DNA of 64,000 nucleotides from an uncultured Pseudomonadales bacterium (GCA_964386355.1 CAYLQQ010000006.1:2088-66087), one strand, 5' to 3'. Shown: positions 1 through 64,000, counted from the first letter of the stretch. Translations and numbers: made by a program. Notes: a model not told the origin generated them from the sequence alone.

Positions 1-163
1 CATTTTCACCCCAGTTTATCTCCGCCTTGGCCATGTGCTTGGCTACCCGCCAGAACATTTCGCCTGGTGTTTCTGTTACTTTTCCCTCCATATTCGTCCG
101 TAGATAACGTTTCTCGGCGATCTTTTGTGCGGTTTTGGTGAGTTTGGGTTCGGTTGGTTTCAT
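1..163 (-). CDS. Partial CDS running off the left edge; N-terminus of a second ribonucleotide reductase-like protein (class II NrdJ-type N-terminal region)
   Basis: Minus-strand ATG at ~163-161. Translation is MKPTEPKLTKTAQKIAEKRYLRTNMEGKVTETPGEMFWRVAKHMAKAEINWGEN. The KRYL...ETPEEMFxRVA pattern matches the N-terminal region of NrdJ/NrdA-type RNRs and resembles the N-terminus of the complete NrdJ at 798..2900. It is not in the ORF track because it is truncated by the window edge. Confidence 0.45.
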   Translation of the reverse strand, partial: MKPTEPKLTKTAQKIAEKRYLRTNMEGKVTETPGEMFWRVAKHMAKAEINWGEN

Positions 164-228
164 AGCTTTTTTTATTATCATTACCCTACCGAAGGCATGG
201 GTAACCTCTTGGAATTAAATCTTATCTG

Positions 229-693
229 TTAAAAACATGCAAGGTCACTAATAATCTGACGGTTTGACTTAAACTGAATTGTTTTTATCCCTACTTCTTT
301 TGCCGCTTCAATATTTGTCACACTATCATCAATAAACAATATATCTTCAGATTTTACTTGTAAAATTTCAGCAATCTTTTTATATGCTCCTGAATCTTTC
401 TTACTAACTCCAATTTCTTCTGCTGAAATGATTTGATCAAATACAGATTTTATTAGATTAAAAATACTAGGCTCGTTTTGGATATGACCACTTGTAAAAA
501 TGACTTTCTTTACCTTATTGTCAATTTTTTGAATAATGTCTAATAATTCATTGTTCAATTCAAAATGTTCAAAAATTTTATATTTGGTGTTTAATTGTAA
601 GGTATCGTGTAATGCGTTTAGTTCTCCAACATATCCAGAATCTTTAGAAAATAAAAGTACACGCGAAAAATCGAAAAGTAATACTTTTATCAT
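229..693 (-). CDS. HAD-superfamily hydrolase
   Basis: 154 aa. The N-terminal hhhhDxS motif (LLFDFSRVLL) resembles HAD motif I with the second Asp replaced by Ser. The C-terminal LFIDDSVTNIEAAKEVGIKTI matches HAD motif IV (DD). Confidence 0.55.
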   Translation of the reverse strand: MIKVLLFDFSRVLLFSKDSGYVGELNALHDTLQLNTKYKIFEHFELNNELLDIIQKIDNKVKKVIFTSGHIQNEPSIFNLIKSVFDQIISAEEIGVSKKDSGAYKKIAEILQVKSEDILFIDDSVTNIEAAKEVGIKTIQFKSNRQIISDLACF

Positions 694-734
694 AAATAGT
701 CTTTAACACTCCTAACTCATATTGTTTTCAAAAG

Positions 735-775
735 ATTCCCGATCAAGACTGCTCTGCGTCTTGTCGGGAATGACA
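735..775 (-). terminator. Candidate rho-independent terminator downstream of nrdJ
   Basis: Imperfect inverted repeat cccgatcaagac / gtcttgtcggg at 742..774. On the minus-strand RNA it is followed by UCUUUUG. It lies immediately 3' of the nrdJ stop at 798. Confidence 0.4.
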
Positions 776-797
776 TGTCCCGACATTCATCAGGACG

Positions 798-2900
798 TCA
801 AACATCGCACTTGCTCCACCCACACTTGGGACAGGTTATACACCCTTCACCTTTTACAAGGGACTCATTGCATTCAGGGCATTGTTTGAGATTTATTGGT
901 GACCTGTCCTGATTTAAAGACGGGTTTGCTCCCACCTTTTCAAGAGGTTGACCCATCATATGGGTATCTTCGGTCACATATGGTTCATTTTTTGTTCCGG
1001 TTTCTAATACCACTTCTTGTCTTGATCCGGTGACATACACCGTAATACCTTTACAACCAAGTTTCCATGCCAACATGTAAGCCTGCTTCACTTCTTCAAC
1101 TGTCGCTGTTGGGGGGAAATTTATGGTCTTTGAAATTGAGTTGTCAACAAAACGCTGCAGGGCAGCCTGCATCCGGACATGTTGCTTGGCACTCAGGTCC
1201 GATGAAACTACAAAAACCTGTTTTATCTCATCAGGAACCTCGGTAATATCCTGGCATGAACCTTCTTTTCGAACTTGCTCAAAAATACTATCCCGCTGTT
1301 TTTTCGTCAACCCGGCTTTTTTAAGTGCCTCACCAAAAAGGCCACTCTCATAGTATAGGGTCTTGAAATCCTCGCCCTTCTCAAAATCCGCCCCCTCATG
1401 GGTTTTCATCTTATAACTGAGTGAAAAGGCTGGCTCACAACCATACCCTTCCAGACCTGAGATGGTTGCAATAGCACCTGTAGGAGCAATTGTATTATGG
1501 GCTGCATTTCTCAAACCTTCTTTTTTAATGTCCTTTTTTATTTTTGTCCAGTCAAGCTCTGGTCTACCCAAGTCCAGCTCAGCCTTAACCAAAGGTTTAT
1601 TGATTGCCAAACCTAACTCCCCTTTGGCAAAGATACTTTGTGTGATACCAGGAAAAGCTCCTCGTTCCCGTGCCAGTTGTAAACTAGTTGCCAGTGTATG
1701 AAAGCGGATAAATTCCATCACCTGACCAGCCAAATCCTCGCCCTCTTTTGATCCATACCTGACTCCCACCAAATACATCATGTCCGCTAGTCCCATGATC
1801 GACAAGCCAATCCGTCTATTTTTATGTGCCGCTTCTTCCAAGAGGGGTACAGCCGGTACGTACTTGTTGGCATCCACCACATCATCCAGGAATCGGGTAC
1901 AAGCTTCCACGGTTTCCCTCAACTTCTCCCAATCAATTTCACTTGTAAAAATTCCACTTAGTTTTGACTTTTGATTTTTGATTTTTGACTTTTCTTTGAC
2001 ATGTTCCCGCAGATTCACACTCGCCATGCAGCAGTTCTCCCCCGGTCCCAACCACTGCTCGCCACATGGGTTTGTAGCTTCCAACTCATATTGATGGGGA
2101 ACTGGGTTTTCCCTGTTGGCTGCATCCAGGAAAAGTACTCCTGGCTCCCCGTTACGATGGGCAAATGCAGCAATTTCATCAAATATTTTGCGCGCTTTAA
2201 TTTTGGAAACCGCCTGCCGGGTGTTGGGATCTATCAGCTCAAAATTTTTATCATCCTCAACCGCCTGCATAAAATCGTCTGTAATACCTACGGAAATATT
2301 AAAGTGTTCAATCTCTCCCTCTGTTTTTTTACAGCGTATGAAATCAAAAACATCGGGATGGTGCACTGGAAGAACCGCCATACAAGCACTACGCCTGCCT
2401 CCTCCTTGGCCAATCACCCAAAAGGCAGTATCGTAGATCTTTAAGAAAGAAACTGCACCAGTAGCTTTGCCTTTTGAAGTTGAGATTAGTCCTCCTTTTT
2501 GTCTAAGCCTTCCAAATGAAAATCCAACTCCGCCGCCCGACTGCAATATCAGAACTGCATTACGTAGCGTTGAAAAAATACTGTTTGGCATTTTACCCAG
2601 ATCATCTTCAATGGGTAAAACAAAACAGTTAGCTAATTGTCCAGAGCCTGTACCGGCATTGGCAATAGTCCTGCCATTAGGTATAAAACGTAATTCGCAC
2701 AGGTATTCAAAAAATGTTTGCCTGATCTGGTCAGGGTCATGGCCATTCCGGTACCTATTTTCCGCCTCAGCTACCACCCGCGCCACCCGTTCAAAAATCT
2801 CTTCAGCCGTTTCTGCTGACTGGCCTGATTCTTTCTTTAAACTATACCTTCTGATAAAGACATCAAGGGCATTTGAGGGTAGATTGACAAGTTTTTTCAT
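798..2900 (-). CDS. nrdJ: Class II (adenosylcobalamin-dependent) ribonucleotide reductase
   Basis: 700 aa. The thiyl-radical loop is TNPCGEQWLGPGENCCMASVNL. The N-terminus has the ETAEEIFERVA region typical of RNRs. There is a C-terminal zinc-ribbon, CPECNESLVKGEGCITCPKCGWSKC. It lies downstream of nrdR in the same orientation. Confidence 0.88.
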   Translation of the reverse strand: MKKLVNLPSNALDVFIRRYSLKKESGQSAETAEEIFERVARVVAEAENRYRNGHDPDQIRQTFFEYLCELRFIPNGRTIANAGTGSGQLANCFVLPIEDDLGKMPNSIFSTLRNAVLILQSGGGVGFSFGRLRQKGGLISTSKGKATGAVSFLKIYDTAFWVIGQGGGRRSACMAVLPVHHPDVFDFIRCKKTEGEIEHFNISVGITDDFMQAVEDDKNFELIDPNTRQAVSKIKARKIFDEIAAFAHRNGEPGVLFLDAANRENPVPHQYELEATNPCGEQWLGPGENCCMASVNLREHVKEKSKIKNQKSKLSGIFTSEIDWEKLRETVEACTRFLDDVVDANKYVPAVPLLEEAAHKNRRIGLSIMGLADMMYLVGVRYGSKEGEDLAGQVMEFIRFHTLATSLQLARERGAFPGITQSIFAKGELGLAINKPLVKAELDLGRPELDWTKIKKDIKKEGLRNAAHNTIAPTGAIATISGLEGYGCEPAFSLSYKMKTHEGADFEKGEDFKTLYYESGLFGEALKKAGLTKKQRDSIFEQVRKEGSCQDITEVPDEIKQVFVVSSDLSAKQHVRMQAALQRFVDNSISKTINFPPTATVEEVKQAYMLAWKLGCKGITVYVTGSRQEVVLETGTKNEPYVTEDTHMMGQPLEKVGANPSLNQDRSPINLKQCPECNESLVKGEGCITCPKCGWSKCDV

Positions 2901-2908
2901 AGGCAGAT

Positions 2909-3355
2909 TTACTGTATTCTTTGAATTTGTTTTCTAAACTCGTCTACACAAGTAAATTCTAAAAACACTGACGCAAAGCGCAGATAAGCCACAGCATCCA
3001 ATTTTTTTAAGCGAGTTAGAACCATCCGTCCAATATCAGAAGATGATACCTCAACCGACTTGCGGTTGAGAAGACGCATTTCAATATCCTCAACCATTTT
3101 CCCTATCTCTTCAGCCGGAACGTTTCGTTTTTCACAAGCCACCACAATACCGCCCTTGAGCTTACCTAAGTCAAAATTTTCTTTTGTGCCGTCCTTTTTA
3201 ACTACTTTTAAATCGACTACTTCGATTCGTTCATAGGTTGTAAACCGTTTAGTGCACCGCATGCATTGGCGCCGCCTTCGCGTCACTTCACCATCTTCAC
3301 TGTCTCGTGATTCAAGGACTGATGACTTGGCGAAAGAACAGTATGGACAAAACAA
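2909..3355 (-). CDS. nrdR: Transcriptional repressor NrdR (zinc ribbon + ATP-cone)
   Basis: 148 aa. The N-terminus MFCPYCSFAKSSVLESRDSEDGEVTRRRRQCMRCTKRFTTYERIE carries the NrdR CxxC...CxxC zinc ribbon, followed by an ATP-cone-like region. It is 8 nt upstream of nrdJ, the classic nrdR-nrd arrangement. Confidence 0.88.
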   Translation of the reverse strand: MFCPYCSFAKSSVLESRDSEDGEVTRRRRQCMRCTKRFTTYERIEVVDLKVVKKDGTKENFDLGKLKGGIVVACEKRNVPAEEIGKMVEDIEMRLLNRKSVEVSSSDIGRMVLTRLKKLDAVAYLRFASVFLEFTCVDEFRKQIQRIQ

Positions 3356-3584
3356 AAAAAATAAAATCTACAATTTGCAACTTGAAATCAAATCATAATA
3401 TCGAATGTTTGAAGCATTTCAATACTTATTATTTATATTTCAATTCAAATTTCGATTTTCAAAATTATATTTAATAACCCTACCCCTAGCGTATATATAA
3501 AGAATGACACACTAGCAAGCGCTTGGCAATATAACAATTGAGATCAGTTTACGTAATGAAATACTTGTAAGAGTCCTAATAGTA

Positions 3585-4265
3585 TTAACGTAATCTTCCC
3601 GATAAAGAAGCGTCGGGTATTTTGAGTTCAGTTTCTGTGTCTGTATGTATTTTCTCAAATTGCATATTATAAATCACCTGTACCATTTCCTGTAACTGAT
3701 TTAAACTATCCACTTTTAATGTTGGCTTTGCTTGAATTTTTGCCATCTGTGTATAAATAATATGCCTGTTAAACGCATCTCCCAGATATTGGGCATACCG
3801 GTCTTTCTCTGCCGTATCATAGTGCTGATAAATATCATAAGCCTGTAATAGGTATTTCTCAGCTTTAGTTAAGGTTGAAATACCGAGCGCTTCATCTCCC
3901 GTGGCAATGAGTAGCTGCCCTGCGGCAAGCCGTTTGTCAGCAAAAAGCAAAAGAAGGCGCATTTTTTGAGTTGGATCACTTGTAGTTATCAGCTGAACAC
4001 GATCACGTACCATTTTTGTCCAATAAAACGGATGGTTAGGTAGGACTCCTGGATACGGAAGCAAATATGGATTATCTACTAATTTTATCAGGGCAGATTG
4101 GGAAGCTTCATACATGCGTTGTAAATCGTGAGTAAATTTTATATTACCTTCACCAGGCTCTGATGTTTGGGGTATCGGCTGAGATAGTTTTATTGCAGTA
4201 AACATCACAAGCGCAAAAGCAGCAGTTAAAGAAGTTATGGCTATAAGTAATTTATACGTTACCAT
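3585..4265 (-). CDS. Hypothetical protein with an N-terminal transmembrane anchor
   Basis: 226 aa. N-terminal hydrophobic helix LLIAITSLTAAFALVMFTAI. No recognisable catalytic motif. Translationally coupled to the upstream kinase-like gene (stop and start 2 nt apart). Confidence 0.45.
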   Translation of the reverse strand: MVTYKLLIAITSLTAAFALVMFTAIKLSQPIPQTSEPGEGNIKFTHDLQRMYEASQSALIKLVDNPYLLPYPGVLPNHPFYWTKMVRDRVQLITTSDPTQKMRLLLLFADKRLAAGQLLIATGDEALGISTLTKAEKYLLQAYDIYQHYDTAEKDRYAQYLGDAFNRHIIYTQMAKIQAKPTLKVDSLNQLQEMVQVIYNMQFEKIHTDTETELKIPDASLSGRLR

Positions 4266-4266
4266 C

Positions 4267-4890
4267 TCATTCCCCTTTTAACTTTTTTACAACTAACCCA
4301 AGAGTTTCTTCTCTGCTTGTTGTATAAGTATCAATTGCCAGATCGTACAATTTAGGGTGCCAAAAATATACAGGATCTGAGTCTTTAAAAAGACCTTTTT
4401 CAATAACCCATGTTTTCCACTCTTGTGCATATATGCGCTGCCATTTAGTCAGGTTATCTTGTTCACGCTTAAAGATATGATCTTTAGCTTCTTCAACTGT
4501 GATTTCATCTCTGTTTACGATGCGGTCAATCCTCACAGCATCATCACTACAATACACTAGTACCCTAAGCGTATCTGGTATATGCATTGTCATAAAGCCT
4601 GAAAGCCAGGCTTCTAAAACCTGCTGATCTTTTTCACTTGCCCATCTTCTTGCCTGATAGTCTACCTGACGATCAAAATCATCATCGTATACAGCTGCAC
4701 TGTGATGTACTTTTGCCTCCTTGTCAAATAAGCCTTTTTCGATTGCATACGACCTCATAAAATCACCACCACAAAAATAATCCCAACCCAGTTCTTTCGC
4801 AAGCGACTTCCCAAGAGTTGATGAACCTGCTCCTGGTAATCCTGAAATAGTAACATTTCTGAATGCGTACATTGATTTGGACATAGTCAT
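4267..4890 (-). CDS. P-loop nucleoside-monophosphate kinase, cytidylate-kinase-like (COG1102-type)
   Basis: 207 aa. Walker A ISGLPGAGSSTLGKSLAKELGWDYFCGGDFMR matches the Cmk/AAA-kinase N-terminus. The downstream Arg-rich lid-like region is RIDRIVNRDEITVEEAKDHIFKRE. Confidence 0.5.
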   Translation of the reverse strand: MTMSKSMYAFRNVTISGLPGAGSSTLGKSLAKELGWDYFCGGDFMRSYAIEKGLFDKEAKVHHSAAVYDDDFDRQVDYQARRWASEKDQQVLEAWLSGFMTMHIPDTLRVLVYCSDDAVRIDRIVNRDEITVEEAKDHIFKREQDNLTKWQRIYAQEWKTWVIEKGLFKDSDPVYFWHPKLYDLAIDTYTTSREETLGLVVKKLKGE

Positions 4891-4973
4891 AAATAAAATG
4901 ATATTGATGATAATGGGCGAATTATACCCTATTTTATTTTTTGTAGTATAGCTTGGACCTTACATAATAAAAT

Positions 4974-5468
4974 TTAATTAGTAGATGTATACAAACTCAC
5001 TTTTTCAATAGCTTCACAAATTAAATGTAAACGTTTTTTGGCTTCATTCAGATTTATTGTTTGATCACTTTCGACAAAATAGTGAAAAATCTGATTACGG
5101 CTTTGTTTCCACCCCTCCCAGAGAGCTTCGGCAATTTCGGGAGTGTATATCCGTACTATATCATCATATAACCGTTCAAATCCGTCTGGGTGCTGATTTG
5201 CAAGTTCGGGATTTAAGGCTTTACCAACTCTAAAACGATTACCCAAATACCTATCTTTTGTAATCAATCCCTGTTTGAAGAAAAGATCTTTAAGAAAACC
5301 TTCATAAGCTTTGGCTGCCGGCATAACCACAAATGAGTAGTCATAAAAGGTTGTTTGGATAAAACTAGGATCCTCCAGAAAATAAAAACTTTGAGAAAGA
5401 AGCTCTTTTTGGATAAAGGGTAGATTACGAAACCATACCTGGTCATGTAAGTGTGTCAGTGAAATCAT
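4974..5468 (-). CDS. Hypothetical protein
   Basis: 164 aa, soluble, with no motif I can assign. Good coding-like composition. An antisense shadow ORF at 5264..5446 is ignored. Confidence 0.4.
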   Translation of the reverse strand: MISLTHLHDQVWFRNLPFIQKELLSQSFYFLEDPSFIQTTFYDYSFVVMPAAKAYEGFLKDLFFKQGLITKDRYLGNRFRVGKALNPELANQHPDGFERLYDDIVRIYTPEIAEALWEGWKQSRNQIFHYFVESDQTINLNEAKKRLHLICEAIEKVSLYTSTN

Positions 5469-5843
5469 ACGTTTAAAAAACGTTCCTATGTATTAATCAT
5501 AGTACTATACGCATCGTTTAAGAAATACTCTTATTTTATTACTGTGTAAAAATGGTATTTTTAATAATAGTTTTACCAATTTACACTAGCAGTCTATAAT
5601 AGCTTTATGGCAAAATGGGACGTATTATTTACTAAACTCTACAGGTCGGATATATGGCGACGTAAAGTGGTCAAAAAATTGCGCCGTAAGCAGAAACGAC
5701 TTCGACTATATCTAGTTCATGCTACCCCAAAACTATCTTTCTTACCTGTAAAACAGAGTCTCACTAAACTCATGCCGGTTCCCACTGCCTTGTTAACAAA
5801 AAAAAGGCAAACTACCTTATTTAAACCTAAAAAAAAGTCAAAA

Positions 5844-8030
5844 ATGGGTAAGTTTAAAAAATATGCATTTATCTTTATAGGTGTTGTCTTAGTAACATCT
5901 CTCATACCCTTTTACATTTATATCCTTAAAGACCTACCATCCCCACGGACTCTCACCCGTGATGCGTATCCTGTATCTACCGAAATCTACGATCGTCATG
6001 GGACGCTTCTGTATGAGATTTACGCTGATCAAAATAGAACTCCAATTAAACTTGATCAAGTGCCAAAGGATCTCATCAACGCAACTATAGCAATCGAAGA
6101 CAAGGATTTCTATAAGCATGGTGGCTTAGCAATCACAGGGATAATCCGGGCATCTTACAAAACTGTAATCAAGGGAAATGTTCAAGGCGGATCTACAATA
6201 ACGCAGCAACTGGTTAAAACAGCACTATTAAGTCCTGAGCGTACAATCCAACGTAAGATTAAAGAGATATTACTAGCTTCTTTGGTTGAACTTATCTATT
6301 CCAAAGACCAAATACTTGAACTATATCTTAATCACATCCCATACGGTGGTACAGCATATGGTATTGAACAAGCATCACGTCTTTATTTTAACAAGAGTGC
6401 TTCCCAATTAAACTTAGCAGAATCAGCCTTACTTGCCGGTCTACCTCAAGCTCCTAGCAGATATTCACCGTTTGGGTCATCTCCAGAACTTGCAAAGCAA
6501 AGACAAAAACAGGTATTAGATAGGATGGTAGAAGATAAATATATCAATCAGACCCAAGCTGAAGAAGCTTTTACATATTCACTAGCGTATGCTCCTCAGC
6601 AGATTAATATTACAGCTCCACATTTTATTATGTACGTCAAAGACTGGCTTATTGATACATATGGAACACATAAGGTGGAACAAGGAGGCCTGCGGGTTAC
6701 AACTACACTCGATTTACAAACCCAGGAGTATGCCCAAGCCTCTGTTTCTGCCCAAATACAAAAACTCAAGGCATCAAGGGTTACAAACGGAGCTGCACTG
6801 GTTACCAAACCGGCTACCGGTGAAATACTGGCTATGGTTGGTTCTCGCAACTATTTTGATTCCGAGATAGATGGTAACGTCAACCTGACTACCAGTCTGC
6901 GTCAACCCGGTTCTTCAATAAAACCTATAAACTATGCTCTGGGTCTTTTAAAAGGCTATCCAGCCTCTACTATGTTTTTAGATATCCCTACCTGCTTTTC
7001 AGTTAGCGGCCAACCAGGAGCATATTGTCCCAAAAACTATGATGGTGGGTTTCATGGTTCTGTCCAAATGCGCCAAGCGCTTGCAAATTCATATAATATT
7101 CCTGCTGTAAAAATGTTAGCCCTCAACGGAGTTCCTGACCTTATCGCTACAGCTTCAGCCATGGGTATCAGTACGTTCCAAAATCCCCAGCAATACGGTC
7201 TTTCCTTAACTCTTGGTGGCGGAGAAGTAAAAATGGTTGATATGGCAGTAGCCTTTGGTGTCTTTGCCAATAGCGGTATTCGCATAGACCTTAATCCAAT
7301 TCTTAGAGTCAAAACCCATACAGGTGAGATTTTAGAAGAACATAACTATCAGATAAATCCACCCACTGGGCCAAGGGTTTTACCACCTGAAGTCACCTTT
7401 ATTATCTCAAACATTTTAGCTGATAACAAAGCTCGTGTACCTGCCTTTGGTGCCTATTCACCATTGTATATTCCAGGCAAAACGGTGTCTGTTAAAACTG
7501 GCACAACTGACGATTGGCGTGATAATTGGACAATAGGATATACGCCGGAATATCTTACAGCTGTATGGACAGGGAATAATAACAATGAGATTAAGCCGCT
7601 TTTTGTCTCTGGAGTAACCGGAGCCGCGCCGATTTGGAATAGCATTATGTCATATCTTGTCAAAGACCGAGAGGATGTGGCTCAGGCCAAGCCGGATAAC
7701 GTCATTGGGACCAATGTTTGTGCGTATCGTCAATCAGAAGATCCTAACCAAACTTGCGAAGGGCGGTTTGAGTATTATATTAAAGGTACGGAGAAAAATC
7801 AGCTGCATGGTAAAATTGAAAAAAAGAACATCTGGATCGATACAACAACCGGTAGACCACCCCTGCCAAATGTGACTGAAAACTTGGAACTTCAGGAAAA
7901 GACGGTGGCCTTGGATGAGTTTGGTCAGGAGTACTGCTTAGACTGCCCTCATGAAGGCCAGTCAGCCCAGCGAGTTAACTTGGATACTTTTTACGCTCAA
8001 CGGGCAGCCAAAGCAAAAAGTGCCCAATAA
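5844..8030 (+). CDS. Class A penicillin-binding protein (bifunctional transglycosylase/transpeptidase), copy 1
   Basis: The ORF is open from 5607, but the plausible start is the ATG at 5844 (MGKFKKYAFIFIGVVLVTSL, the N-terminal membrane anchor). GT51 motifs are EDKDFYKHGG and GGSTITQQLVK. Transpeptidase motifs are SxxK (PGSSIKP), SxN-like, and KTGT. There is a Cys-containing C-terminal tail. Confidence 0.85.
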   Translation: MGKFKKYAFIFIGVVLVTSLIPFYIYILKDLPSPRTLTRDAYPVSTEIYDRHGTLLYEIYADQNRTPIKLDQVPKDLINATIAIEDKDFYKHGGLAITGIIRASYKTVIKGNVQGGSTITQQLVKTALLSPERTIQRKIKEILLASLVELIYSKDQILELYLNHIPYGGTAYGIEQASRLYFNKSASQLNLAESALLAGLPQAPSRYSPFGSSPELAKQRQKQVLDRMVEDKYINQTQAEEAFTYSLAYAPQQINITAPHFIMYVKDWLIDTYGTHKVEQGGLRVTTTLDLQTQEYAQASVSAQIQKLKASRVTNGAALVTKPATGEILAMVGSRNYFDSEIDGNVNLTTSLRQPGSSIKPINYALGLLKGYPASTMFLDIPTCFSVSGQPGAYCPKNYDGGFHGSVQMRQALANSYNIPAVKMLALNGVPDLIATASAMGISTFQNPQQYGLSLTLGGGEVKMVDMAVAFGVFANSGIRIDLNPILRVKTHTGEILEEHNYQINPPTGPRVLPPEVTFIISNILADNKARVPAFGAYSPLYIPGKTVSVKTGTTDDWRDNWTIGYTPEYLTAVWTGNNNNEIKPLFVSGVTGAAPIWNSIMSYLVKDREDVAQAKPDNVIGTNVCAYRQSEDPNQTCEGRFEYYIKGTEKNQLHGKIEKKNIWIDTTTGRPPLPNVTENLELQEKTVALDEFGQEYCLDCPHEGQSAQRVNLDTFYAQRAAKAKSAQ

Positions 8031-8168
8031 AACGAGTCTATACTTTGTTTAATTAAACTTTACCATAAGTTCAATTTTATTCTCTTGTTTTTTTATCATA
8101 AAAGCCCTGTTAGAATAGGGGCATGGGACAGGAAAAGGCAGGACTTAAGAAAAACCGCACAAGCAGTC

Positions 8169-8193
8169 ACAACCCAGCACGGGTTGTTTTTAT
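8169..8193 (+). terminator. Candidate rho-independent terminator in the PBP-PBP spacer
   Basis: Stem acaaccc / gggttgt with a 5-nt loop, followed by a T-run (gttttta), about 140 nt downstream of the first PBP stop. Confidence 0.4.
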
Positions 8194-8521
8194 ACGTGCT
8201 CGCTATCAGAAAGAATACTTCAGACTATTTACCATTTTAAAATGGGGATATGTACATTCATTTGCTACCTTAAAATTCCTGCATAATTTCTGGAAGTATA
8301 GTATCTATGATATTAGTAAAACTATAGATAGTATTATTGCCTTCAGTAAACTACCAATCATATTGGTACGGGGTTTCTTAACAGTAACAGGTAGATTATT
8401 GACTACAAGTAAACAAAAGTGGCAAGAGTTTGAGCAAAATGTAGAAAAAATCACGTACGTTATACTCAAACGAAGTTGGCTTTTCTGCCACCCAAGGTAC
8501 CGTCTTCAGAAACGACGGCCA

Positions 8522-10618
8522 ATGGTAATAAAATTTAAATTACCGAAGATCCATTTCATTTTTCCCAGACTGGTTTTTACATCATTTATCTTGTTTATTC
8601 TAAGCAGCAGCGTTTTCTTTTACCTGTATATCCTCAAAAATCTTCCTAATCCACACGAGCTGATCACTAGACCTCAAGTGCTTACTACCAAAATATATGC
8701 CCGTGACGGTTCACTTCTGTACAAGATTTACCGGAATCAAAACAGAACACTAATAACTTTAGATCAACTGCCACCTCATCTGATTAATGCCACCATCGCT
8801 GCAGAGGATAAAAATTTTTGGAAACATCCCGGTTTTTCAGCTCAGGGAATCATTAGAGCATTCAAAACTAATATTAGCGATGACGCACTATCGCAAGGAG
8901 GTTCAACTATCACTCAGCAATTGGTAAAAAATGCCCTGTTATCTTCAGAAAAAACGTTTACCCGAAAACTTAAGGAGGTAATTTTAGCAATTGAAGTAGA
9001 ACTGATGTTTAATAAAAATGAGATTCTACAAATGTATCTCAATGAAATCCCCTACGGTGGTGTAGCATATGGAGTTGAAGAAGCAGCTCAGTCTTACTTT
9101 GGTAAGTCTGCCAAAGACCTTAATATTGCAGAGGCTGCTTTGTTATCTGGACTTCCAGTTGCCCCAACTAAATACTCTCCTTTTGGAGCCAATCCCAGTT
9201 GGGCAGTATACCGCCAACGCCAAGTCCTTAAAAGCATGCTTGATGCACAATATATTAGCTTACATGAATACAATGAAGCCTTAAAAGCAAAGATTATACT
9301 TAATCCTCCTAAGTACGATATCAAATCACCTCATTTTGTCATGTATGTCAAAGATATTTTGGTTGAAACCTATGGAACCCGCACAGTCGAAGAGGGTGGT
9401 CTTGAAGTCCTTACATCCCTCGATCCCTTGATCCAGCAAAATACCGAACAAGCAGTTATCACTGAACTGGATAATCTTAAAAATATGAATGTTACAAACG
9501 GCGCTGCTGTGGTTACCAATCCTAATACTGGTGAGATTCTAGCCATGGCTGGCTCTCGTGATTATTTTGATACCCAGCGCGACGGCAATGTCAATGTCAC
9601 TCTCATGCTCAGACAACCCGGCTCATCGATAAAACCTCTCACATATGCCTTAGCCTTACAGTCTGGAATGACTCCTTTAAGTATCATCGATGACACACCT
9701 GTTTCATATCCAGACGGTAATAGACCATATGTTCCTGTCAATTATGATGGTCGTTTTCATGGACGTGTGACGCTAAAGACAGCTCTTGGTTCTAGCTACA
9801 ATATCCCTGCTGTTAAACTCCTTAATAAACTAGGGGTAGATAGTCTATATAATTTTGGTAAAACAATGGGTATAACTACCTGGAAAGAACGCAACCGATT
9901 TGGGCTATCCCTCACTTTGGGAGGAGGGGAAGTTAAAATGATTGATATGGCAGTTGCGTATGGTGTTTTTGCTAACAATGGAGTACGCATGAATCTCAAT
10001 CCCATCCTGCAGGTACGTGATAGTAACGGTAAACTTCTGCAGCAATATGATTGCCCATCCACCAATATTTTGGCTATTGAACAACCGGTAGAGGCTGCGG
10101 GCAAAACTATGGTTAATTGCAGATCAGAGCGTGTCCTCAGTCCCCTGATTACCTACCAGATCAGTGATATGCTTTCAGATAATACTGCCCGTATCCCAGC
10201 TTTTGGTCCTAACTCACTACTTAATATTCCCAACCAGCAAATTCCGGTCAAAACTGGCACAACCAATGACAGGCGTGATAATTGGACTATCGGTTATACC
10301 CCTGATCGGGTAGTGGTGGTTTGGGTAGGCAATAATGATAACAGCCCCATGAGTGCAGTTACCTCAGGTATAACAGGAGCTACCCCTATATGGAGGACTA
10401 TCACTGATAGCTTAATACGGGATAAAGAACCTATTGTCCTAAAAGCTCCTGCAGGATTGAAGGCTGTCGAGGTATGTTCAGACAATGGCTACTTACCCTG
10501 CTCATCATGCCGAAACATCAAAACCGAGTACTTCATTCCGGGTACTGAGCCCAAGCAGCGCTGTCTGGATAAACCTCAGGAAGAACAGAATAATGTTGCT
10601 AATGTAGGATGGAATTGA
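8522..10618 (+). CDS. Class A penicillin-binding protein, copy 2 (tandem paralog)
   Basis: The ORF is open from 8123, but the likely start is the ATG at 8522 (MVIKFKLPKIHFIFPRLVFTSFILFILS, the membrane anchor). The N-terminal extension in the track has no PBP homology. Motifs are EDKNFWKHPG, GGSTITQQLVK, PGSSIKP and KTGT. It has the same domain order and Cys-containing C-terminal tail as copy 1. Confidence 0.85.
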   Translation: MVIKFKLPKIHFIFPRLVFTSFILFILSSSVFFYLYILKNLPNPHELITRPQVLTTKIYARDGSLLYKIYRNQNRTLITLDQLPPHLINATIAAEDKNFWKHPGFSAQGIIRAFKTNISDDALSQGGSTITQQLVKNALLSSEKTFTRKLKEVILAIEVELMFNKNEILQMYLNEIPYGGVAYGVEEAAQSYFGKSAKDLNIAEAALLSGLPVAPTKYSPFGANPSWAVYRQRQVLKSMLDAQYISLHEYNEALKAKIILNPPKYDIKSPHFVMYVKDILVETYGTRTVEEGGLEVLTSLDPLIQQNTEQAVITELDNLKNMNVTNGAAVVTNPNTGEILAMAGSRDYFDTQRDGNVNVTLMLRQPGSSIKPLTYALALQSGMTPLSIIDDTPVSYPDGNRPYVPVNYDGRFHGRVTLKTALGSSYNIPAVKLLNKLGVDSLYNFGKTMGITTWKERNRFGLSLTLGGGEVKMIDMAVAYGVFANNGVRMNLNPILQVRDSNGKLLQQYDCPSTNILAIEQPVEAAGKTMVNCRSERVLSPLITYQISDMLSDNTARIPAFGPNSLLNIPNQQIPVKTGTTNDRRDNWTIGYTPDRVVVVWVGNNDNSPMSAVTSGITGATPIWRTITDSLIRDKEPIVLKAPAGLKAVEVCSDNGYLPCSSCRNIKTEYFIPGTEPKQRCLDKPQEEQNNVANVGWN

Positions 10619-10755
10619 TCTATTTTATGATTTATATAACCTAGTCTTCAGTGCCAATATTGTTTAATAGAGTCTTCCAAATTTCAATTTCTTCAGAACT
10701 AAAAATATTATTTGGTGATTTTTTTCCAATTATAAATAATACGTAATACGAGATA

Positions 10756-11505
10756 CTATTTGCTTTTCCCCTGGTTCTTCACCTCATCTATTGCAGCCTT
10801 CAACTCTTCATCTGAACCTAAGAAGTGGGAACTAATGGCTTTTATCTCATCATCTAACTCATAGACCAACGGAAATCCGGTAGGTATAGTAAAATCTGTG
10901 ATGACTTCTTCGGTAATTGATGCATCCATTATTTTAACCAAAGCCCGCAGACTGTTACCTGAAGCTGATACTAAAACCTTTTTGCCCGCTTTGATTGATG
11001 GAACTATTTCATTCTGCCAGTAAGGCAAAACCCTTTCGATAGTGACTTTTAGACTCTCACCTTTTGGAAGCTGTTCGGGTAAAAGATCTTGGTAACGCGG
11101 ATCATTTCCCGGATAATACTTGCTGGTTTCTTCAACAAATGGAGGTAACGTGTCAAAGCTTCGGCGCCATATATGAACCTGTTCCTCACCATACTTAGCT
11201 GCCATTTCAGTTTTATTAAGTCCTTGCAATGCTCCATAATGTCGCTCGTTAAGCTGCCAGGCTGGGTACACAGGGATATACATCAGATCCATTTCTTCCA
11301 GAACCAACCAGGATGTTTTGATCGCTCGCTTGAGGTAGTTAGTATACACACAATCAAATGTAAAACCATTTTCTTTCAGTCTTTGTCCTGACCGTCTCGC
11401 TTCACTCAACCCTCTTTCGGTTAAAGGCACATCGGTCCAACCGGTAAAACGGTTTTCCAGATTCCATTGTGACTGGCCGTGACGAAGAAGAACTAATTTG
11501 AACAC
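10756..11505 (-). CDS. gpmA: 2,3-bisphosphoglycerate-dependent phosphoglycerate mutase
   Basis: 249 aa. N-terminus [29 protein letters not shown] matches the dPGM catalytic His motif RHGxSxWN. Confidence 0.88.
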
Positions 11506-11615
11506 ATAAATTCAAATGACAAATGACAATTCAAATTTAAAATCTATAAGATGAATTTTATATTTTGTAATTGATTTGATATTTGTTATTTGATGTTTGA
11601 TATTATTTAAAATTT

Positions 11616-12611
11616 TTATAATAACTGTTCTACTAGCCTTGCAGTATATCCCCACTCGTTATCATACCAGGCGTAGACCTTAACCAGATCTCCACCGATA
11701 ACTTGAGTAAGGGATAAATCAACCAAAGATGATGCCTCACAGCCAATCACATCTGACGAAACAATCGGTTTTTTAGTTACCCATAAGTATTTGCCAAATT
11801 GCTCATCACTGGCAGCTTCCTCCAATGCCTGATTAACTTCTTCGACTGTCGTAGCCCGGGAAGTAATAAAGGTAAAATCAGTCAGTGATGCTGTGAGCAC
11901 CGGCACTCGGACTGCAATCCCATCAAACAAACCCTTGAGTTGAGGGATAACTTCGGTAGTTGCTTTGGCTGCTCCAGTTGAGGTTGGTACGATATTGTAA
12001 GCTGCCGCCCGAGCTCTCCTGAGATCTCTGTGTGAACCATCATGCAAATTCTGATCAGAAGTGTAGGCATGGATAGTGGTCATAGCTGCTTTAGTGATAC
12101 CAAACTTATCCAATATTACCTTAGTCACCGGACTAACACAGTTGGTAGTGCACGAAGCATTTGATAGGAGCTGTTTACCTTCCCGCTCACTATCATTAAT
12201 ACCCATAACTACTGTGGTTACACCAGGACCTTTGGCAGGTGCGGATAGTACAACTTGCTTGACTGTTCCGCGCAGGTGTTTGCTCATCTCTTCAGCTTTT
12301 TCAAAAGCTCCGGTTGACTCAATAACTGCTTCAACTCCGTACTGTTCCCAGGGGATATTTTCAGGCTCGCGAATCCCGGTGACTTTGATCCGTTTGCCAT
12401 CCACAACCATATCCTCACCTTCAGACCCGACCGCTCCAGCAAAGCGGTGATAGGCAGTATCAAACTCAAACAGGTGTGCCCAACCGGCTGCATCCATTTT
12501 GCCTGATGTATTGATGATTGGAACTTCAAGCTGATCAGGGTACTTCTCCAATATCATTCTCAGGGCTAATCTTCCGATACGGCCAAAGCCGTTAATACCG
12601 ATTTTTTTCAT
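11616..12611 (-). CDS. gap: Glyceraldehyde-3-phosphate dehydrogenase
   Basis: 331 aa. NAD-binding N-terminus KIGINGFGRIGRLALR and active site SCTTNC. Confidence 0.9.
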   Translation of the reverse strand: MKKIGINGFGRIGRLALRMILEKYPDQLEVPIINTSGKMDAAGWAHLFEFDTAYHRFAGAVGSEGEDMVVDGKRIKVTGIREPENIPWEQYGVEAVIESTGAFEKAEEMSKHLRGTVKQVVLSAPAKGPGVTTVVMGINDSEREGKQLLSNASCTTNCVSPVTKVILDKFGITKAAMTTIHAYTSDQNLHDGSHRDLRRARAAAYNIVPTSTGAAKATTEVIPQLKGLFDGIAVRVPVLTASLTDFTFITSRATTVEEVNQALEEAASDEQFGKYLWVTKKPIVSSDVIGCEASSLVDLSLTQVIGGDLVKVYAWYDNEWGYTARLVEQLL

Positions 12612-12777
12612 AATAGTAATGTCATCCTGGGGTAAACGAAGAAAACGATAAACCTATATAATAACTCTTCGTTACGTACCATTATGACAGGGTAGAAATA
12701 ACAACAATACAAAAATACCAGTTTTTTACTAGTGAATTAATAGTAGCAGAGTTATCGATAAATCAGAAGAATTGAAT

Positions 12778-13101
12778 TTATTTCTTAATCCAAACCAGCC
12801 ATTTGTCCCTAATTGCACTATCTAAATCAACATTGCTGTGTTTTGCCAATAAGAGAGTTTGGCAAAGTACATCAGCAAGCTCCGATGCAAACATTTTTGA
12901 CACTTCATCTTCAGTCATCCCTTTTTGCCTTGCACGCTTACTATACATAAGATAACTTTGGGTTAACTCACCAATTTCTTCCTGAATTTTGAACATAAAC
13001 CAGTCCATTGTTCTGTCTATTTTGAATTTACTGGTATAAAGGGAAGAAACTTGTTCTATCTGGTCTGTCAATTTTTGGATATCCATACCGTTAATCTTCA
13101 A
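12778..13101 (-). CDS. MazG-like nucleotide pyrophosphohydrolase (small all-alpha NTP-PPase)
   Basis: 107 aa with the EExGEL...E..DVL pattern (IQEEIGELTQSYL ... ASELADVLCQTLLLA) typical of the MazG/HisE-like fold. The assignment is by motif only. Confidence 0.45.
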   Translation of the reverse strand: MKINGMDIQKLTDQIEQVSSLYTSKFKIDRTMDWFMFKIQEEIGELTQSYLMYSKRARQKGMTEDEVSKMFASELADVLCQTLLLAKHSNVDLDSAIRDKWLVWIKK

Positions 13102-13543
13102 TTTTGTGCAATCTTTTTACGTATTTATCATCCTGACTATAGTCTGTATTTAAAAATGATTTTACCAGTTGGAAGCACTTAAACTTGCTCGTGTGATCGG
13201 AAGCAATGGCTAAAACATTGACATGGTCATGAATGGTAAAAGATTCAACCTGACTGTGATCAAAGCCGATGGCACTTCTAATTCCCCTTATCTTATTAGA
13301 GGCAATACTGACGCCTGCACCAGATCCACACAAAATTACCCCTCTATTCTCAGGTGATTCCAATACTTTTTCACATAAAATTTTTGCATAATCAGGATAA
13401 TCATCATCGGATTTATATTCGTATGCACCAAGATCTTTAAATTCGATCTTATTAGAAATCAACCAGGCTTTGAGCTGGTTTTTTAGTTTCATCCCTCGGT
13501 GATCAGCAGCTAAGTAAAGCAAAGAGTAAGAAGTAAGAAACAA
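13091..13543 (-). CDS. rpiB: Ribose-5-phosphate isomerase B (RpiB/LacAB family)
   Basis: Motifs are LAADHRG (aligning to the canonical IGSDHAG) and GVILCGSGAGVSIASNKIRGIRSA. The track start at 13543 is a TTG. A TTG at ~13522 (MLYLAADHRG) fits the family N-terminus better, so the start is uncertain. Confidence 0.75.
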   Translation of the reverse strand: MFLTSYSLLYLAADHRGMKLKNQLKAWLISNKIEFKDLGAYEYKSDDDYPDYAKILCEKVLESPENRGVILCGSGAGVSIASNKIRGIRSAIGFDHSQVESFTIHDHVNVLAIASDHTSKFKCFQLVKSFLNTDYSQDDKYVKRLHKIED

Positions 13544-13602
13544 AAAGTAAGAACAAAGTAATTTCTACTTCATTCTTAAATTATTTTCTTAATTCTATTA
13601 AA

Positions 13603-14256
13603 CTATTGTGTATGAATAACCGGCACATTCTCCATGGTACTCAAATGCAATTTTTCAGTATCTACTTTTAACAACTCACTTTTTTGCTCTCCAACATACA
13701 GTTCCTGATTAAACTCTTCTACTGCCCGAACCACATCTTCAGGTGAAGAGGCAAACTTAAATACATAGTACTCCTGCTCCCGAAGCAACATGTTGTCAGC
13801 AATTGCTTTGATGATTTTGTGCCAGAAATCACCGTAGAGAATAAATGGTCGGTGGTTGCCAAAATACAAACGCGCCAAACACCATGCTGTTCCCAACTCT
13901 GATAATGTCCCAGTACCGCCATTTGTTATGACGTAACAGTCTGCATTCTCCATAAGCGTAAACATACGAGCGATGTAGTTATCCGTAATAATCAGCTTAT
14001 CAGTTTCATTTTTAATGTATTTTCCCTCAAAACCGGGAGCATCTTTGGGATTAAACGTGACTGCAAGGGTCTGACCTCCACCCGCTTCGGCTCCTTGAGT
14101 TGCTGCAAGCATTACCCCAGGACCTCCACCATTTACAATTGTGTGCCCTTTTTGGGCAAGAAGCTTAGAAAACTCAAATACATCTTTATACAGTTGGGTT
14201 TCCGCGCTCACTTCAGCTCCCCCAAAAACAGCAATATTATTGATCATAGAATTCAA
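13603..14256 (-). CDS. LOG-family protein (TIGR00730 Rossmann-fold nucleotide phosphoribohydrolase)
   Basis: 217 aa. Motifs are IAVFGGAEVSAE, NGGGPGVMLAATQGA and ITNGGTGTLSELGTAW (GGxGTxxE). Confidence 0.72.
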   Translation of the reverse strand: MNSMINNIAVFGGAEVSAETQLYKDVFEFSKLLAQKGHTIVNGGGPGVMLAATQGAEAGGGQTLAVTFNPKDAPGFEGKYIKNETDKLIITDNYIARMFTLMENADCYVITNGGTGTLSELGTAWCLARLYFGNHRPFILYGDFWHKIIKAIADNMLLREQEYYVFKFASSPEDVVRAVEEFNQELYVGEQKSELLKVDTEKLHLSTMENVPVIHTQ

Positions 14257-14298
14257 TAAAAATTATTAATCAGCCTCAAACTATAAGCTCTAGTGTAA

Positions 14299-14331
14299 CA
14301 AAAAAAGAGGACTGGTAAAGCCCAGTCCTCT
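14299..14331 (-). terminator. Rho-independent terminator for the 14386..14934 gene
   Basis: On the minus strand the stem is agaggactgg / ccagtcctct with a 6-nt loop, followed by UUUUUUU (plus-strand aaaaaaa at ~14301..14307). Confidence 0.6.
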
Positions 14332-14385
14332 TAAATAACAGTTGCAATAGTAATTATTGCTCTCTTAGCAAAACTTCACCAATTT

Positions 14386-14934
14386 TTATTGTTTTAACAA
14401 AATTTCTCCCGGCTCTTTCTGACCTTCAGCTTGTTTACTGATCACTACCTTAGTTCCCGACTTGTCTTCTTTTGCCTGATAGTACAGTTGTCCTGATGTC
14501 AGAGTAGTCATTTCCACACGCCCAATCGAACCAAGGCTTCCATCCTGCTTCTGCAGCCATGCTTCATAATAAAAACCTTTTTGTAAAGCAGGTAAGTTAC
14601 TGAGTGTGATTTTTTGGTAGTAGGTACCTTCACTGACAACCGCTTTTGAACTACCGCTCCCAGTGCCACCCTGACCTGCTTCCGGTTTTAGTTCGACCGA
14701 TTCGACATCTTTAGTTTTTTCATCTACCAGGTTTTTGGCAGCTTCCATATCAGCCTCAGAAAGCTCCTGAACCGTATCGCCAATCTTCTTGATAACAGTT
14801 CCGTCTTCCTGGGTAATAATCTCTTCTACTGGCGGGACTTGCTCCCCAGTCCCTGGCTGGTTCTGGTTACGATTCCACAGGTAAGCGCCAATAAGTACGA
14901 CAGCAATCGCTGAAATAATCATCCATTGTTTCAT
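14386..14934 (-). CDS. Hypothetical extracytoplasmic protein with an N-terminal anchor
   Basis: 182 aa. N-terminal helix MKQWMIISAIAVVLIGAYLW. Gly/Thr-rich segment GQGGTGSGSS. No catalytic motif. Confidence 0.45.
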   Translation of the reverse strand: MKQWMIISAIAVVLIGAYLWNRNQNQPGTGEQVPPVEEIITQEDGTVIKKIGDTVQELSEADMEAAKNLVDEKTKDVESVELKPEAGQGGTGSGSSKAVVSEGTYYQKITLSNLPALQKGFYYEAWLQKQDGSLGSIGRVEMTTLTSGQLYYQAKEDKSGTKVVISKQAEGQKEPGEILLKQ

Positions 14935-15143
14935 AGTATGTCCCCTCCAGAGACGAAATTACATAAATAAATATTATGGGCATAACTAAAGCTTACCCAT
15001 AATATATCTGTAAGTGACCAAGACGTCAATAGTGGGGAAATCGTTTTTCGTTCTCTCTAGTAATTGCTATAATATTCTTATAGCTTCCTTAACTCTAATG
15101 AAATATTGAATTGTAAAAGGATTACACGTTACTTGTGTAATTA

Positions 15144-15542
15144 ATGTCGTATATGAAAAAAATTATAACCTTTTTTTTAGGTTCCTTATTCTTAGCAGCT
15201 TGTGCGGTTGACTCACCAATCTCTGTAACTCAGTCTACCTTTAAACTCATTCAGGATAAAAATTATGAGGCTGCATGCCAAACGATGGTTAATACCAGTT
15301 CTCAAGCGTTGGATGAGAATCAACTGAAATCATGCACTGAGTATTTTGCTAAAGATTATGCTAACATGGTCAGTTTTGCTGTAGAAAATGCTCTCCCTTT
15401 ACCTGAAGAAAGATTGAAAAAGTTCGGTGTCGAGCAGGGGTTTGAAGTCTACTATACAGTCAATCTCGACCCGCAAGTACGAAATGAAAAAGTTTCTGTG
15501 ATAAAAGTGAATGGAAAACATGCGGTAGTGTGGGAGAGGTAG
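15144..15542 (+). CDS. Hypothetical lipoprotein
   Basis: 132 aa. Signal peptide with lipobox FLAAC|AVD. Confidence 0.5.
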   Translation: MSYMKKIITFFLGSLFLAACAVDSPISVTQSTFKLIQDKNYEAACQTMVNTSSQALDENQLKSCTEYFAKDYANMVSFAVENALPLPEERLKKFGVEQGFEVYYTVNLDPQVRNEKVSVIKVNGKHAVVWER

Positions 15543-15605
15543 TTTGGTGGTGCGTATTATCAGATAAATAAGATTAATAATCTCATGCAATTAAACAACT
15601 AATAA

Positions 15606-17144
15606 TTATGTGATTATTCTATGTAATTGAGCTGAATTTGAGAGGGGATTTCCTTCAATAACAGTATGTTTGATATCAATTAATAAATCCTTCATAAGAT
15701 TAGCCATAGTATTGTATGCCGGAGACGCCACAGAATGAGGAATTTCTCCAACAATCATATAGCTTCTCTCTCCTGAAAATAATGATTTTCTTTTCGACCA
15801 ACTCATTCTGTCCAATGCTCTATTTGCAGGAAATACGGGATCTCTTTCAGTAAATACATTGAATACTGGGATGTTAAGACCTCCCAACTGTTTTCTAAAG
15901 TGATCAGGCATAGCGTGCATGATGTCACCACCAGATATAAGTACTACCATCAAACGTTTACTAAAATTTATCATAGAGCCGTCTCTGGTTTCTTCTCCTT
16001 TCATCATAGCTTTAATTGTTGGTATCAAGAGTTTTTTACGTCGTTTATATGCCCTGTTTACTTCCTGAGTCTTTTCCGGTGATGCACTTAATGGGTAGGC
16101 TTTTACTATAGTACGATCTATATTGAGTAACTCAGATATCATAGCTTTACTAATTTCTGACTCTGGTATTTGTTCAATTCGCTCAATAAGTTCAGTTTTT
16201 CTAGATTCTAATTTCCTTAATTTTGCTTCCAAATCCTCTTTTTGTATTCTTTTATCTAATCTTTGATCAGGGTGTTCCATTGCATATTTAGTGCGTTCAA
16301 TTTCTTCTTCAACCAACGCAAGGAAAATAGTTGGACAATATGAAGATCCATTCATACTTTCAAGAACTTTCTCTTTATAAAGTTTAAGAACTACGTCATT
16401 TTTTTCATTTGCATTATCAATGTCTCTGAGTATCCTTAGATAGTCTTCTAATGAGGGAAACGTTTGAGAAATAACCCCTTCATTTGATATCATACGCAGA
16501 GTGGCTCTGCCAAATTCTTTTAAATCTTGATCAAATATTGCCCCAGCTTGCATGAATATTACTCCCTGTATTTGACAATTTCCACCTTCAGCCAAAAGCT
16601 TGTTCAATATGGGAATTATATACGGCGCTTCCATTGCCGATGCAGAACGAAAGCATAACGTTATATCATTTCGCGTATTAGGTAGTTGTTGTAAGGCTTG
16701 ATATAAATCTGCAGCTTGTGCGATTGCCCTATCAAGATGAGATCCAGTTACCATCCCTCTAGCATGAGGGTTAAATGAAGAGTCTATCATGATTGAATTA
16801 ACATTTTCTCCTTCAAATTCTGGATCAGCATTGGCTGCATCAGTAGTTTTTCTCGCAATTTCAATCTGAGATCTGACAGAACCACCAGCTCCTGCAAATG
16901 TAATCAATGTTCTTTGACTGGATGAATTTCTTTTTCTTCCTTCAATTAAAGCAATTTCATATTCAGGGGGATCTTCTAATAGTTTTTGTCCAATGGGACC
17001 ATCAGGAAATAACTCTCTACCAAAGCTGTATGTTAATTTAAGTGTATTTCTGTGGGCTTCTTTAGGAATAATTTCGGGGGGAATGTATCCATTTTCGTTC
17101 ATATTTAGAAAAGATTTTACTACAATTTCATAATTAACATACAA
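15606..17144 (-). CDS. Hypothetical 512-aa protein, last gene of the Fic-ligase operon
   Basis: Long intact ORF 32 nt downstream of the ligase. Predicted coiled-coil in the middle (EDLEAKLRKLESRKTELIERIEQIPESE). I see no Walker, HExxH or other diagnostic motif, and no TM or signal peptide. Confidence 0.55.
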   Translation of the reverse strand: MYVNYEIVVKSFLNMNENGYIPPEIIPKEAHRNTLKLTYSFGRELFPDGPIGQKLLEDPPEYEIALIEGRKRNSSSQRTLITFAGAGGSVRSQIEIARKTTDAANADPEFEGENVNSIMIDSSFNPHARGMVTGSHLDRAIAQAADLYQALQQLPNTRNDITLCFRSASAMEAPYIIPILNKLLAEGGNCQIQGVIFMQAGAIFDQDLKEFGRATLRMISNEGVISQTFPSLEDYLRILRDIDNANEKNDVVLKLYKEKVLESMNGSSYCPTIFLALVEEEIERTKYAMEHPDQRLDKRIQKEDLEAKLRKLESRKTELIERIEQIPESEISKAMISELLNIDRTIVKAYPLSASPEKTQEVNRAYKRRKKLLIPTIKAMMKGEETRDGSMINFSKRLMVVLISGGDIMHAMPDHFRKQLGGLNIPVFNVFTERDPVFPANRALDRMSWSKRKSLFSGERSYMIVGEIPHSVASPAYNTMANLMKDLLIDIKHTVIEGNPLSNSAQLHRIIT

Positions 17145-17175
17145 AGTGTGACTAATCGAGAGCTACATTAGAATA

Positions 17176-18936
17176 CTAAAACATTTTGGCAATTGTTTGG
17201 AGTTCCACTAGACTGGTTGCATCTTCCACCCCCTTATCGTCTCTGAACTTAATAAATCTTGGGAAGCGTAAAGAATATCCTGTCTGATACAAAGGAGATC
17301 TAGAGACTGAGTCTGCCCGTATCTCTATAACTAACCCTGGCTCAACCCATACATCAGGCACAAGCGTCTTATCAACAGAGTATTCATCAGGTCTTTTTTC
17401 TATTTTAAGATTGTCACACCTCTCCCGCATCTCTACTATCGATGTTTCGGAAAATCCTGAACCCAATTTTGAGAGAGAAATGATCTTCTCACTATCCCTG
17501 ATACCTACCAACACTTTACCCAGTCCAAATTGAGCCCACTTTCCCTGCCCCTTGAAATATCCCATGACAACAGCATCTACTGTGTCTGCCATATCCGCTT
17601 GCATACCGACTTTATATTTCACCCAGGTAAAGTCACGAGCTCCGGCACGGTAAGGTGCATCCAGTTTTTTTGCCATGAGGCCTTCCAGATTTTGTTCTGC
17701 CATTTCTTTGAAGTAGGTATTGAGGTCTTCAACTTTCTCAACTATGGTTTGGTCAGCAAGCTTTAATGCTTGTGATTGTAAATTATGAGTAAATAGGGCA
17801 ACTAGTTTTTCTCTCCGCTCATGTAAAGGAAAAGTAAGAAGTGACACTCCATCAAGATATATGACGTCAAATACATACGCCCACAAAGGCAGCTGCCTGG
17901 CAGTTTCCGCGATACCATACTTGCGCTTACGCTTGACCGTTTCCTGAAAGGGTAACACTTCAAAGCTATCAGGATCTACAGCAACTGCTTCCCCATCCAA
18001 AATCACACTTTCACAAGAGAGATTTCTGGCTGCTTCTACCAGATCAGGGAACATGGCGGTCGTATCATCAAGATTGCGGGAGAATATCTTAACAAAACAT
18101 GTTTTTTCTTGACTGAAAAGTGATCCTTCACTCTCATTCTGACTATCACGTGATCTATCTAGATGTATTTGAACTCTAAACCCATCAAACTTCGGCTCAA
18201 CAGCGCACCTTCGACCCGACATTTTCTCCAAAATATCCTCTGGATCTGTCAAGGGTGTTGCCCGTGCAGGCCTGATTGGAGTACCGGGAACAGGTATGAT
18301 TTTGCTAATTGCCTCTAGACCATCCTTTTTAAAAATCTGTGCAACCTGCCCGATATCTGCCCGTACATTGTAGGCAAACTCGAGCTCGTTTCTCAGAGAC
18401 TTATCTCCTTTTTCCATCCAGCTAAGAGCGTCAAGAATTGTCATATCTGAAAATCCTAAACGCAACTTGCCTACTGCCATCCTCATAACATACTTCCCAC
18501 TCAAGCTATCAAGTGAACCAAGCAACGTACTCATAACCATGAGTTTGCGCTCCTGTGAACCAAATCCTGAGTCTTTGGCAATTAAAACAAGTTGGCTATA
18601 TACTTCGTTTACTGAAAGTTGTTCTGAAAGGTTCTTTTGTTCTTTTAACTTTTGGTATGCCAAACCCAGGTCTCCTGTTTCCTTAAATACTTCAACTACA
18701 GTTTCTGTAGATATTCCTAAAGATTGAGCAGATGCCCTGATCATCATTTTCTCAGCCAACATGAGATCAAGACCTATAAATTTTGGTGCCAGCATACCAA
18801 GTGAGAGGTAACAGATTTTATCGATCTCAACCGCTTCTGCCTCTGTAAACAATTGTGCTAATTGCTCTGTCATCGCCAAACGCGCCGAGGTAGACTCAAT
18901 CTGTTGAAAGTAGGTAGAGAGTGTTGAAAAAAGCAT
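17176..18936 (-). CDS. lig: ATP-dependent DNA ligase (Lig1/archaeal-type, with N-terminal DNA-binding domain)
   Basis: 586 aa. Adenylation motif I is KxDGxR (EPKFDGFRVQIH). Downstream motifs are EGLMAKKLDAPY and an OB domain. The N-terminal ~200 aa resemble the Lig1 DNA-binding domain. Confidence 0.85.
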   Translation of the reverse strand: MLFSTLSTYFQQIESTSARLAMTEQLAQLFTEAEAVEIDKICYLSLGMLAPKFIGLDLMLAEKMMIRASAQSLGISTETVVEVFKETGDLGLAYQKLKEQKNLSEQLSVNEVYSQLVLIAKDSGFGSQERKLMVMSTLLGSLDSLSGKYVMRMAVGKLRLGFSDMTILDALSWMEKGDKSLRNELEFAYNVRADIGQVAQIFKKDGLEAISKIIPVPGTPIRPARATPLTDPEDILEKMSGRRCAVEPKFDGFRVQIHLDRSRDSQNESEGSLFSQEKTCFVKIFSRNLDDTTAMFPDLVEAARNLSCESVILDGEAVAVDPDSFEVLPFQETVKRKRKYGIAETARQLPLWAYVFDVIYLDGVSLLTFPLHERREKLVALFTHNLQSQALKLADQTIVEKVEDLNTYFKEMAEQNLEGLMAKKLDAPYRAGARDFTWVKYKVGMQADMADTVDAVVMGYFKGQGKWAQFGLGKVLVGIRDSEKIISLSKLGSGFSETSIVEMRERCDNLKIEKRPDEYSVDKTLVPDVWVEPGLVIEIRADSVSRSPLYQTGYSLRFPRFIKFRDDKGVEDATSLVELQTIAKMF

Positions 18937-20042
18937 TATTTACTCCGTATCGAATAATAGCTTCCCTTTGTCTTGCCCACCTTTTCAATCAACCCCTTAT
19001 CAATTAGTCCCTTAAGTTCTCGCAAAATGGTATCTTCTGAGATCATTGGCAACATGACCTGAGCGTCTTTCATGATCATCTGCTCGTGCTCCCGCATAAA
19101 CTCCAATAGTTTAATTTGTCGATCTGTTAATGCAATTTGCTGACCCAGTTTATTGAGCATCCTCTGGTCCATAGATAGCTGACGCACCTTTTCTTTAACC
19201 TGATCCAGTTCTTGAGCCAACCCAAACACGAAATATTCCAACCATGTTGTCATATCTCCGGTAATAGCAACACTCTGCAGCGCCTGATAGTACTCAACCG
19301 GATTTTTATCGTAATACTCTTCTAGGCTAAACAGTTTGCGGATATCATACCCCTCTCTAAACATAACTAGAGTAGCAAAAGCTCGTGCTACTCTACCATT
19401 GCCATCTACAAACGGGTGAATACGAACTAGTTCATAATGGGAAATTCCGGCTCTCAGAACAGGATGAATATCTTTAGAAACAAATGAGTTGATCCACTCT
19501 AAAAAGTGTTCGATCTGAAACGGAACCTCGATAGGATTTGGGGGACGAAAACTAATCTCCCCTGTAGCGGCATCCTTAATGACAACCTTGGCTGTCCGGT
19601 AATGCCCTGACTGGTCTGTGGACAAAATTTTATCTACACAGAGCTTGTGCATATACTTGATCTCATTTTCCTGATAGCGGGTGAATTTCTGGGTGGCTTC
19701 AAACAGGCTATCAACGTACTCCATAACTTTGCGGTAGTTGATGATCTCCTGAATATCACGGTCCCTGGCAACCACACCAGTTTCTGTAGCAATGACTTTG
19801 GGAGCTTTGAAGATGTTGTTTTCTTTCTCAAGATGGTCGTAGACTACTTTGGCTTGTCCTAGGGTTAGGTCATTACCCTCCAGATGTGTGCCGTAGTGGA
19901 CGGTACGAATAACCGCCTCTTCCTGAAACTTTTTCTCCCAGGCAGGAATGATGGGAGCAACATCGATCATGCCTTTAGCTCCCTCAATTTTACCTATGTA
20001 CGTTAATATTTTGTTGGAAATGGAGTATTTTGGTTCAAACAT
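18936..20042 (-). CDS. Fic-family protein (AMPylator-type) with N-terminal inhibitory-helix-like motif and C-terminal winged helix
   Basis: 368 aa. Fic active-site motif HPFVDGNGRVARA. N-terminal GTHLEGN resembles the (S/T)xxxE(G/N) auto-inhibitory motif of class II Fic proteins (one residue short). C-terminal HTH-like domain. The stop overlaps the ligase start by 1 nt. Confidence 0.82.
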   Translation of the reverse strand: MFEPKYSISNKILTYIGKIEGAKGMIDVAPIIPAWEKKFQEEAVIRTVHYGTHLEGNDLTLGQAKVVYDHLEKENNIFKAPKVIATETGVVARDRDIQEIINYRKVMEYVDSLFEATQKFTRYQENEIKYMHKLCVDKILSTDQSGHYRTAKVVIKDAATGEISFRPPNPIEVPFQIEHFLEWINSFVSKDIHPVLRAGISHYELVRIHPFVDGNGRVARAFATLVMFREGYDIRKLFSLEEYYDKNPVEYYQALQSVAITGDMTTWLEYFVFGLAQELDQVKEKVRQLSMDQRMLNKLGQQIALTDRQIKLLEFMREHEQMIMKDAQVMLPMISEDTILRELKGLIDKGLIEKVGKTKGSYYSIRSK

Positions 20043-20218
20043 GAAATTGTAGTAAGAAGTATGAAGTAAGAAGTATGCAAATTAGGTATAGAATCTCATG
20101 TTTCATACTCCATGATCCATGCTTCACCTCTTTGATTCTCGCATTTTTTGCGGAGATTGGCAAGCGGGATATAACCCTGTATATGTATTGCATTGATAGT
20201 TTTTGCTATCATAAATGC

Positions 20219-20911
20219 ATGAGTAAGAATACCCTCATGTGTATAGGTCTTGCTGTTTTTATTCTTTCGATTGGTTTAATAACACTTATTCCAGAAATCA
20301 ACCAGCTAAAATTTTCACAGCAAAAAGTTTCTCAATCACATTTATCAGGCCAGTTTGATCAGTCAATATCAGAGGCGTATTTTAATAACAAATCTGTAAA
20401 TCACCCATCCATTCCACAAACAGATCAACAGAGACAGGTCATGGGAGATACTACCGGTACGCACAAATGGATCGAGGTTGACCTGACCAACCAGAGGCTC
20501 TATGCATATGAAGATGGATATAAAGTCTTTGACTTTCTGGTTTCGACCGGTAAATGGGGCAGAACCCCAATCGGTACATTCGACATCTGGATCAAACTGC
20601 GCTACACCACTATGTCCGGAGGCAATAAAGCTCTTGGAACGTACTACTATCTACCTAACGTTCCCTTTACTATGTTTTTTTATAATACTGATTATCCGAA
20701 ATGGGTTGGCTATGGGATACATGGAACCTACTGGCATGAGAATTTTGGCCATCCAATGTCACATGGGTGTATCAATATGAAAAATGAAGAAGTAGAACAG
20801 CTCTACTACTGGGCTCAACCCGATTTGCCGGATGGTAAAACCAGCACAACTACTACGACAGATAATCCTGGTACAAAGGTGTATATTTACGGAGTAGCAC
20901 CGAAAGAATGA
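20219..20911 (+). CDS. L,D-transpeptidase (YkuD family)
   Basis: The track ORF is open from 20075. The likely start is the ATG at 20219 (MSKNTLMCIGLAVFILSIGLITLI, the anchor). Catalytic motif HGTYWHENFGHPMSHGCINM (His...SHGC). Confidence 0.78.
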   Translation: MSKNTLMCIGLAVFILSIGLITLIPEINQLKFSQQKVSQSHLSGQFDQSISEAYFNNKSVNHPSIPQTDQQRQVMGDTTGTHKWIEVDLTNQRLYAYEDGYKVFDFLVSTGKWGRTPIGTFDIWIKLRYTTMSGGNKALGTYYYLPNVPFTMFFYNTDYPKWVGYGIHGTYWHENFGHPMSHGCINMKNEEVEQLYYWAQPDLPDGKTSTTTTTDNPGTKVYIYGVAPKE

Positions 20912-21783
20912 TTAAGAGATCTCCATATAACCTCTGGTACTTTTTTAGCCAAATCATCGGCATTAAAGTAAGGACCAACCTTTTTATATAACTCATCTCC
21001 AGTAAAACCATTCATATATGTTCCAACTAAGGTAGCGGTTAACGCATCGTTGGTTGTTGCCAGAGAAGCAACTAGGCCTGCCAACACATCACCAGTCCCC
21101 CCTTTTGTCATGCCTTCATTTCCTGTTTTGTTAAAAAAAGTATCTTTGCCATCGGTAATAATATCAATGGGACCTTTGAGTACAATAGTGCAATTATATA
21201 TACCAGCTATCTCTCTAATAAAATTTGCAGTTTGTTCTATATCATCCCATGCTCCATACTCCTTACTTCTTGTTTCAAAAAATGTGGTGAATTCTTTCTT
21301 ATGTGGAGTAACAATCAAGTTTTTAACGCCAATTCTGAATATTTCTTCAGCTTTGACCGATTGCAAGGCCCCTGCATCCAAAACCCATTTTTTATTAGGG
21401 AATTTTTCTAGCAGATCCAAGACTAACTTCCTCACTTGTTCACCACTTTCTCCCGTACCCGTATACTCTTCGTTTCCCCTCACCATACCCGGACCAATTA
21501 GAACCGCATCTGACTGCTCTATGTAATCTGCTTCTTTACCATAGGGAACTGCAATAAAAGAGTACAAACCATTCTTTAGTGTATTGGTGAATTCCAGGTT
21601 TTCTTCTACAGAAACAAAGTAGGTCATGTCCACTAAGCGAGAAGCAACTTGCAGGGCAAGCATGGTTGAACCATGGAACAGTTTTGACCCCCCTATAATA
21701 GTCAGCTTCCCATTATCACCTTTATGAGTATTCTTAATAGGTAGTTTGAGTTGTTTGATGATAGAGGGGTCAATAAATCGCAT
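20887..21783 (-). CDS. nnrD: ADP-dependent NAD(P)H-hydrate dehydratase (YjeF C-terminal domain family)
   Basis: 298 aa. Signature KGGTGDVLAGLVASL (GxGDxLxG) and a ribokinase-like fold pattern. Confidence 0.72.
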   Translation of the reverse strand: MRFIDPSIIKQLKLPIKNTHKGDNGKLTIIGGSKLFHGSTMLALQVASRLVDMTYFVSVEENLEFTNTLKNGLYSFIAVPYGKEADYIEQSDAVLIGPGMVRGNEEYTGTGESGEQVRKLVLDLLEKFPNKKWVLDAGALQSVKAEEIFRIGVKNLIVTPHKKEFTTFFETRSKEYGAWDDIEQTANFIREIAGIYNCTIVLKGPIDIITDGKDTFFNKTGNEGMTKGGTGDVLAGLVASLATTNDALTATLVGTYMNGFTGDELYKKVGPYFNADDLAKKVPEVIWRSLNHSFGATP

Positions 21784-21831
21784 AGGTATCTATTATATTT
21801 AGTAGGGAGTTAATTTTCTCAAACTCTTTTA

Positions 21832-22887
21832 TTAAACTAACTCAATTACATCCACATCACTTTTTTTTATAAAACCTGCTTCAGTCGTAGTAATAATCGT
21901 CTGCTGGCCGGAAATCAGCTGCATGACCAGCTCATCATTTCTTATATCTAACTCAGAGAATATGTCATCTAATAGTAACACTGGTTTTTCATCTGATTTC
22001 TGCTTTATATACTGCAATTGAACAAGCTTGAGAGTTAATACTGCTAAACGTTGTTCACCTCTTGATCCAAACGTTGCCAAATCCCTCTGTTTTTCTTCTT
22101 TGCTTTCCTGATACACCTCAAAGTCATCTCGGTGCGGTCCTACTAGTGTTGTCCCCGTAGCAATTTCTCCTGTCTGGTGTTCTTCTAAGCGTTTTTCTGA
22201 TATTGGACTGGGTATATATGCAACTCGGTACTGAGGTAAGCTCGTTTTATGTTCAGCCCCAAGAATACTATTTGCATAATCAATATACGCCTCACGTTTT
22301 TGTCTAATGATATCGCCATTTTTTACCAGCAACCTATTCCAAAACTCAAGCTGCATCAGTTTACCTGATCCCTCACGGATAAATGTGAGTACGCGGTTAC
22401 GCTGCCTAATTCCTTTTTGATAAGCCAATAGACAACGGTCATACTCTGGATCGACTTGGGAAAGCACGAAGTCTAGATAATCTCGTCTGGCTGAAGGGCT
22501 GCCAATAACCAAATCAAGGTCACGAGGTTCAAATAGCACCGTTTTTAGCTGACCTACAAAATCTTTTCTCCGTTTTGGAGCACCATTGATCAGGTACCGT
22601 TTCTTGGCTACTTTTTTGCCTTGCCAGAGTCCGCGTGTGAGCAGAACCTCCAAGCTTTCCCCTTCTATCACCCCGCTTACTCTCCCAAAGTCAGCGCCGA
22701 AATTAATCATCTCATCATCCTTACCTGCCCGAAAACTACGACCTATAGACAGAAGTACAATACTTTCTAAAATATTAGTTTTCCCAATCGCATTTGGACC
22801 CACCAGTACTGTAACCGGTTTTGAAAATGTAATAGATCGTTGTTGATATGACCTGAAATCTTTTAAGTTAATTGAAGATAAAAACAT
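21832..22887 (-). CDS. recF: DNA replication and repair protein RecF
   Basis: 351 aa. Walker A GPNAIGKTNILESI at the N-terminus and an SMC-like signature region at the C-terminus. Confidence 0.85.
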   Translation of the reverse strand: MFLSSINLKDFRSYQQRSITFSKPVTVLVGPNAIGKTNILESIVLLSIGRSFRAGKDDEMINFGADFGRVSGVIEGESLEVLLTRGLWQGKKVAKKRYLINGAPKRRKDFVGQLKTVLFEPRDLDLVIGSPSARRDYLDFVLSQVDPEYDRCLLAYQKGIRQRNRVLTFIREGSGKLMQLEFWNRLLVKNGDIIRQKREAYIDYANSILGAEHKTSLPQYRVAYIPSPISEKRLEEHQTGEIATGTTLVGPHRDDFEVYQESKEEKQRDLATFGSRGEQRLAVLTLKLVQLQYIKQKSDEKPVLLLDDIFSELDIRNDELVMQLISGQQTIITTTEAGFIKKSDVDVIELV

Positions 22888-22935
22888 ACATGTATATTAG
22901 CATGTTATTTCAATATATATACCAGAGTATTTCCA

Positions 22936-23814
22936 TTACTTTTTTATCTGACAGCAGGGACAAAAATAGGTACCACGCCCCCCAAGTTTTATTTTTTCAA
23001 TAGTTACACCGCATTTTTTACATTTCCTTTTATCCTGTTTGTAAATTAAAAACTCATCCTGATATGAACCTCCCAAACCCGTAATATGTACATAATTTGT
23101 CTGTGAAGCCCCACCTAATTCAATTCCCCGAAATAAAACCTTCTGAATTGCTTTAGCTAAAATATCCCATGATTTAGCTTTTACATTAGTAGCCTGAGTT
23201 AGGGGATGTATGCCAGCAAGATAAAGAGCGTCATTGACGTAAATGTTACCAAGGCCGGCAACTCTATCTTGCTCAAGAAGTACAATTTTTATCTGCCGTT
23301 TTGATTCTCCTACTGCTTTCTGTAATACTGTCCCGCTAAACGTAGGAAGTAAAGGATCCAAGCCTAAAAAACCTTTTTTTTCTTTCTCAAAATCTTCTGC
23401 ACTTTCTACTAGTTTCATCCAACCGAAAACGCGCATGTCATTAAAGAATAAAATTGAATTATCTAAAAAGGTAATTATCACTCTAGTGTGTTGACTGGGT
23501 AGCTCATTTATCCAATCAGCTGTCGGATGACCCCCTACAATTCTAGTCGCAGGTGTTTGGCCATTTGCTATTGGTTGATAAATCAACTGTCCTGTCATCT
23601 TAAGGTGAATTAACAGCTTAGGGAAAAGGGTATCAAATGAAATGATCAGCATCTTACCGATACGGGTAATAGAAGTAATTTCTTTATTGATCAAACTGTC
23701 TGGGTTACCCTGAAAACTTTTGGTACGTAACACTTTAATTTTCTTTGTTTTCTTTCCAATAATGACAGTTTCGAGTTGGCGTTTGAGAGTTTCTACTTCG
23801 GGGAGCTCGGGCAT
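22936..23814 (-). CDS. mutM: Formamidopyrimidine-DNA glycosylase
   Basis: 292 aa. N-terminus MPELPEVET (catalytic Pro2/Glu3). C-terminal zinc finger CKKCGVTIEKIKLGGRGTYFCPCCQ. Confidence 0.88.
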   Translation of the reverse strand: MPELPEVETLKRQLETVIIGKKTKKIKVLRTKSFQGNPDSLINKEITSITRIGKMLIISFDTLFPKLLIHLKMTGQLIYQPIANGQTPATRIVGGHPTADWINELPSQHTRVIITFLDNSILFFNDMRVFGWMKLVESAEDFEKEKKGFLGLDPLLPTFSGTVLQKAVGESKRQIKIVLLEQDRVAGLGNIYVNDALYLAGIHPLTQATNVKAKSWDILAKAIQKVLFRGIELGGASQTNYVHITGLGGSYQDEFLIYKQDKRKCKKCGVTIEKIKLGGRGTYFCPCCQIKK

Positions 23815-23831
23815 AATGGTATACTTAAACT

Positions 23832-24665
23832 ATGTTTCAACCAGATTTTATCACGATTTTCCTTCTTATCGTTGCTTTTGGCTTCGCAGTTTATAAAATA
23901 TCATTTTTTAGCAGAAAGAGTATTGGATATTTTTCGTTAGTACAGTTTATTTATCTAGTCATTATCCCTAGCTCGTTATTTATTGCCTTAAATTCACATA
24001 TTCAAATGGTAGTAGACCGCCCATTTAATCAAGCTACGTTTTTATCAGATAAATTAATACTAAATGTAATATTTTTATCTCAGCTTTTTACATATGGAGG
24101 CTTAGCAATACATGCTGTTACTAAAATGTTATGGGTTCATATGATCCCCAATGAAAGCGATTTATACAAAATTAATAGCTATTTTCATTTAAAATTTTCT
24201 CATAACCTTATATACAGTGGTGCCATTACTTTAGCATTATTTCTTTCCCTCCTCGAAATAAATCATGTCCCACCCGACCATAATTATAACCTTGGAATTT
24301 CAGTATTAGTGGGATTAATTTCAGGCATAGCATTAATTATGTCTATGTATTGGTATAAACCGTACGGTGAACAAAGATTCAGTAAATGGTCAGATTTAAA
24401 AACTGCATTTTTACTAGTGTGGCTTGGGTTAATTTTATTTATGCTTGCGATACGCAGAATCAGACCAGATATTAAAGAGTATCAGTTATTTATTCCGATG
24501 CTCTCTGGTTTTATTCTCATTACTTTGTTTAATATTCTTTTTGTCCTTCGGAAACTTAAAAAGGGAGGGTTCAGAATTTACTTGCGTTTGGGTAAGCAGG
24601 AGCAGAAAGTGTTAGAGGTTAATCAATCTTTTTTACATCCCCACAACAAACAATCCCCAACTTAA
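23832..24665 (+). CDS. Hypothetical polytopic membrane protein
   Basis: 277 aa with about 7 hydrophobic helices and no catalytic motif. Confidence 0.45.
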   Translation: MFQPDFITIFLLIVAFGFAVYKISFFSRKSIGYFSLVQFIYLVIIPSSLFIALNSHIQMVVDRPFNQATFLSDKLILNVIFLSQLFTYGGLAIHAVTKMLWVHMIPNESDLYKINSYFHLKFSHNLIYSGAITLALFLSLLEINHVPPDHNYNLGISVLVGLISGIALIMSMYWYKPYGEQRFSKWSDLKTAFLLVWLGLILFMLAIRRIRPDIKEYQLFIPMLSGFILITLFNILFVLRKLKKGGFRIYLRLGKQEQKVLEVNQSFLHPHNKQSPT

Positions 24666-24699
24666 GTCGGGGATTGTCTTTTTTAGCTTCGTTTTAAAC

Positions 24700-24897
24700 T
24701 TATGCTTTTTTCAAAACGGGCATTCCTGTTCTTTCAGTTTCAACGACTTTGTAGCCGGCTGGAACTGCGTCGAGTGAATTTTCACGAGTATCGCGTGCAA
24801 AGAAATAGATTCTCTGATTACGACCGCCACGTAAGGTAACATCTCGATAGTGCAGGAAATAGGTTACTCCTTTTGAATTTTTAAATGAAAATGCCAT
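24700..24897 (-). CDS. Small hypothetical protein (65 aa)
   Basis: Strong SD 7 nt upstream of the start (minus-strand aaggaggtgattactc-ATG). Product is MAFSFKNSKGVTYFLHYRDVTLRGGRNQRIYFFARDTRENSLDAVPAGYKVVETERTGMPVLKKA. Confidence 0.5.
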   Translation of the reverse strand: MAFSFKNSKGVTYFLHYRDVTLRGGRNQRIYFFARDTRENSLDAVPAGYKVVETERTGMPVLKKA

Positions 24898-25142
24898 GAG
24901 TAATCACCTCCTTAGGATTGCTGTACTAACAGCTTTTTTCGATTTTCCTCTGATAACAGAGGCACTACCCCATATTAGAAGATTATTAATAGAGGTGTCA
25001 ATAGGGAAAAGTGTAATTTTTGTACATTGTATTAGAGGCGTTATCATCAAAAATGATATTTATCTTGTAAAGGTAAGGTGATTTAATATATGAAGGTTTT
25101 GTAAGTTTTGTGTAAGAAAGCATAAGTAGAGTCAATTAGTAC

Positions 25143-25442
25143 TTATTCTTGTACCATCTCATTTAATCGTAGCACCATCTTTTCTATCTGTTTTTCAGTC
25201 ATCCCGTGGATTTGCGCCCCCTGTTCAATACTGTCAAAACTGGCCGCAAAACAGCCAGCGCAGTGCAAACCATAATCCTCAATAAGTACTTGAGCCAGTT
25301 TGGGGTAAGTTTGTATCAGTTCACCAAGGTTAGTGTGGTTAGTAATTGTTTTCATTACTGTTCTTGAGTTGCCATCACTCTCGAATGTAGATAGTATTAA
25401 TAATTCCTGAAATATTGTATTAATTAATGTAAATACGTGCAC
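25143..25442 (-). CDS. DUF1858-type redox-disulfide protein (hybrid-cluster-protein-associated family)
   Basis: 99 aa. Signature TYPKLAQVLIEDYGLHCAGCFAAS (CxxC). It is the last gene of the suf cluster. Confidence 0.6.
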   Translation of the reverse strand: MHVFTLINTIFQELLILSTFESDGNSRTVMKTITNHTNLGELIQTYPKLAQVLIEDYGLHCAGCFAASFDSIEQGAQIHGMTEKQIEKMVLRLNEMVQE

Positions 25443-25478
25443 ATGTCCCTATACCGTAAGAATCCGTTTAGGCAATAA

Positions 25479-25853
25479 CTATCGGGATTCTACCGCCTTC
25501 TGTAACGCCTTCAATGCCAGACTGGCACACTTGACTCTTCCTGCATTGACCGGTCCTCCAAGTAACTTATACAGATCTTCTAACGTCAGCTTGGCTATTT
25601 CCTCTTTACTTTTTCCTTTTACAGCTTCTGTGACCAAGGACGAGGCAGCTCTTGCCAGAGCACAGCCCTGGCATTGAAATTTGACATCTCCTACTGCTTG
25701 CTGATCAAATTTCACTTGAAGTTTGATTTTATCTCCACAACTGGCATTACTTTCATCTATTTCAACATCATGGTCCGATAGGATACCGCTGTTACGTGGA
25801 TATTTGGCGTGGTCAAGAATCTGATCTCTGTATAAAGGATCCATATGATACAT
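25479..25853 (-). CDS. sufU: SufU/IscU-like Fe-S cluster scaffold / sulfur acceptor
   Basis: 124 aa. NASCGDKIKL ... FQCQGCALARAASS gives three conserved Cys in NifU-N-like spacing. Confidence 0.78.
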   Translation of the reverse strand: MYHMDPLYRDQILDHAKYPRNSGILSDHDVEIDESNASCGDKIKLQVKFDQQAVGDVKFQCQGCALARAASSLVTEAVKGKSKEEIAKLTLEDLYKLLGGPVNAGRVKCASLALKALQKAVESR

Positions 25854-26478
25854 TTCTCTGTATAACTACTCTGGCAAAAATGTAAAAAGCTGCAGCTGCG
25901 CAAAGATGCCAGATAAAATGTGTTCCCATTGGGATTATCTCACAAACTCCTTTTTCGAAAACACGGCTTAGAGCACCTATGCTGTAAAGTAAAACACCAA
26001 CTATCAATATCTTTGGATAACTTGAGTAAATCTGTTTGATTATATACGATCCACCTGCTAGTACCAGTCCCAGCGCTATTCCAATAGTAATGTTAAAATC
26101 TATAGAGTTCAATCGCGGCAAAACGACAGTAGTTATTCCTTCAATACCTACAATAATCCCGGTCACTTTCCATGGGGCGTTACCATGCGTACCGACTTGT
26201 TGTTGCAATAAAAATATTAGCACTGATAATAGAATATATACAGGTACAGCATCGAGCAAAAGTGCCGGCACTGTCAAAACCGAGTGGTACAGGATACTAC
26301 CGATACCAATCATCCAAAATAGTAATGTTAAAATCAGATATAGATTATTTTGCCTGTCTTCTTTTAGTACCAGCTTCAAAATTGAAAAGCCTGCTATAAA
26401 GTATGCAAAACTGGAAAATATGTTCCAGATCGCAAAACCTTGTTCACAATAGGGAAGTTGCATAATTTGTATAAGCAT
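25813..26478 (-). CDS. Hypothetical polytopic membrane protein embedded in the suf operon
   Basis: 221 aa with about 6-7 TM helices. The start overlaps the sufS stop, and the 3' end overlaps the sufU start region in the track. Confidence 0.45.
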   Translation of the reverse strand: MLIQIMQLPYCEQGFAIWNIFSSFAYFIAGFSILKLVLKEDRQNNLYLILTLLFWMIGIGSILYHSVLTVPALLLDAVPVYILLSVLIFLLQQQVGTHGNAPWKVTGIIVGIEGITTVVLPRLNSIDFNITIGIALGLVLAGGSYIIKQIYSSYPKILIVGVLLYSIGALSRVFEKGVCEIIPMGTHFIWHLCAAAAFYIFARVVIQRNVSYGSFIQRSDS

Positions 26479-27725
26479 TAAACTCCAAATATCTTCTCTG
26501 CCTTCACTATCCCCTGGATCATTCTGTCGATCTCATCTTTGGTATTATAAAAATAACACGAAACCCGACAGCTGGCATCAACACCCAGGTAATTGTGCAA
26601 AGGCATTGCACAGTGGTGGCCTGAACGTACTGCCACCCCAACCGAGTCAATAACCTGAGCAAGATCATGGGCATGGATCGTATCGTGCCAAAAACTAATT
26701 AAGCCTGTTTTAGTTTCCGTTATGTAGTTGGGGCCAAGAATATGGATGTGTTTGAGGATTGAAAGCCTATCTAAACAAGCATGCACTAAGCTTTGCTCGT
26801 ACTTGACTACCTCATCCATACCTACTGTAGTCAGGTATTCTATAGCTGTACCTATACCAACAGCCCCGCCCACATTTGGCGTACCTGCTTCAAATTTGTA
26901 GGGTAGTTCATTGGCAGTAAAGTGATCTGTAAAAACCTCAGCTATCATATCTCCACCCCCCATAAACGGTTCCATTTCATTTAAAATGTTTTCTCTCCCC
27001 CACAACACACCAATTCCCATCGGACCTAGCATTTTATGACCTGAAAAGGCTACAAAATCGGCTTTGAGTTTTTTAACTTCGATCTTTAGATGAGGTATGC
27101 TCTGGGCAGCATCAAGAATACATAGAATTTCTGGATTGTACTTTTTTGCTCGCTGGAAAATTTCCTCAACCGGATTTATCAAGCCAAGCACGTTTGATAC
27201 GTGGATTAGGCTGATCACTTTCGTTTTTTCGTTTAGAAGTGATTCGAAACTATCAGTATCTTTCCCATCCAACTTAAGATTTCCATCTTCATTAAGTCCA
27301 ATAAATCTAATAACAGCCCCGGTTTTACTAGCCACTATCTGCCAGGGAACGATGTTTGAGTGATGTTCGGAAATGGAGAGAATGATCTCATCACCTTTTT
27401 TCAGATTTGCCAATCCCCAGCTATAGGCAACTAGATTGATAGACTCAGTAGTATTGCGGGTAAAAATGGTCTCTTGAAACGTTGCCCCAATAAAATCTGC
27501 CACTGTCTGCCTGGATTGTTCATAGGCCTGTGTTGCTTCTTCCGACAAGACATGCACCCCTCTGTGAATATTGGCGTTATGTTGACGGTAGTACGTAACC
27601 ATAGCCTCCAAAACCTGAACCGGTTTTTGAGACGTGGCTGCGTTATCCAGGTACGCCAAAGGAAATCCATGGATTTGGCGGGAGAGAATAGGAAAGTCAG
27701 ATCTGATTTGAGAAAGATTAAGCAT
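26478..27725 (-). CDS. sufS: Cysteine desulfurase SufS (class V aminotransferase fold)
   Basis: The likely start is the ATG at 27725 (MLNLSQIRSDFPIL). The track's longer start at 27815 overlaps the neighbouring gene. PLP-Lys motif SGHKMLGPMGIGVLWG. C-terminal catalytic Cys loop RSGHHCAMP. Confidence 0.85.
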   Translation of the reverse strand: MLNLSQIRSDFPILSRQIHGFPLAYLDNAATSQKPVQVLEAMVTYYRQHNANIHRGVHVLSEEATQAYEQSRQTVADFIGATFQETIFTRNTTESINLVAYSWGLANLKKGDEIILSISEHHSNIVPWQIVASKTGAVIRFIGLNEDGNLKLDGKDTDSFESLLNEKTKVISLIHVSNVLGLINPVEEIFQRAKKYNPEILCILDAAQSIPHLKIEVKKLKADFVAFSGHKMLGPMGIGVLWGRENILNEMEPFMGGGDMIAEVFTDHFTANELPYKFEAGTPNVGGAVGIGTAIEYLTTVGMDEVVKYEQSLVHACLDRLSILKHIHILGPNYITETKTGLISFWHDTIHAHDLAQVIDSVGVAVRSGHHCAMPLHNYLGVDASCRVSCYFYNTKDEIDRMIQGIVKAEKIFGV

Positions 27726-28800
27726 AGGTTTTATATCTCTGTAACCGCTTTGGTATAATAGGTTTTTTATATTCCGTAATTTTATCGATATCCTGCAACC
27801 CAATTTTACCAGCAAACAGTTTATTTACATCTCTACCTTCATCTACATATTTTTTAACCTCAAGCATACCCTCATAGTACATAGCTTCTTTGGTAAACAA
27901 ACCGGGTTTTGATGTGTCAGATATTCCGCGCTTAAGCCTAAAGGCACGTCGGAATGCTAATTTTTTACTTAATCCATATGTAATCAGCATTTCGTACACA
28001 AGTCTGAAACCTTCTGTTTTAGCTAATCTACCTGCTAGGTACTTGGCCGCGTGTTTTTTACGGCTGTATGGTCCATTCTCAGAACAATAATCTTCAAGAA
28101 AACTAGCCAAACCCTCTTCAGTTTTTAGATAAAAAGGAAATTGTCTGCCAAGATACCCTGATTGCGTGTGCATATTGATTGCTCTCACGAGATGGCCGTC
28201 TATTTCATGAGCTATGGTCGCTTCCGGATGATACTCAGCAAAGTTAATGCTAATATAGATTTTTTTAAATCGAGGCTGAATTTTGACTGCAAAATCAGTA
28301 CGACTACTTTTTTCTACAGTCCAATCGCTAATCTGATACTCATCCAGAAGGTACCTATAAATGATATTCACAATATCATCCGCATTAGTGATATCTCTGT
28401 TTATTGGTGTTGGCTCATTTTGACTGTCTTTTTCAGCCATTACAAGGTAAATATCCTCGAACGTGCATGGGTATAATGCTTGCACAGCAGTAAAATACTG
28501 TTCTGATCCTCTATACAGACTCATGTTCAGTTTGCACTTTAATTCCTCTACAACTCTAGCTAAATAATACTGTTCTAATTCATTATCTGATTGAACTTTT
28601 GCCATATGTTCAAGTTTATCCAGTAATACTTGTAACTCTTGTTTTGGAATTTCCGGATAGACAAATAGGGGGTTACTTATTTTGTTTAGTAAAAATAGCT
28701 CCTTTTGTTCATCGTAGTTAAGAGGCATAAACCATTGAGAGGTATGTAAAAAGTTTTTTACTTTGCTGATAAGTTGTGATATTTCATTAACTGAGTTCAT
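27718..28800 (-). CDS. HExxxH-motif protein with an EEGLA motif (DUF1704/QEGLA-like putative metalloenzyme) inserted in the suf operon
   Basis: 360 aa. Motifs are IAHEIDGHLVRA (H-E-x-x-x-H) and KTEEGLASFLEDY (resembling the QEGLA motif). The family assignment is tentative. Confidence 0.45.
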   Translation of the reverse strand: MNSVNEISQLISKVKNFLHTSQWFMPLNYDEQKELFLLNKISNPLFVYPEIPKQELQVLLDKLEHMAKVQSDNELEQYYLARVVEELKCKLNMSLYRGSEQYFTAVQALYPCTFEDIYLVMAEKDSQNEPTPINRDITNADDIVNIIYRYLLDEYQISDWTVEKSSRTDFAVKIQPRFKKIYISINFAEYHPEATIAHEIDGHLVRAINMHTQSGYLGRQFPFYLKTEEGLASFLEDYCSENGPYSRKKHAAKYLAGRLAKTEGFRLVYEMLITYGLSKKLAFRRAFRLKRGISDTSKPGLFTKEAMYYEGMLEVKKYVDEGRDVNKLFAGKIGLQDIDKITEYKKPIIPKRLQRYKTYA

Positions 28801-29330
28801 ATTCGTGATTTTATTCCAATAATTAAATTTTGAAAGCTTTTATCTTGATCATCAATCTTGCCAATAATATGTTGGAAAAATCCCCTCACCAACTCATTAA
28901 CTGCTTCCTGATAAGATAAGCCTCTGCTTTGCAGATAAAAAAGTTGTTCCTGGTCTATTTGTCCAACCGAAGCCGCGTGTGAGGCTTTGACATCATCAGT
29001 AAGAATCTCGAGTCCCGGCCTCACATCTGCTCTAGCTTTATCTCCTATCAATAGCACTTTCTGGTCCAAAAAGGCATTACTTCCTTGTGCCTGTTTGCCA
29101 ATCCTGATCATACCTTCGATCCGTGCTTTTGCCTGATCAAAAAGAACACCTCTCACAATCGCATTTGACTCGGTGTTCTTAAGGGTGTGATCGGATAGTG
29201 TAGATAGGTCAAATGTATCCTGACCTCTGCCCACAAAAAACACAAACAGCTCATGGTTTTGCCCTGGATCAGTTATATCCAACTTAACTTGCTGTGGTTG
29301 GTTTGGTTTGAGAAAAACTACTTTTTGCAT
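28797..29330 (-). CDS. sufD: Short SufD-like protein (C-terminal SufB/D domain only)
   Basis: 177 aa. C-terminal LFYLQSRGLSYQEAVNELVRGF parallels SufB LFYLMSRGLSEEQANAVIVAGF. It is much shorter than the canonical ~430-aa SufD. Confidence 0.6.
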   Translation of the reverse strand: MQKVVFLKPNQPQQVKLDITDPGQNHELFVFFVGRGQDTFDLSTLSDHTLKNTESNAIVRGVLFDQAKARIEGMIRIGKQAQGSNAFLDQKVLLIGDKARADVRPGLEILTDDVKASHAASVGQIDQEQLFYLQSRGLSYQEAVNELVRGFFQHIIGKIDDQDKSFQNLIIGIKSRI

Positions 29331-29384
29331 AAATGAATGGGAGAATTCAGTTCGCCCCTACAAACAACTAACAGCCAATAATTA

Positions 29385-30812
29385 TCAGCCTACCGACCCC
29401 TCCATCTCCAATTCAATCAATCTGTTCAATTCTATTGCATATTCCATTGGTAATTGCCTCACGATCGGCTCCAGAAACCCTGCTACTATTACTGCATTTG
29501 CCTGTTCTTCTGACAAACCTCGACTCATGAGGTAAAACAGCTGCTCTTCACCTACTTTTGCTACGGTTGCTTCATGTTCTAAAGTAGCTGTATTGTTTAA
29601 TATTTTGTTTGTGGGATATGTATCACTCCGGCTTTGGGGATCTAACAAAAGAGCATCGCAGACAACCTTACTCCGACAATTTGTAGCTGTAGGAGATATT
29701 GATACCAAGCCCCGGTAACTTGCCCTACCTCCACCTTTTGAAACGGACTTTGACACAATCTGGCTTGTGGTATGAGGAGAAAGGTGGATCATCTTAGCCC
29801 CGCTATCAAGCTGCTGATCTTCCTTGGCAAAGGCAATTGAAAGCATTTCTCCATGTGCCCCAGAGCCCGCAAGAATACAAGCCGGATATTTCATCGTCAC
29901 CTTAGAACCCAGATTGCCATCAACCCAGAACATTTTCGCGTTGGATTCAACTCGCGCCCGTTTGGTTACCAGGTTATATACATTGGTATACCAATTCTGA
30001 ATAGTTGTGTACTGACACAAAGCTTCCTCTTTGACAATCACTTCAACCACTGCTGCATGTAATGAACCTTCTGAATAGGCTGGAGCACTGCAGCCCTCAA
30101 CATAGTGAACCTTTGCACTCTTTTCGACAATGATCAGGGTTCTCTCAAACTGGCCTGCATGATTGGAATTAATGCGAAAATATGCCTGTAATGGCAGCTC
30201 AACCTCAACTCCGCTTGGTACATATAAAAATGATCCACCTGACCAGACAGCAGTATTTAAGGCTGCAAATTTGTTATCATTAAGGCCTACTACTGTCCCA
30301 AAGTACTGTTTAACAAGCTCAGGATACTGCTTGAGACCCTCATCCATACTCAGAAAAATAACCCCTTGATCTGATAATTGTTTTTGTAAAGAGCCATAGA
30401 TAACCTCAGAGTCATACTGTGATTTAACACCTGCTAGATATTTGCGTTCAGCCTCCGGAATACCAAGTTTTTCAAAAGTTTCTTTGATTTGGTCAGGCAC
30501 TTCTTCCCATTTTCGTTCCTGTTTATCCATCGGTTTGAGGTAATAATAAATCTCGTCAAAATTAATTTCCGAAAGGTCTGCTCCCCAGTTTGGCATTGGC
30601 CGTTTGATAAATTCCTCATATGCTTTCAAACGTATTTCCAGCATCCATTGAGGCTCACATTTCTGTTTTGATATTGCCAAAACGATATCTTTTGAAAGGC
30701 CTTTGGGAGTTTTGTACGTATACGAAGGCTTATCGGACCAACCGTAACGGTAACCCTTATTATCAAGTAAGTTCTCATCGGTACTCGTTTTAATAGGAGC
30801 AAATCTGGACAC
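29385..30812 (-). CDS. sufB: Fe-S cluster assembly protein SufB
   Basis: 475 aa with strong family resemblance over its length, including the C-terminal EQLFYLMSRGLSEEQANAVIVAGF. Confidence 0.88.
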   Translation of the reverse strand: MSRFAPIKTSTDENLLDNKGYRYGWSDKPSYTYKTPKGLSKDIVLAISKQKCEPQWMLEIRLKAYEEFIKRPMPNWGADLSEINFDEIYYYLKPMDKQERKWEEVPDQIKETFEKLGIPEAERKYLAGVKSQYDSEVIYGSLQKQLSDQGVIFLSMDEGLKQYPELVKQYFGTVVGLNDNKFAALNTAVWSGGSFLYVPSGVEVELPLQAYFRINSNHAGQFERTLIIVEKSAKVHYVEGCSAPAYSEGSLHAAVVEVIVKEEALCQYTTIQNWYTNVYNLVTKRARVESNAKMFWVDGNLGSKVTMKYPACILAGSGAHGEMLSIAFAKEDQQLDSGAKMIHLSPHTTSQIVSKSVSKGGGRASYRGLVSISPTATNCRSKVVCDALLLDPQSRSDTYPTNKILNNTATLEHEATVAKVGEEQLFYLMSRGLSEEQANAVIVAGFLEPIVRQLPMEYAIELNRLIELEMEGSVG

Positions 30813-30888
30813 TTGTATTGTTATACTGAACTTGACTCAGCATCCCCTTGAAAGTATGAGGACCCTGAATCTTGAGTTATACTCACGT

Positions 30889-31659
30889 TCAGGATGACAG
30901 TGTATATTTTTTATACCCTTCCTTCTCTACCTGTTCTAAAAGTTCTTCTTTTCCTGTAGCTACGATCCTTCCATCAATCATTACATGAATTGAATTATAT
31001 GAAAGATATTTTAGTAATCTCTGGTAGTGGGTGATGATCAATGCTCCCATACCAAACTCATCCACGCTTTTTTGAATAGCTAAAGCAACAGACTTCAATG
31101 CATCCACATCCAACCCAGAGTCGATCTCATCAATAACAGCAAATTTTGGCTTAAATAAACGCAATTGAAGCATCTCAAACCGTTTACGTTCTCCACCAGA
31201 AAAGCCATCATTGACACTTCTTTGCAAGAGTTCAGGCTTGAGCCCAATATCCTGTGCTTCTTTTTCTACCAGATTTTTAAACTCGAATAGGGCCAGGTCT
31301 TGGCTGGGACATAGGTTTTTATGTGCTGTTCGTAAAAAGGACATAACGGATACTCCATCCAAACGCTGCGGATTTTGAAATGCGAGAAATAAGCCTGCCT
31401 TTGCTCTCTCATCCGGTGTCATTTCTAACACATCACTGTTTCCTATTTTGATTTTTGACTTTGGATTTTGGATTTTATAACTTGGGTGTCCTGCTAGTGT
31501 GTAGGCCAAAGTTGACTTGCCTGACCCATTAGGACCTAACACCACATGGATCTCACCAGGTTTAATCTCAAGGTCTAGACCTTTAATAATTTGTTTTTCG
31601 TTAATTGAAACGTAGAGGTTTTGTATGTGAAGCATCAATTTTAAATTTACAATTACCAA
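30889..31659 (-). CDS. sufC: Fe-S cluster assembly ATPase SufC
   Basis: 256 aa. Walker A GPNGSGKSTLAYTLAGHP. ABC signature LSGGERKRFEMLQ. Walker B AVIDEIDSGLD. Confidence 0.88.
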   Translation of the reverse strand: MVIVNLKLMLHIQNLYVSINEKQIIKGLDLEIKPGEIHVVLGPNGSGKSTLAYTLAGHPSYKIQNPKSKIKIGNSDVLEMTPDERAKAGLFLAFQNPQRLDGVSVMSFLRTAHKNLCPSQDLALFEFKNLVEKEAQDIGLKPELLQRSVNDGFSGGERKRFEMLQLRLFKPKFAVIDEIDSGLDVDALKSVALAIQKSVDEFGMGALIITHYQRLLKYLSYNSIHVMIDGRIVATGKEELLEQVEKEGYKKYTLSS

Positions 31660-31753
31660 TTTTTAATGAATGTATTAATAGTCAACTGTCCAATATTTGA
31701 AGGTTATGACATTAATAAATTGATTGGATAATAATAGTTGATCATTATACCTT

Positions 31754-32149
31754 TTATAAAATGTCGCTAATCTTATACTTTCCCAACACTCCTGACACCT
31801 CATCCTGGATCCTATCCCACTTATGTTTATTCTCACATTTCATTTCGCAACCACAGCTACAACCTCTTTGACAGTCGACTAAGCCCACCTGGCCATCTAC
31901 TGCTTCTATCATGTTTTTTAGACTCACTGAGTCTAAGGTTTTATTGAGAAAGTATCCACCGCCCTTACCTTCTTTGGCATCAATTAATCCAGCATGTTTT
32001 AGATCCACTGCTATTTGAGATAAAAACCGATAGGGCAAGTGCATCAAACTACTGATAGTACGAATGGAAAGATATGTTCCCGTATCCTGCTGGCCTAAAA
32101 ATGCAAGCAAACTGAGGGCATATTTTGATTTTTGGGATAACTGTAACAT
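31754..32149 (-). CDS. Rrf2-family transcriptional regulator (IscR/SufR-like), first gene of the suf operon
   Basis: 131 aa. N-terminal wHTH SKYALSLLAFLGQQ. C-terminal Cys cluster CQRGCSCGC that could ligate an Fe-S cluster. Confidence 0.78.
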   Translation of the reverse strand: MLQLSQKSKYALSLLAFLGQQDTGTYLSIRTISSLMHLPYRFLSQIAVDLKHAGLIDAKEGKGGGYFLNKTLDSVSLKNMIEAVDGQVGLVDCQRGCSCGCEMKCENKHKWDRIQDEVSGVLGKYKISDIL

Positions 32150-32267
32150 GTTCGTTTATTATCCTATTAAGGTTTTAGCATAAAATATTTTTACCATTCC
32201 AAAATAGAATATTTCTATCTATTAATTATACCACTATTCTCGCTGTGCTGTGATACGAGATTAATAC

Positions 32268-32309
32268 AAAAAAAGCGAGAATATCCATGTATCTTTGAAT
32301 ATCCTCGCT
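32268..32309 (-). terminator. Rho-independent terminator downstream of the SIMPL gene
   Basis: On the minus strand the stem is gcgaggatat / atattctcgc (one mismatch) with a 14-nt loop, followed by UUUUUUU. Confidence 0.5.
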
Positions 32310-32328
32310 CAACAATACAATAAAAGCG

Positions 32329-33069
32329 TTATTTAAGCTCAAACACCACTGTTACAGATGCAGTTACTTCCGTACTACCTGGTTCAACTGGAGCACCACC
32401 ACCCATTCCCATAGCTCTGTCAAACATAGGATACACACCTCCTGATGTACCCCCTTCACTGATACTGATCACCTTGCCCAAACTGCGACCAGTTCCGCCA
32501 ATCATCAGCTCTGCTTTTTTACGGGCATTTTCAACAGCTTGAGATAAGAGCTGGGAACGAACATCATTGGTATCTTCCATAGTAAAACTGGGTCCATACA
32601 CATTAGTAGCTCCACTATTGGTCAATAGATCGGTAAGAGCTGATGCTTTCTCGATATCACGAAGCTTAATAGTAATACTGTTGTTGACTCTCCACTGTCC
32701 CGGTCTGGAACGCTGGGCTCCTTCTGAACTATACATTTCCTGCTCCTGGAAAACACTCAAGTTTTGGGTTTGGATATCAGCTGCATCGATCCCGAATCCC
32801 TTAACTGCCATGATTAATGCCTCAACCTTGGTGTTTACATCTGCTACTGCTTTGGCTTTATCATCATCAACCGCATCCACACCAGCCGTAAACGTAGCCA
32901 CCTGATTTTTTTCGCTCGATTGCGCTTCACCAGAAACAACAATTGTATTTGTAGGCATTGTTTTGACAGTTCCCCAGGTAATATTACCCAGCGGTAAAAA
33001 TAATCCCGCAGTAATAAGAATTGCAACTACTATAAGCAAACTGGCGACAACTTGAATAAGGGTTTTCAT
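32329..33069 (-). CDS. SIMPL-domain (DUF541) secreted/anchored protein
   Basis: 246 aa with an N-terminal anchor. The VSGEAQ...FTAGVDA...A..A......A pattern is typical of DUF541. A strong SD (aggagg) precedes the ATG. Confidence 0.55.
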   Translation of the reverse strand: MKTLIQVVASLLIVVAILITAGLFLPLGNITWGTVKTMPTNTIVVSGEAQSSEKNQVATFTAGVDAVDDDKAKAVADVNTKVEALIMAVKGFGIDAADIQTQNLSVFQEQEMYSSEGAQRSRPGQWRVNNSITIKLRDIEKASALTDLLTNSGATNVYGPSFTMEDTNDVRSQLLSQAVENARKKAELMIGGTGRSLGKVISISEGGTSGGVYPMFDRAMGMGGGAPVEPGSTEVTASVTVVFELK

Positions 33070-33342
33070 AGTAACCTCCTAAAAGTAAACTGAATATGGT
33101 CACTAGTATAACACGAATATATATACTAAAAAATAAAATGAAGAAGTGGATAAAACCAATCTATCCTACAGCTACTTTTTCCAGTATCTGTAGGTTATTT
33201 TATAGATTGGTTGTCTCACCGTGACTGCATTATAACAGTGAATTGTAAGAGTTCAACAGCATTCCAATGCTTATACATATTGTTTACATAAATTAGAAAA
33301 CCGTGATAATCTATTTTTATTGGTAAAAATGAAAAAGATAGA

Positions 33343-33906
33343 CTATCTCAATTTTTTCCGCAGTATTTGCGCAATCAGGTTCCGCCATAGGTAACAGCCG
33401 ATACTGCTAACGATGCCGCCTAATACATATCCTGCCAATACATCTAGAGGATAATGGTGTCCCATATAAATTCTGTTGTGCCCAACCAATAGTACTAAAA
33501 TAGCAAGACTATACTTAACTTTCCTGTTTTTTGAAAAGATAAAAAACGGCACAGTAAACGCCATAACACTAGCGGCATGCCCAGAGGGAAATGAGTAATC
33601 AGACAATAGATCATACACAATAGTAATTGGCTCTATCTTTTGCAAAGGTCGTTCACGCTGAAATACAGGCTTCAGTAAAAACTGGTTTATCGTTGCTGTT
33701 AGAGCAAGTAGCACAAGTGCCAATGGACCAATAAAGCGCTCATTTTTTTTAGACCGTATCCAGAACAAGCCCGCAAACACAACAAGAATTAAACCCAAGT
33801 ACTGCCATATAAACAGAGCTAAAGCATCAAAAATAGGGTAATGGGGCAACTGGTTGATCATCGAGAATAAACTGTGGTCAAAAGTTCGCAGGTAGTTAAT
33901 AATCAT
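33343..33906 (-). CDS. PAP2-family phosphatase (undecaprenyl-diphosphate/phosphatidate phosphatase-like)
   Basis: 187 aa. PAP2 motifs KPVFQRERP (KxxxxxxRP), PSGH and GHHYPLD (SRxxxxxHxxxD-type). Confidence 0.78.
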   Translation of the reverse strand: MIINYLRTFDHSLFSMINQLPHYPIFDALALFIWQYLGLILVVFAGLFWIRSKKNERFIGPLALVLLALTATINQFLLKPVFQRERPLQKIEPITIVYDLLSDYSFPSGHAASVMAFTVPFFIFSKNRKVKYSLAILVLLVGHNRIYMGHHYPLDVLAGYVLGGIVSSIGCYLWRNLIAQILRKKLR

Positions 33907-33945
33907 GCCTCCACTATAGCAAAGAGGGGTAGGTTTATTGAATAT

Positions 33946-35061
33946 TTATTTATTTTCTTTACCACCCACCACAAAACAAGCCAGAAAGGTTGTAATCGGA
34001 ACTGCCAGCATCAGACCAATTGAACCAACTAAAGTTTTGACAATTTCTTCAGCTACCATTTCATAGTTGATAATTTCATTAAATGTTTTTGAATTATCTA
34101 AAAATAAAAGTAGGAGAGGCAAAAAGCCGCCTGCGTATACCAGAACAAGGGTATTGACCATAGAACTGATGTGATCCTGGCCAACTTTCATCGCCTGAGC
34201 ATAGAGCTGCTTGATATCGATTTGCTGAGCTGCTTCCCGGATAGCAAATACCACAGATGCCTGAGAAATGGTGATATCATCCAAAATTCCAACAGCTCCA
34301 ATTATTATGCCTGCCAGAAGTAAACCCCCTACATTGATCTGGCCTTGGCTCATGTTTTGTAAAAAGAGCGCATCTTCTGATGAGAAACCAGTCAGTCTTG
34401 TTAGGTTGGTAAAAACCTGAGCTAAAACGACCGTGACCACCAATGCAATATACGTACCAACCATGGCGATAGTAGTTTTTTTATTAAACCCATGTGACAT
34501 ATAGAAAGTCACTGGCACCATGAACAAAGCTCCTAATAAAGATACAAGCATGGGTGAACGCCCTGCCAGAAGCTGCGGCAATATTACGGTAAATATGATG
34601 AGGAAGGAAACCACCATACCGATAATGGATTGGATACCCCTGCGTTTGCCGATAGCAACAGCTACCGCCACAAACAGTCCAAATAGTATATAGAGCTTAT
34701 CCCTGCGGACAAAATCAACTACATACCATTGCTTTGACCCGTCCGACATGGGAGTAAAATCTAAAAGAACCTTATCTCCCATTCTATATATAGTTTGCTT
34801 TACGGTAGGTATGATTCCATTTTCCACCTCGATCATTTCACCCTGTAAAGAACGACTTTCGATCAGAACGGAAAATCTTTGATACTGCTGACTTAGATCA
34901 TTGACCTCAATAGTCTTTTCCTCTCTTATTTCCGAAATGCGTCCCTCATACACTTCATGTCTTTCCTGAGCATGTATAGCTGTATTAAAAAAGATTAACA
35001 TTGTTAAAACTAGTCCAAATTTGGCAAGGTAGTGGAAAATAAATAATTGAAGAGATCTCAT
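33946..35061 (-). CDS. YibE/F-like polytopic membrane protein
   Basis: 371 aa. N-terminal helix, a soluble ~100-aa domain, then about 7 TM helices. The family call is from overall architecture only. Confidence 0.4.
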   Translation of the reverse strand: MRSLQLFIFHYLAKFGLVLTMLIFFNTAIHAQERHEVYEGRISEIREEKTIEVNDLSQQYQRFSVLIESRSLQGEMIEVENGIIPTVKQTIYRMGDKVLLDFTPMSDGSKQWYVVDFVRRDKLYILFGLFVAVAVAIGKRRGIQSIIGMVVSFLIIFTVILPQLLAGRSPMLVSLLGALFMVPVTFYMSHGFNKKTTIAMVGTYIALVVTVVLAQVFTNLTRLTGFSSEDALFLQNMSQGQINVGGLLLAGIIIGAVGILDDITISQASVVFAIREAAQQIDIKQLYAQAMKVGQDHISSMVNTLVLVYAGGFLPLLLLFLDNSKTFNEIINYEMVAEEIVKTLVGSIGLMLAVPITTFLACFVVGGKENK

Positions 35062-35195
35062 AGTACCTCATTATACTGATGCGGAAATTATGAGTCTATG
35101 AGGATTTTGTGGCTCTGGACAGCACATGGCGAGTTGCTATAATCGGCTCTAATATCCCTGCTTTACTCTCTTACCAGATAACGCAGGGATGTTTT

Positions 35196-35774
35196 TTATT
35201 CTTTTCCTAGATGAAATTCACCTATTCTTTTATACCGTACTCCCTGTGAATCAAGTATCGACTCATACAGTACTATCTCCTCAACCGGTATTTCAAACTC
35301 ACATAGGATAGGTTGCTTGCCTTTGAGGCTATGCGGTTTGTAGCGGAAGCGGGCTAAAGTTATATGAGGAATGAGTTCATGGGTATTATCTTCCTTTACT
35401 GACTCTTTGAGCATAAATGCTATAGAATCATAAATTTTTTGAGATAAAACTTCATATATATTATTCTTCTGACAAAAACTCCAAATCATCGTCGGCCTGC
35501 GTTTGGGAGGCCCAAAACTAAGCTCTTGCCCTAAAAGCATAAATGGTTCAGTCTGAGTAATTACTAAACGTACTTTTTCCTGCAAAAAGGGAATACGAGC
35601 CTCATGAAGTTCGCCTAAGAAAAATACGGTCACATGCCAGTTCTCAGGAGGCACAACTCTTACACCATCATCCAACCATGGAAGCAAACATCTCTTAATT
35701 TGGTGCTGGATGTGGTCGGGAACCGGGATAGCTAAAAACAGACGCTTATACATACACTCGTTTGAGTATAACAA
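35196..35774 (-). CDS. thpR: RNA 2',3'-cyclic phosphodiesterase (2H phosphoesterase, LigT/ThpR)
   Basis: 192 aa with two H-x-T/S-x motifs (HVTVFF and HITLAR). Confidence 0.78.
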   Translation of the reverse strand: MLYSNECMYKRLFLAIPVPDHIQHQIKRCLLPWLDDGVRVVPPENWHVTVFFLGELHEARIPFLQEKVRLVITQTEPFMLLGQELSFGPPKRRPTMIWSFCQKNNIYEVLSQKIYDSIAFMLKESVKEDNTHELIPHITLARFRYKPHSLKGKQPILCEFEIPVEEIVLYESILDSQGVRYKRIGEFHLGKE

Positions 35775-35806
35775 AAAATAATAGATTGGCTTAAAATATA
35801 GGGTAT

Positions 35807-36949
35807 ATGGTCATAAAGCGACTAATTGTATTTATATTTTGTTTAGGATGGGTATTACTCTGCCTCTACTCTTTTTCCCAAAAGGATCTCAACCTAACTA
35901 TATTTGATCATTATCTGCTCCGGCTGTTTTATGAAAGTATGGTACAGCTGGGATACTATAGTCGCCCCTTATCTACTTTAGTTTTTATCACCCTCTCTGT
36001 TACTCTGTTACTCTGTTACCTATATTTGATATTTAGTAAAAAAATCATATTATCAATCAAGCAAATCAGCATTATACTGGCCATATTGCTCCTCACCAGT
36101 CTACCCGCCCAACCCATGTTTTCCCATGATATCTACAACTACATTTTTAATGCAAAGATGGTTTTACTATATAAAGCCAATCCTCATGAACAAGTTGCTT
36201 TAGATTTCCCCCTTGATCCCTGGTTACGGTTTATGCACAACGTCCATACACCCGCTCCATATGGCTACGGCTGGACAACCCTGTCTCTTATTCCCTATTC
36301 ATTAAGTGGAAACAGTTTTACTAAAGCGTATCTTCTGATGAAGTTGTTTATCTCTCTCCTATTTATAGCTGAGATTTGGGTGTTCTACAAACTGGCTAAG
36401 TCCAGATTTGATCAGCAAGCGGCTCTAAAACGAACCATGTTACTGGCTTTTAATCCTCTACTACTATTAGAAATTTTTATCATCGGACACAATGACAGCG
36501 CTATGATGCTGCCTGTACTTGTATCCCTGTATCTACTTACTACCACATCCACACTGCCAAGTACTCTTTTGGCATGGGTAAGCTGGATATTTTCAGTAAC
36601 AACCAAATATGCATCCGTCGTACTCGCTCCTTTTTTGGTATTACATAAAAAAATAGACATATTTACCTGGGGAGGCTTGGCAATGCTAGCTATTTTATTG
36701 ACCAGAACCGGACAATTGCACTCGTGGTACTTACACTGGGGTATGGTTTTACTGATGCTCTCAAAAAAATCCTGGGCAGTCATGTTGACAATTTTACTTA
36801 CGATCGGGGGATTGTTCCGCTACGCTCCGTATATATGGTTTGGTAATTGGGATGCACCAGTGCCTCTGTGGAGGTGGATGATCCTCATCCCTCCTCTTTT
36901 TATGCTATTATTTAAAAAAATCAGAAAATCATTCGGAAAAATTGGATAA
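35807..36949 (+). CDS. Polytopic membrane protein (possible GT-C-type glycosyltransferase partner)
   Basis: 380 aa with about 10 TM helices. It is adjacent and co-oriented with the GT39-like gene. Confidence 0.4.
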   Translation: MVIKRLIVFIFCLGWVLLCLYSFSQKDLNLTIFDHYLLRLFYESMVQLGYYSRPLSTLVFITLSVTLLLCYLYLIFSKKIILSIKQISIILAILLLTSLPAQPMFSHDIYNYIFNAKMVLLYKANPHEQVALDFPLDPWLRFMHNVHTPAPYGYGWTTLSLIPYSLSGNSFTKAYLLMKLFISLLFIAEIWVFYKLAKSRFDQQAALKRTMLLAFNPLLLLEIFIIGHNDSAMMLPVLVSLYLLTTTSTLPSTLLAWVSWIFSVTTKYASVVLAPFLVLHKKIDIFTWGGLAMLAILLTRTGQLHSWYLHWGMVLLMLSKKSWAVMLTILLTIGGLFRYAPYIWFGNWDAPVPLWRWMILIPPLFMLLFKKIRKSFGKIG

Positions 36950-36995
36950 AGTATTATGTATCAAGTATTAAGTATAAGAATACTTACTACTTATT

Positions 36996-38447
36996 ATGTA
37001 TTACTTACTAATGAAGCCCTCTTACATCCTTCCCCTTATCTACATCTTTCTGTTTACTATCCTGGCACTAGCTAGTCTTGAAGCCTTTCCCATTTTTGCG
37101 GATGAGGCTATATATCTGTTTTGGGTTCAAAAGATCTTGGGAGGTATTGCTCATCCCTTTATATCACTCTACGATGGTAAACCACCTCTATTTATCTGGC
37201 TTTCAGCCTTAGGTTCAATGGACGGATCATCTCTCTTGTTATCCGGAAGGACTATATCTGTAATGGCATATGGAGCCACACTTACTCTACTATTTTTCAG
37301 TATAAAAAAACAGAGTTTAACATGGGCATGGATTGCCCTACTTCTTACCTCACTATCACCCTTTGTCTTTTTCCATTCCCGTCTGGCGATCATGGATTCA
37401 TTACTGACTATGTTTTTAACGGCAGCAATTCTGACCTGGACTTTTAGCACTCACCGCTTTCGGGGTCTTTTGACGGGAATTTTTCTGGGACTGGCTTTTT
37501 GGACCAAAACTCCTACTCTGTTTCTGATCCCTTTTCCTATCCTTTCTGTCTTACTGTTTGAAAGAAATAAAACAAATTTCAAACAAGCCCTCATTGCTTT
37601 TGGAGTGTCTTTAGCTGCAATATTGAGCCTACGAATATCAGTCTGGTTCCCCTTTTTATTTAATCGCGCTGGTGACTTTACTTACCCGATATCAGCCATT
37701 CTCTCTGGCCAATTGAAACATATACCAACAAATTTTTATGAGCTGCTCTATTGGCTCTCAGCCTACCGTCTTTGGCCTGTAATTTTAATTAGTTTACTAT
37801 CTCTAGGTTTGGCGCTTAAAGAAAAAAATAAACTGGTACTCAACTTGGTTTTGGCTTGTATCTGTTTTAGTGTCCCGTTTGTACTCCTAGGCAAAGTTCT
37901 CTCTCCACGTTACTATCTATTGCTGGGTATCCTCCTGCCCGTGATTGCAGGCTTCAGCCTGTCAAAACTAAACAAGCGCCTGAGCATGACAGCTTCTGTG
38001 CTACTTGCCAGCCTGTATATTCCGTTTATTTTTACCTTGCTTGCTACACCACTCTCAGTCAATTTGCCTGCAGTCGATAAAGACCAGTACCTGCAAAACT
38101 GGGCTAGCGGTATTGGTATTCGAGAAGCTTCAGAATTTTTCATTGATGAGGCTAAAAATGGTAGCGTTCAGATACTTTCAGAAGGTTACTTTGGAACACT
38201 TCCAGATGGTCTATTTGTAGAGATAGGAGATAAAATAAAAGACCTGCCTTTGCAGATTGATGGTGTGGGCGAGAATGGCTCCCCAAATTATTACCGTAAA
38301 CTAACTGAAAATACAGCCGATAGTATTTTCTACATCGGCAATCATGATAGAATAAACCAAGCTACTTTAGATGAGTTAGAACTGATCCTATCTTATTCAA
38401 AAGTTGATGGAGGACCCGCTTTAGAAGTGTATAAAGTAAAAAGGTAA
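36996..38447 (+). CDS. GT-C glycosyltransferase, family 39/83-like (ArnT/PMT-type)
   Basis: 483 aa. First-loop acidic motif FADEAIYLFW. About 11 TM helices followed by a C-terminal soluble domain. Confidence 0.6.
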   Translation: MYYLLMKPSYILPLIYIFLFTILALASLEAFPIFADEAIYLFWVQKILGGIAHPFISLYDGKPPLFIWLSALGSMDGSSLLLSGRTISVMAYGATLTLLFFSIKKQSLTWAWIALLLTSLSPFVFFHSRLAIMDSLLTMFLTAAILTWTFSTHRFRGLLTGIFLGLAFWTKTPTLFLIPFPILSVLLFERNKTNFKQALIAFGVSLAAILSLRISVWFPFLFNRAGDFTYPISAILSGQLKHIPTNFYELLYWLSAYRLWPVILISLLSLGLALKEKNKLVLNLVLACICFSVPFVLLGKVLSPRYYLLLGILLPVIAGFSLSKLNKRLSMTASVLLASLYIPFIFTLLATPLSVNLPAVDKDQYLQNWASGIGIREASEFFIDEAKNGSVQILSEGYFGTLPDGLFVEIGDKIKDLPLQIDGVGENGSPNYYRKLTENTADSIFYIGNHDRINQATLDELELILSYSKVDGGPALEVYKVKR

Positions 38448-38583
38448 TTGGAAAAGACGTGAAGAAAAAAGTAATTGATCATGTTGATCAAAATTACACA
38501 ATAACCATACAGTGTGCTGTATTGGCATAATCTTCTTAAAACATACTTAATGAAGTGAATTCCAGCCCCTGCTAGATAATAGC

Positions 38584-39123
38584 CTATAACATCTCAATCT
38601 CTCCACAAATAACTGCAACATTTGTTGGTACATCCTCAATTTTATACCCTTCTATTCCGCCAATTATCTCCCAATTTATCAAGCAAACCATTTCCTCTTT
38701 TTCAAATGCTTCTGAACCATTTACTGTTCCTGCCATACTATTATACGTATTTCTGTTAAAGCCCAAATTAATGAGCATATTTGAGAGGACATTCACAATC
38801 GGCATATTGTTTTTCTTTTCAATTCTGGGTGTTTCCGTAAGCATAATTGCATATCCCGATACATCAGTACGTTCCAGCGTTCTCATCTTTCCCATTTTTT
38901 CTCCAGCCAATCTCCATGTAAAATCGAGCGGTCCTGGTTGGCTAAAATTCAACTCAACATCTTGTGATAATTGATTTAAGAATGTTTCCATTTTTTGTTC
39001 CCGGCTCTCTTGAGTTGGTGTTGGCGATGCAATAGGCTGCACTAAGATTGTGCTCGTATCTTGCTTTGTACAAGCTGTAAGAAGAACTACCATGAATATG
39101 AGGAATGTTTTTCGCATGTACAT
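38584..39123 (-). CDS. Hypothetical lipoprotein
   Basis: 179 aa with a signal peptide and lipobox (LLTAC|TKQ). Confidence 0.5.
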   Translation of the reverse strand: MYMRKTFLIFMVVLLTACTKQDTSTILVQPIASPTPTQESREQKMETFLNQLSQDVELNFSQPGPLDFTWRLAGEKMGKMRTLERTDVSGYAIMLTETPRIEKKNNMPIVNVLSNMLINLGFNRNTYNSMAGTVNGSEAFEKEEMVCLINWEIIGGIEGYKIEDVPTNVAVICGEIEML

Positions 39124-39167
39124 ACTATCTCAAATTCCCATATATATTTCAATCCTGCTATACTTAT

Positions 39168-41339
39168 ATGAACCTTCTTACGAATAAACGTATTAAACTA
39201 CTTATGGACCTATCTACTTTTTTTCATCCCAAGTCTATCGCTATCATAGGTGCCTCGCGCGACCCGCAAAAAGTTGGGGGTATTGTTGTCAAAAATATAC
39301 TTGAATCTGGTTATGATGGGCTGATTTTGCCAGTCAATCCTAAAGCTGAATCAATTTTTGACCTGAAATGTTATCCTGATTACACTAGCCTAACCCAAAC
39401 GCCTGACCTGGCTGTGGTAGCTATTCCCGCCCAGTTTGTCCTGGAAACACTCAACCAAATCAATCAAAAAGGTACAAAGAATGTTGTGGTCTTTACTGCA
39501 GGTTTTAAAGAAATTGGAGAAGAAGGCAAGCGGATCGAAACAGAGTTGACTCAGTTTGCAAAAGATAATGATATTAATCTATTGGGACCTAACTGCCTGG
39601 GGTTTGTAAACAATGCTGCCAACCTCAACGTCACCTTTGCCCAATCAATTAAAACATTAGGGCCTTTGCGTTTCATTTCCCAATCGGGAGCAATTGCCAG
39701 CTCGATATTTGACTGGTGTGAAGCAAATGGTATGGGTTTTTCACAGTTTGTAACGTTAGGCAACAAAGCGGTATTAAATGAAAATCATTTTATGGAGTAC
39801 TGGTTACAGTCTGCAGATGAGATGCCACTCCTCCCTGATCAACAATCTTTTGGGAATAAAGAACCGATAGGTCTCTATTTAGAATCGATAACTGAGGGTA
39901 GTCAATTTTTACAAATTGCTAAAAAACTTGTCATAAAGCACCCAATGTTCATTCTTAAACCAGGTAAATCTAAAGCAGCAGCCAAAGCGATGCAATCCCA
40001 TACGGGAGCAATAGCTGGAGAAGATGCTGTCATGGACCAAGCAATCAGACAAGCTGGTATGATTCGGTGCGAAGGTTTGGAAGATATGTTTGATTTATGC
40101 AGAGCATTTTCCTGGCAGAAAGCTCCAAAGGGACCCAAAGTTGCAATCATATCCAATGCAGGAGGCCCAGCAGTGATCTCAGCAGATATCATTGAACAGG
40201 AGGGTTTGGAATTGGCACAATTTGATACCATAACCCGGAATTTATTGTTGGAGAAATTACCCAGAGAAGCAAGTCTTATTAATCCGGTTGATGTTTTGGG
40301 TGACGCATTAGCCCAACGCTACAGGGACGCATGCGAAATTATTCTGCAAAATAACGAGGTAGATGCCTTGATTGTCATACTCACCCCTCAGATCATGACT
40401 CAAATTGAGGATACTGCCCAATTAATTTCCCAATTATCCACCCAATACGAAAAGCCAATTATGTGCTGTTTCATTGGCGGTTCTGATGTTTCCAAAGGAG
40501 AAAGTATTCTCAATTTTAACCATATCCCTTCATTTAGATTTCCTGAAAGGGCTATCAAGTCTCTGGCTGCCATGTGGAAATGGAGACAATGGGTAAATTC
40601 ACAAACTCAAATCTCAACTATCAAAGGTCAAAACGAAGAACAGGCATCCAGTCATCCAATTATTGATCTGGCATTATCTCAAAACCGGACTACACTGGAT
40701 TCATTTGAGGCAGATGAGCTACTAAAGTCTGCTGGAATTTCTACTCCTCCGACAAAATCTATAGAGTCACTTGAAGATGCAAAGCATTTTTCACAAGAAA
40801 ACGGATACCCGGAAGTTTTAAAACTCTCCTCTCCTCTGTTATTGCATAAAACCGAAGCCGGTGGGGTCATTACTGGTATAAACTCAGATGAAGCTCTATC
40901 TAATTTCTTTGAACAAATGAAAGCAAATATATCCAAGTTTGAATCTAATATTAGGGATACAGTCCATATCCAAATACAAAAACAAGTCGAAAAGGGAGTC
41001 GAGGTTATTGTTGGCAGCAAACGGGATGCAAACTTTGGTCCTGTGCTGATGTTTGGAGCAGGCGGAACACTGGCTGAACTGATCGCTGACAGAAATCTGT
41101 ATATCCTTCCAATTGATCAAATTTCCGCAATTGAACTGATCAAGAAATCAAAAGTATATAAACTACTTAATGGCTTCCGGGGTGCTAAACCATACTCACT
41201 TGACACTCTCGCTGATCTAATTGTTAAACTAAGTCAACTTGCTCAAAGTAACGAACGTATATCAGAAATTGAAATAAACCCCGTTATTATTACCTACACT
41301 AATACTTGGGCAGTAGACGGCAAAGTCGTGTTAAAATAA
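39168..41339 (+). CDS. Acetyl-CoA synthetase, ADP-forming (fused alpha/beta, NDP-forming acyl-CoA synthetase family)
   Basis: The likely start is at 39168 or 39204 (MDLSTFFHPKSIAIIGASRDPQKVGG, the CoA-binding Rossmann N-terminus). It has succinyl-CoA-synthetase-like and ATP-grasp regions. Confidence 0.78.
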   Translation: MNLLTNKRIKLLMDLSTFFHPKSIAIIGASRDPQKVGGIVVKNILESGYDGLILPVNPKAESIFDLKCYPDYTSLTQTPDLAVVAIPAQFVLETLNQINQKGTKNVVVFTAGFKEIGEEGKRIETELTQFAKDNDINLLGPNCLGFVNNAANLNVTFAQSIKTLGPLRFISQSGAIASSIFDWCEANGMGFSQFVTLGNKAVLNENHFMEYWLQSADEMPLLPDQQSFGNKEPIGLYLESITEGSQFLQIAKKLVIKHPMFILKPGKSKAAAKAMQSHTGAIAGEDAVMDQAIRQAGMIRCEGLEDMFDLCRAFSWQKAPKGPKVAIISNAGGPAVISADIIEQEGLELAQFDTITRNLLLEKLPREASLINPVDVLGDALAQRYRDACEIILQNNEVDALIVILTPQIMTQIEDTAQLISQLSTQYEKPIMCCFIGGSDVSKGESILNFNHIPSFRFPERAIKSLAAMWKWRQWVNSQTQISTIKGQNEEQASSHPIIDLALSQNRTTLDSFEADELLKSAGISTPPTKSIESLEDAKHFSQENGYPEVLKLSSPLLLHKTEAGGVITGINSDEALSNFFEQMKANISKFESNIRDTVHIQIQKQVEKGVEVIVGSKRDANFGPVLMFGAGGTLAELIADRNLYILPIDQISAIELIKKSKVYKLLNGFRGAKPYSLDTLADLIVKLSQLAQSNERISEIEINPVIITYTNTWAVDGKVVLK

Positions 41340-41345
41340 AATTCT

Positions 41346-42530
41346 ATGTCTATGCAAATCAAACCGAATGTTTTCTGGGTCGGCGTCATTGATTGGGATC
41401 TACGCCATTTTCATGGACACACCTACTACACCAAACGGGGTGGTACATACAATGCCTACCTGATCATGGATGATATACCAACTCTTGTGGATGCTGTATA
41501 TGGTCCCTTTTCCCAAGAGATGCTTAACAAAATCAGAGATATAACACCCCTAGATTCAATTAAACAAATAATCGTCAATCATATTGAACCAGACCACTCA
41601 GGAGCGCTGCCAGAACTGCTCGCCCAAATTCCAAATGCCAAACTATTTGGAACGCTCAAGTGTAAACAAGGTCTGGAAAAATACTACGGAACTAGCTGGG
41701 ATTTTCGGGTAGTAAAATCGGGTGATTCAATCTCAACCGGACACAAAACTGTAAAATTCCTGGAAGCTCCTATGATCCACTGGCCTGAGAGTATGTTCTC
41801 GTTTGTACCTGAAGATAAACTTTTACTGCCAAACGATGCCTTTGGTCAACAGTGGGCAACTAACGAGCGTTTTAATGATCAGGTTGATCAAGGTATTCTC
41901 TATGAAGAAGCTGCTAAATATTATGCTTCTATCCTCTGGCCGTATGCAGGTAGTATTGCTAAAAAAATTGATGAATTGCAAACTCTTGGCTGGGAAATTG
42001 ATATGATCGCTCCCAGTCATGGCTTGATATGGAGTAATAACCCGTTTCAGGCTATAGACTGGTACAAAAAATGGAGCACAAACCAGACTGAAAAGAAAGT
42101 TGTGGTCGTCTATGAAACGATGTGGAACTCAACCAAGCTCATGGCCGAATCTATTGCCCAAGGTTTGCAAGAATCAGGAGTGCCGTACCAGCTCTTTGAC
42201 ATTAATCAGACAGATAAGACAGACATATTAACAGCATTACTTGAAGCAAAAGGATATTTATTGGGCAGTGCAACTTATGACAATGATATGCTGCCAAATA
42301 TCGCTGGTTTTATGCATTATCTCAAAGGAAGTCATCCGCAAAATAGAATTGCCGGAGCATTTGGTTCCCATGGATGGGCAGGCGGTGGAGTCAAAGCCTT
42401 AGAAGATTTCATTAAAGCAATGAACTTAACACAACCTCTGCCAAGCCTCGCATTCCAGTTCAAACCCAATACAGAAGAGATCGAGAAGTGTAAACAATTT
42501 GGGAGAGAGTTTGCTGCTACTTTAACTTAG
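41346..42530 (+). CDS. Flavodiiron protein (FprA-type O2/NO reductase): metallo-beta-lactamase plus flavodoxin domains
   Basis: 394 aa. Di-iron ligand motif HIEPDHSGA (HxExDH). C-terminal flavodoxin-like domain (VVVVYETMWNSTKLMAESIA). Confidence 0.78.
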   Translation: MSMQIKPNVFWVGVIDWDLRHFHGHTYYTKRGGTYNAYLIMDDIPTLVDAVYGPFSQEMLNKIRDITPLDSIKQIIVNHIEPDHSGALPELLAQIPNAKLFGTLKCKQGLEKYYGTSWDFRVVKSGDSISTGHKTVKFLEAPMIHWPESMFSFVPEDKLLLPNDAFGQQWATNERFNDQVDQGILYEEAAKYYASILWPYAGSIAKKIDELQTLGWEIDMIAPSHGLIWSNNPFQAIDWYKKWSTNQTEKKVVVVYETMWNSTKLMAESIAQGLQESGVPYQLFDINQTDKTDILTALLEAKGYLLGSATYDNDMLPNIAGFMHYLKGSHPQNRIAGAFGSHGWAGGGVKALEDFIKAMNLTQPLPSLAFQFKPNTEEIEKCKQFGREFAATLT

Positions 42531-43307
42531 CTTGGGTGGCTCCTCCCCCATTTTCCACAAGATTTCAAACATTTGTTTCTGCATATTTGCAATTTTTTGG
42601 TTGTGAATCTCCACTCCAAAAATTTCACCTTCATACCAGTTATAATAAGCTACCACATCATTATAAATATCTGTTTGATAGTCAATTTTTAATACCTTAG
42701 CAGATAGATATTTATCCTGAAAACGGTCTCTGGGATACAAATCGTATTTATGCTTTGTAATACTTTTAATATAATCATCAGAATAAATCTCTCTAAGTCT
42801 CAAATCTCTGGTAATAAATTCGTCCCGCCATCTTTCTTCAAACTTCCTACCGATTGGTTCTGTCCAATTTCGATACGTGTACCCTACTACTTCTTTATCG
42901 GCTTTTAACGTATGCCAAGCCATTTGCCGGATCCCTTCTTTGCCACGATAAAAATATACTTTTGTGCCAGGTTGCATCATACCGTATTCAGAAGTCAACT
43001 TTTCTTTAAAACGTGCAAAGTTTTTCTTAAGCAAATCCACTTCAGAAATACGCTGGGCAAGTAAACTCTCCAATTGGTCCACATCAACTGCCTTGATAAG
43101 CACATGCTTTTCTTCGATAATTGTTTCCACCAAACCTTTAAGCTCCATGCTTTCGACACGACGATAAAGCGTTGTCCTATTTATACCGGTAGACTTGGCA
43201 ATATCATATACTGTTGCCGGCCCACTTTTAACTATAAAGAGGTACACGATTGCCTCTTCTTCATCCAAACCAAGTTTTTGTAAGTACGTAATTAGGTTAC
43301 TGTTCAT
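42522..43307 (-). CDS. TrmB-family transcriptional regulator
   Basis: 261 aa. N-terminal wHTH LGLDEEEAIVYLFIVKSGPATVYDIAKSTGINRTTLYRRVESMELKGLVE, followed by a coiled-coil and a C-terminal sensor-like domain. Confidence 0.72.
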   Translation of the reverse strand: MNSNLITYLQKLGLDEEEAIVYLFIVKSGPATVYDIAKSTGINRTTLYRRVESMELKGLVETIIEEKHVLIKAVDVDQLESLLAQRISEVDLLKKNFARFKEKLTSEYGMMQPGTKVYFYRGKEGIRQMAWHTLKADKEVVGYTYRNWTEPIGRKFEERWRDEFITRDLRLREIYSDDYIKSITKHKYDLYPRDRFQDKYLSAKVLKIDYQTDIYNDVVAYYNWYEGEIFGVEIHNQKIANMQKQMFEILWKMGEEPPKLS

Positions 43308-43384
43308 CTTTTGTACAACTATTTTGCAATTTTAATGCCTCTATTTAAAATGCAATTAGTTATTAATTATTTATTTAATAGTAT

Positions 43385-43858
43385 TTGTTAATAATCTGTC
43401 AATTACTGACACATACTATTGTTATACATATGAACAGCAAATGCAATATCTCTGTCCTTATGGGTGCCCAAGGAATTAAACAAGCTTATGAAATGAGTCT
43501 TACCGCCCAGTCACTGGATATAATCTGTCTTTCCCAAAACTATGACAAGATACTAGGAAACTATTTTGATAAAGACTATGCCCCCAGATTGTTTACAACC
43601 AGTATTCATACGAGAGAAATCATCAGTGATAACAAGGAGAATAGGTCGTATGCCAAAACAAAAAATAGTGTAAAGAATGAAGTGGGATTTTTATTCAAAG
43701 GTATGAAAAGCGAAAGCGATTTTCTAGTGTCTGATCAATTCGTTTTTTTGATTTCTTTTAACCCATTAAGTCCCTATGCTATTGTTATAGGGGATGAGGA
43801 AATGGTAAAAAGCATGAAAAGCAAGTTTGAAGTCTTATGGAGCAGCGCGTTGAAATAA
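43385..43858 (+). CDS. Hypothetical protein
   Basis: 157 aa with no motif. It is followed by a strong terminator. The start is uncertain (the first clean Met may be internal). Confidence 0.35.
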   Translation: MLIICQLLTHTIVIHMNSKCNISVLMGAQGIKQAYEMSLTAQSLDIICLSQNYDKILGNYFDKDYAPRLFTTSIHTREIISDNKENRSYAKTKNSVKNEVGFLFKGMKSESDFLVSDQFVFLISFNPLSPYAIVIGDEEMVKSMKSKFEVLWSSALK

Positions 43859-43876
43859 AGTTTACTGCTTTATACA

Positions 43877-43906
43877 AAGCCCTCTGAAATCAGAGGGCTT
43901 TTTTTA
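43877..43906 (+). terminator. Rho-independent terminator
   Basis: Stem gccctctga / tcagagggc with a 3-nt loop, followed by ttttttt. Confidence 0.7.
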
Positions 43907-43971
43907 TGCTCAACTATTCACTGTTTAGAAAGAATAGTATAATAAATTACGTAATAAAAACGTATACTCCT

Positions 43972-44667
43972 ATGCCCACATTTAAAACTGCCAGAGTGAT
44001 CAAAAATGATGTCTTAGCAGCCAAGTTCCATGATCTGGTGTTTGAAACCGATGAACCGTTTACTTTTTTACCCGGACAATTTGTAAGTATTAAAATAAAC
44101 GATAAAAAAATGAATGCCTACTCGATTGCCGGCAAACTCAATGATACACAGTTTGGCTTACTGATCGATACTTCGCCTGGAGGTTTAGGCTCTCAATATA
44201 TTGATAGCCTCAAAGTCGGGGATACAATTGAGTTCTTAGGGCCTTTGGGTCATTTTACCCTACATATGGATGATGGAGCTTCACACCTGTATTTCATGGG
44301 CACCGGCTGCGGTATTGCACCACTCAAGGCAATGATTGAAACAGTCCTGCGGGAACAGAAGTCTGATAAAAAAGTTACCCTATATTTTGGTTTGCGCCAC
44401 TGTGAAGACGTCTTTTGGGATGGGTACTTTAATGAGCTCAAATCCCAATACCCAGATTTTGAATTTAAACTGGTCCTATCTCAGCCTGAAGGAGCCTGGT
44501 GCGGAGTTCACGGTCATATCACAGACCTTGCTAAAGTTGAGATAACAGACCCTGCCAACGCTGCCGTTTATATTTGCGGTTCAATCCGCATGGCCGATGA
44601 AGCTATTGCCTTGTTTGAGCAGATGGGTACTCCAAAAGAGAGGATTTATTTTGAAAAATACGGATAA
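43972..44667 (+). CDS. FNR-family FAD/NAD(P)-binding oxidoreductase (PyrK / hydrogenase-gamma-like, no Fe-S domain)
   Basis: The likely start is the ATG at 43972 (MPTFKTARVIKND); the track ORF begins at 43906. FAD-binding NAYS (RxYS-like). NAD(P)-binding GTGCGIAPL. Confidence 0.65.
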   Translation: MPTFKTARVIKNDVLAAKFHDLVFETDEPFTFLPGQFVSIKINDKKMNAYSIAGKLNDTQFGLLIDTSPGGLGSQYIDSLKVGDTIEFLGPLGHFTLHMDDGASHLYFMGTGCGIAPLKAMIETVLREQKSDKKVTLYFGLRHCEDVFWDGYFNELKSQYPDFEFKLVLSQPEGAWCGVHGHITDLAKVEITDPANAAVYICGSIRMADEAIALFEQMGTPKERIYFEKYG

Positions 44668-44695
44668 ATACTAAATAAAAGACAAAAAAATAAAT

Positions 44696-44724
44696 AGAGA
44701 ACGAGAAATCGTTCTCTATTTGTA
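44696..44724 (+). terminator. Rho-independent terminator
   Basis: Stem agagaacga / tcgttctct with a gaaa loop, followed by atttgtaaatt. Confidence 0.55.
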
Positions 44725-44788
44725 AATTACTCATTGCTAGTCTAATTACTGATGAGATACTATTATGTAATACTAATTTCTTAGTAGT

Positions 44789-47700
44789 ATGCATCAATTA
44801 TTTTCAAACCGCCTGTTTTTTTCTTTCAGTTTTTTAACAATCTTTGGCCTCACTAACTTTTTACCAAATTTCAAACTCCCTTTTTTCCATACCTCTCCCT
44901 CGCCTACACCTGCTCCGCATGCAACAGAAATGCCACAAACCGATGGAGATGTACTGGGAAATTACCGCTACAAGCCCAGCATTCACATCAGTGGAGGCAA
45001 GGATAGCTATAGTACGGGTGGACTTATAGCACTTTCTTCAAAAGAAGAACCGTCAGTTGAGATTAGTGCATACAATACTTCGGGCGAGGTCCAAATTGAT
45101 GTCTGGGAAGCAGATGAGCAGGCTGTGTTAGAGTACCTGACCCATGACAAAGATGGGAAACAAACCAAACGGATTGAGTCTGTTGACAGATTCAAGTTTA
45201 TCGGTACCAGCAAAGCAGATATTAATGGCAGCTACGGAAGAGAATCAAAAGCCTTGCTCCCTCTTGCTGAAACAGGAATCTATTTTTTAAAGATCAGTAA
45301 AGGAGATATTGCAGAACAAGCGTTTATCATTAGGTCATCTTTTGGAGCGGTAGTAAAGGAAGGTGACGATGAACTCATCTTTTGGTCACAGGATTTTGAT
45401 ACCAAACGAAGTCTACAGTCAGGAACGGTCACTACGTTTAACTTGCTCGATAACGCAGTTGAAGTCACAAGTGCAGGGATTGACGGACAAGGTGTTGCCA
45501 AACTGCCTGTGTCAGAAAACAATGATATTGCTCTGGTAAAAAATGACGGTAAACTGGCAGTGGTCCCCTTAAACCTTCGGTACCTTAACTACGGCTATTC
45601 GTATAAAGAATTTCAGCGCAAAGAAAGGCAAAATAAGTTCTTTACCTTTACAGATAGACCGCTGTACAGACCTGGAGATACGATCTATTTTAAATCAGTT
45701 GTCAGAGATGACGATGATGCAAGATATACCCTACCAGCAGGAAATGTCACTGTTGGTTTATACTCAGGTTGGTCAGAAGAAGATAAAATCAGTGAAAAAA
45801 CACTCACATTTGATGAGTTTGGTACAGTTTCAGGTGATTTTAAATTGCCTGAAACTGCAAAAACCGGAGACTACCATGTTAAAATCAACCTTACAGAACG
45901 AATCTACTCAAATTCCTATTTTCAGGTCGAACATTTCCGTAAACCTGAATATTCTATTGATGTAAACATACCTAAAACCACATACATTTCAAAGGATGAA
46001 ATGGTATTTACCATATCTGGTTCATACTTTTCCGGTCAACCTCTTGCTAATCAAGCTGTAAAATACCGGGTCTTTAGCGGAGATTACTACCAGTATGAGT
46101 ATTATGATGAAACTGACGCATATTTTCTTAATGAGGATTATCGGTACGGAAACTGGTGGGGTAATAGCTCAGAGCAATCTTCGATGACGGTCACTCTCAA
46201 TCATCTGGGCAAAGCTGATGTCACCTTAAAACTGGATAATAATTCAAACAGAAACCGAGTGTATTCAATCGAAGCAGAGTTTGATAACGGCTCAGGCAAT
46301 CCAAGCTTTGTACGGAAAAATATGCTTGTGTACGCTGGTGAGTATGACCTGTACCGCAAAGACTACCATTCATATTATGGTTCGCTTTCACAACCACTTG
46401 ATCTTCCGCTTCGATTAGTTAGCCACGTAAACCAGCCAGTTAGTAATATTGATCTACATACAAACATTGAGGTTACAAATTGGGTAGAAGAACGTGTCCC
46501 GGAGGAAAAATACCCAAGGTATAGGAAGGTGGTTGAAACTGTACCAAGTATATCTTCAAAAACTGATAATCAAGGGTATGCTACCTTCAGTTTCCAACCT
46601 ACCAAGACGGGCTCATACACATTTCATGTAATAGGTACCGACAAACGGGGCAATACAATCTCAAAAGATTTTTATGCCTATGTAACCGATAAAAATTACC
46701 CGTACTTTAGCTCTGAACAAGATACAGGTTTGAGCTTACAGCTAGATAAAAAGGAGTATAACCCAACTGATACAGCTACACTCTCAATTTTTTCAAACAT
46801 ACCCAACCGCGATATCTTTTTGACATTTGAACGAAATCGAGTAAATAGGTACCAGGTATTATCATTGGAGGGTACCAATGGCTCAGTAGAAGTCCCTCTT
46901 TTTGATACTGACATGCCTAATATTTACCCGACTTTGACAAGTTTTTCCGATGACAATATTGATAGGGTTTCAGAAAATTTGAAGGTTTCAACTGTTTCTA
47001 AACAGCTTCAGGTACGTATCCAAACAGATAAACCCAGTTATGGTCCTGGTGAAGTTGTAACTGCCCGGCTCGAGACTAGTGATATGGCTGGAAATCCCCA
47101 ATCAGCTGATGTAGCCTTGTGGGCAGTTGATAAGGCGTTATTTGAATTGGTAAGTGAAAATCCTAAAAAAATCAGTGAAACATTCTGGAGTGAGCGCTAT
47201 GCAAATACCTCAACTGCCCACTCCCTTGAGGGCATTACAGCTAATGTGGCTGAAATGGGGGGTTGTTTTACTGCTGGCACACAAATTTTATTAGCCAACG
47301 GGACCTCTTCTCCTATTGAATCGATCAAACCGGGAGATGTAATTAAAACAAGAAAAAGCGAAACCAACAGTGCGCTTGTCAAAGCAAAAGTTAGTTCTGT
47401 TCATATTGCTACTGTTTCAGGGATATTGAAAATAAACAATAACCTGGAAGTTACACCTGAACACATTGTCTGGCTCAATGGCCGCTGGCAGGAAATTGGT
47501 AATGCTCAGATTGGTGATCTACTCTTTGACAGGCAGGGTAAAAAAGTACAGATAGCATCAATCGAATGGTTGTCCGGAAAACGAACCGTATATAACCTTG
47601 AAATTGAAAATAGGCATACGTATTTTGCAAACTCGGTTTGGGTGCATAACCAGAAAGGCGGAGGTGGAAGGACAGTTTTTAAAGATACTGCATACTGGAA

Positions 47701-49969
47701 CCCTTCTGTAAGAACTGATACTTCAGGCCGTGCCGTACTTCGTTTCAAGCTGCCGGATAACCTGACTACGTGGGTATTATCTGCAGTTGGAGATACACAA
47801 GCAACTACTGTCGGACAAACACGAAATGAAATTGTAGTTTCCAAAGATGTCATTGTTCGCCCATTCTTACCAAATATCATTCGTGAACAAGATGATCTGG
47901 CAATTCTAACCCTGGTTCAAAACTTTACTGATCAGGATCATAGTTTTGATATCAATTTATCTTTTGACTCAGGTGATGTTAGAGATGCGACAAAATCAGC
48001 AGTTTTTATCAAATCAAAAGAGTCTGTTGAGGTTACATGGCAGGTAAAGGCAACTAAAGTTAATCCTGATTCTAAACTCCGTTTTTCTGCTATTGCTACC
48101 GATAACTCTAAACTGCAGGATGTGATCACTCAACAGATACCTGTCCACGCATATGGGTATTTAGAAACCCGGGGTGAAACAGGTTATGGCGATGCGTCAT
48201 TTAAACCAGTACTCGCAAAAGACAGCAGCCCAGAGAAATCCTCCGTTACCCTATCACTCTCTCCTTCACTAGTCGGAATGTTGCCTACAGCAATGCAGTA
48301 CTTAGTTGATTACCCGTACGGCTGCGTAGAGCAAACCACGAGCCGTCTCATGCCTGTGTTGCAAGCTAAACAAAACCCTGAACTCTTTGCGGATGTAATC
48401 AAAGACAAAAATCTTGATGAAATGGTTAACAAAGGATTGGATCGTCTGAGAACTCTGCAGTACTTTGATGGTGGTTGGAACTGGTGGTCATATGGTGAAT
48501 CAAATCCCTTTATCACTGCATATGTTGTTGAAAACCTAGTTCTTGCTAAAGACTTGGGGTTTTCAGTGGACAGTGAAATGCTCCAATTGGCTGAAAGCTT
48601 CTTATCCCGGATTGATAAACAAATTACAGCAGAAGATATGATTCCCAAAAAATATGGCCTTGCCCTGCTTAAATCTGAAACGTATAAAACGTCAAGAAGT
48701 CCTGTCATTGAAAACAGTCCAGATCTTACCGCTCTGGCAGTTATGACAAATTACCTCAATGGAGTGACAGATCCCTCAGAAAACGGTTTGCAAAAACTTA
48801 TTGCAATGGGAAAGGCACAAGGAGATGGTTTGTACTGGGAAGCTGGCAAGAAAGATCGCTTTGCATCCAAAGATGCCTCAACAGCTCTGGCTTTACGGGC
48901 AATTCTTTTGGCGGGCACGGATGCTGATAGGGAAATAGCAGTCAAAGCTGCACGGTACTTAACCAAGCAACACCGTAGTCACTACTGGTCAAACACCTAC
49001 AGCACAGTGCAGGTTATACGCGCAATTACTGCCCTTGCCAATACTGATAACGAAGCTAATCCAAACTATACGTATTCGGTAACCCTGGATAACAAGATTG
49101 TTAAACAAGGAACAATAAATTCTATTAACCAAAAACCAGTTCAGATTCAAGTTCCCATAGCCAACCTAAAACCCAATGGTTCAGTATTGAGCATTTCTAA
49201 GCAAGGTGAAGGTCAAATATACTCCACATTAGTCACAAAGGAATTTCATACTGATAGAACTGCAAAAGCAATAGATCACGGCATGACCATAACCAGAGAG
49301 TATGTAAATGAAAAAGGAGAGGAATATAGTCTTGGTCTTGGTGATACTGCAATTGTAAAACTGACAATAGGCGGACTCGGGGCTGGCGATTACTATGGCG
49401 TGATCGCTGATGAACTACCCGCAGGACTGATCCCTGTTGTTGAAACTCTAAAAAATGAACAGTACAGAGATACTGGAAGCAGTTCTTATGATTATTATGC
49501 AGGCAGTAAAGAGTATACACAAAATGGTGTAATAATTTCTCTCTACCAGATATTACCAGGAACAAGAACATACGAATACAAAGCAAGGGTCGTTTCTCAT
49601 GGATCGTTTATTGTTCCTCCTGCCACAACGTCTCTCATGTACACACCTGAAATATATGGACAATCAGATGCTTACACGTTAACCATAGACAAAGAATCAA
49701 AAATTATTCCAGGTAAAAAGATCCAGAAAATCATTAAGGATAAAAGCAATTTACGACTAGATGAAAAAGCTAAACTCAAGCTGGGGATAATTTTACTAGT
49801 TGCTGTAATACTGATAATAAGCTTGCTTTTGCTACGTCCGGCTATTAGAAATACGTTTTTATATAAACAGCTTACACAAAAGCTACGTATTCTACGCAGA
49901 AAACAGAATCCAGAAACTATACATTTAGAAGATGATATACAGCAAAATCCGCCCCCTCAGCAACAGTAA
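44789..49969 (+). CDS. Alpha-2-macroglobulin-family surface protein (1726 aa) with embedded Hint domain
   Basis: N-terminal signal/anchor MHQLFSNRLFFSFSFLTIFGL. Long beta-rich region of macroglobulin-like repeats. Thioester motif YPYGCVEQTTSRLMP, with CVEQ at ~48323..48334. Alpha-helical TED-like region (LQYFDGGWNWWSYGESNPFITAYVV). C-terminal TM helix LGIILLVAVILIISLLLL. Residues ~826-954 form an intein-type Hint domain, listed separately. Confidence 0.82.
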   Translation: MHQLFSNRLFFSFSFLTIFGLTNFLPNFKLPFFHTSPSPTPAPHATEMPQTDGDVLGNYRYKPSIHISGGKDSYSTGGLIALSSKEEPSVEISAYNTSGEVQIDVWEADEQAVLEYLTHDKDGKQTKRIESVDRFKFIGTSKADINGSYGRESKALLPLAETGIYFLKISKGDIAEQAFIIRSSFGAVVKEGDDELIFWSQDFDTKRSLQSGTVTTFNLLDNAVEVTSAGIDGQGVAKLPVSENNDIALVKNDGKLAVVPLNLRYLNYGYSYKEFQRKERQNKFFTFTDRPLYRPGDTIYFKSVVRDDDDARYTLPAGNVTVGLYSGWSEEDKISEKTLTFDEFGTVSGDFKLPETAKTGDYHVKINLTERIYSNSYFQVEHFRKPEYSIDVNIPKTTYISKDEMVFTISGSYFSGQPLANQAVKYRVFSGDYYQYEYYDETDAYFLNEDYRYGNWWGNSSEQSSMTVTLNHLGKADVTLKLDNNSNRNRVYSIEAEFDNGSGNPSFVRKNMLVYAGEYDLYRKDYHSYYGSLSQPLDLPLRLVSHVNQPVSNIDLHTNIEVTNWVEERVPEEKYPRYRKVVETVPSISSKTDNQGYATFSFQPTKTGSYTFHVIGTDKRGNTISKDFYAYVTDKNYPYFSSEQDTGLSLQLDKKEYNPTDTATLSIFSNIPNRDIFLTFERNRVNRYQVLSLEGTNGSVEVPLFDTDMPNIYPTLTSFSDDNIDRVSENLKVSTVSKQLQVRIQTDKPSYGPGEVVTARLETSDMAGNPQSADVALWAVDKALFELVSENPKKISETFWSERYANTSTAHSLEGITANVAEMGGCFTAGTQILLANGTSSPIESIKPGDVIKTRKSETNSALVKAKVSSVHIATVSGILKINNNLEVTPEHIVWLNGRWQEIGNAQIGDLLFDRQGKKVQIASIEWLSGKRTVYNLEIENRHTYFANSVWVHNQKGGGGRTVFKDTAYWNPSVRTDTSGRAVLRFKLPDNLTTWVLSAVGDTQATTVGQTRNEIVVSKDVIVRPFLPNIIREQDDLAILTLVQNFTDQDHSFDINLSFDSGDVRDATKSAVFIKSKESVEVTWQVKATKVNPDSKLRFSAIATDNSKLQDVITQQIPVHAYGYLETRGETGYGDASFKPVLAKDSSPEKSSVTLSLSPSLVGMLPTAMQYLVDYPYGCVEQTTSRLMPVLQAKQNPELFADVIKDKNLDEMVNKGLDRLRTLQYFDGGWNWWSYGESNPFITAYVVENLVLAKDLGFSVDSEMLQLAESFLSRIDKQITAEDMIPKKYGLALLKSETYKTSRSPVIENSPDLTALAVMTNYLNGVTDPSENGLQKLIAMGKAQGDGLYWEAGKKDRFASKDASTALALRAILLAGTDADREIAVKAARYLTKQHRSHYWSNTYSTVQVIRAITALANTDNEANPNYTYSVTLDNKIVKQGTINSINQKPVQIQVPIANLKPNGSVLSISKQGEGQIYSTLVTKEFHTDRTAKAIDHGMTITREYVNEKGEEYSLGLGDTAIVKLTIGGLGAGDYYGVIADELPAGLIPVVETLKNEQYRDTGSSSYDYYAGSKEYTQNGVIISLYQILPGTRTYEYKARVVSHGSFIVPPATTSLMYTPEIYGQSDAYTLTIDKESKIIPGKKIQKIIKDKSNLRLDEKAKLKLGIILLVAVILIISLLLLRPAIRNTFLYKQLTQKLRILRRKQNPETIHLEDDIQQNPPPQQQ
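47264..47650 (+). other. Intein-like Hint / bacterial intein-like (BIL, A-type) domain inserted in the A2M protein
   Basis: 129 aa. Block A CFTAGTQILLANGTSSPIESIKPGDVIKT begins with Cys and is closely similar to canonical intein N-termini. Block B LEVTPEHIVWL (T..H). Block F/G VYNLEIENRHTYFANSVWVHN ends in His-Asn. There is no endonuclease domain. The +1 residue is Gln, not Cys/Ser/Thr. Flanks are Gly-rich (EMGG | ... | QKGGGG). Confidence 0.75.
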
Positions 49970-50873
49970 GCTAGTAGTATTAATTGTGATAAGTGCCGTA
50001 TGTCTTGGACTTGCGTTCATCTTGTTTTGGTCAAGCAAGTTCGAAGATATTGAGCAAACTAGTCTTCAAGCCAGGGTTCCTGCATCCTCTTTAAACAGTA
50101 AATACTATGACCTGACAGATATGGATACCAGTGAGTTTACTTCATACCTTAAAGGGTTAACTCAAAATCCCGAGCAATTAAAATATCCTGTTTCTGGCAT
50201 TGTTGTGCCGCACCATTTGCTTGCCGGAAGCCTAATTGCCCGGATACTGCAGCAAACTTCATTTCAAAATCCACGTACGGTGCTTCTTATTGGGCCTAAC
50301 CATTACGAAGCCGGAACTTTCGGTCTGATAACGAGTAATGCTGGATGGAAAACACCGTTTGGTCAGGTTCTACCTAACCAAACATGGATTGAACTACTTA
50401 CACAAAGGGGGGATGTGTATACTAATAATGATGTCATGCTTAAAGAACATGCTATATCGGGACTCATACCCTTTATCAGTTACTTTTTTCCTTTCGCTAG
50501 CCATACACCTGTAATTGTAAGTAGTTTTACACCCTTACAAGATATTGATTTATTATCTTCAGTAATTGCACAAAATCTTGATCAGAACACAATCCTTATT
50601 TTATCTCTTGATTTCTCGCATTATCTCAATAGTGAACAAGCTACTGATCGAGATTCAGTCAGTTTACAAGCAATTACAGGTTTTGATTATGAAAAAATTG
50701 CCAGATTTACCAATGAGTATGTTGACAGTCCGAAAAGTTTAAGACTGTTCTTAAAAGTTATGCAGCAAAGAGGTAAAACAAATATTACTGTTATTGACCA
50801 TACAAACTCAGGAAATATCACAGGAAATATTCACAGTGAAAATACGAGTTACTACACGCTGACATTTCACTAA
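49932..50873 (+). CDS. Memo-like protein (MEMO1 / AmmeMemoRadiSam protein B family) with N-terminal membrane anchor
   Basis: 313 aa. The start overlaps the A2M 3' end by 38 nt. TM helix LVVLIVISAVCLGLAFILFW. Memo-like motifs GIVVPHHLLAG and LLIGPNHY. Confidence 0.55.
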   Translation: MIYSKIRPLSNSKLVVLIVISAVCLGLAFILFWSSKFEDIEQTSLQARVPASSLNSKYYDLTDMDTSEFTSYLKGLTQNPEQLKYPVSGIVVPHHLLAGSLIARILQQTSFQNPRTVLLIGPNHYEAGTFGLITSNAGWKTPFGQVLPNQTWIELLTQRGDVYTNNDVMLKEHAISGLIPFISYFFPFASHTPVIVSSFTPLQDIDLLSSVIAQNLDQNTILILSLDFSHYLNSEQATDRDSVSLQAITGFDYEKIARFTNEYVDSPKSLRLFLKVMQQRGKTNITVIDHTNSGNITGNIHSENTSYYTLTFH

Positions 50874-50906
50874 ATAACATAAAACGTTACTTGTAGCGTA
50901 CATACG

Positions 50907-50914
50907 CTCACCTG
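50907..50914 (+). promoter_or_regulatory. Extended -10 promoter element (TGTATAAT) upstream of korA
   Basis: tgtataat lies about 15 nt upstream of the korA ATG (50929). It matches the TGnTATAAT consensus, with no obvious -35. Confidence 0.3.
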
Positions 50915-50928
50915 TATAATCTATCCAT

Positions 50929-52653
50929 ATGCCTACCCTACATCACCTTTTTACCCTCAAGCTTGGCGGGGCCGCTGGCCAGGGAATTAAATCGATTGGC
51001 CTCACTTTCTCCAAGATCTGTACCCGTAGCGGATACCATGTCTACAATTATACTGAATATCCCTCTTTGATCCGTGGTGGTCACAACATGATGCAGACCA
51101 CAGTCAGTCCCGATCCAGTTAACTCGCCTACCTTACATACCAGTTTACTGATTGCCCTCAACCAGGAAACAGTAGACTTACATCATAAAGAGATGGTCGA
51201 TGGGGGTATCATCATGTTTGATAAAGATTCCGGCATTGCAGCAGATGGGGTTGACCCTAAAGTCAAGATTGTAGCTATACCGCTTGTTAAACTTGCTGAA
51301 GAAGTTGGAGGCAAAGCTATCATGGCCAATACAGTAGCCATGGGTGCAACCATTGCCCTTCTAAAGGGTGAATTACAGCTTCTCAAAGACCTCTTAACGC
51401 ACGAATTTGCAGACAAACCACAAGAAATAACTGAGGTTAATCACAAAGCAGCTCAAGCCGGATACGATTATGCTTTAGAGCATTTTAGTAACCTAGTGCG
51501 CGAGGTTATTCCCCAGCGCCAGGACCAGCCAAAACGCATGATGATCAGCGGTAACGAAGCTTGTGCATTTGGAGCTATCGCAGCTGGAGTCCAATTTGCA
51601 GCTATGTACCCCATGACCCCAGCGACAAATATTTTACACAACATGGCTCCTCATCAAGAAACATTTGGATTTGTATATAAACAACCGGAAGATGAGATAG
51701 CGGCTTTGCAAATGGCTATAGGTGCAGCTAATGCCGGCGCCCGCTCAATGACTGCCACCTCAGGTGGAGGTTTCTGTCTAATGACAGAGGGTGTTTCACT
51801 TGCTGGTATGACCGAAACACCAGTCGTCATTTTTAATGTCATGCGTAATGCCCCGGCAACTGCTATGCCCACATGGTCCGAGCAGGGAGATTTACGCCTC
51901 GTTTTACACGCTGGACACGGAGATTTCCTGCGCATTGTCCTGGCAGCAGGTGATGCCAAGGAGACATTTGAACTAACTCAGCAAGCTTTTAACCTGGCTG
52001 AAAAATACCAAACTCCAGTGATTGTTCTCACGGATAAGCTTAGCGCTGAAAATGATCAGAGTTTTGAACCGTTTGACAATTCTGATTATGAGGTTAGTAG
52101 AGGTAAGTTCACTACCCATAAGATCCCTGACTACAAACGTTACGAGCTGACAGATGAGGGTATTTCACTTCGCACTCCTGTTGGGTCGGACAACTTTTTT
52201 ATAGCAAACTCTGATGAACATGATGAAGAGGGGTTTTCTATTGAGGATATTAAAATGAGGAGTGCTCAGATGGAAAAACGGAACCGGAAATTTAAAACAT
52301 GTATGCATGAAGATATGCCTAAGCCTACTCTCTATGGACCTAAAGATGCTGACGTAACTATTGTTTCCTGGGGTTCCAATAAAGGAGCTATTATTGACGC
52401 GCTTACATACTATCCTAACGTCAACTACCTTCATTTAACCTGGATCAATCCTTTTCCATCTGAAGCTGTCAAAGAAGTGCTGAATAGTGCTAAATACGTT
52501 CTTAATATTGAACAAAATTACTCAGGCCAAATGGCAGGCTGGATAGCTGAGCAAACAGGTATTAGAATCCTGGATAACCTTCTAAAATATGATGGCAGAC
52601 CGATATATCCTGAAGAGGTGATGGCAAAGCTGGATAGTATATTGCATAAATAA
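50929..52653 (+). CDS. korA: 2-oxoacid:ferredoxin oxidoreductase, alpha subunit (fused gamma-alpha, KorA-type)
   Basis: 574 aa. N-terminal gamma-like domain, then the alpha domain with GNEACAFGAIAAGVQFAAMYPMTPAT (the conserved YPITPxT region). Confidence 0.82.
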   Translation: MPTLHHLFTLKLGGAAGQGIKSIGLTFSKICTRSGYHVYNYTEYPSLIRGGHNMMQTTVSPDPVNSPTLHTSLLIALNQETVDLHHKEMVDGGIIMFDKDSGIAADGVDPKVKIVAIPLVKLAEEVGGKAIMANTVAMGATIALLKGELQLLKDLLTHEFADKPQEITEVNHKAAQAGYDYALEHFSNLVREVIPQRQDQPKRMMISGNEACAFGAIAAGVQFAAMYPMTPATNILHNMAPHQETFGFVYKQPEDEIAALQMAIGAANAGARSMTATSGGGFCLMTEGVSLAGMTETPVVIFNVMRNAPATAMPTWSEQGDLRLVLHAGHGDFLRIVLAAGDAKETFELTQQAFNLAEKYQTPVIVLTDKLSAENDQSFEPFDNSDYEVSRGKFTTHKIPDYKRYELTDEGISLRTPVGSDNFFIANSDEHDEEGFSIEDIKMRSAQMEKRNRKFKTCMHEDMPKPTLYGPKDADVTIVSWGSNKGAIIDALTYYPNVNYLHLTWINPFPSEAVKEVLNSAKYVLNIEQNYSGQMAGWIAEQTGIRILDNLLKYDGRPIYPEEVMAKLDSILHK

Positions 52654-52750
52654 TTCCGTTGTGTCATTATGAAACTGGCTGCAAGCCAATGTCCAGGATC
52701 TCGTGTATCATCCCATAAGATGCTGAAACTAGTTCAGTAAGATAATTACT

Positions 52751-53581
52751 ATGATTGACAATATCGTAGAATCTAATCAACTAAGCGATCTCCAAGTCGA
52801 TTCACCATCTGTTCCCAATCTTCAAAAACAAAACCGATTACTTAAGATCATCCTTACAGTAATCTCTCTGCTTTTTATTTCTACATTAGCAACACTAGTT
52901 CTCCTTGTTTTCCTAACAAAAAAAGATAAATCAAATACTCAGTTGCCAACTGCTGAACTCACTCAAGCCACAACTCAACCAACTATTCAAGGCCTTTCTG
53001 AAAATGAAGTACCTAGTGATTGGAAAACGTATGCGAATAAGGATTATAAATACCAGATTCAATGTCCTTCAACTTCAATTCATCATATTCAGGTTACCCA
53101 GGGTGATGGTACTAATATCCCATATTTTCAAGAGATTTGTTATGAAAAGACTAATCAAGTTACTATCAGCATAAAAAACGAAAAAATCTTACCTGATCTA
53201 GTTACTTTAACTAATAAGTTAAAAGGTACATCTCTAATACCAGAAAACTATAAAAGTTTCTCAATAAACGATAAAAAGGGTATTCAATACAACACAGTAA
53301 ATAATTCAGGTCAAATTGAGGCGTATATTGTTGAAGTAATAATACCAAATTCTAATACAGACTCAAAATTACTCCTTAGAGGCTTTAATAAGGATTATTT
53401 TGATCAGATTTTATCTACATTAATGTTCTTTAATGAGAAGCAAATTATATCTATACCAACTCAAAAAAACTCAACAATGATTAGTTACACACTGCCTTCA
53501 GGCTGGACAACTGCAAATGAATCTCCCCGCCGCCAAGCGGTCGGGGTATCTCAAGGATTTAATTCTTTTATAACAAGGTAA
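52751..53581 (+). CDS. Hypothetical membrane-anchored protein inserted between korA and korB
   Basis: 276 aa. TM helix LLKIILTVISLLFISTLATLVLLVFL, then a Thr/Gln-rich linker and a beta-rich extracytoplasmic domain. No motif. Confidence 0.45.
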   Translation: MIDNIVESNQLSDLQVDSPSVPNLQKQNRLLKIILTVISLLFISTLATLVLLVFLTKKDKSNTQLPTAELTQATTQPTIQGLSENEVPSDWKTYANKDYKYQIQCPSTSIHHIQVTQGDGTNIPYFQEICYEKTNQVTISIKNEKILPDLVTLTNKLKGTSLIPENYKSFSINDKKGIQYNTVNNSGQIEAYIVEVIIPNSNTDSKLLLRGFNKDYFDQILSTLMFFNEKQIISIPTQKNSTMISYTLPSGWTTANESPRRQAVGVSQGFNSFITR

Positions 53582-53745
53582 CGACGCAAGCGTCGAGGAA
53601 TTAAACCTTAAGAGAGATTAATACTGTTAACAGTTTTGAGCTTGGGTATGATGCAAATACACATTCTGCCGATACCACAACATTTCCAAATAATATTACT
53701 ATATTTTTAAAAAACACCCGGCGTGCATCACCATTTTCAGTTGGA

Positions 53746-54018
53746 TTGTTTGATTATGACGGAAGTTCACGACATTCCTTTATTTATAAACAGATGAATG
53801 TTGAACCTACAAAAGGTGATGCTCCTGATAAATATAAAGAGGTTGAATATATATATAATGATCGTTCTTGTTTGGTTTTGGAAAACATGTATTACTCACA
53901 ATCTCCCACAGTCTGGGGAATGTGTGATGCCGGGAATGGGAAAGCATTCCTGTTCACATCTTACATTACGGGGACTAACGATTATTTACAGTGGTTACAA
54001 ACTGTTAAAGTCAAGTAG
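53746..54018 (+). CDS. Small hypothetical protein (90 aa, TTG start)
   Basis: Track ORF MFDYDGSSRHSFIYKQMNVEPTKGD... with a non-ATG start and an overlapping alternative-frame ORF at 53798..54070. Only one can be real, and possibly neither. Confidence 0.25.
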   Translation: MFDYDGSSRHSFIYKQMNVEPTKGDAPDKYKEVEYIYNDRSCLVLENMYYSQSPTVWGMCDAGNGKAFLFTSYITGTNDYLQWLQTVKVK

Positions 54019-54091
54019 ACTATTTTCTGGCTTTATACTTTCTCTCCAATCCGATATACTAAAAGATTAGTTAACATACATATTCCTGCCT

Positions 54092-54949
54092 ATGAATCTG
54101 CAAGACCTTACTACTCCATGTCAGCCAAACTGGTGTCCCGGATGCGGAAACTTCGGTACCTGGACTGCATTTAAACAAGCAGCAGTGAAAGAAAATTGGG
54201 ATAACAGTAATACCGCTATCGTTGCAGGTATTGGTTGCCATGGACATCTGGTTAACTTTACCAAAATGACGTCGATAGAGGGCTTGCATGGCAGACCTAT
54301 TCCTGTTGCAACCGGTATCAAGCTTTCAAATAATAAACTTAACGTATTTGTGTTTACCGGAGACGGAGACTGTCTAGCTGAGGGCGGCAACCACTTTATG
54401 CACACGTGCAGACGCAACCATGACTTAACGATTGTATTACACGACAACGCTATATATGGGCTCACTACAGGTCAAAGTTCACCACGCACGCCTTTAGGCT
54501 TTAAATCAAAATCAACACCGCTGGGAAATATTGATGTCCCTCTTAACCCTTTGGAGGTTGCCATAGCTGCCGGAGCAACGTTTGTTGCCAGAGCATTTTG
54601 TATGGATATCCCTCAGCTAACGGAGATTATGATTGCAGCAAATAATCATAAAGGAATAGCAGTAATCGATATTTTGCAACCTTGTCCCTCATTTACCCCC
54701 GAACTGACACCACAATGGTACAAAGATAACTGTTACTATGTTGACCAAAGTTATGACAAAACAAACAAGCTGGAAGCTCTGGAAAAAGCTATGGTATGGG
54801 GAGAAAAACAAATCGCTTGTGGTATCCTGTATGAAAATCCTAAACAGAAGTCTTACGAAGAACTGATACCATGGATAAATGAAAAAGCAATTGTAGATAC
54901 AGCGCCAACCAAACGGGATGTATCAGCACTATTTAGTAAATTGATGTAA
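54092..54949 (+). CDS. korB: 2-oxoacid:ferredoxin oxidoreductase, beta subunit (TPP-binding, KorB-type)
   Basis: 285 aa. N-terminus TPCQPNWCPGCGNFGT (Cys motif of the OFOR beta subunit). TPP-binding region GDGDCLAEGGNHF. Confidence 0.85.
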   Translation: MNLQDLTTPCQPNWCPGCGNFGTWTAFKQAAVKENWDNSNTAIVAGIGCHGHLVNFTKMTSIEGLHGRPIPVATGIKLSNNKLNVFVFTGDGDCLAEGGNHFMHTCRRNHDLTIVLHDNAIYGLTTGQSSPRTPLGFKSKSTPLGNIDVPLNPLEVAIAAGATFVARAFCMDIPQLTEIMIAANNHKGIAVIDILQPCPSFTPELTPQWYKDNCYYVDQSYDKTNKLEALEKAMVWGEKQIACGILYENPKQKSYEELIPWINEKAIVDTAPTKRDVSALFSKLM

Positions 54950-54968
54950 AAACTTATAAGGTACATCC

Positions 54969-55898
54969 GTGACCAAAGGATTAATCACTATGAACAAAGG
55001 AATACAACTTGCCATGCTGACTGCAGTTATTTCTGGATTTTCAATTTTTATCAATAAATTCGCTGTTGATTCTATTAAGCCGGCCTTAACGTTTACAGCC
55101 AGTAAAAACGTAATGGTTGCGGTCGCTATCATATCCCTATTATTTCTGACAAGAAAGTGGAAAAAGGTTCTAAGCCTCAAAAAGGATGAGCAAACCAAGC
55201 TTGGACTGATTGCTCTTATCGGCGGTTCCCTGCCATTTTACTTATTTTTTACAGGTCTATCTCAAATCCCAGCTATTAACGCAGCTATTATCCAAAAAAC
55301 GCTGGTTCTGTGGGTAGCCCTGCTCGCAATACCTTTTTTAAAAGAAAAAATTACCAAAATCCAAATTCTGGCTGTTGCCATTCTCTTTGGATCAAACATT
55401 ATGGTTGGTGGTTTTAAAGGTTTCTCATATTCAACTGGAGAACTAATGGTATTGGGAGCAACTATTTTGTGGGCAATCGAAAATGTGATTGCAAAAAAAG
55501 TTTTATCTACAGTCGATCCGGATATTGTCACCGCTGCCCGTATGGGTATGGGAAGTATAATTCTATTTACAGCATCTATGATTATAAACCCGAATACTAT
55601 TTCTAGTCTTATAAGCCTGTCTTCAATACAATGGATGTGGCTATGGGTCACCGCTATTGCTCTGTTTGCCTATGTATCGGTTTGGTATCGCGCACTCAAA
55701 CACGCACCAGCAATTACTGTCACTGCCGTACTTGTCGCATCAACTCTTGTAACAAATATTCTCACAGCTACATTTATTACCCATACATGGAAAGAAGATT
55801 TTACAAAACAGGGGTTTTTGATGCTACTAGGAATTGCTTTACTGGTATGGCAAGCAAGACAATCTCAGGATAATATCAAGACAATTACGCAATCGTAA
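54969..55898 (+). CDS. EamA/DMT-superfamily transporter
   Basis: 309 aa with 10 predicted TM helices in two 5-TM repeats. The start may be the second Met at ~54990 (MNKGIQLAMLTAVISGF). Confidence 0.65.
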   Translation: MTKGLITMNKGIQLAMLTAVISGFSIFINKFAVDSIKPALTFTASKNVMVAVAIISLLFLTRKWKKVLSLKKDEQTKLGLIALIGGSLPFYLFFTGLSQIPAINAAIIQKTLVLWVALLAIPFLKEKITKIQILAVAILFGSNIMVGGFKGFSYSTGELMVLGATILWAIENVIAKKVLSTVDPDIVTAARMGMGSIILFTASMIINPNTISSLISLSSIQWMWLWVTAIALFAYVSVWYRALKHAPAITVTAVLVASTLVTNILTATFITHTWKEDFTKQGFLMLLGIALLVWQARQSQDNIKTITQS

Positions 55899-56715
55899 TC
55901 GAATTCAGAAGATCATTCGTCCAGTATACAAGATTTTGCTTTTCTTCTTTGGTCAGTTTTTTTGCTATCCAACCCCAATGAAGTGCCACCTCATCGTTAT
56001 TAGCTATTTCACCTATTACATCAGGATAGTATGCAAACTCTTTGGTAACATCATGCAATACATACATATCTTTTTTACGCCCAATCTCAACAGTCTCAAC
56101 TTTTATAAGTTGATAGTTGTTCAGTATTGAACTGGTACTTAATTCTTTTTGAATTTTTTGTCTATTTATTTGAGGATTGGTTAGTACTTTACCCCACCGT
56201 ATCATGCAGTTATTTATGGATTCCAGATTAAAGGGCACAGAACCGCTAGCCTTACCAACCCCTATATGTAATATGTTAAATAGATGTATGGGTATAAATT
56301 TTTGTGGTTTTTTATCTATAATTTCTTGGATAAGGAATTCCGGTACACCCTGTTTTATTAAGTGTTTCAGCAAAATATTATAATGTTCTGATTCAATATG
56401 CTTCAATATGTCATTACCTAGCCAGTAAGCTTCAACCACCTCATATGAAAAGGGATCTTTGCCAGTAATTTCTGCAATTGTTTGTAAGTACGGATTTAGA
56501 ACAATAAATTGCTTTAACTCCTCCTGAACACTGGTACATTTACCCCCTTGAATACATCGCACAAGTTTTGCGGGCGCGCTCTCTTGACCGCAATAACCCA
56601 GCATATTGGGTTGTAGGGCAAAATGGGAGCAGAGTTGCAGAGCTTTAATATTCATACTACATGCTACTATATCAGTATGCCTAAAAAAATCTATATCTTC
56701 GGTAATCCTGACCAC
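55885..56715 (-). CDS. Hypothetical protein
   Basis: 276 aa, soluble, several Cys near the N-terminus (CSMNIKALQLCSHF...CGQES...CIQGGKC). Unassigned. Confidence 0.4.
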   Translation of the reverse strand: MVRITEDIDFFRHTDIVACSMNIKALQLCSHFALQPNMLGYCGQESAPAKLVRCIQGGKCTSVQEELKQFIVLNPYLQTIAEITGKDPFSYEVVEAYWLGNDILKHIESEHYNILLKHLIKQGVPEFLIQEIIDKKPQKFIPIHLFNILHIGVGKASGSVPFNLESINNCMIRWGKVLTNPQINRQKIQKELSTSSILNNYQLIKVETVEIGRKKDMYVLHDVTKEFAYYPDVIGEIANNDEVALHWGWIAKKLTKEEKQNLVYWTNDLLNSITIA

Positions 56716-57072
56716 ATCCCTGACGCACTACCTTACGAATTTGTCCATGAAATTCAAAACTCGCTGCCGAATCTTGTAATCGTATATGTCAAACCCAATG
56801 AAGACCTGCCGTTTGACAACCATGAACATGCCGTACTGATTGATACAGTAGTTGGAATTACAGATATTACTATAATTACTGATGAAAATATTGATAAGAT
56901 TCAACTTCCGCCCCGTTATTCAGCTCATGATTTTGATTTAGGTTTCCAACTTAAGTATTTAAAAAAATTAGGAAAAATTGATTCATTCTTAATTATTGGT
57001 ATACCCATGGGTTTAGATAAATCCCCAGTAGCTGTTAATAGAATTATAAGTCTTATAATTAAGGCTAGTTAA
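56677..57072 (+). CDS. Hydrogenase maturation protease-like protein (HybD/HycI family, divergent)
   Basis: The likely start is the ATG at 56677 (MPKKIYIFGNPDHIPDALPYEFVHEI); the track begins at 56623. The pattern IxxGN...D.......L, a later Asp, and a His (SAHDFDLG) parallel the HybD metal-binding residues. The canonical GDDGxG is absent. It lies next to the hydrogenase genes. Confidence 0.45.
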   Translation: MPKKIYIFGNPDHIPDALPYEFVHEIQNSLPNLVIVYVKPNEDLPFDNHEHAVLIDTVVGITDITIITDENIDKIQLPPRYSAHDFDLGFQLKYLKKLGKIDSFLIIGIPMGLDKSPVAVNRIISLIIKAS

Positions 57073-57081
57073 ATAAGAAGT

Positions 57082-60000
57082 TTATCTCTTCCTCTTCCCT
57101 AAGACAGCCATAGCTCCAATAGCTGCTATGGCTAGGAGAATACCAATCAGCTGGACATAGACTGGTACAAAACCAGACTTTGGAAGCTCAGGTGCTTTAG
57201 GAACGGTTGGACTGCAGCTGCAGTCATTCTCTTTAGGACACTCTACGTTCACACATTTACTCTCACCTTCTACACTACGGCACACAAGAGGACTTTGACA
57301 CTGCGCATTGACTGAGCAGCTGTGATAACAACTGTAGGGAGGTGTAGCTTGAGGAACAGGACTGGGGTTGGGGGTTGGCGTGGGTGTGATAGTTGGAGTT
57401 TGCACTGGAGCGTTTGATACTACACACGATACTCCTTGTCTGTAATAACCCTGAGTACAGATATACGTACACCTTACATCACCCGTACAGGCATCTGCAA
57501 GCCTCACAGCAGTATTAGCAGTAAGACCAGCCAAATAGTTGGAACAGGGTTGAGAATGAGCTGGAACAGAACCTATACAGGTGTAGGACTGGGACGGAAG
57601 TTGACAACTACCACTAATGAGCTGATAACCAGAATTACAGGTATATTCACATTTTCTGTTTGCAGTACAAGCTGGGACAAGAGTTTTGGGTAAATTAGCA
57701 GTAAGGCCCTGTGAGTCGCCTGAGCACAGTTGGGCATAGGTTGGGGTTTGACCAGTACAGGTAAAGTCTATGCCTCCGCTACTGGGAATACAGGTCCCAC
57801 TGCTGCAGCTGGTACCAGTAGCGCAGGGTGCCTGGTTTACCCAACGGTTACTAGTACATAATTGGGGAATACCAGTTGTACTGCACCGCATTGATCCGTT
57901 ACTTGGACAGTAGTTTTCAATTGTCATACAAATACCATTGCCTGTGCACTCCTCACCCTGGGAACAGGCTACAGCTGATTCCCAGGCTGTTCCTTGAGTG
58001 TTACATACTTGATAGCTGGATTGGGAAGCACAGCGTTTCTGCTGAGGGGTACAAACAGAACCTGAGACAGGAACACAGGCACCATTCTCACACACCTGTG
58101 ATGAAGTACAGGAATTCTGGTTTGTCCACTGATTGTTAGTACAAGTTTGAGGAGTATTGCCTGTACAGCGGGGAGCACTACCACTGGCACAGTAGTTGGG
58201 AATAGCTTGGCAGGTAAATGTAGTAGTAGAACAGACACTTCCTGATGTACAAGTACTAGACACTACCCATCCCTTACGATCACTACTACAAGTTTCAATA
58301 TTCCCGTTACTACATCGTTTGGCTCCACTACTGCATGCATAAGAGTGGCAACTCCCAGATAAGCAGTACGTATCAGACTGGGTACAGTCTGTTCTTGTCA
58401 CCCACTGATTGTTAGTACAAGTTTGAACTATGCTACCCTGACAACGGGTAGCGTTTGTAGTACAAACGAAAGGAGTTGGATTAGATGTGGGAGTTAGAGT
58501 GGGGGTAGGATATGGAGTATTACCCGAATAAATCGGAACATTTGTCAACATTGCTTTATTTAAAAAACCTGGACAAAACCCAACTCCATATTGTGCCACA
58601 TTAATCTCTGATGATGAGCAGTTCGGATCCTGATCAGTAGGGTTAAAGTAATACTGATTACTAGACAAACCATTACCTACAGATACAGGAGGATCAGTAA
58701 AGAAACTACTTTGAAGACATAGGTAACTACTCTTATCTGAAACAATCCCACCTTTTATGGCGTTAATTATTGCTTGTTTTCCATCTTCCTCTTTTCCTTT
58801 CCAGTAAATTAATTTTGAAAAATTATTGGGATGATCTGGCTCATATCCATGAGCTCCTACGTTTTGATACCTACTGAAATTACCATTTTGCATCTTAGAG
58901 TCCCGCGGTCCCCAGCCATTAAACTTTAACCAAATGTTTGATTGATATGTTGAATCCATCCAAATTTCAAGTATTTTCCCAACCCTGCCAGTTGCAGACA
59001 ACCCATTGCCTCTTTGCCATACCACAGGAGTTGGCGCGAAGATTTCTACGTAGCTAGTTATGATCTGCTTCATTGCCTGAATAAAGTAATCATCAAACAC
59101 AAAGCATTCTGAATTATTCACTGAATCCAAAGGACATTTGAGCTGGTCAGATTCTGTACATACCTCAACTTTATTTCCAGGTACTAAATTACTAGGATTA
59201 CACGTGCTTCTCTTAGCAACAATATCGCTGGCTACTTGTTGGACTGAAAGAGTGGGATAATGTTGTTTTTGTACATATTTTGCCAGCGACAAAACTGCCG
59301 GACAATCTGGATTAAGTACGTCAGGCAAGCAGCTGCAACTTGGATTTTTGCGAGAGGGGTCGCAGTAGGCTGGACATTTTGAGCTTAAAACACATTCGCC
59401 TGACTCACCACCCGACATCATTTGAATAGCTTCAACTACCCCATCATCAATATCCTGTTGAAACTCCTGTTTCATAGCCCGTAAGGCATTAGCATAGTAG
59501 TCTTGAAATAAGGGATCCCATACGGCAGCAATTTTTGTCGGGAACTGAATATGGGTAGTGCCTTCTGGTGGAGTTGTACTGCCTGAAGCTGGTAGAGTCA
59601 ACTCAGTAAAGCTATTACTTCCTGGTGATGTCTCTTTTAAATACTTAGCTTCGCTAACATCAACAAACTGAGAGTTTGGCCATACAGGTTTAACGCTATT
59701 TTTAAGGTTATTAGGGTCATACCATACGTAACGTGACTTGTTGCGGTAGACGTTTAGATCTCCGCACCCGGCAGATATATACGTTTCTATTCCTTTATTT
59801 ATTGCCCACTTAGGGACATTATGTTCTTTATTTGACTTATCCCCTACTTGAATTTGAAGCATTACTTTCTTACCTAAAGACCTCGCCTTATCTACCTCAC
59901 TTCGTTTCTGGCTAAAATTATATGTCCCCTCTTGTGGTTCGATAGCTGCCCAGCTATCACCAGCACCATTACTAAAATCAAAGTACGTGGAGGATGAATA

Positions 60001-60213
60001 ACCCCATCGTATACCACTATTTGTATTAAATGATCCATATGTACCGTGACATTGACCTAAGCCTAAGCCTTGATTAGCTTGATAAAAGATTTCTGCTTGT
60101 TTGCTTCTAAATTGCGAAATACCTATCGATATACCAAGTATAATCACACTTGCTATGAAAATATATATAGAAATCAGCTGCTTAATTGGTGATAACGGAG
60201 ATATTTTCTTCAT
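57082..60213 (-). CDS. Large surface protein: N-terminal anchor, GH-clan-A-like glycosidase domain, tandem Cys-rich repeats, Pro/Thr linker, LPKSG sorting signal
   Basis: 1043 aa. N-terminal TM IYIFIASVIILGISIGI. WAAIEPQEGTYNF matches the WxxxEPxEGxYxF pattern of GH42/GH35-type TIM-barrel glycosidases. There are about five ~45-aa repeats of CxxxxxRCxxxxxQxCTNNQWxxxxxCxxxxxCxxGxC plus two longer Cys repeats containing GLTAN. Linker PVQTPTITPTPTPNPSPVPQATPP. C-terminal LPKSG, then a hydrophobic helix and KRKR tail. Confidence 0.7.
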   Translation of the reverse strand: MKKISPLSPIKQLISIYIFIASVIILGISIGISQFRSKQAEIFYQANQGLGLGQCHGTYGSFNTNSGIRWGYSSSTYFDFSNGAGDSWAAIEPQEGTYNFSQKRSEVDKARSLGKKVMLQIQVGDKSNKEHNVPKWAINKGIETYISAGCGDLNVYRNKSRYVWYDPNNLKNSVKPVWPNSQFVDVSEAKYLKETSPGSNSFTELTLPASGSTTPPEGTTHIQFPTKIAAVWDPLFQDYYANALRAMKQEFQQDIDDGVVEAIQMMSGGESGECVLSSKCPAYCDPSRKNPSCSCLPDVLNPDCPAVLSLAKYVQKQHYPTLSVQQVASDIVAKRSTCNPSNLVPGNKVEVCTESDQLKCPLDSVNNSECFVFDDYFIQAMKQIITSYVEIFAPTPVVWQRGNGLSATGRVGKILEIWMDSTYQSNIWLKFNGWGPRDSKMQNGNFSRYQNVGAHGYEPDHPNNFSKLIYWKGKEEDGKQAIINAIKGGIVSDKSSYLCLQSSFFTDPPVSVGNGLSSNQYYFNPTDQDPNCSSSEINVAQYGVGFCPGFLNKAMLTNVPIYSGNTPYPTPTLTPTSNPTPFVCTTNATRCQGSIVQTCTNNQWVTRTDCTQSDTYCLSGSCHSYACSSGAKRCSNGNIETCSSDRKGWVVSSTCTSGSVCSTTTFTCQAIPNYCASGSAPRCTGNTPQTCTNNQWTNQNSCTSSQVCENGACVPVSGSVCTPQQKRCASQSSYQVCNTQGTAWESAVACSQGEECTGNGICMTIENYCPSNGSMRCSTTGIPQLCTSNRWVNQAPCATGTSCSSGTCIPSSGGIDFTCTGQTPTYAQLCSGDSQGLTANLPKTLVPACTANRKCEYTCNSGYQLISGSCQLPSQSYTCIGSVPAHSQPCSNYLAGLTANTAVRLADACTGDVRCTYICTQGYYRQGVSCVVSNAPVQTPTITPTPTPNPSPVPQATPPYSCYHSCSVNAQCQSPLVCRSVEGESKCVNVECPKENDCSCSPTVPKAPELPKSGFVPVYVQLIGILLAIAAIGAMAVLGKRKR
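57085..57186 (-). other. Cell-wall sorting signal (LPKSG + hydrophobic segment + KRKR)
   Basis: C-terminal ELPKSGFVPVYVQLIGILLAIAAIGAMAVLGKRKR has the tripartite architecture of sortase substrates, with a variant pentapeptide LPKSG. Confidence 0.5.
57300..58480 (-). repeat. Tandem coding repeats (Cys-rich CTNNQW-type modules) within the surface protein gene
   Basis: Repeated protein modules (CTNNQWVTRTDC..., CTNNQWTNQNSC..., CTSNRWVNQAPC...) are visible in the translation. The nucleotide level shows corresponding diverged repeats (e.g. repeated cccactgattgttagtacaagtttg at ~58120 and ~58400 on the plus strand). Confidence 0.5.
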
Positions 60214-60258
60214 CTATACCTACTATAGTAGAGGAAAAGTACATCTAGCACAAATACC

Positions 60259-61560
60259 TTACTTTCTGTCCCACTCGATTTTTAGAAAGTTTGTAGCGCA
60301 GGACATGCAGGGATCATAGGCGCGGACAATCTGCTCTGCTTCCAGTTTTAAAATTGCCTCCTCTTTATGAAGATTCTCATTAAAATATTTTTTTAGGTCA
60401 TTTTCGATATTAATCTGATTTTGGGAAGTAGGTACAATCACATCATAATCTACAAGAATACCATTATCATCAGTCTTAGCCATATGGTATAAAATCCCCC
60501 TAGGTGCTTCAACCACTCCCACTCCAATACCAGCTTTATGAGTAGGTTGGGCTGGCTTTTCATCAGTAATACTGATATCTTTAAGAATATCAATAGCACT
60601 ATCAACACTATTTAAAATTTCTATTGCCTGAGCTAGATTGTTGTCATAAATATTGTCTGAGGGGAAAAATCCCAGATACTGACTAGCATCACGCCTAGTG
60701 CGCTCGTGCAGTTGATCCCGGTTAAGGTTTAGCCTGGCAAGAGAGCCTACTAAATAATCATCATGTTTGCTTGCCAATTTGTAACCTTCAGCATGTGAAT
60801 AGGGAATTACAACTTTTTCCAGCATTTCATAAAAATTCTGTTCGGGAACACAGAGCCCGTCGGTAGTTGTAATATCCCCGTTAATATAATCCCATCCCTG
60901 CCTACCTCGTAAACACATGTAGTCACTATTTCGTTTAAACTCAGCTTTCCAGTCATAAAAGACTCCAATACCCCTAATCACCTGAGGCCGCACCGCTTCC
61001 AATCTGTCGATAAGTGCCGGAAACTGACTACTATCTGGCTGCTTTAGAAAACCTCCTACTGTCGGTAGAGGGGCATGTATAGCAGCTCCGATAATGGCAT
61101 TGGCTATATCACTCCCCAAGCGCTTAATATCAAATGAGTCGTGCAAAAGCTGGTGACCCTTGTCATCAGAACTATCAGGAATATCCAAAATTGAATCAAT
61201 TCCCAGTACATCCGGTAAAACAAAAAAGTATAGATGTAGGGCATGATCGCGGATCATGAGAGCATCATAGGCCAGATGGCGTAGTAATTTCGTCTGCTCT
61301 GAAATTTCTATGCCCATGGCTTTTTCTATTGCTTCCAAAGAGGCAAACAGGTGGGAAACCGAGCATGTCCCGCATATGCGGGATAAAAATTGTGGAGCAG
61401 CCACTGCGGGCTTTTTTTGGACAGCTTTTGTGTAAAAGCGCCTGTAATCCTGGATAAAAAATTTTAGGTCCGTTACTGCACCATCTCTCACAGTAACTTT
61501 CATTCCTGCAGAGCCTTCAATTTTTGTAATCTGGTCAATCGTAATATCGCCTGAATGCAT
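60259..61560 (-). CDS. [NiFe]-hydrogenase large subunit
   Basis: 433 aa. N-terminal L1 motif RICGTCSVSH (RxCGxCxxxH). C-terminal L2 motif DPCMSCATNF (DPCxxC), followed by a short tail LKIEWDRK. The canonical His/Arg after the second Cys pair is Asn here. Confidence 0.82.
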   Translation of the reverse strand: MHSGDITIDQITKIEGSAGMKVTVRDGAVTDLKFFIQDYRRFYTKAVQKKPAVAAPQFLSRICGTCSVSHLFASLEAIEKAMGIEISEQTKLLRHLAYDALMIRDHALHLYFFVLPDVLGIDSILDIPDSSDDKGHQLLHDSFDIKRLGSDIANAIIGAAIHAPLPTVGGFLKQPDSSQFPALIDRLEAVRPQVIRGIGVFYDWKAEFKRNSDYMCLRGRQGWDYINGDITTTDGLCVPEQNFYEMLEKVVIPYSHAEGYKLASKHDDYLVGSLARLNLNRDQLHERTRRDASQYLGFFPSDNIYDNNLAQAIEILNSVDSAIDILKDISITDEKPAQPTHKAGIGVGVVEAPRGILYHMAKTDDNGILVDYDVIVPTSQNQINIENDLKKYFNENLHKEEAILKLEAEQIVRAYDPCMSCATNFLKIEWDRK

Positions 61561-61646
61561 GAATTAGAAATTAGGAATTAAGAATTTGGAATTATGGTTT
61601 TAAAAAACATCCATAATTCAGTATTCATTCTTCATAATTCATTTTT

Positions 61647-62150
61647 TTACTCAATTACTCCACAAATTTTCAAATACTTATTTACACCTGCTAAAAACAT
61701 GTCCTTATTCATTGGACAGCCCGGTACCTTATCATCTACCGTAATCACTTCGTCCAGCTTTTTTACTTTTGAAGCATAATCAAATCTGGCAAAATAATCT
61801 CGTATTTTGTCATCTATTTTCCCTTCAGCTTCAAATGAGTTACGTGATGCGCTGGGCATACCGGACACGGCACAGGAACCAATCGCCAGTACGTATTTGC
61901 TATTTGCTCGTATTTCTTTAAGCTCTTCTTCTTTTGATAGTGATGAAATTGCTCCTTCGACAATAGCCAGATCCAAGCCTTCAAGCCGATTATTGGTCCT
62001 CAATGCTTTAATATGCCGAAATTCTACCAAAGGTAACCATTGCAGCAAATAGTCATTGAGAATTTCAGTTAACAGTATTGAGCAGCCTTCGCAGCAGGTA
62101 AACGAGAAGAGACCAACCACTAATTTCTTTTTTGGGACAACTTCAGACAT
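61647..62150 (-). CDS. [NiFe]-hydrogenase small subunit (minimal, proximal-cluster only; NuoB-like)
   Basis: 167 aa. Four Cys in spacing typical of the proximal [4Fe-4S] cluster (FTCCEGC ... GSCA ... GCP). No Tat signal and no medial/distal cluster domain. Confidence 0.72.
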   Translation of the reverse strand: MSEVVPKKKLVVGLFSFTCCEGCSILLTEILNDYLLQWLPLVEFRHIKALRTNNRLEGLDLAIVEGAISSLSKEEELKEIRANSKYVLAIGSCAVSGMPSASRNSFEAEGKIDDKIRDYFARFDYASKVKKLDEVITVDDKVPGCPMNKDMFLAGVNKYLKICGVIE

Positions 62151-62255
62151 AGTATCATTATCGGTAATTTATCCCTGTTTGTGAAGGGGTAAATGGGATA
62201 CAATCGCTGGATAGCGCGAATGATATTCAATCTCTTATATTCGTATAACCATCCT

Positions 62256-62474
62256 ATGTGCCTAGCCATTCCAGGCCAAATAATCAATATCGCCGGCCGA
62301 AAAGCAACCATTAAGTACCCAAATGTTATCAACTACGCTTTAATCTCTGATGAGAACGTGTCAGTAGGTGATTGGGTACTAGTGCAAATGGGAATTATTA
62401 TCCAGAAGTTGGATGCAAATGAAGCTGATAAACGTATAAGTAGTTGGCAATCTCAACCTACCACCAAGGATTAA
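62256..62474 (+). CDS. hypC: Hydrogenase maturation factor HypC/HybG
   Basis: The likely start is at 62256 (MCLAIPGQIINI; Met-Cys N-terminus is the HypC hallmark). The track ORF begins at 62193. Confidence 0.78.
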   Translation: MCLAIPGQIINIAGRKATIKYPNVINYALISDENVSVGDWVLVQMGIIIQKLDANEADKRISSWQSQPTTKD

Positions 62475-63516
62475 TCCAGCCGGTCCATAGGCGTATTACA
62501 AGAGCATCGTAGCGGTGAATGAAGGCTTTTCGCTCTTTTTTTAATGCTTCCTTTTGGGCATTCTCTAATTCTTTGCTTGTAGTAGCTCCCAATATTACGC
62601 CATCAGCAAACTCTAGGTACGATTCATTTTGTGATTGAGTTTGTAACGATACGCCAGAATGCTTTAAGTACATTTTTTCTTGTTCTTGAAGTTTTTCTTT
62701 TGGAATTGACTCATTAACAACATCAAATGTTATGGAGTAATTTTCTTGTAATAAGTTTGTCGCTTTACCATCATTTGCCAAAACTGCACTGGTCGGTAAA
62801 AAATATACTCCCAGTAAGCCTGATTGTTTTGTTTTCAGTAAAGCTGTAGCAAAAACACCTCGATCTCCCATAAATCCTGGATTTGGTAAACCACCACTTA
62901 TACGACCATACCCTTTGTCATTATCGATCTGTTTTTGAATAAAAATGTTCGCAAATGATCCGTCTAATGTAAAATCTAGAAGTTCAAATGATTTTGGATC
63001 AAAACCTATATCTGCTTGAACAGCGTTTACTGAGGTTTTCACTTGCTCTAGCTCAATAGGCATAGGAATAATTTCTCCTATGTAATAGTGTTTACTACCA
63101 GCTGATTCTATGAACGCAACTTCACCATTATTTGCTTCCTTGTCCTTATTAAGCGGATTAATTGCAACCAGACCAAGTGCAAGAAGTTCTATGTAAACAA
63201 ACATAAGTGAGGCTAACGAAACTACAATAATGAAACTAATATTTTTTATTGTGGATTTGACTTGAACAGGCCAATGGGGCAAATTGGGAACAACTCTTGC
63301 ATTACACCATACACAATAATCTTTGGTTTTGCTCATCATGGGATATATACACGGAACCATCTGATGTTTAAGTGACCATAAAATCCAATATAGGGGTGCC
63401 ACTAACAGACCAACAAGGGCAAAAATGTGAATCAGAAGCCAAAGTGCTACTAGTAATAGTACCCCTATAAAAAGTTTTCGATATGGTATATTTTTTAAAT
63501 TATCTGGTATTTTCAT
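62458..63516 (-). CDS. Hypothetical membrane protein with large extracytoplasmic domain
   Basis: 352 aa. Two N-terminal TM helices, a Cys-containing loop (CIYPMMSKTKDYCVWC), a third TM, then a ~230-aa soluble domain. No motif. Confidence 0.45.
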   Translation of the reverse strand: MKIPDNLKNIPYRKLFIGVLLLVALWLLIHIFALVGLLVAPLYWILWSLKHQMVPCIYPMMSKTKDYCVWCNARVVPNLPHWPVQVKSTIKNISFIIVVSLASLMFVYIELLALGLVAINPLNKDKEANNGEVAFIESAGSKHYYIGEIIPMPIELEQVKTSVNAVQADIGFDPKSFELLDFTLDGSFANIFIQKQIDNDKGYGRISGGLPNPGFMGDRGVFATALLKTKQSGLLGVYFLPTSAVLANDGKATNLLQENYSITFDVVNESIPKEKLQEQEKMYLKHSGVSLQTQSQNESYLEFADGVILGATTSKELENAQKEALKKERKAFIHRYDALVIRLWTGWINPWW

Positions 63517-64000
63517 CGATCAACATGATACATGAGTAATGAAAAGTCCTTTACAGTACACACTCCATCTTTATTAAGATCGCACGCTAAATCTGTATTG
63601 GGCTCAATAACTTGAGATAGACTGGGGTTTTGTTGCTTTTTCCATTCTGACACCCAATCCTTGACTGAAGTATATACTTCTTTTCGTTCAATCTTGCCGC
63701 TATTATCAACATCAAACAACTTAAACTCCAGCGGTAGCTGACTGATTTGACCAGTTTTTCCAGAATCTTGCTCGGGTTGGGTAATCTTGCTATACGGTGA
63801 TGGGGCAGCCACTGTCCGGGGTAAAGGAGAATTGTACGGGCGAGGAGAAGCAGAAACTGTTGCTGCTACGGGACTAGCTGTCACAATAGCAGTTGGAGTA
63901 GGTGTAATACCTGGTGTTGGACTGGGAGTTGAGGTTGGATTGAGTGTATTAGTTGGGCTAGAAGTCGGAGCTGGTGTAGGTGAGCGTGTTGGCTGAGTAG
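63513..64000 (-). CDS. Partial CDS (N-terminus beyond right edge): Pro/Thr-rich linker plus C-terminal dockerin-type module
   Basis: The track start at 63884 is a GTG, but the frame stays open to the window edge (upstream translation ...PTSSPTNTLNPTSTPSPTPGITPTPTAI-VTASP...). The C-terminus has two Ca-binding dockerin-like repeats, DVDNSGKIERKEV and DLNKDGVCTVKDFSLL. Confidence 0.55.
   Translation of the reverse strand, partial: TQPTRSPTPAPTSSPTNTLNPTSTPSPTPGITPTPTAIVTASPVAATVSASPRPYNSPLPRTVAAPSPYSKITQPEQDSGKTGQISQLPLEFKLFDVDNSGKIERKEVYTSVKDWVSEWKKQQNPSLSQVIEPNTDLACDLNKDGVCTVKDFSLLMYHVDR

Follow-up and report, generated by a model that had tools for sequence, protein, structure and literature searches.

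A two-subunit [NiFe] hydrogenase of the hyd2 type with a C-terminal asparagine in its large subunit

Introduction

How is a [NiFe] hydrogenase matured, and with what does it exchange electrons, when it comprises a large and a small subunit without adjoining electron-transfer genes and its large subunit carries Asn at the position where the C-terminal motif usually has His or Arg? A 64,000-nucleotide stretch of DNA (here called the window; GC content ~40%) encodes such an enzyme. A sequence-only reading of the window recognized the two-gene hydrogenase and left three points open: the electron partner, the group assignment (3b-like versus 4-like) and the processing mode.

We analyzed the encoded proteins with family models, structure models and structure searches, and compared the locus with 58 hyd2 species loci and 17 sister-clade loci; the denominators of the locus counts below vary by gene. 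The features discussed are collected in Table 1.

Table 1. Features of the hydrogenase locus and its surroundings, with positions counted from the first nucleotide of the window.
Feature	Position	Strand	Basis
ADP-forming acetyl-CoA synthetase (ACD)	39105..41339	+	Pfam CoA_binding, Succ_CoA_lig, ATP-grasp_5
FNR-like flavoprotein, without Fe-S domain	43906..44667	+	Pfam FAD_binding_6 and NAD_binding_1
2-oxoacid:ferredoxin oxidoreductase alpha (POR alpha)	50929..52653	+	TIGR03710, 626.6 bits, above cut-off; Pfam POR, POR_N, PFOR_II
2-oxoacid:ferredoxin oxidoreductase beta (POR beta)	54092..54949	+	Pfam TPP_enzyme_C, PFO_beta_C
DUF6390 protein, 256 aa; N-terminal helical Cys-rich domain and C-terminal HypC-like OB domain	55885..56655	-	PF19927, 105 bits
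Divergent HybD/HycI-family maturation endopeptidase, 131 aa	56677..57072	+	Pfam on orthologues; AF2 and Foldseek
Inserted Cys-rich surface-protein gene, 1043 aa, not part of the system	57082..60213	-	Splits protease gene from large subunit
[NiFe]-hydrogenase large subunit, 433 aa, hyd2 type (group 3b-related)	60259..61560	-	Translation; Pfam PF00374
C-terminal tail FLKIEWDRK, 9 aa, presumed propeptide (cleavage itself inferred)	60262..60288	-	Translation
L2 motif DPCMSCATN, residues 416-424, with Cys418 and Cys421	60289..60315	-	Translation
L1 motif RICGTC, residues 61-66; Cys63 and Cys66 are the N-terminal Ni-Fe ligands	61363..61380	-	Translation
Truncated small subunit, 167 aa	61647..62150	-	Pfam: Oxidored_q6 only
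HypC chaperone, 72 aa, divergent from the structural genes	62256..62474	+	Pfam HupF_HypC (PF01455), 61.6 bits

A heterodimeric hydrogenase related to group 3b

The two open reading frames translate as the minimal large and small pair with an RxCGxC site that had been described from the sequence. The large subunit scores 99.6 bits against PF00374 in a Pfam scan (cut-off 25.8) and contains KIEG at residue 13 and EAPRG at residue 351, with their conserved Glu and Arg. Among the best 120 of 4429 homologues at E <= 1e-5, which share 67-100% identity with it, RICGTC is kept in 120/120, and KIEG, RICGTCSV[AS]H, EAPRGxLYH and the cysteines of DPCxSC do not vary. Catalytic motifs this intact and invariant suggest that the enzyme is likely active.

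The small subunit begins with MSEVVPKKKLVV, without a twin-arginine motif, and corresponds to residues 3-151 of Pyrococcus furiosus HydD (261 aa), with the medial/distal cluster domain missing. Four of its six cysteines (Cys20, 23, 93 and 145; the others are 19 and 163) align with the proximal-cluster ligands of HydD. The sequence-only reading was right that the Tat signal and the medial/distal domain are absent; its count of only four cysteines fits the proximal ligands and not the total. Relatives have small subunits of 162-176 aa, whereas those of the classical 3b loci L072 and L075 reach 259-265 aa and contain 16-17 Cys. On NCBIfam models the protein scores 63.7 bits for HydD and 31 bits for NuoB. 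Judged by these alignments, it is a truncated small subunit of the 3b type that keeps all four predicted ligands of the proximal [4Fe-4S] cluster.

Family models place the large subunit in the same neighborhood. Its NCBIfam ranking is headed by HydA (sulfhyd_HydA, 222 bits, below the equivalog cut-off of 880) and ShyA (200 bits, below the cut-off of 700), followed by VhuA (3c) and FrhA (3a); no group 4 or NuoD model in NCBIfam matches. The best PDB matches are Thermococcus kodakarensis HyhL (5yxy, E = 4e-59) and the alpha subunit of P. furiosus SHI. A group 4 affinity was considered and rejected, since both subunits score best against 3b and the cluster has no membrane subunits. The proteins thus point to a group 3 hydrogenase that is nearest to 3b and is not group 4-like, which largely answers the question of group left by the sequence-only reading in favor of its 3b-like option. 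Three marks of 3b itself are absent: HydB/HydG genes adjoining the small and large subunit genes (seen neither here nor in any of the 58 hyd2 loci), a ~260-aa three-cluster small subunit, and the motif DPCxxCxxH.

These features match the hyd2 clade of CPR bacteria, whose published account describes a 3b-related lineage on a long branch, with small subunits truncated to a mean of 164 aa, neighboring genes of a hypC-like family and no beta or gamma subunits close by, and calls its function uncertain (Jaffe et al., 2020, BMC Biol, PMC7304191). We assign the window locus to hyd2 by these matching features rather than by the published tree. Compared with that description we find no structural difference, the small subunit being 167 aa here; the gene cluster is, however, broken up by three insertions in this genome. 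In the main text of PMC7304191 the word 'maturation' has 0 occurrences, and its passages on hyd2 make no mention of the Asn at the C-terminus, the endopeptidase gene next to the large subunit, DUF6390 or the POR/ferredoxin/FNR/ACD cluster.

The nearest named relatives belong to Beckwithbacteria, Daviesbacteria, Uhrbacteria and other Patescibacteria, and the hyd2-type clade also occurs in high-GC metagenome-assembled genomes of Rubrobacteraceae. The small and large subunit genes are organized as a pair in 46/47 hyd2 loci. By its own terms the sequence-only reading would fail if a known subgroup shared both the Asn and the two-gene organization, and hyd2 is essentially that subgroup: all its sampled members carry the Asn.

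Characterized hydrogenases provide three points of comparison. The 3b enzymes P. furiosus SHI (HydADBG; 9nez, 9e15) and HyhL (5yxy) share an estimated ~35% identity with the window protein (E = 4e-59 to 8e-53), together with the cytosolic fold, the L1 and L2 cysteines and the N-terminal proximal ligands of the small subunit. They are heterotetramers with an FNR-like gamma, an Fe-S beta and a 261-aa three-cluster delta subunit, whereas the window encodes a heterodimer, and their L2 motif ends in DPCISCSVH followed by the 4-aa tail VVRL, as against Asn and a 9-aa tail here. The small subunits of 3d HoxYH (5xf9) and of the bifurcating NiFe-HydSL of A. mobile (7t2r) are closer in size (~180-190 aa) and match weakly (E = 3e-8 and 2e-6). 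Both hold the proximal cluster only, and both enzymes are joined to large diaphorase modules of the NuoE/F/G type, genes for which occur neither in the window nor among the conserved hyd2 neighbors. Group 4 enzymes (Ech/Mbh) resemble hyd2 in their short, single-cluster small subunit and in the role proposed below, the reoxidation of POR-reduced ferredoxin. They are membrane-bound with NuoH/L-like subunits, in contrast to the window enzyme, both subunits of which score far higher on group 3 models than on NuoB/NuoD-type models.

A clade-wide asparagine and its protease

The L2 motif of the large subunit ends in Asn424 (codon AAC, 60289-60291), just before the cleavage site, and translation bears out the reported exchange of His/Arg for Asn. 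The motif DPC[MVI]SC[AS]TN is found in 120/120 of the closest homologues, and Asn occupies the cleavage position in every hyd2 locus with a readable C-terminus. In the 150 nearest clusters at 50% identity, this column holds His in 125, Arg in 4, Pro in 1 and Asn in 4; all four Asn clusters are hyd2 itself. The tail FLK[IVLM]x[WL] is kept both in hyd2 and in His-bearing relatives. In a sister clade from Peregrinibacteria, Parcubacteria and DPANN archaea, this tail follows a normal His. We also asked whether the protease gene, by overlapping in antisense, might impose the Asn codon, and rejected this, as a His codon gives no stop on the opposite strand.

The protease gene adjoins the large subunit gene in 52/52 hyd2 loci and, within the sister clade, in 16/17. 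In most relatives it starts ~1.3 kb past the large-subunit start and overlaps the large-subunit 3' end; in the window this offset is 3.6 kb. The window protein matches Pfam HycI (PF01750) weakly (E = 0.002; 18.4 bits, gathering cut-off 23), while 26/28 of its orthologues match the family (best E = 9.4e-7), many with a precomputed PF01750 annotation. Its AF2 model (pLDDT 81.6) retrieves HybD (1cfz), an E. coli endopeptidase (2kml), 3pu6 and HycI (2e85) as top PDB matches in Foldseek, at probabilities of 0.99-1.00. A search of PDB sequences with the protease-family profile (hmmsearch) returned nothing relevant.

Across 28 protease orthologues, G9, N10, D16, D56 and H84 are invariant. D16, D56 and H84 align with D16, D62 and H90 of HycI, although the hhalign match to the single E. 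coli HycI sequence is weak (E = 0.28). HybD/HycI proteases bind nickel in a cleft of two Asp and one His (PMC12134894). The window protease shares with HybD and HycI the alpha/beta/alpha fold (TM ~0.6) and the aligned Asp/Asp/His. It differs in being very divergent (15-19% identity), in the replacement of the GDDGxG loop, and in a presumed substrate that has Asn rather than His/Arg at P1. The modeled fold and the metal triad identify it as a genuine enzyme of the HybD/HycI fold. The protease had been noted earlier as divergent, without GDDGxG and about 3 kb from the large subunit; the distance is 3.2 kb, the motif is missing, and the fold agrees.

With a protease of this fold and metal triad encoded beside the large subunit across the clade, processing after Asn424 is likely, with this enzyme as the agent. 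The processing mode, left open before, thus becomes largely answerable. A search of the literature found no experimental precedent for hydrogenase cleavage after Asn. Protease, Asn and tail alike are, from the sequences compared, clade-wide features of hyd2.

HypC, DUF6390 and cofactor assembly

The divergently adjacent hypC of the sequence-only reading is confirmed by its PF01455 match. Its true start is 62256 (MCLAIPG) and not the open reading frame start at 62193, and the protein scores 52.2 bits against TIGR00074, above the 48-bit cut-off. HypC is present in 40/47 hyd2 loci. It shares the N-terminal Cys2 (34/34 aligned sequences) and the OB-fold family signature with HypC/HupF chaperones; unlike E. 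coli HypC, it has Gln at the position of His51, as do all aligned sequences from hyd2 loci (32/32). In E. coli, His51 of HypC has been implicated in iron coordination (PMC12134894).

A DUF6390 protein is encoded in 42/51 hyd2 loci. By hhalign its C-terminus resembles HypC (probability 92.6%, E = 4.5e-7), and the only PDB matches to its profile are to T. kodakarensis HypC, and weak (E = 0.7). The AF2 model (pLDDT 91.6) has no full-length match in the PDB by Foldseek, which returned OB-fold matches only. Residues C22, C34, H124, C150 and H226 are invariant. Like the second HypC-like factors HupF and HoxL, DUF6390 has a HypC-like domain, here C-terminal, that keeps the VHxG histidine; it differs from them by an added helical, Cys-rich domain of ~150 aa with no detectable relative. 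We regard DUF6390 as a candidate accessory or maturation factor.

No hypA, hypB, hypD, hypE or hypF is found in the window, as had been stated: tblastn with E. coli Hyp queries matched hypC only, and Pfam finds no Hyp domain other than HypC in 39 window open reading frames, Hyp-sized ones included. As a positive control, the same queries detect canonical hypF/D/E in loci L090 and L091 (E = 1e-72 to 1e-147); in the 10 kb around the 58 loci of hyd2 and the 17 of the sister clade they find no hypABDEF. Literature searches on DUF6390, on hyp genes of CPR/Patescibacteria and on a link between HydG/HydE and HypC returned nothing relevant.

In the sister clade and other 3b-like lineages, genes for a bona fide HydG and for a HypC-HydE fusion immediately precede the NiFe structural genes. 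We considered a hybrid [FeFe]/[NiFe] hydrogenase (Greening et al., 2024) as the reason for these neighbors and rejected it, as no HydA or HydF domain turned up. By inspection, L085 encodes a small subunit of normal length (255 aa), and no open reading frame between or beside the genes resembles HydA; Pfam finds no HydA or HydF domain among the open reading frames scanned in L063 and L060.

It is conceivable, if doubtful, that hyd2-type hydrogenases are matured by a reduced, non-canonical pathway without HypD, HypE and HypF. Such a pathway might use the Gln51 HypC and DUF6390, whose HypC-like OB domain keeps both the Cys and the His, in hyd2, and HydG with HypC-HydE supplying CO/CN from tyrosine in the sister and 3b-like lineages, with the Asn and the divergent protease co-adapted. 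Should they mean that [NiFe] cofactors can be assembled without HypDEF, these oddities of maturation (HypC Gln51, DUF6390 and HydG/HypC-HydE) would matter to specialists.

A conserved redox cluster near the hydrogenase

Genes for a 2-oxoacid:ferredoxin oxidoreductase, a ferredoxin, an FNR-like flavoprotein and ACD accompany the hydrogenase in ~70-85% of relatives, in conserved order (ferredoxin 30/43 loci, POR beta 28/40, POR alpha 28/38, FNR-like 30/36, ACD 24/35). In L002 the FNR-like gene immediately precedes that of POR alpha, and in L001 it forms a fusion with ACD. The POR, FNR-like and ACD genes of the window lie 6-21 kb from the hydrogenase, parted by insertions; the FNR-like gene is 16 kb away because inserted genes have pushed the cluster apart. 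A motif scan and a relaxed tblastn search found no ferredoxin gene in the 64-kb window, and Pfam detects no membrane subunits in the cluster. High-GC Rubrobacteraceae loci consist of the small subunit, large subunit and protease genes without the POR cluster, which indicates that the hydrogenase module can work in other contexts.

We treat the POR, FNR-like and ACD proteins as candidates for a link to the hydrogenase, since synteny speaks to association rather than to physical electron transfer. The statement that no FNR-like or diaphorase partner flanks the subunits applies to the immediate flanks and not to the wider cluster, whereas the FNR-like gene that had been put forward as a possible partner does belong to the conserved set. 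The electron partner is therefore largely answerable, with its candidates in the neighboring cluster.

A proposed mechanism and its alternatives

We favor, with a probability of roughly 0.6, a cytosolic heterodimeric hyd2 enzyme of 3b descent whose C-terminal tail is removed and which, linked to ferredoxin, evolves H2 in fermentation. During descent from group 3b, the small subunit would have lost its medial/distal cluster domain and retained the proximal [4Fe-4S] cluster. The iron moiety would be delivered by HypC, with the HypC-like DUF6390 protein as its probable helper; after nickel insertion the HybD/HycI-type endopeptidase would cut off FLKIEWDRK and leave Asn424 as the new C-terminus, a loss of about 1.2 kDa as calculated from residue masses. 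The exposed proximal cluster could then exchange electrons with a small soluble ferredoxin, which would receive its own electrons from the 2-oxoacid:ferredoxin oxidoreductase encoded in the conserved operon nearby. Reducing equivalents from pyruvate oxidation would leave as H2 while ACD makes ATP, and the FNR-like flavoprotein may connect the same ferredoxin pool with NAD(P)H.

An enzyme linked to NAD(P)H in trans, in which the FNR-like flavoprotein and a small ferredoxin replace HydB/HydG and the reaction runs mainly between NAD(P)H and H2, overlaps with this proposal and differs in the main electron source. The 3b ancestry of the hydrogenase is in keeping with it, as are the standing of the FNR-like gene as the most consistently linked redox partner and the weak similarity of its product to the 3b gamma subunits HydG and ShyC (E = 5e-13 and 2e-11). 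Yet that product has no Fe-S domain, and its gene sits in the POR/ACD operon (even joined to ACD in one locus) on the strand opposite to the hydrogenase. H2 formation from NAD(P)H is also thermodynamically poor at the low rates of H2 removal to be expected, and we consider NAD(P)H an unlikely main source. A canonical tetrameric group 3b sulfhydrogenase with beta and gamma encoded elsewhere in the genome would agree with the closest characterized relatives, which are tetramers. It is very improbable, as the small subunit lacks the medial/distal domain through which HydD is wired to HydB, no beta or gamma gene adjoins the pair in any hyd2 locus compared, and the main text of Jaffe et al. reports none proximal either (PMC7304191).

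The other alternatives concern the C-terminus and catalysis itself. Asn might block proteolysis, so that the mature enzyme retains the FLKxxW extension, with the protease homologue serving only as a chaperone or as a checkpoint for nickel. Some [NiFe] hydrogenases do mature without cleavage (PMC12134894), and the confinement of Asn to hyd2 among the nearest 150 clusters, the unusually well conserved extension and the missing GDDGxG loop would suit an uncleaved tail. Against it, the protease fold and the full Asp/Asp/His triad are strongly conserved, and the His-bearing sister enzymes share both tail and protease. E. coli HycI, moreover, is said to tolerate many substitutions at the cleavage site, in work from 2000 ascribed to Theodoratou and colleagues. 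We hold retention of the tail to be rather improbable. The minimal architecture, the odd C-terminus and the lack of nearby hyp genes except hypC could also bring to mind a non-catalytic relic or an H2 sensor, to which we give hardly any credence: none of the metal ligands varies, nor do the catalytic Arg and Glu, the conserved neighborhood holds no signaling partner, and the genes are tightly linked with a dedicated chaperone and protease.

Implications

The window locus is an ordinary member of an already published clade. The clade-wide protease, Asn and tail, taken with the conserved POR/ferredoxin/FNR/ACD cluster, give this type of hydrogenase a defined candidate ferredoxin partner, a defined predicted cleavage product and a three-to-five-gene set fit for heterologous expression. 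The type is abundant in Patescibacteria, as the number of homologues retrieved indicates, and in many of these ultra-small fermenters hyd2 probably serves as the main enzyme of H2 production.

Hydrogenase genes and clade membership

The interval 60259-62474 contains three real genes, as the sequence-only reading had described, and translation and Pfam/NCBIfam matches support their motifs. The translated large subunit contains RICGTC (residues 61-66) and DPCMSCATN (residues 416-424), followed by FLKIEWDRK. No twin-arginine signal is present in the translated small subunit. Its Cys20, Cys23, Cys93 and Cys145 align with proximal-cluster ligands of Pyrococcus furiosus HydD, and the alignment ends at about residue 151 of the 261-residue HydD. 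The earlier count of four Cys holds for the proximal ligands but not for the whole subunit, which has six. The start of hypC lies later than the ORF start, correcting the ORF call.

Among NCBIfam models, the large subunit best matches the group 3b models HydA (222 bits) and ShyA (200 bits), then VhuA (3c), FrhA (3a) and group 1 models; no group 4 model is among its matches. Its best solved relatives are Thermococcus kodakarensis HyhL and the alpha subunit of P. furiosus sulfhydrogenase SHI (E 4e-59 to 8e-53). The small subunit scores higher against 3b delta subunits (63.7 bits) than against NuoB (31 bits). Equivalog cut-offs are far above all 3b model scores of both subunits. These profile comparisons place the hydrogenase as a distant 3b relative, not an SHI orthologue.

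A protein search yielded 4429 homologues, the best 120 of which (433-442 aa, 67-100% identical) were used for motif comparison. Named sequences in this set are from Patescibacteria, e.g. Beckwithbacteria, Daviesbacteria and Uhrbacteria, and the nearest database sequence is 88% identical to the window hydrogenase. Two 3b-related subclades specific to CPR are described in the relevant passages of Jaffe et al., 2020 (PMC7304191): ‘hyd1’, with beta/gamma subunits and a small subunit of ~250 aa, and hyd2, whose function, in the wording of those passages, ‘remains uncertain’. The window locus agrees with each hyd2 feature stated there, in a comparison of features and not of their tree. We conclude that the hydrogenase is genuine but of an ordinary kind, a new member of the hyd2 clade already published, and that its ‘non-canonical’ features are the norm for this clade.

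Coordinates of features in the window and in related loci
Feature	Location	Strand	Remarks
ACD (ADP-forming acetyl-CoA synthetase)	39105-41339
Flavodiiron protein	41346-42530		flavorubredoxin-like, 445 bits
TrmB-family regulator	42522-43307
FNR-like flavoprotein	43906-44667
Alpha-2-macroglobulin, bacterial	44789-49969		1726 aa
Memo-like gene	49932-50873
POR alpha	50929-52653
Unannotated ORF	52751-53581		276 aa; splits POR alpha from POR beta
POR beta	54092-54949
EamA	54969-55898
DUF6390	55885-56655
Protease-like gene	56677-57072		131 aa
Surface-protein gene	57082-60213		1043 aa; inserted between large subunit and protease gene
Relic antisense ORF	60101-60319	+	ends HSIFRKFVAQDMQGS; faces 60259-60321 (-)
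Large subunit	60259-61560	-	433 aa; Pfam NiFeSe_Hases 99.6 bits
Small subunit	61647-62150	-	167 aa; Oxidored_q6 is the sole Pfam match
hypC	62256-62474	divergent from structural genes	real start is Met of MCLAIPG at 62256
ACD/FNR-like fusion (Daviesbacteria)	L001:18028-20904		958 aa
HypC-HydE + HydG	L063:6796-9428; L060:5520-8194; L056:1049-3666		sister clade
HypC-HydE + HydG	metagenome loci L082-L088, e.g. L085:8001-10740, L088:1-1954

Asn at the cleavage position

The claim that Asn replaces the usual His or Arg is borne out by translation (Asn424), and DPC[MVI]SC[AS]TNF is common to 120/120 top homologues. The same Asn motif stands at every readable C-terminus among loci of at least 61% identity, within a set of 78 loci from species-representative genomes. 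Sequences at 45-49% identity form a sister group with His at this position: DPCMSCA[TSA]H precedes a similar tail (FLKINW...), and the small subunits are likewise short (163-176 aa). Members of this group come from Peregrinibacteria, Parcubacteria and the DPANN archaea Woesearchaeota, Nanoarchaeota and Iainarchaeum. We also searched 50%-identity cluster representatives exhaustively; in the 150 nearest clusters, DPCxxCxx is followed by His in 125, Arg in 4, Pro in 1 and Asn in 4. All four Asn clusters are hyd2 itself or hyd2 fragments.

This distribution points to one His-to-Asn replacement that became fixed on the hyd2 stem, in a lineage already possessing the truncated small subunit and FLKxxW tail. 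What is added here is that the Asn appears to be clade-wide in hyd2 and, within the 150 nearest clusters, exclusive to it. Outside this position the active site is intact, with KIEG, RICGTCSV[AS]H and EAPRGxLYH invariant in the best 120 homologues.

A predicted maturation endopeptidase

A homologue of the protease-like gene adjoins the large subunit in 52/52 hyd2 and 16/17 sister-clade loci with sufficient flank. The window copy alone falls below the Pfam HycI threshold; in a per-member Pfam scan, HycI was matched by 26/28 orthologues (best E 9.4e-7). Top PDB matches of its AlphaFold model (pLDDT 81.6) are HybD (1cfz), an Escherichia coli endopeptidase (2kml) and HycI (2e85), with Foldseek probabilities of 0.99-1.00. 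Residues G9, N10, D16, D56 and H84 are invariant, and hhalign, with a statistically weak score, places D16, D56 and H84 on HycI D16, D62 and H90. In HybD/HycI proteases, two Asp and one His are the proposed nickel ligands (PMC12134894), and D16, D56 and H84 match them. The gene thus probably encodes a true maturation endopeptidase, as predicted from its modelled fold.

Because this adjoining gene combines a HycI fold with the Asp/Asp/His set, we infer that the large-subunit tail FLKIEWDRK (~1.2 kDa) is still removed, with Asn424 now preceding the cut. Theodoratou et al. (2000) reportedly found that E. coli HycI accepts a wide range of substitutions at the cleavage site. Many large subunits of the classical 3b-like type (those of L072, L075 and ~30 of P0361-P0510) stop at the His of DPCxxCxxH itself, without any extension, so C-terminal processing appears to be dispensable in part of that group.

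In most relatives, the protease and large-subunit genes converge and overlap because the last ~20 protease codons (…IHSIFKKLVAQDIQGS) are antisense to large-subunit codons DPCMSCATNFLK, e.g. 11242-11643 versus 10001-11302 in L001. The window protease is set apart from the large subunit, with a C-terminus unlike that of its relatives; it was correctly placed 3 kb away, owing to the inserted surface-protein gene. The antisense ORF facing the large-subunit end is a relic left after this insertion. The surface protein has Cys-rich repeats, an N-terminal membrane segment and a C-terminus (LPKSG, hydrophobic stretch, KRKR tail) resembling a sortase signal; no Pfam family matches it.

Maturation genes

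The hyd2 loci and their relatives show several oddities in maturation. The reported absence of hypA, B, D, E and F from the window was reproduced by tblastn, which also found none within 10 kb on either side of any related locus; the same queries recover canonical hypF/D/E in control loci L090 and L091 (E 1e-72 to 1e-147). E. coli HypC His51 is implicated in iron coordination (PMC12134894), and this position is Gln (VLVQMG) in 32/32 hyd2-linked HypCs, in which Cys2 is invariant.

The DUF6390 model (pLDDT 91.6) comprises a helical Cys-rich domain and an OB barrel homologous to the HypC C-terminal half (hhalign probability 92.6%, E 4.5e-7). Its only PDB profile match, a weak one, is T. kodakarensis HypC, where the invariant His226 of VAVHWG aligns with the His of a VHxG segment. 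Also invariant are Cys150, located at the barrel's first strand, and Cys22, Cys34 and His124 of the helical domain. We found no literature on this family.

In sister-clade loci L056, L060 and L063, two maturase-type genes lie directly upstream of the small and large subunits. The first is a 419-aa HypC-HydE fusion, with a HypC domain (1-65) and a radical-SAM HydE that passes its NCBIfam threshold (TIGR03956, 267 bits; cut-off 254.6). The second is a full HydG (TIGR03955, 566 bits; cut-off 312) with a CX2CX22C C-terminus. Metagenome contigs L084, L085 and L088 show the pair directly upstream of NiFe genes as well, giving at least six independent loci; the L085 enzyme is of the ordinary 3b-like type (small subunit 255 aa).

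HydG and HypC-HydE may provide a tyrosine-derived CO/CN route for the [NiFe] enzyme beside which they recur. Alternatively, they could act on an [FeFe] hydrogenase whose genes lie elsewhere; the ORFs scanned in L060 and L063 include no HydA or HydF domain. Greening et al., 2024 describe hybrid [FeFe]/[NiFe] enzymes that are possible relatives, but these contain a HydA domain, whereas the ORFs examined in the pair loci do not. We found no papers describing this pair beside NiFe genes.

Core module and conserved neighbourhood

Asn-type hyd2 (63-74% identical) also occurs in seven loci (L037, L038, L042, L050, L053, L070 and L076) on 58-66% GC contigs of MAGs labelled Rubrobacteraceae or Rubrobacter. 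These carry small subunit, large subunit and protease only, in unrelated surroundings; these three genes therefore constitute the core module. This distribution suggests lateral transfer of the core out of CPR.

No redox partners lie on the immediate hydrogenase flanks, as the sequence-only reading noted, but this does not extend to the wider neighbourhood, where genes for POR (2-oxoacid:ferredoxin oxidoreductase), FNR-like and ACD proteins are conserved. The order in Daviesbacteria L001 and Patescibacterium L002 is hypC, small, large, protease, DUF6390, EamA, ferredoxin, POR beta, POR alpha, FNR-like and ACD, the last absent from L002. Across 58 hyd2 species loci, counting for each gene those with sufficient flank, we identified DUF6390 in 42/51, EamA in 29/45, ferredoxin in 30/43, POR beta in 28/40, POR alpha in 28/38, FNR-like in 30/36 and ACD in 24/35. 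The FNR-like gene, previously proposed as a partner candidate, thus sits in a conserved cluster. In L001, ACD is fused to an FNR-like FAD/NAD domain, a link between the flavoprotein and the POR/ACD pathway.

The window cluster is spread by insertions: alpha-2-macroglobulin and Memo-like genes (between FNR-like and POR alpha), the 276-aa ORF and the surface protein. Within the alpha-2-macroglobulin, residues ~825-954 are a Hint/intein-like insertion, with matches to PT-HINT, Vint and Intein_splicing. A motif scan and relaxed tblastn found no ferredoxin gene in the window; in relatives this protein (~80 aa, CxxAxxC...CP) is encoded between POR beta and EamA, and it is missing from 53581-54092 and 54949-54969. 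The flavodiiron protein and TrmB-family regulator, between ACD and FNR-like, may provide O2/NO protection of an oxygen-sensitive cluster.

The simplest reading of this synteny is a fermentative module. POR would reduce the small ferredoxin, the hydrogenase would reoxidise it via its single exposed cluster to yield H2, ACD would conserve ATP, and the FNR-like protein would balance NAD(P)H. The conserved POR/ferredoxin/FNR/ACD context added here thereby points to the likely electron partner of hyd2 hydrogenases.
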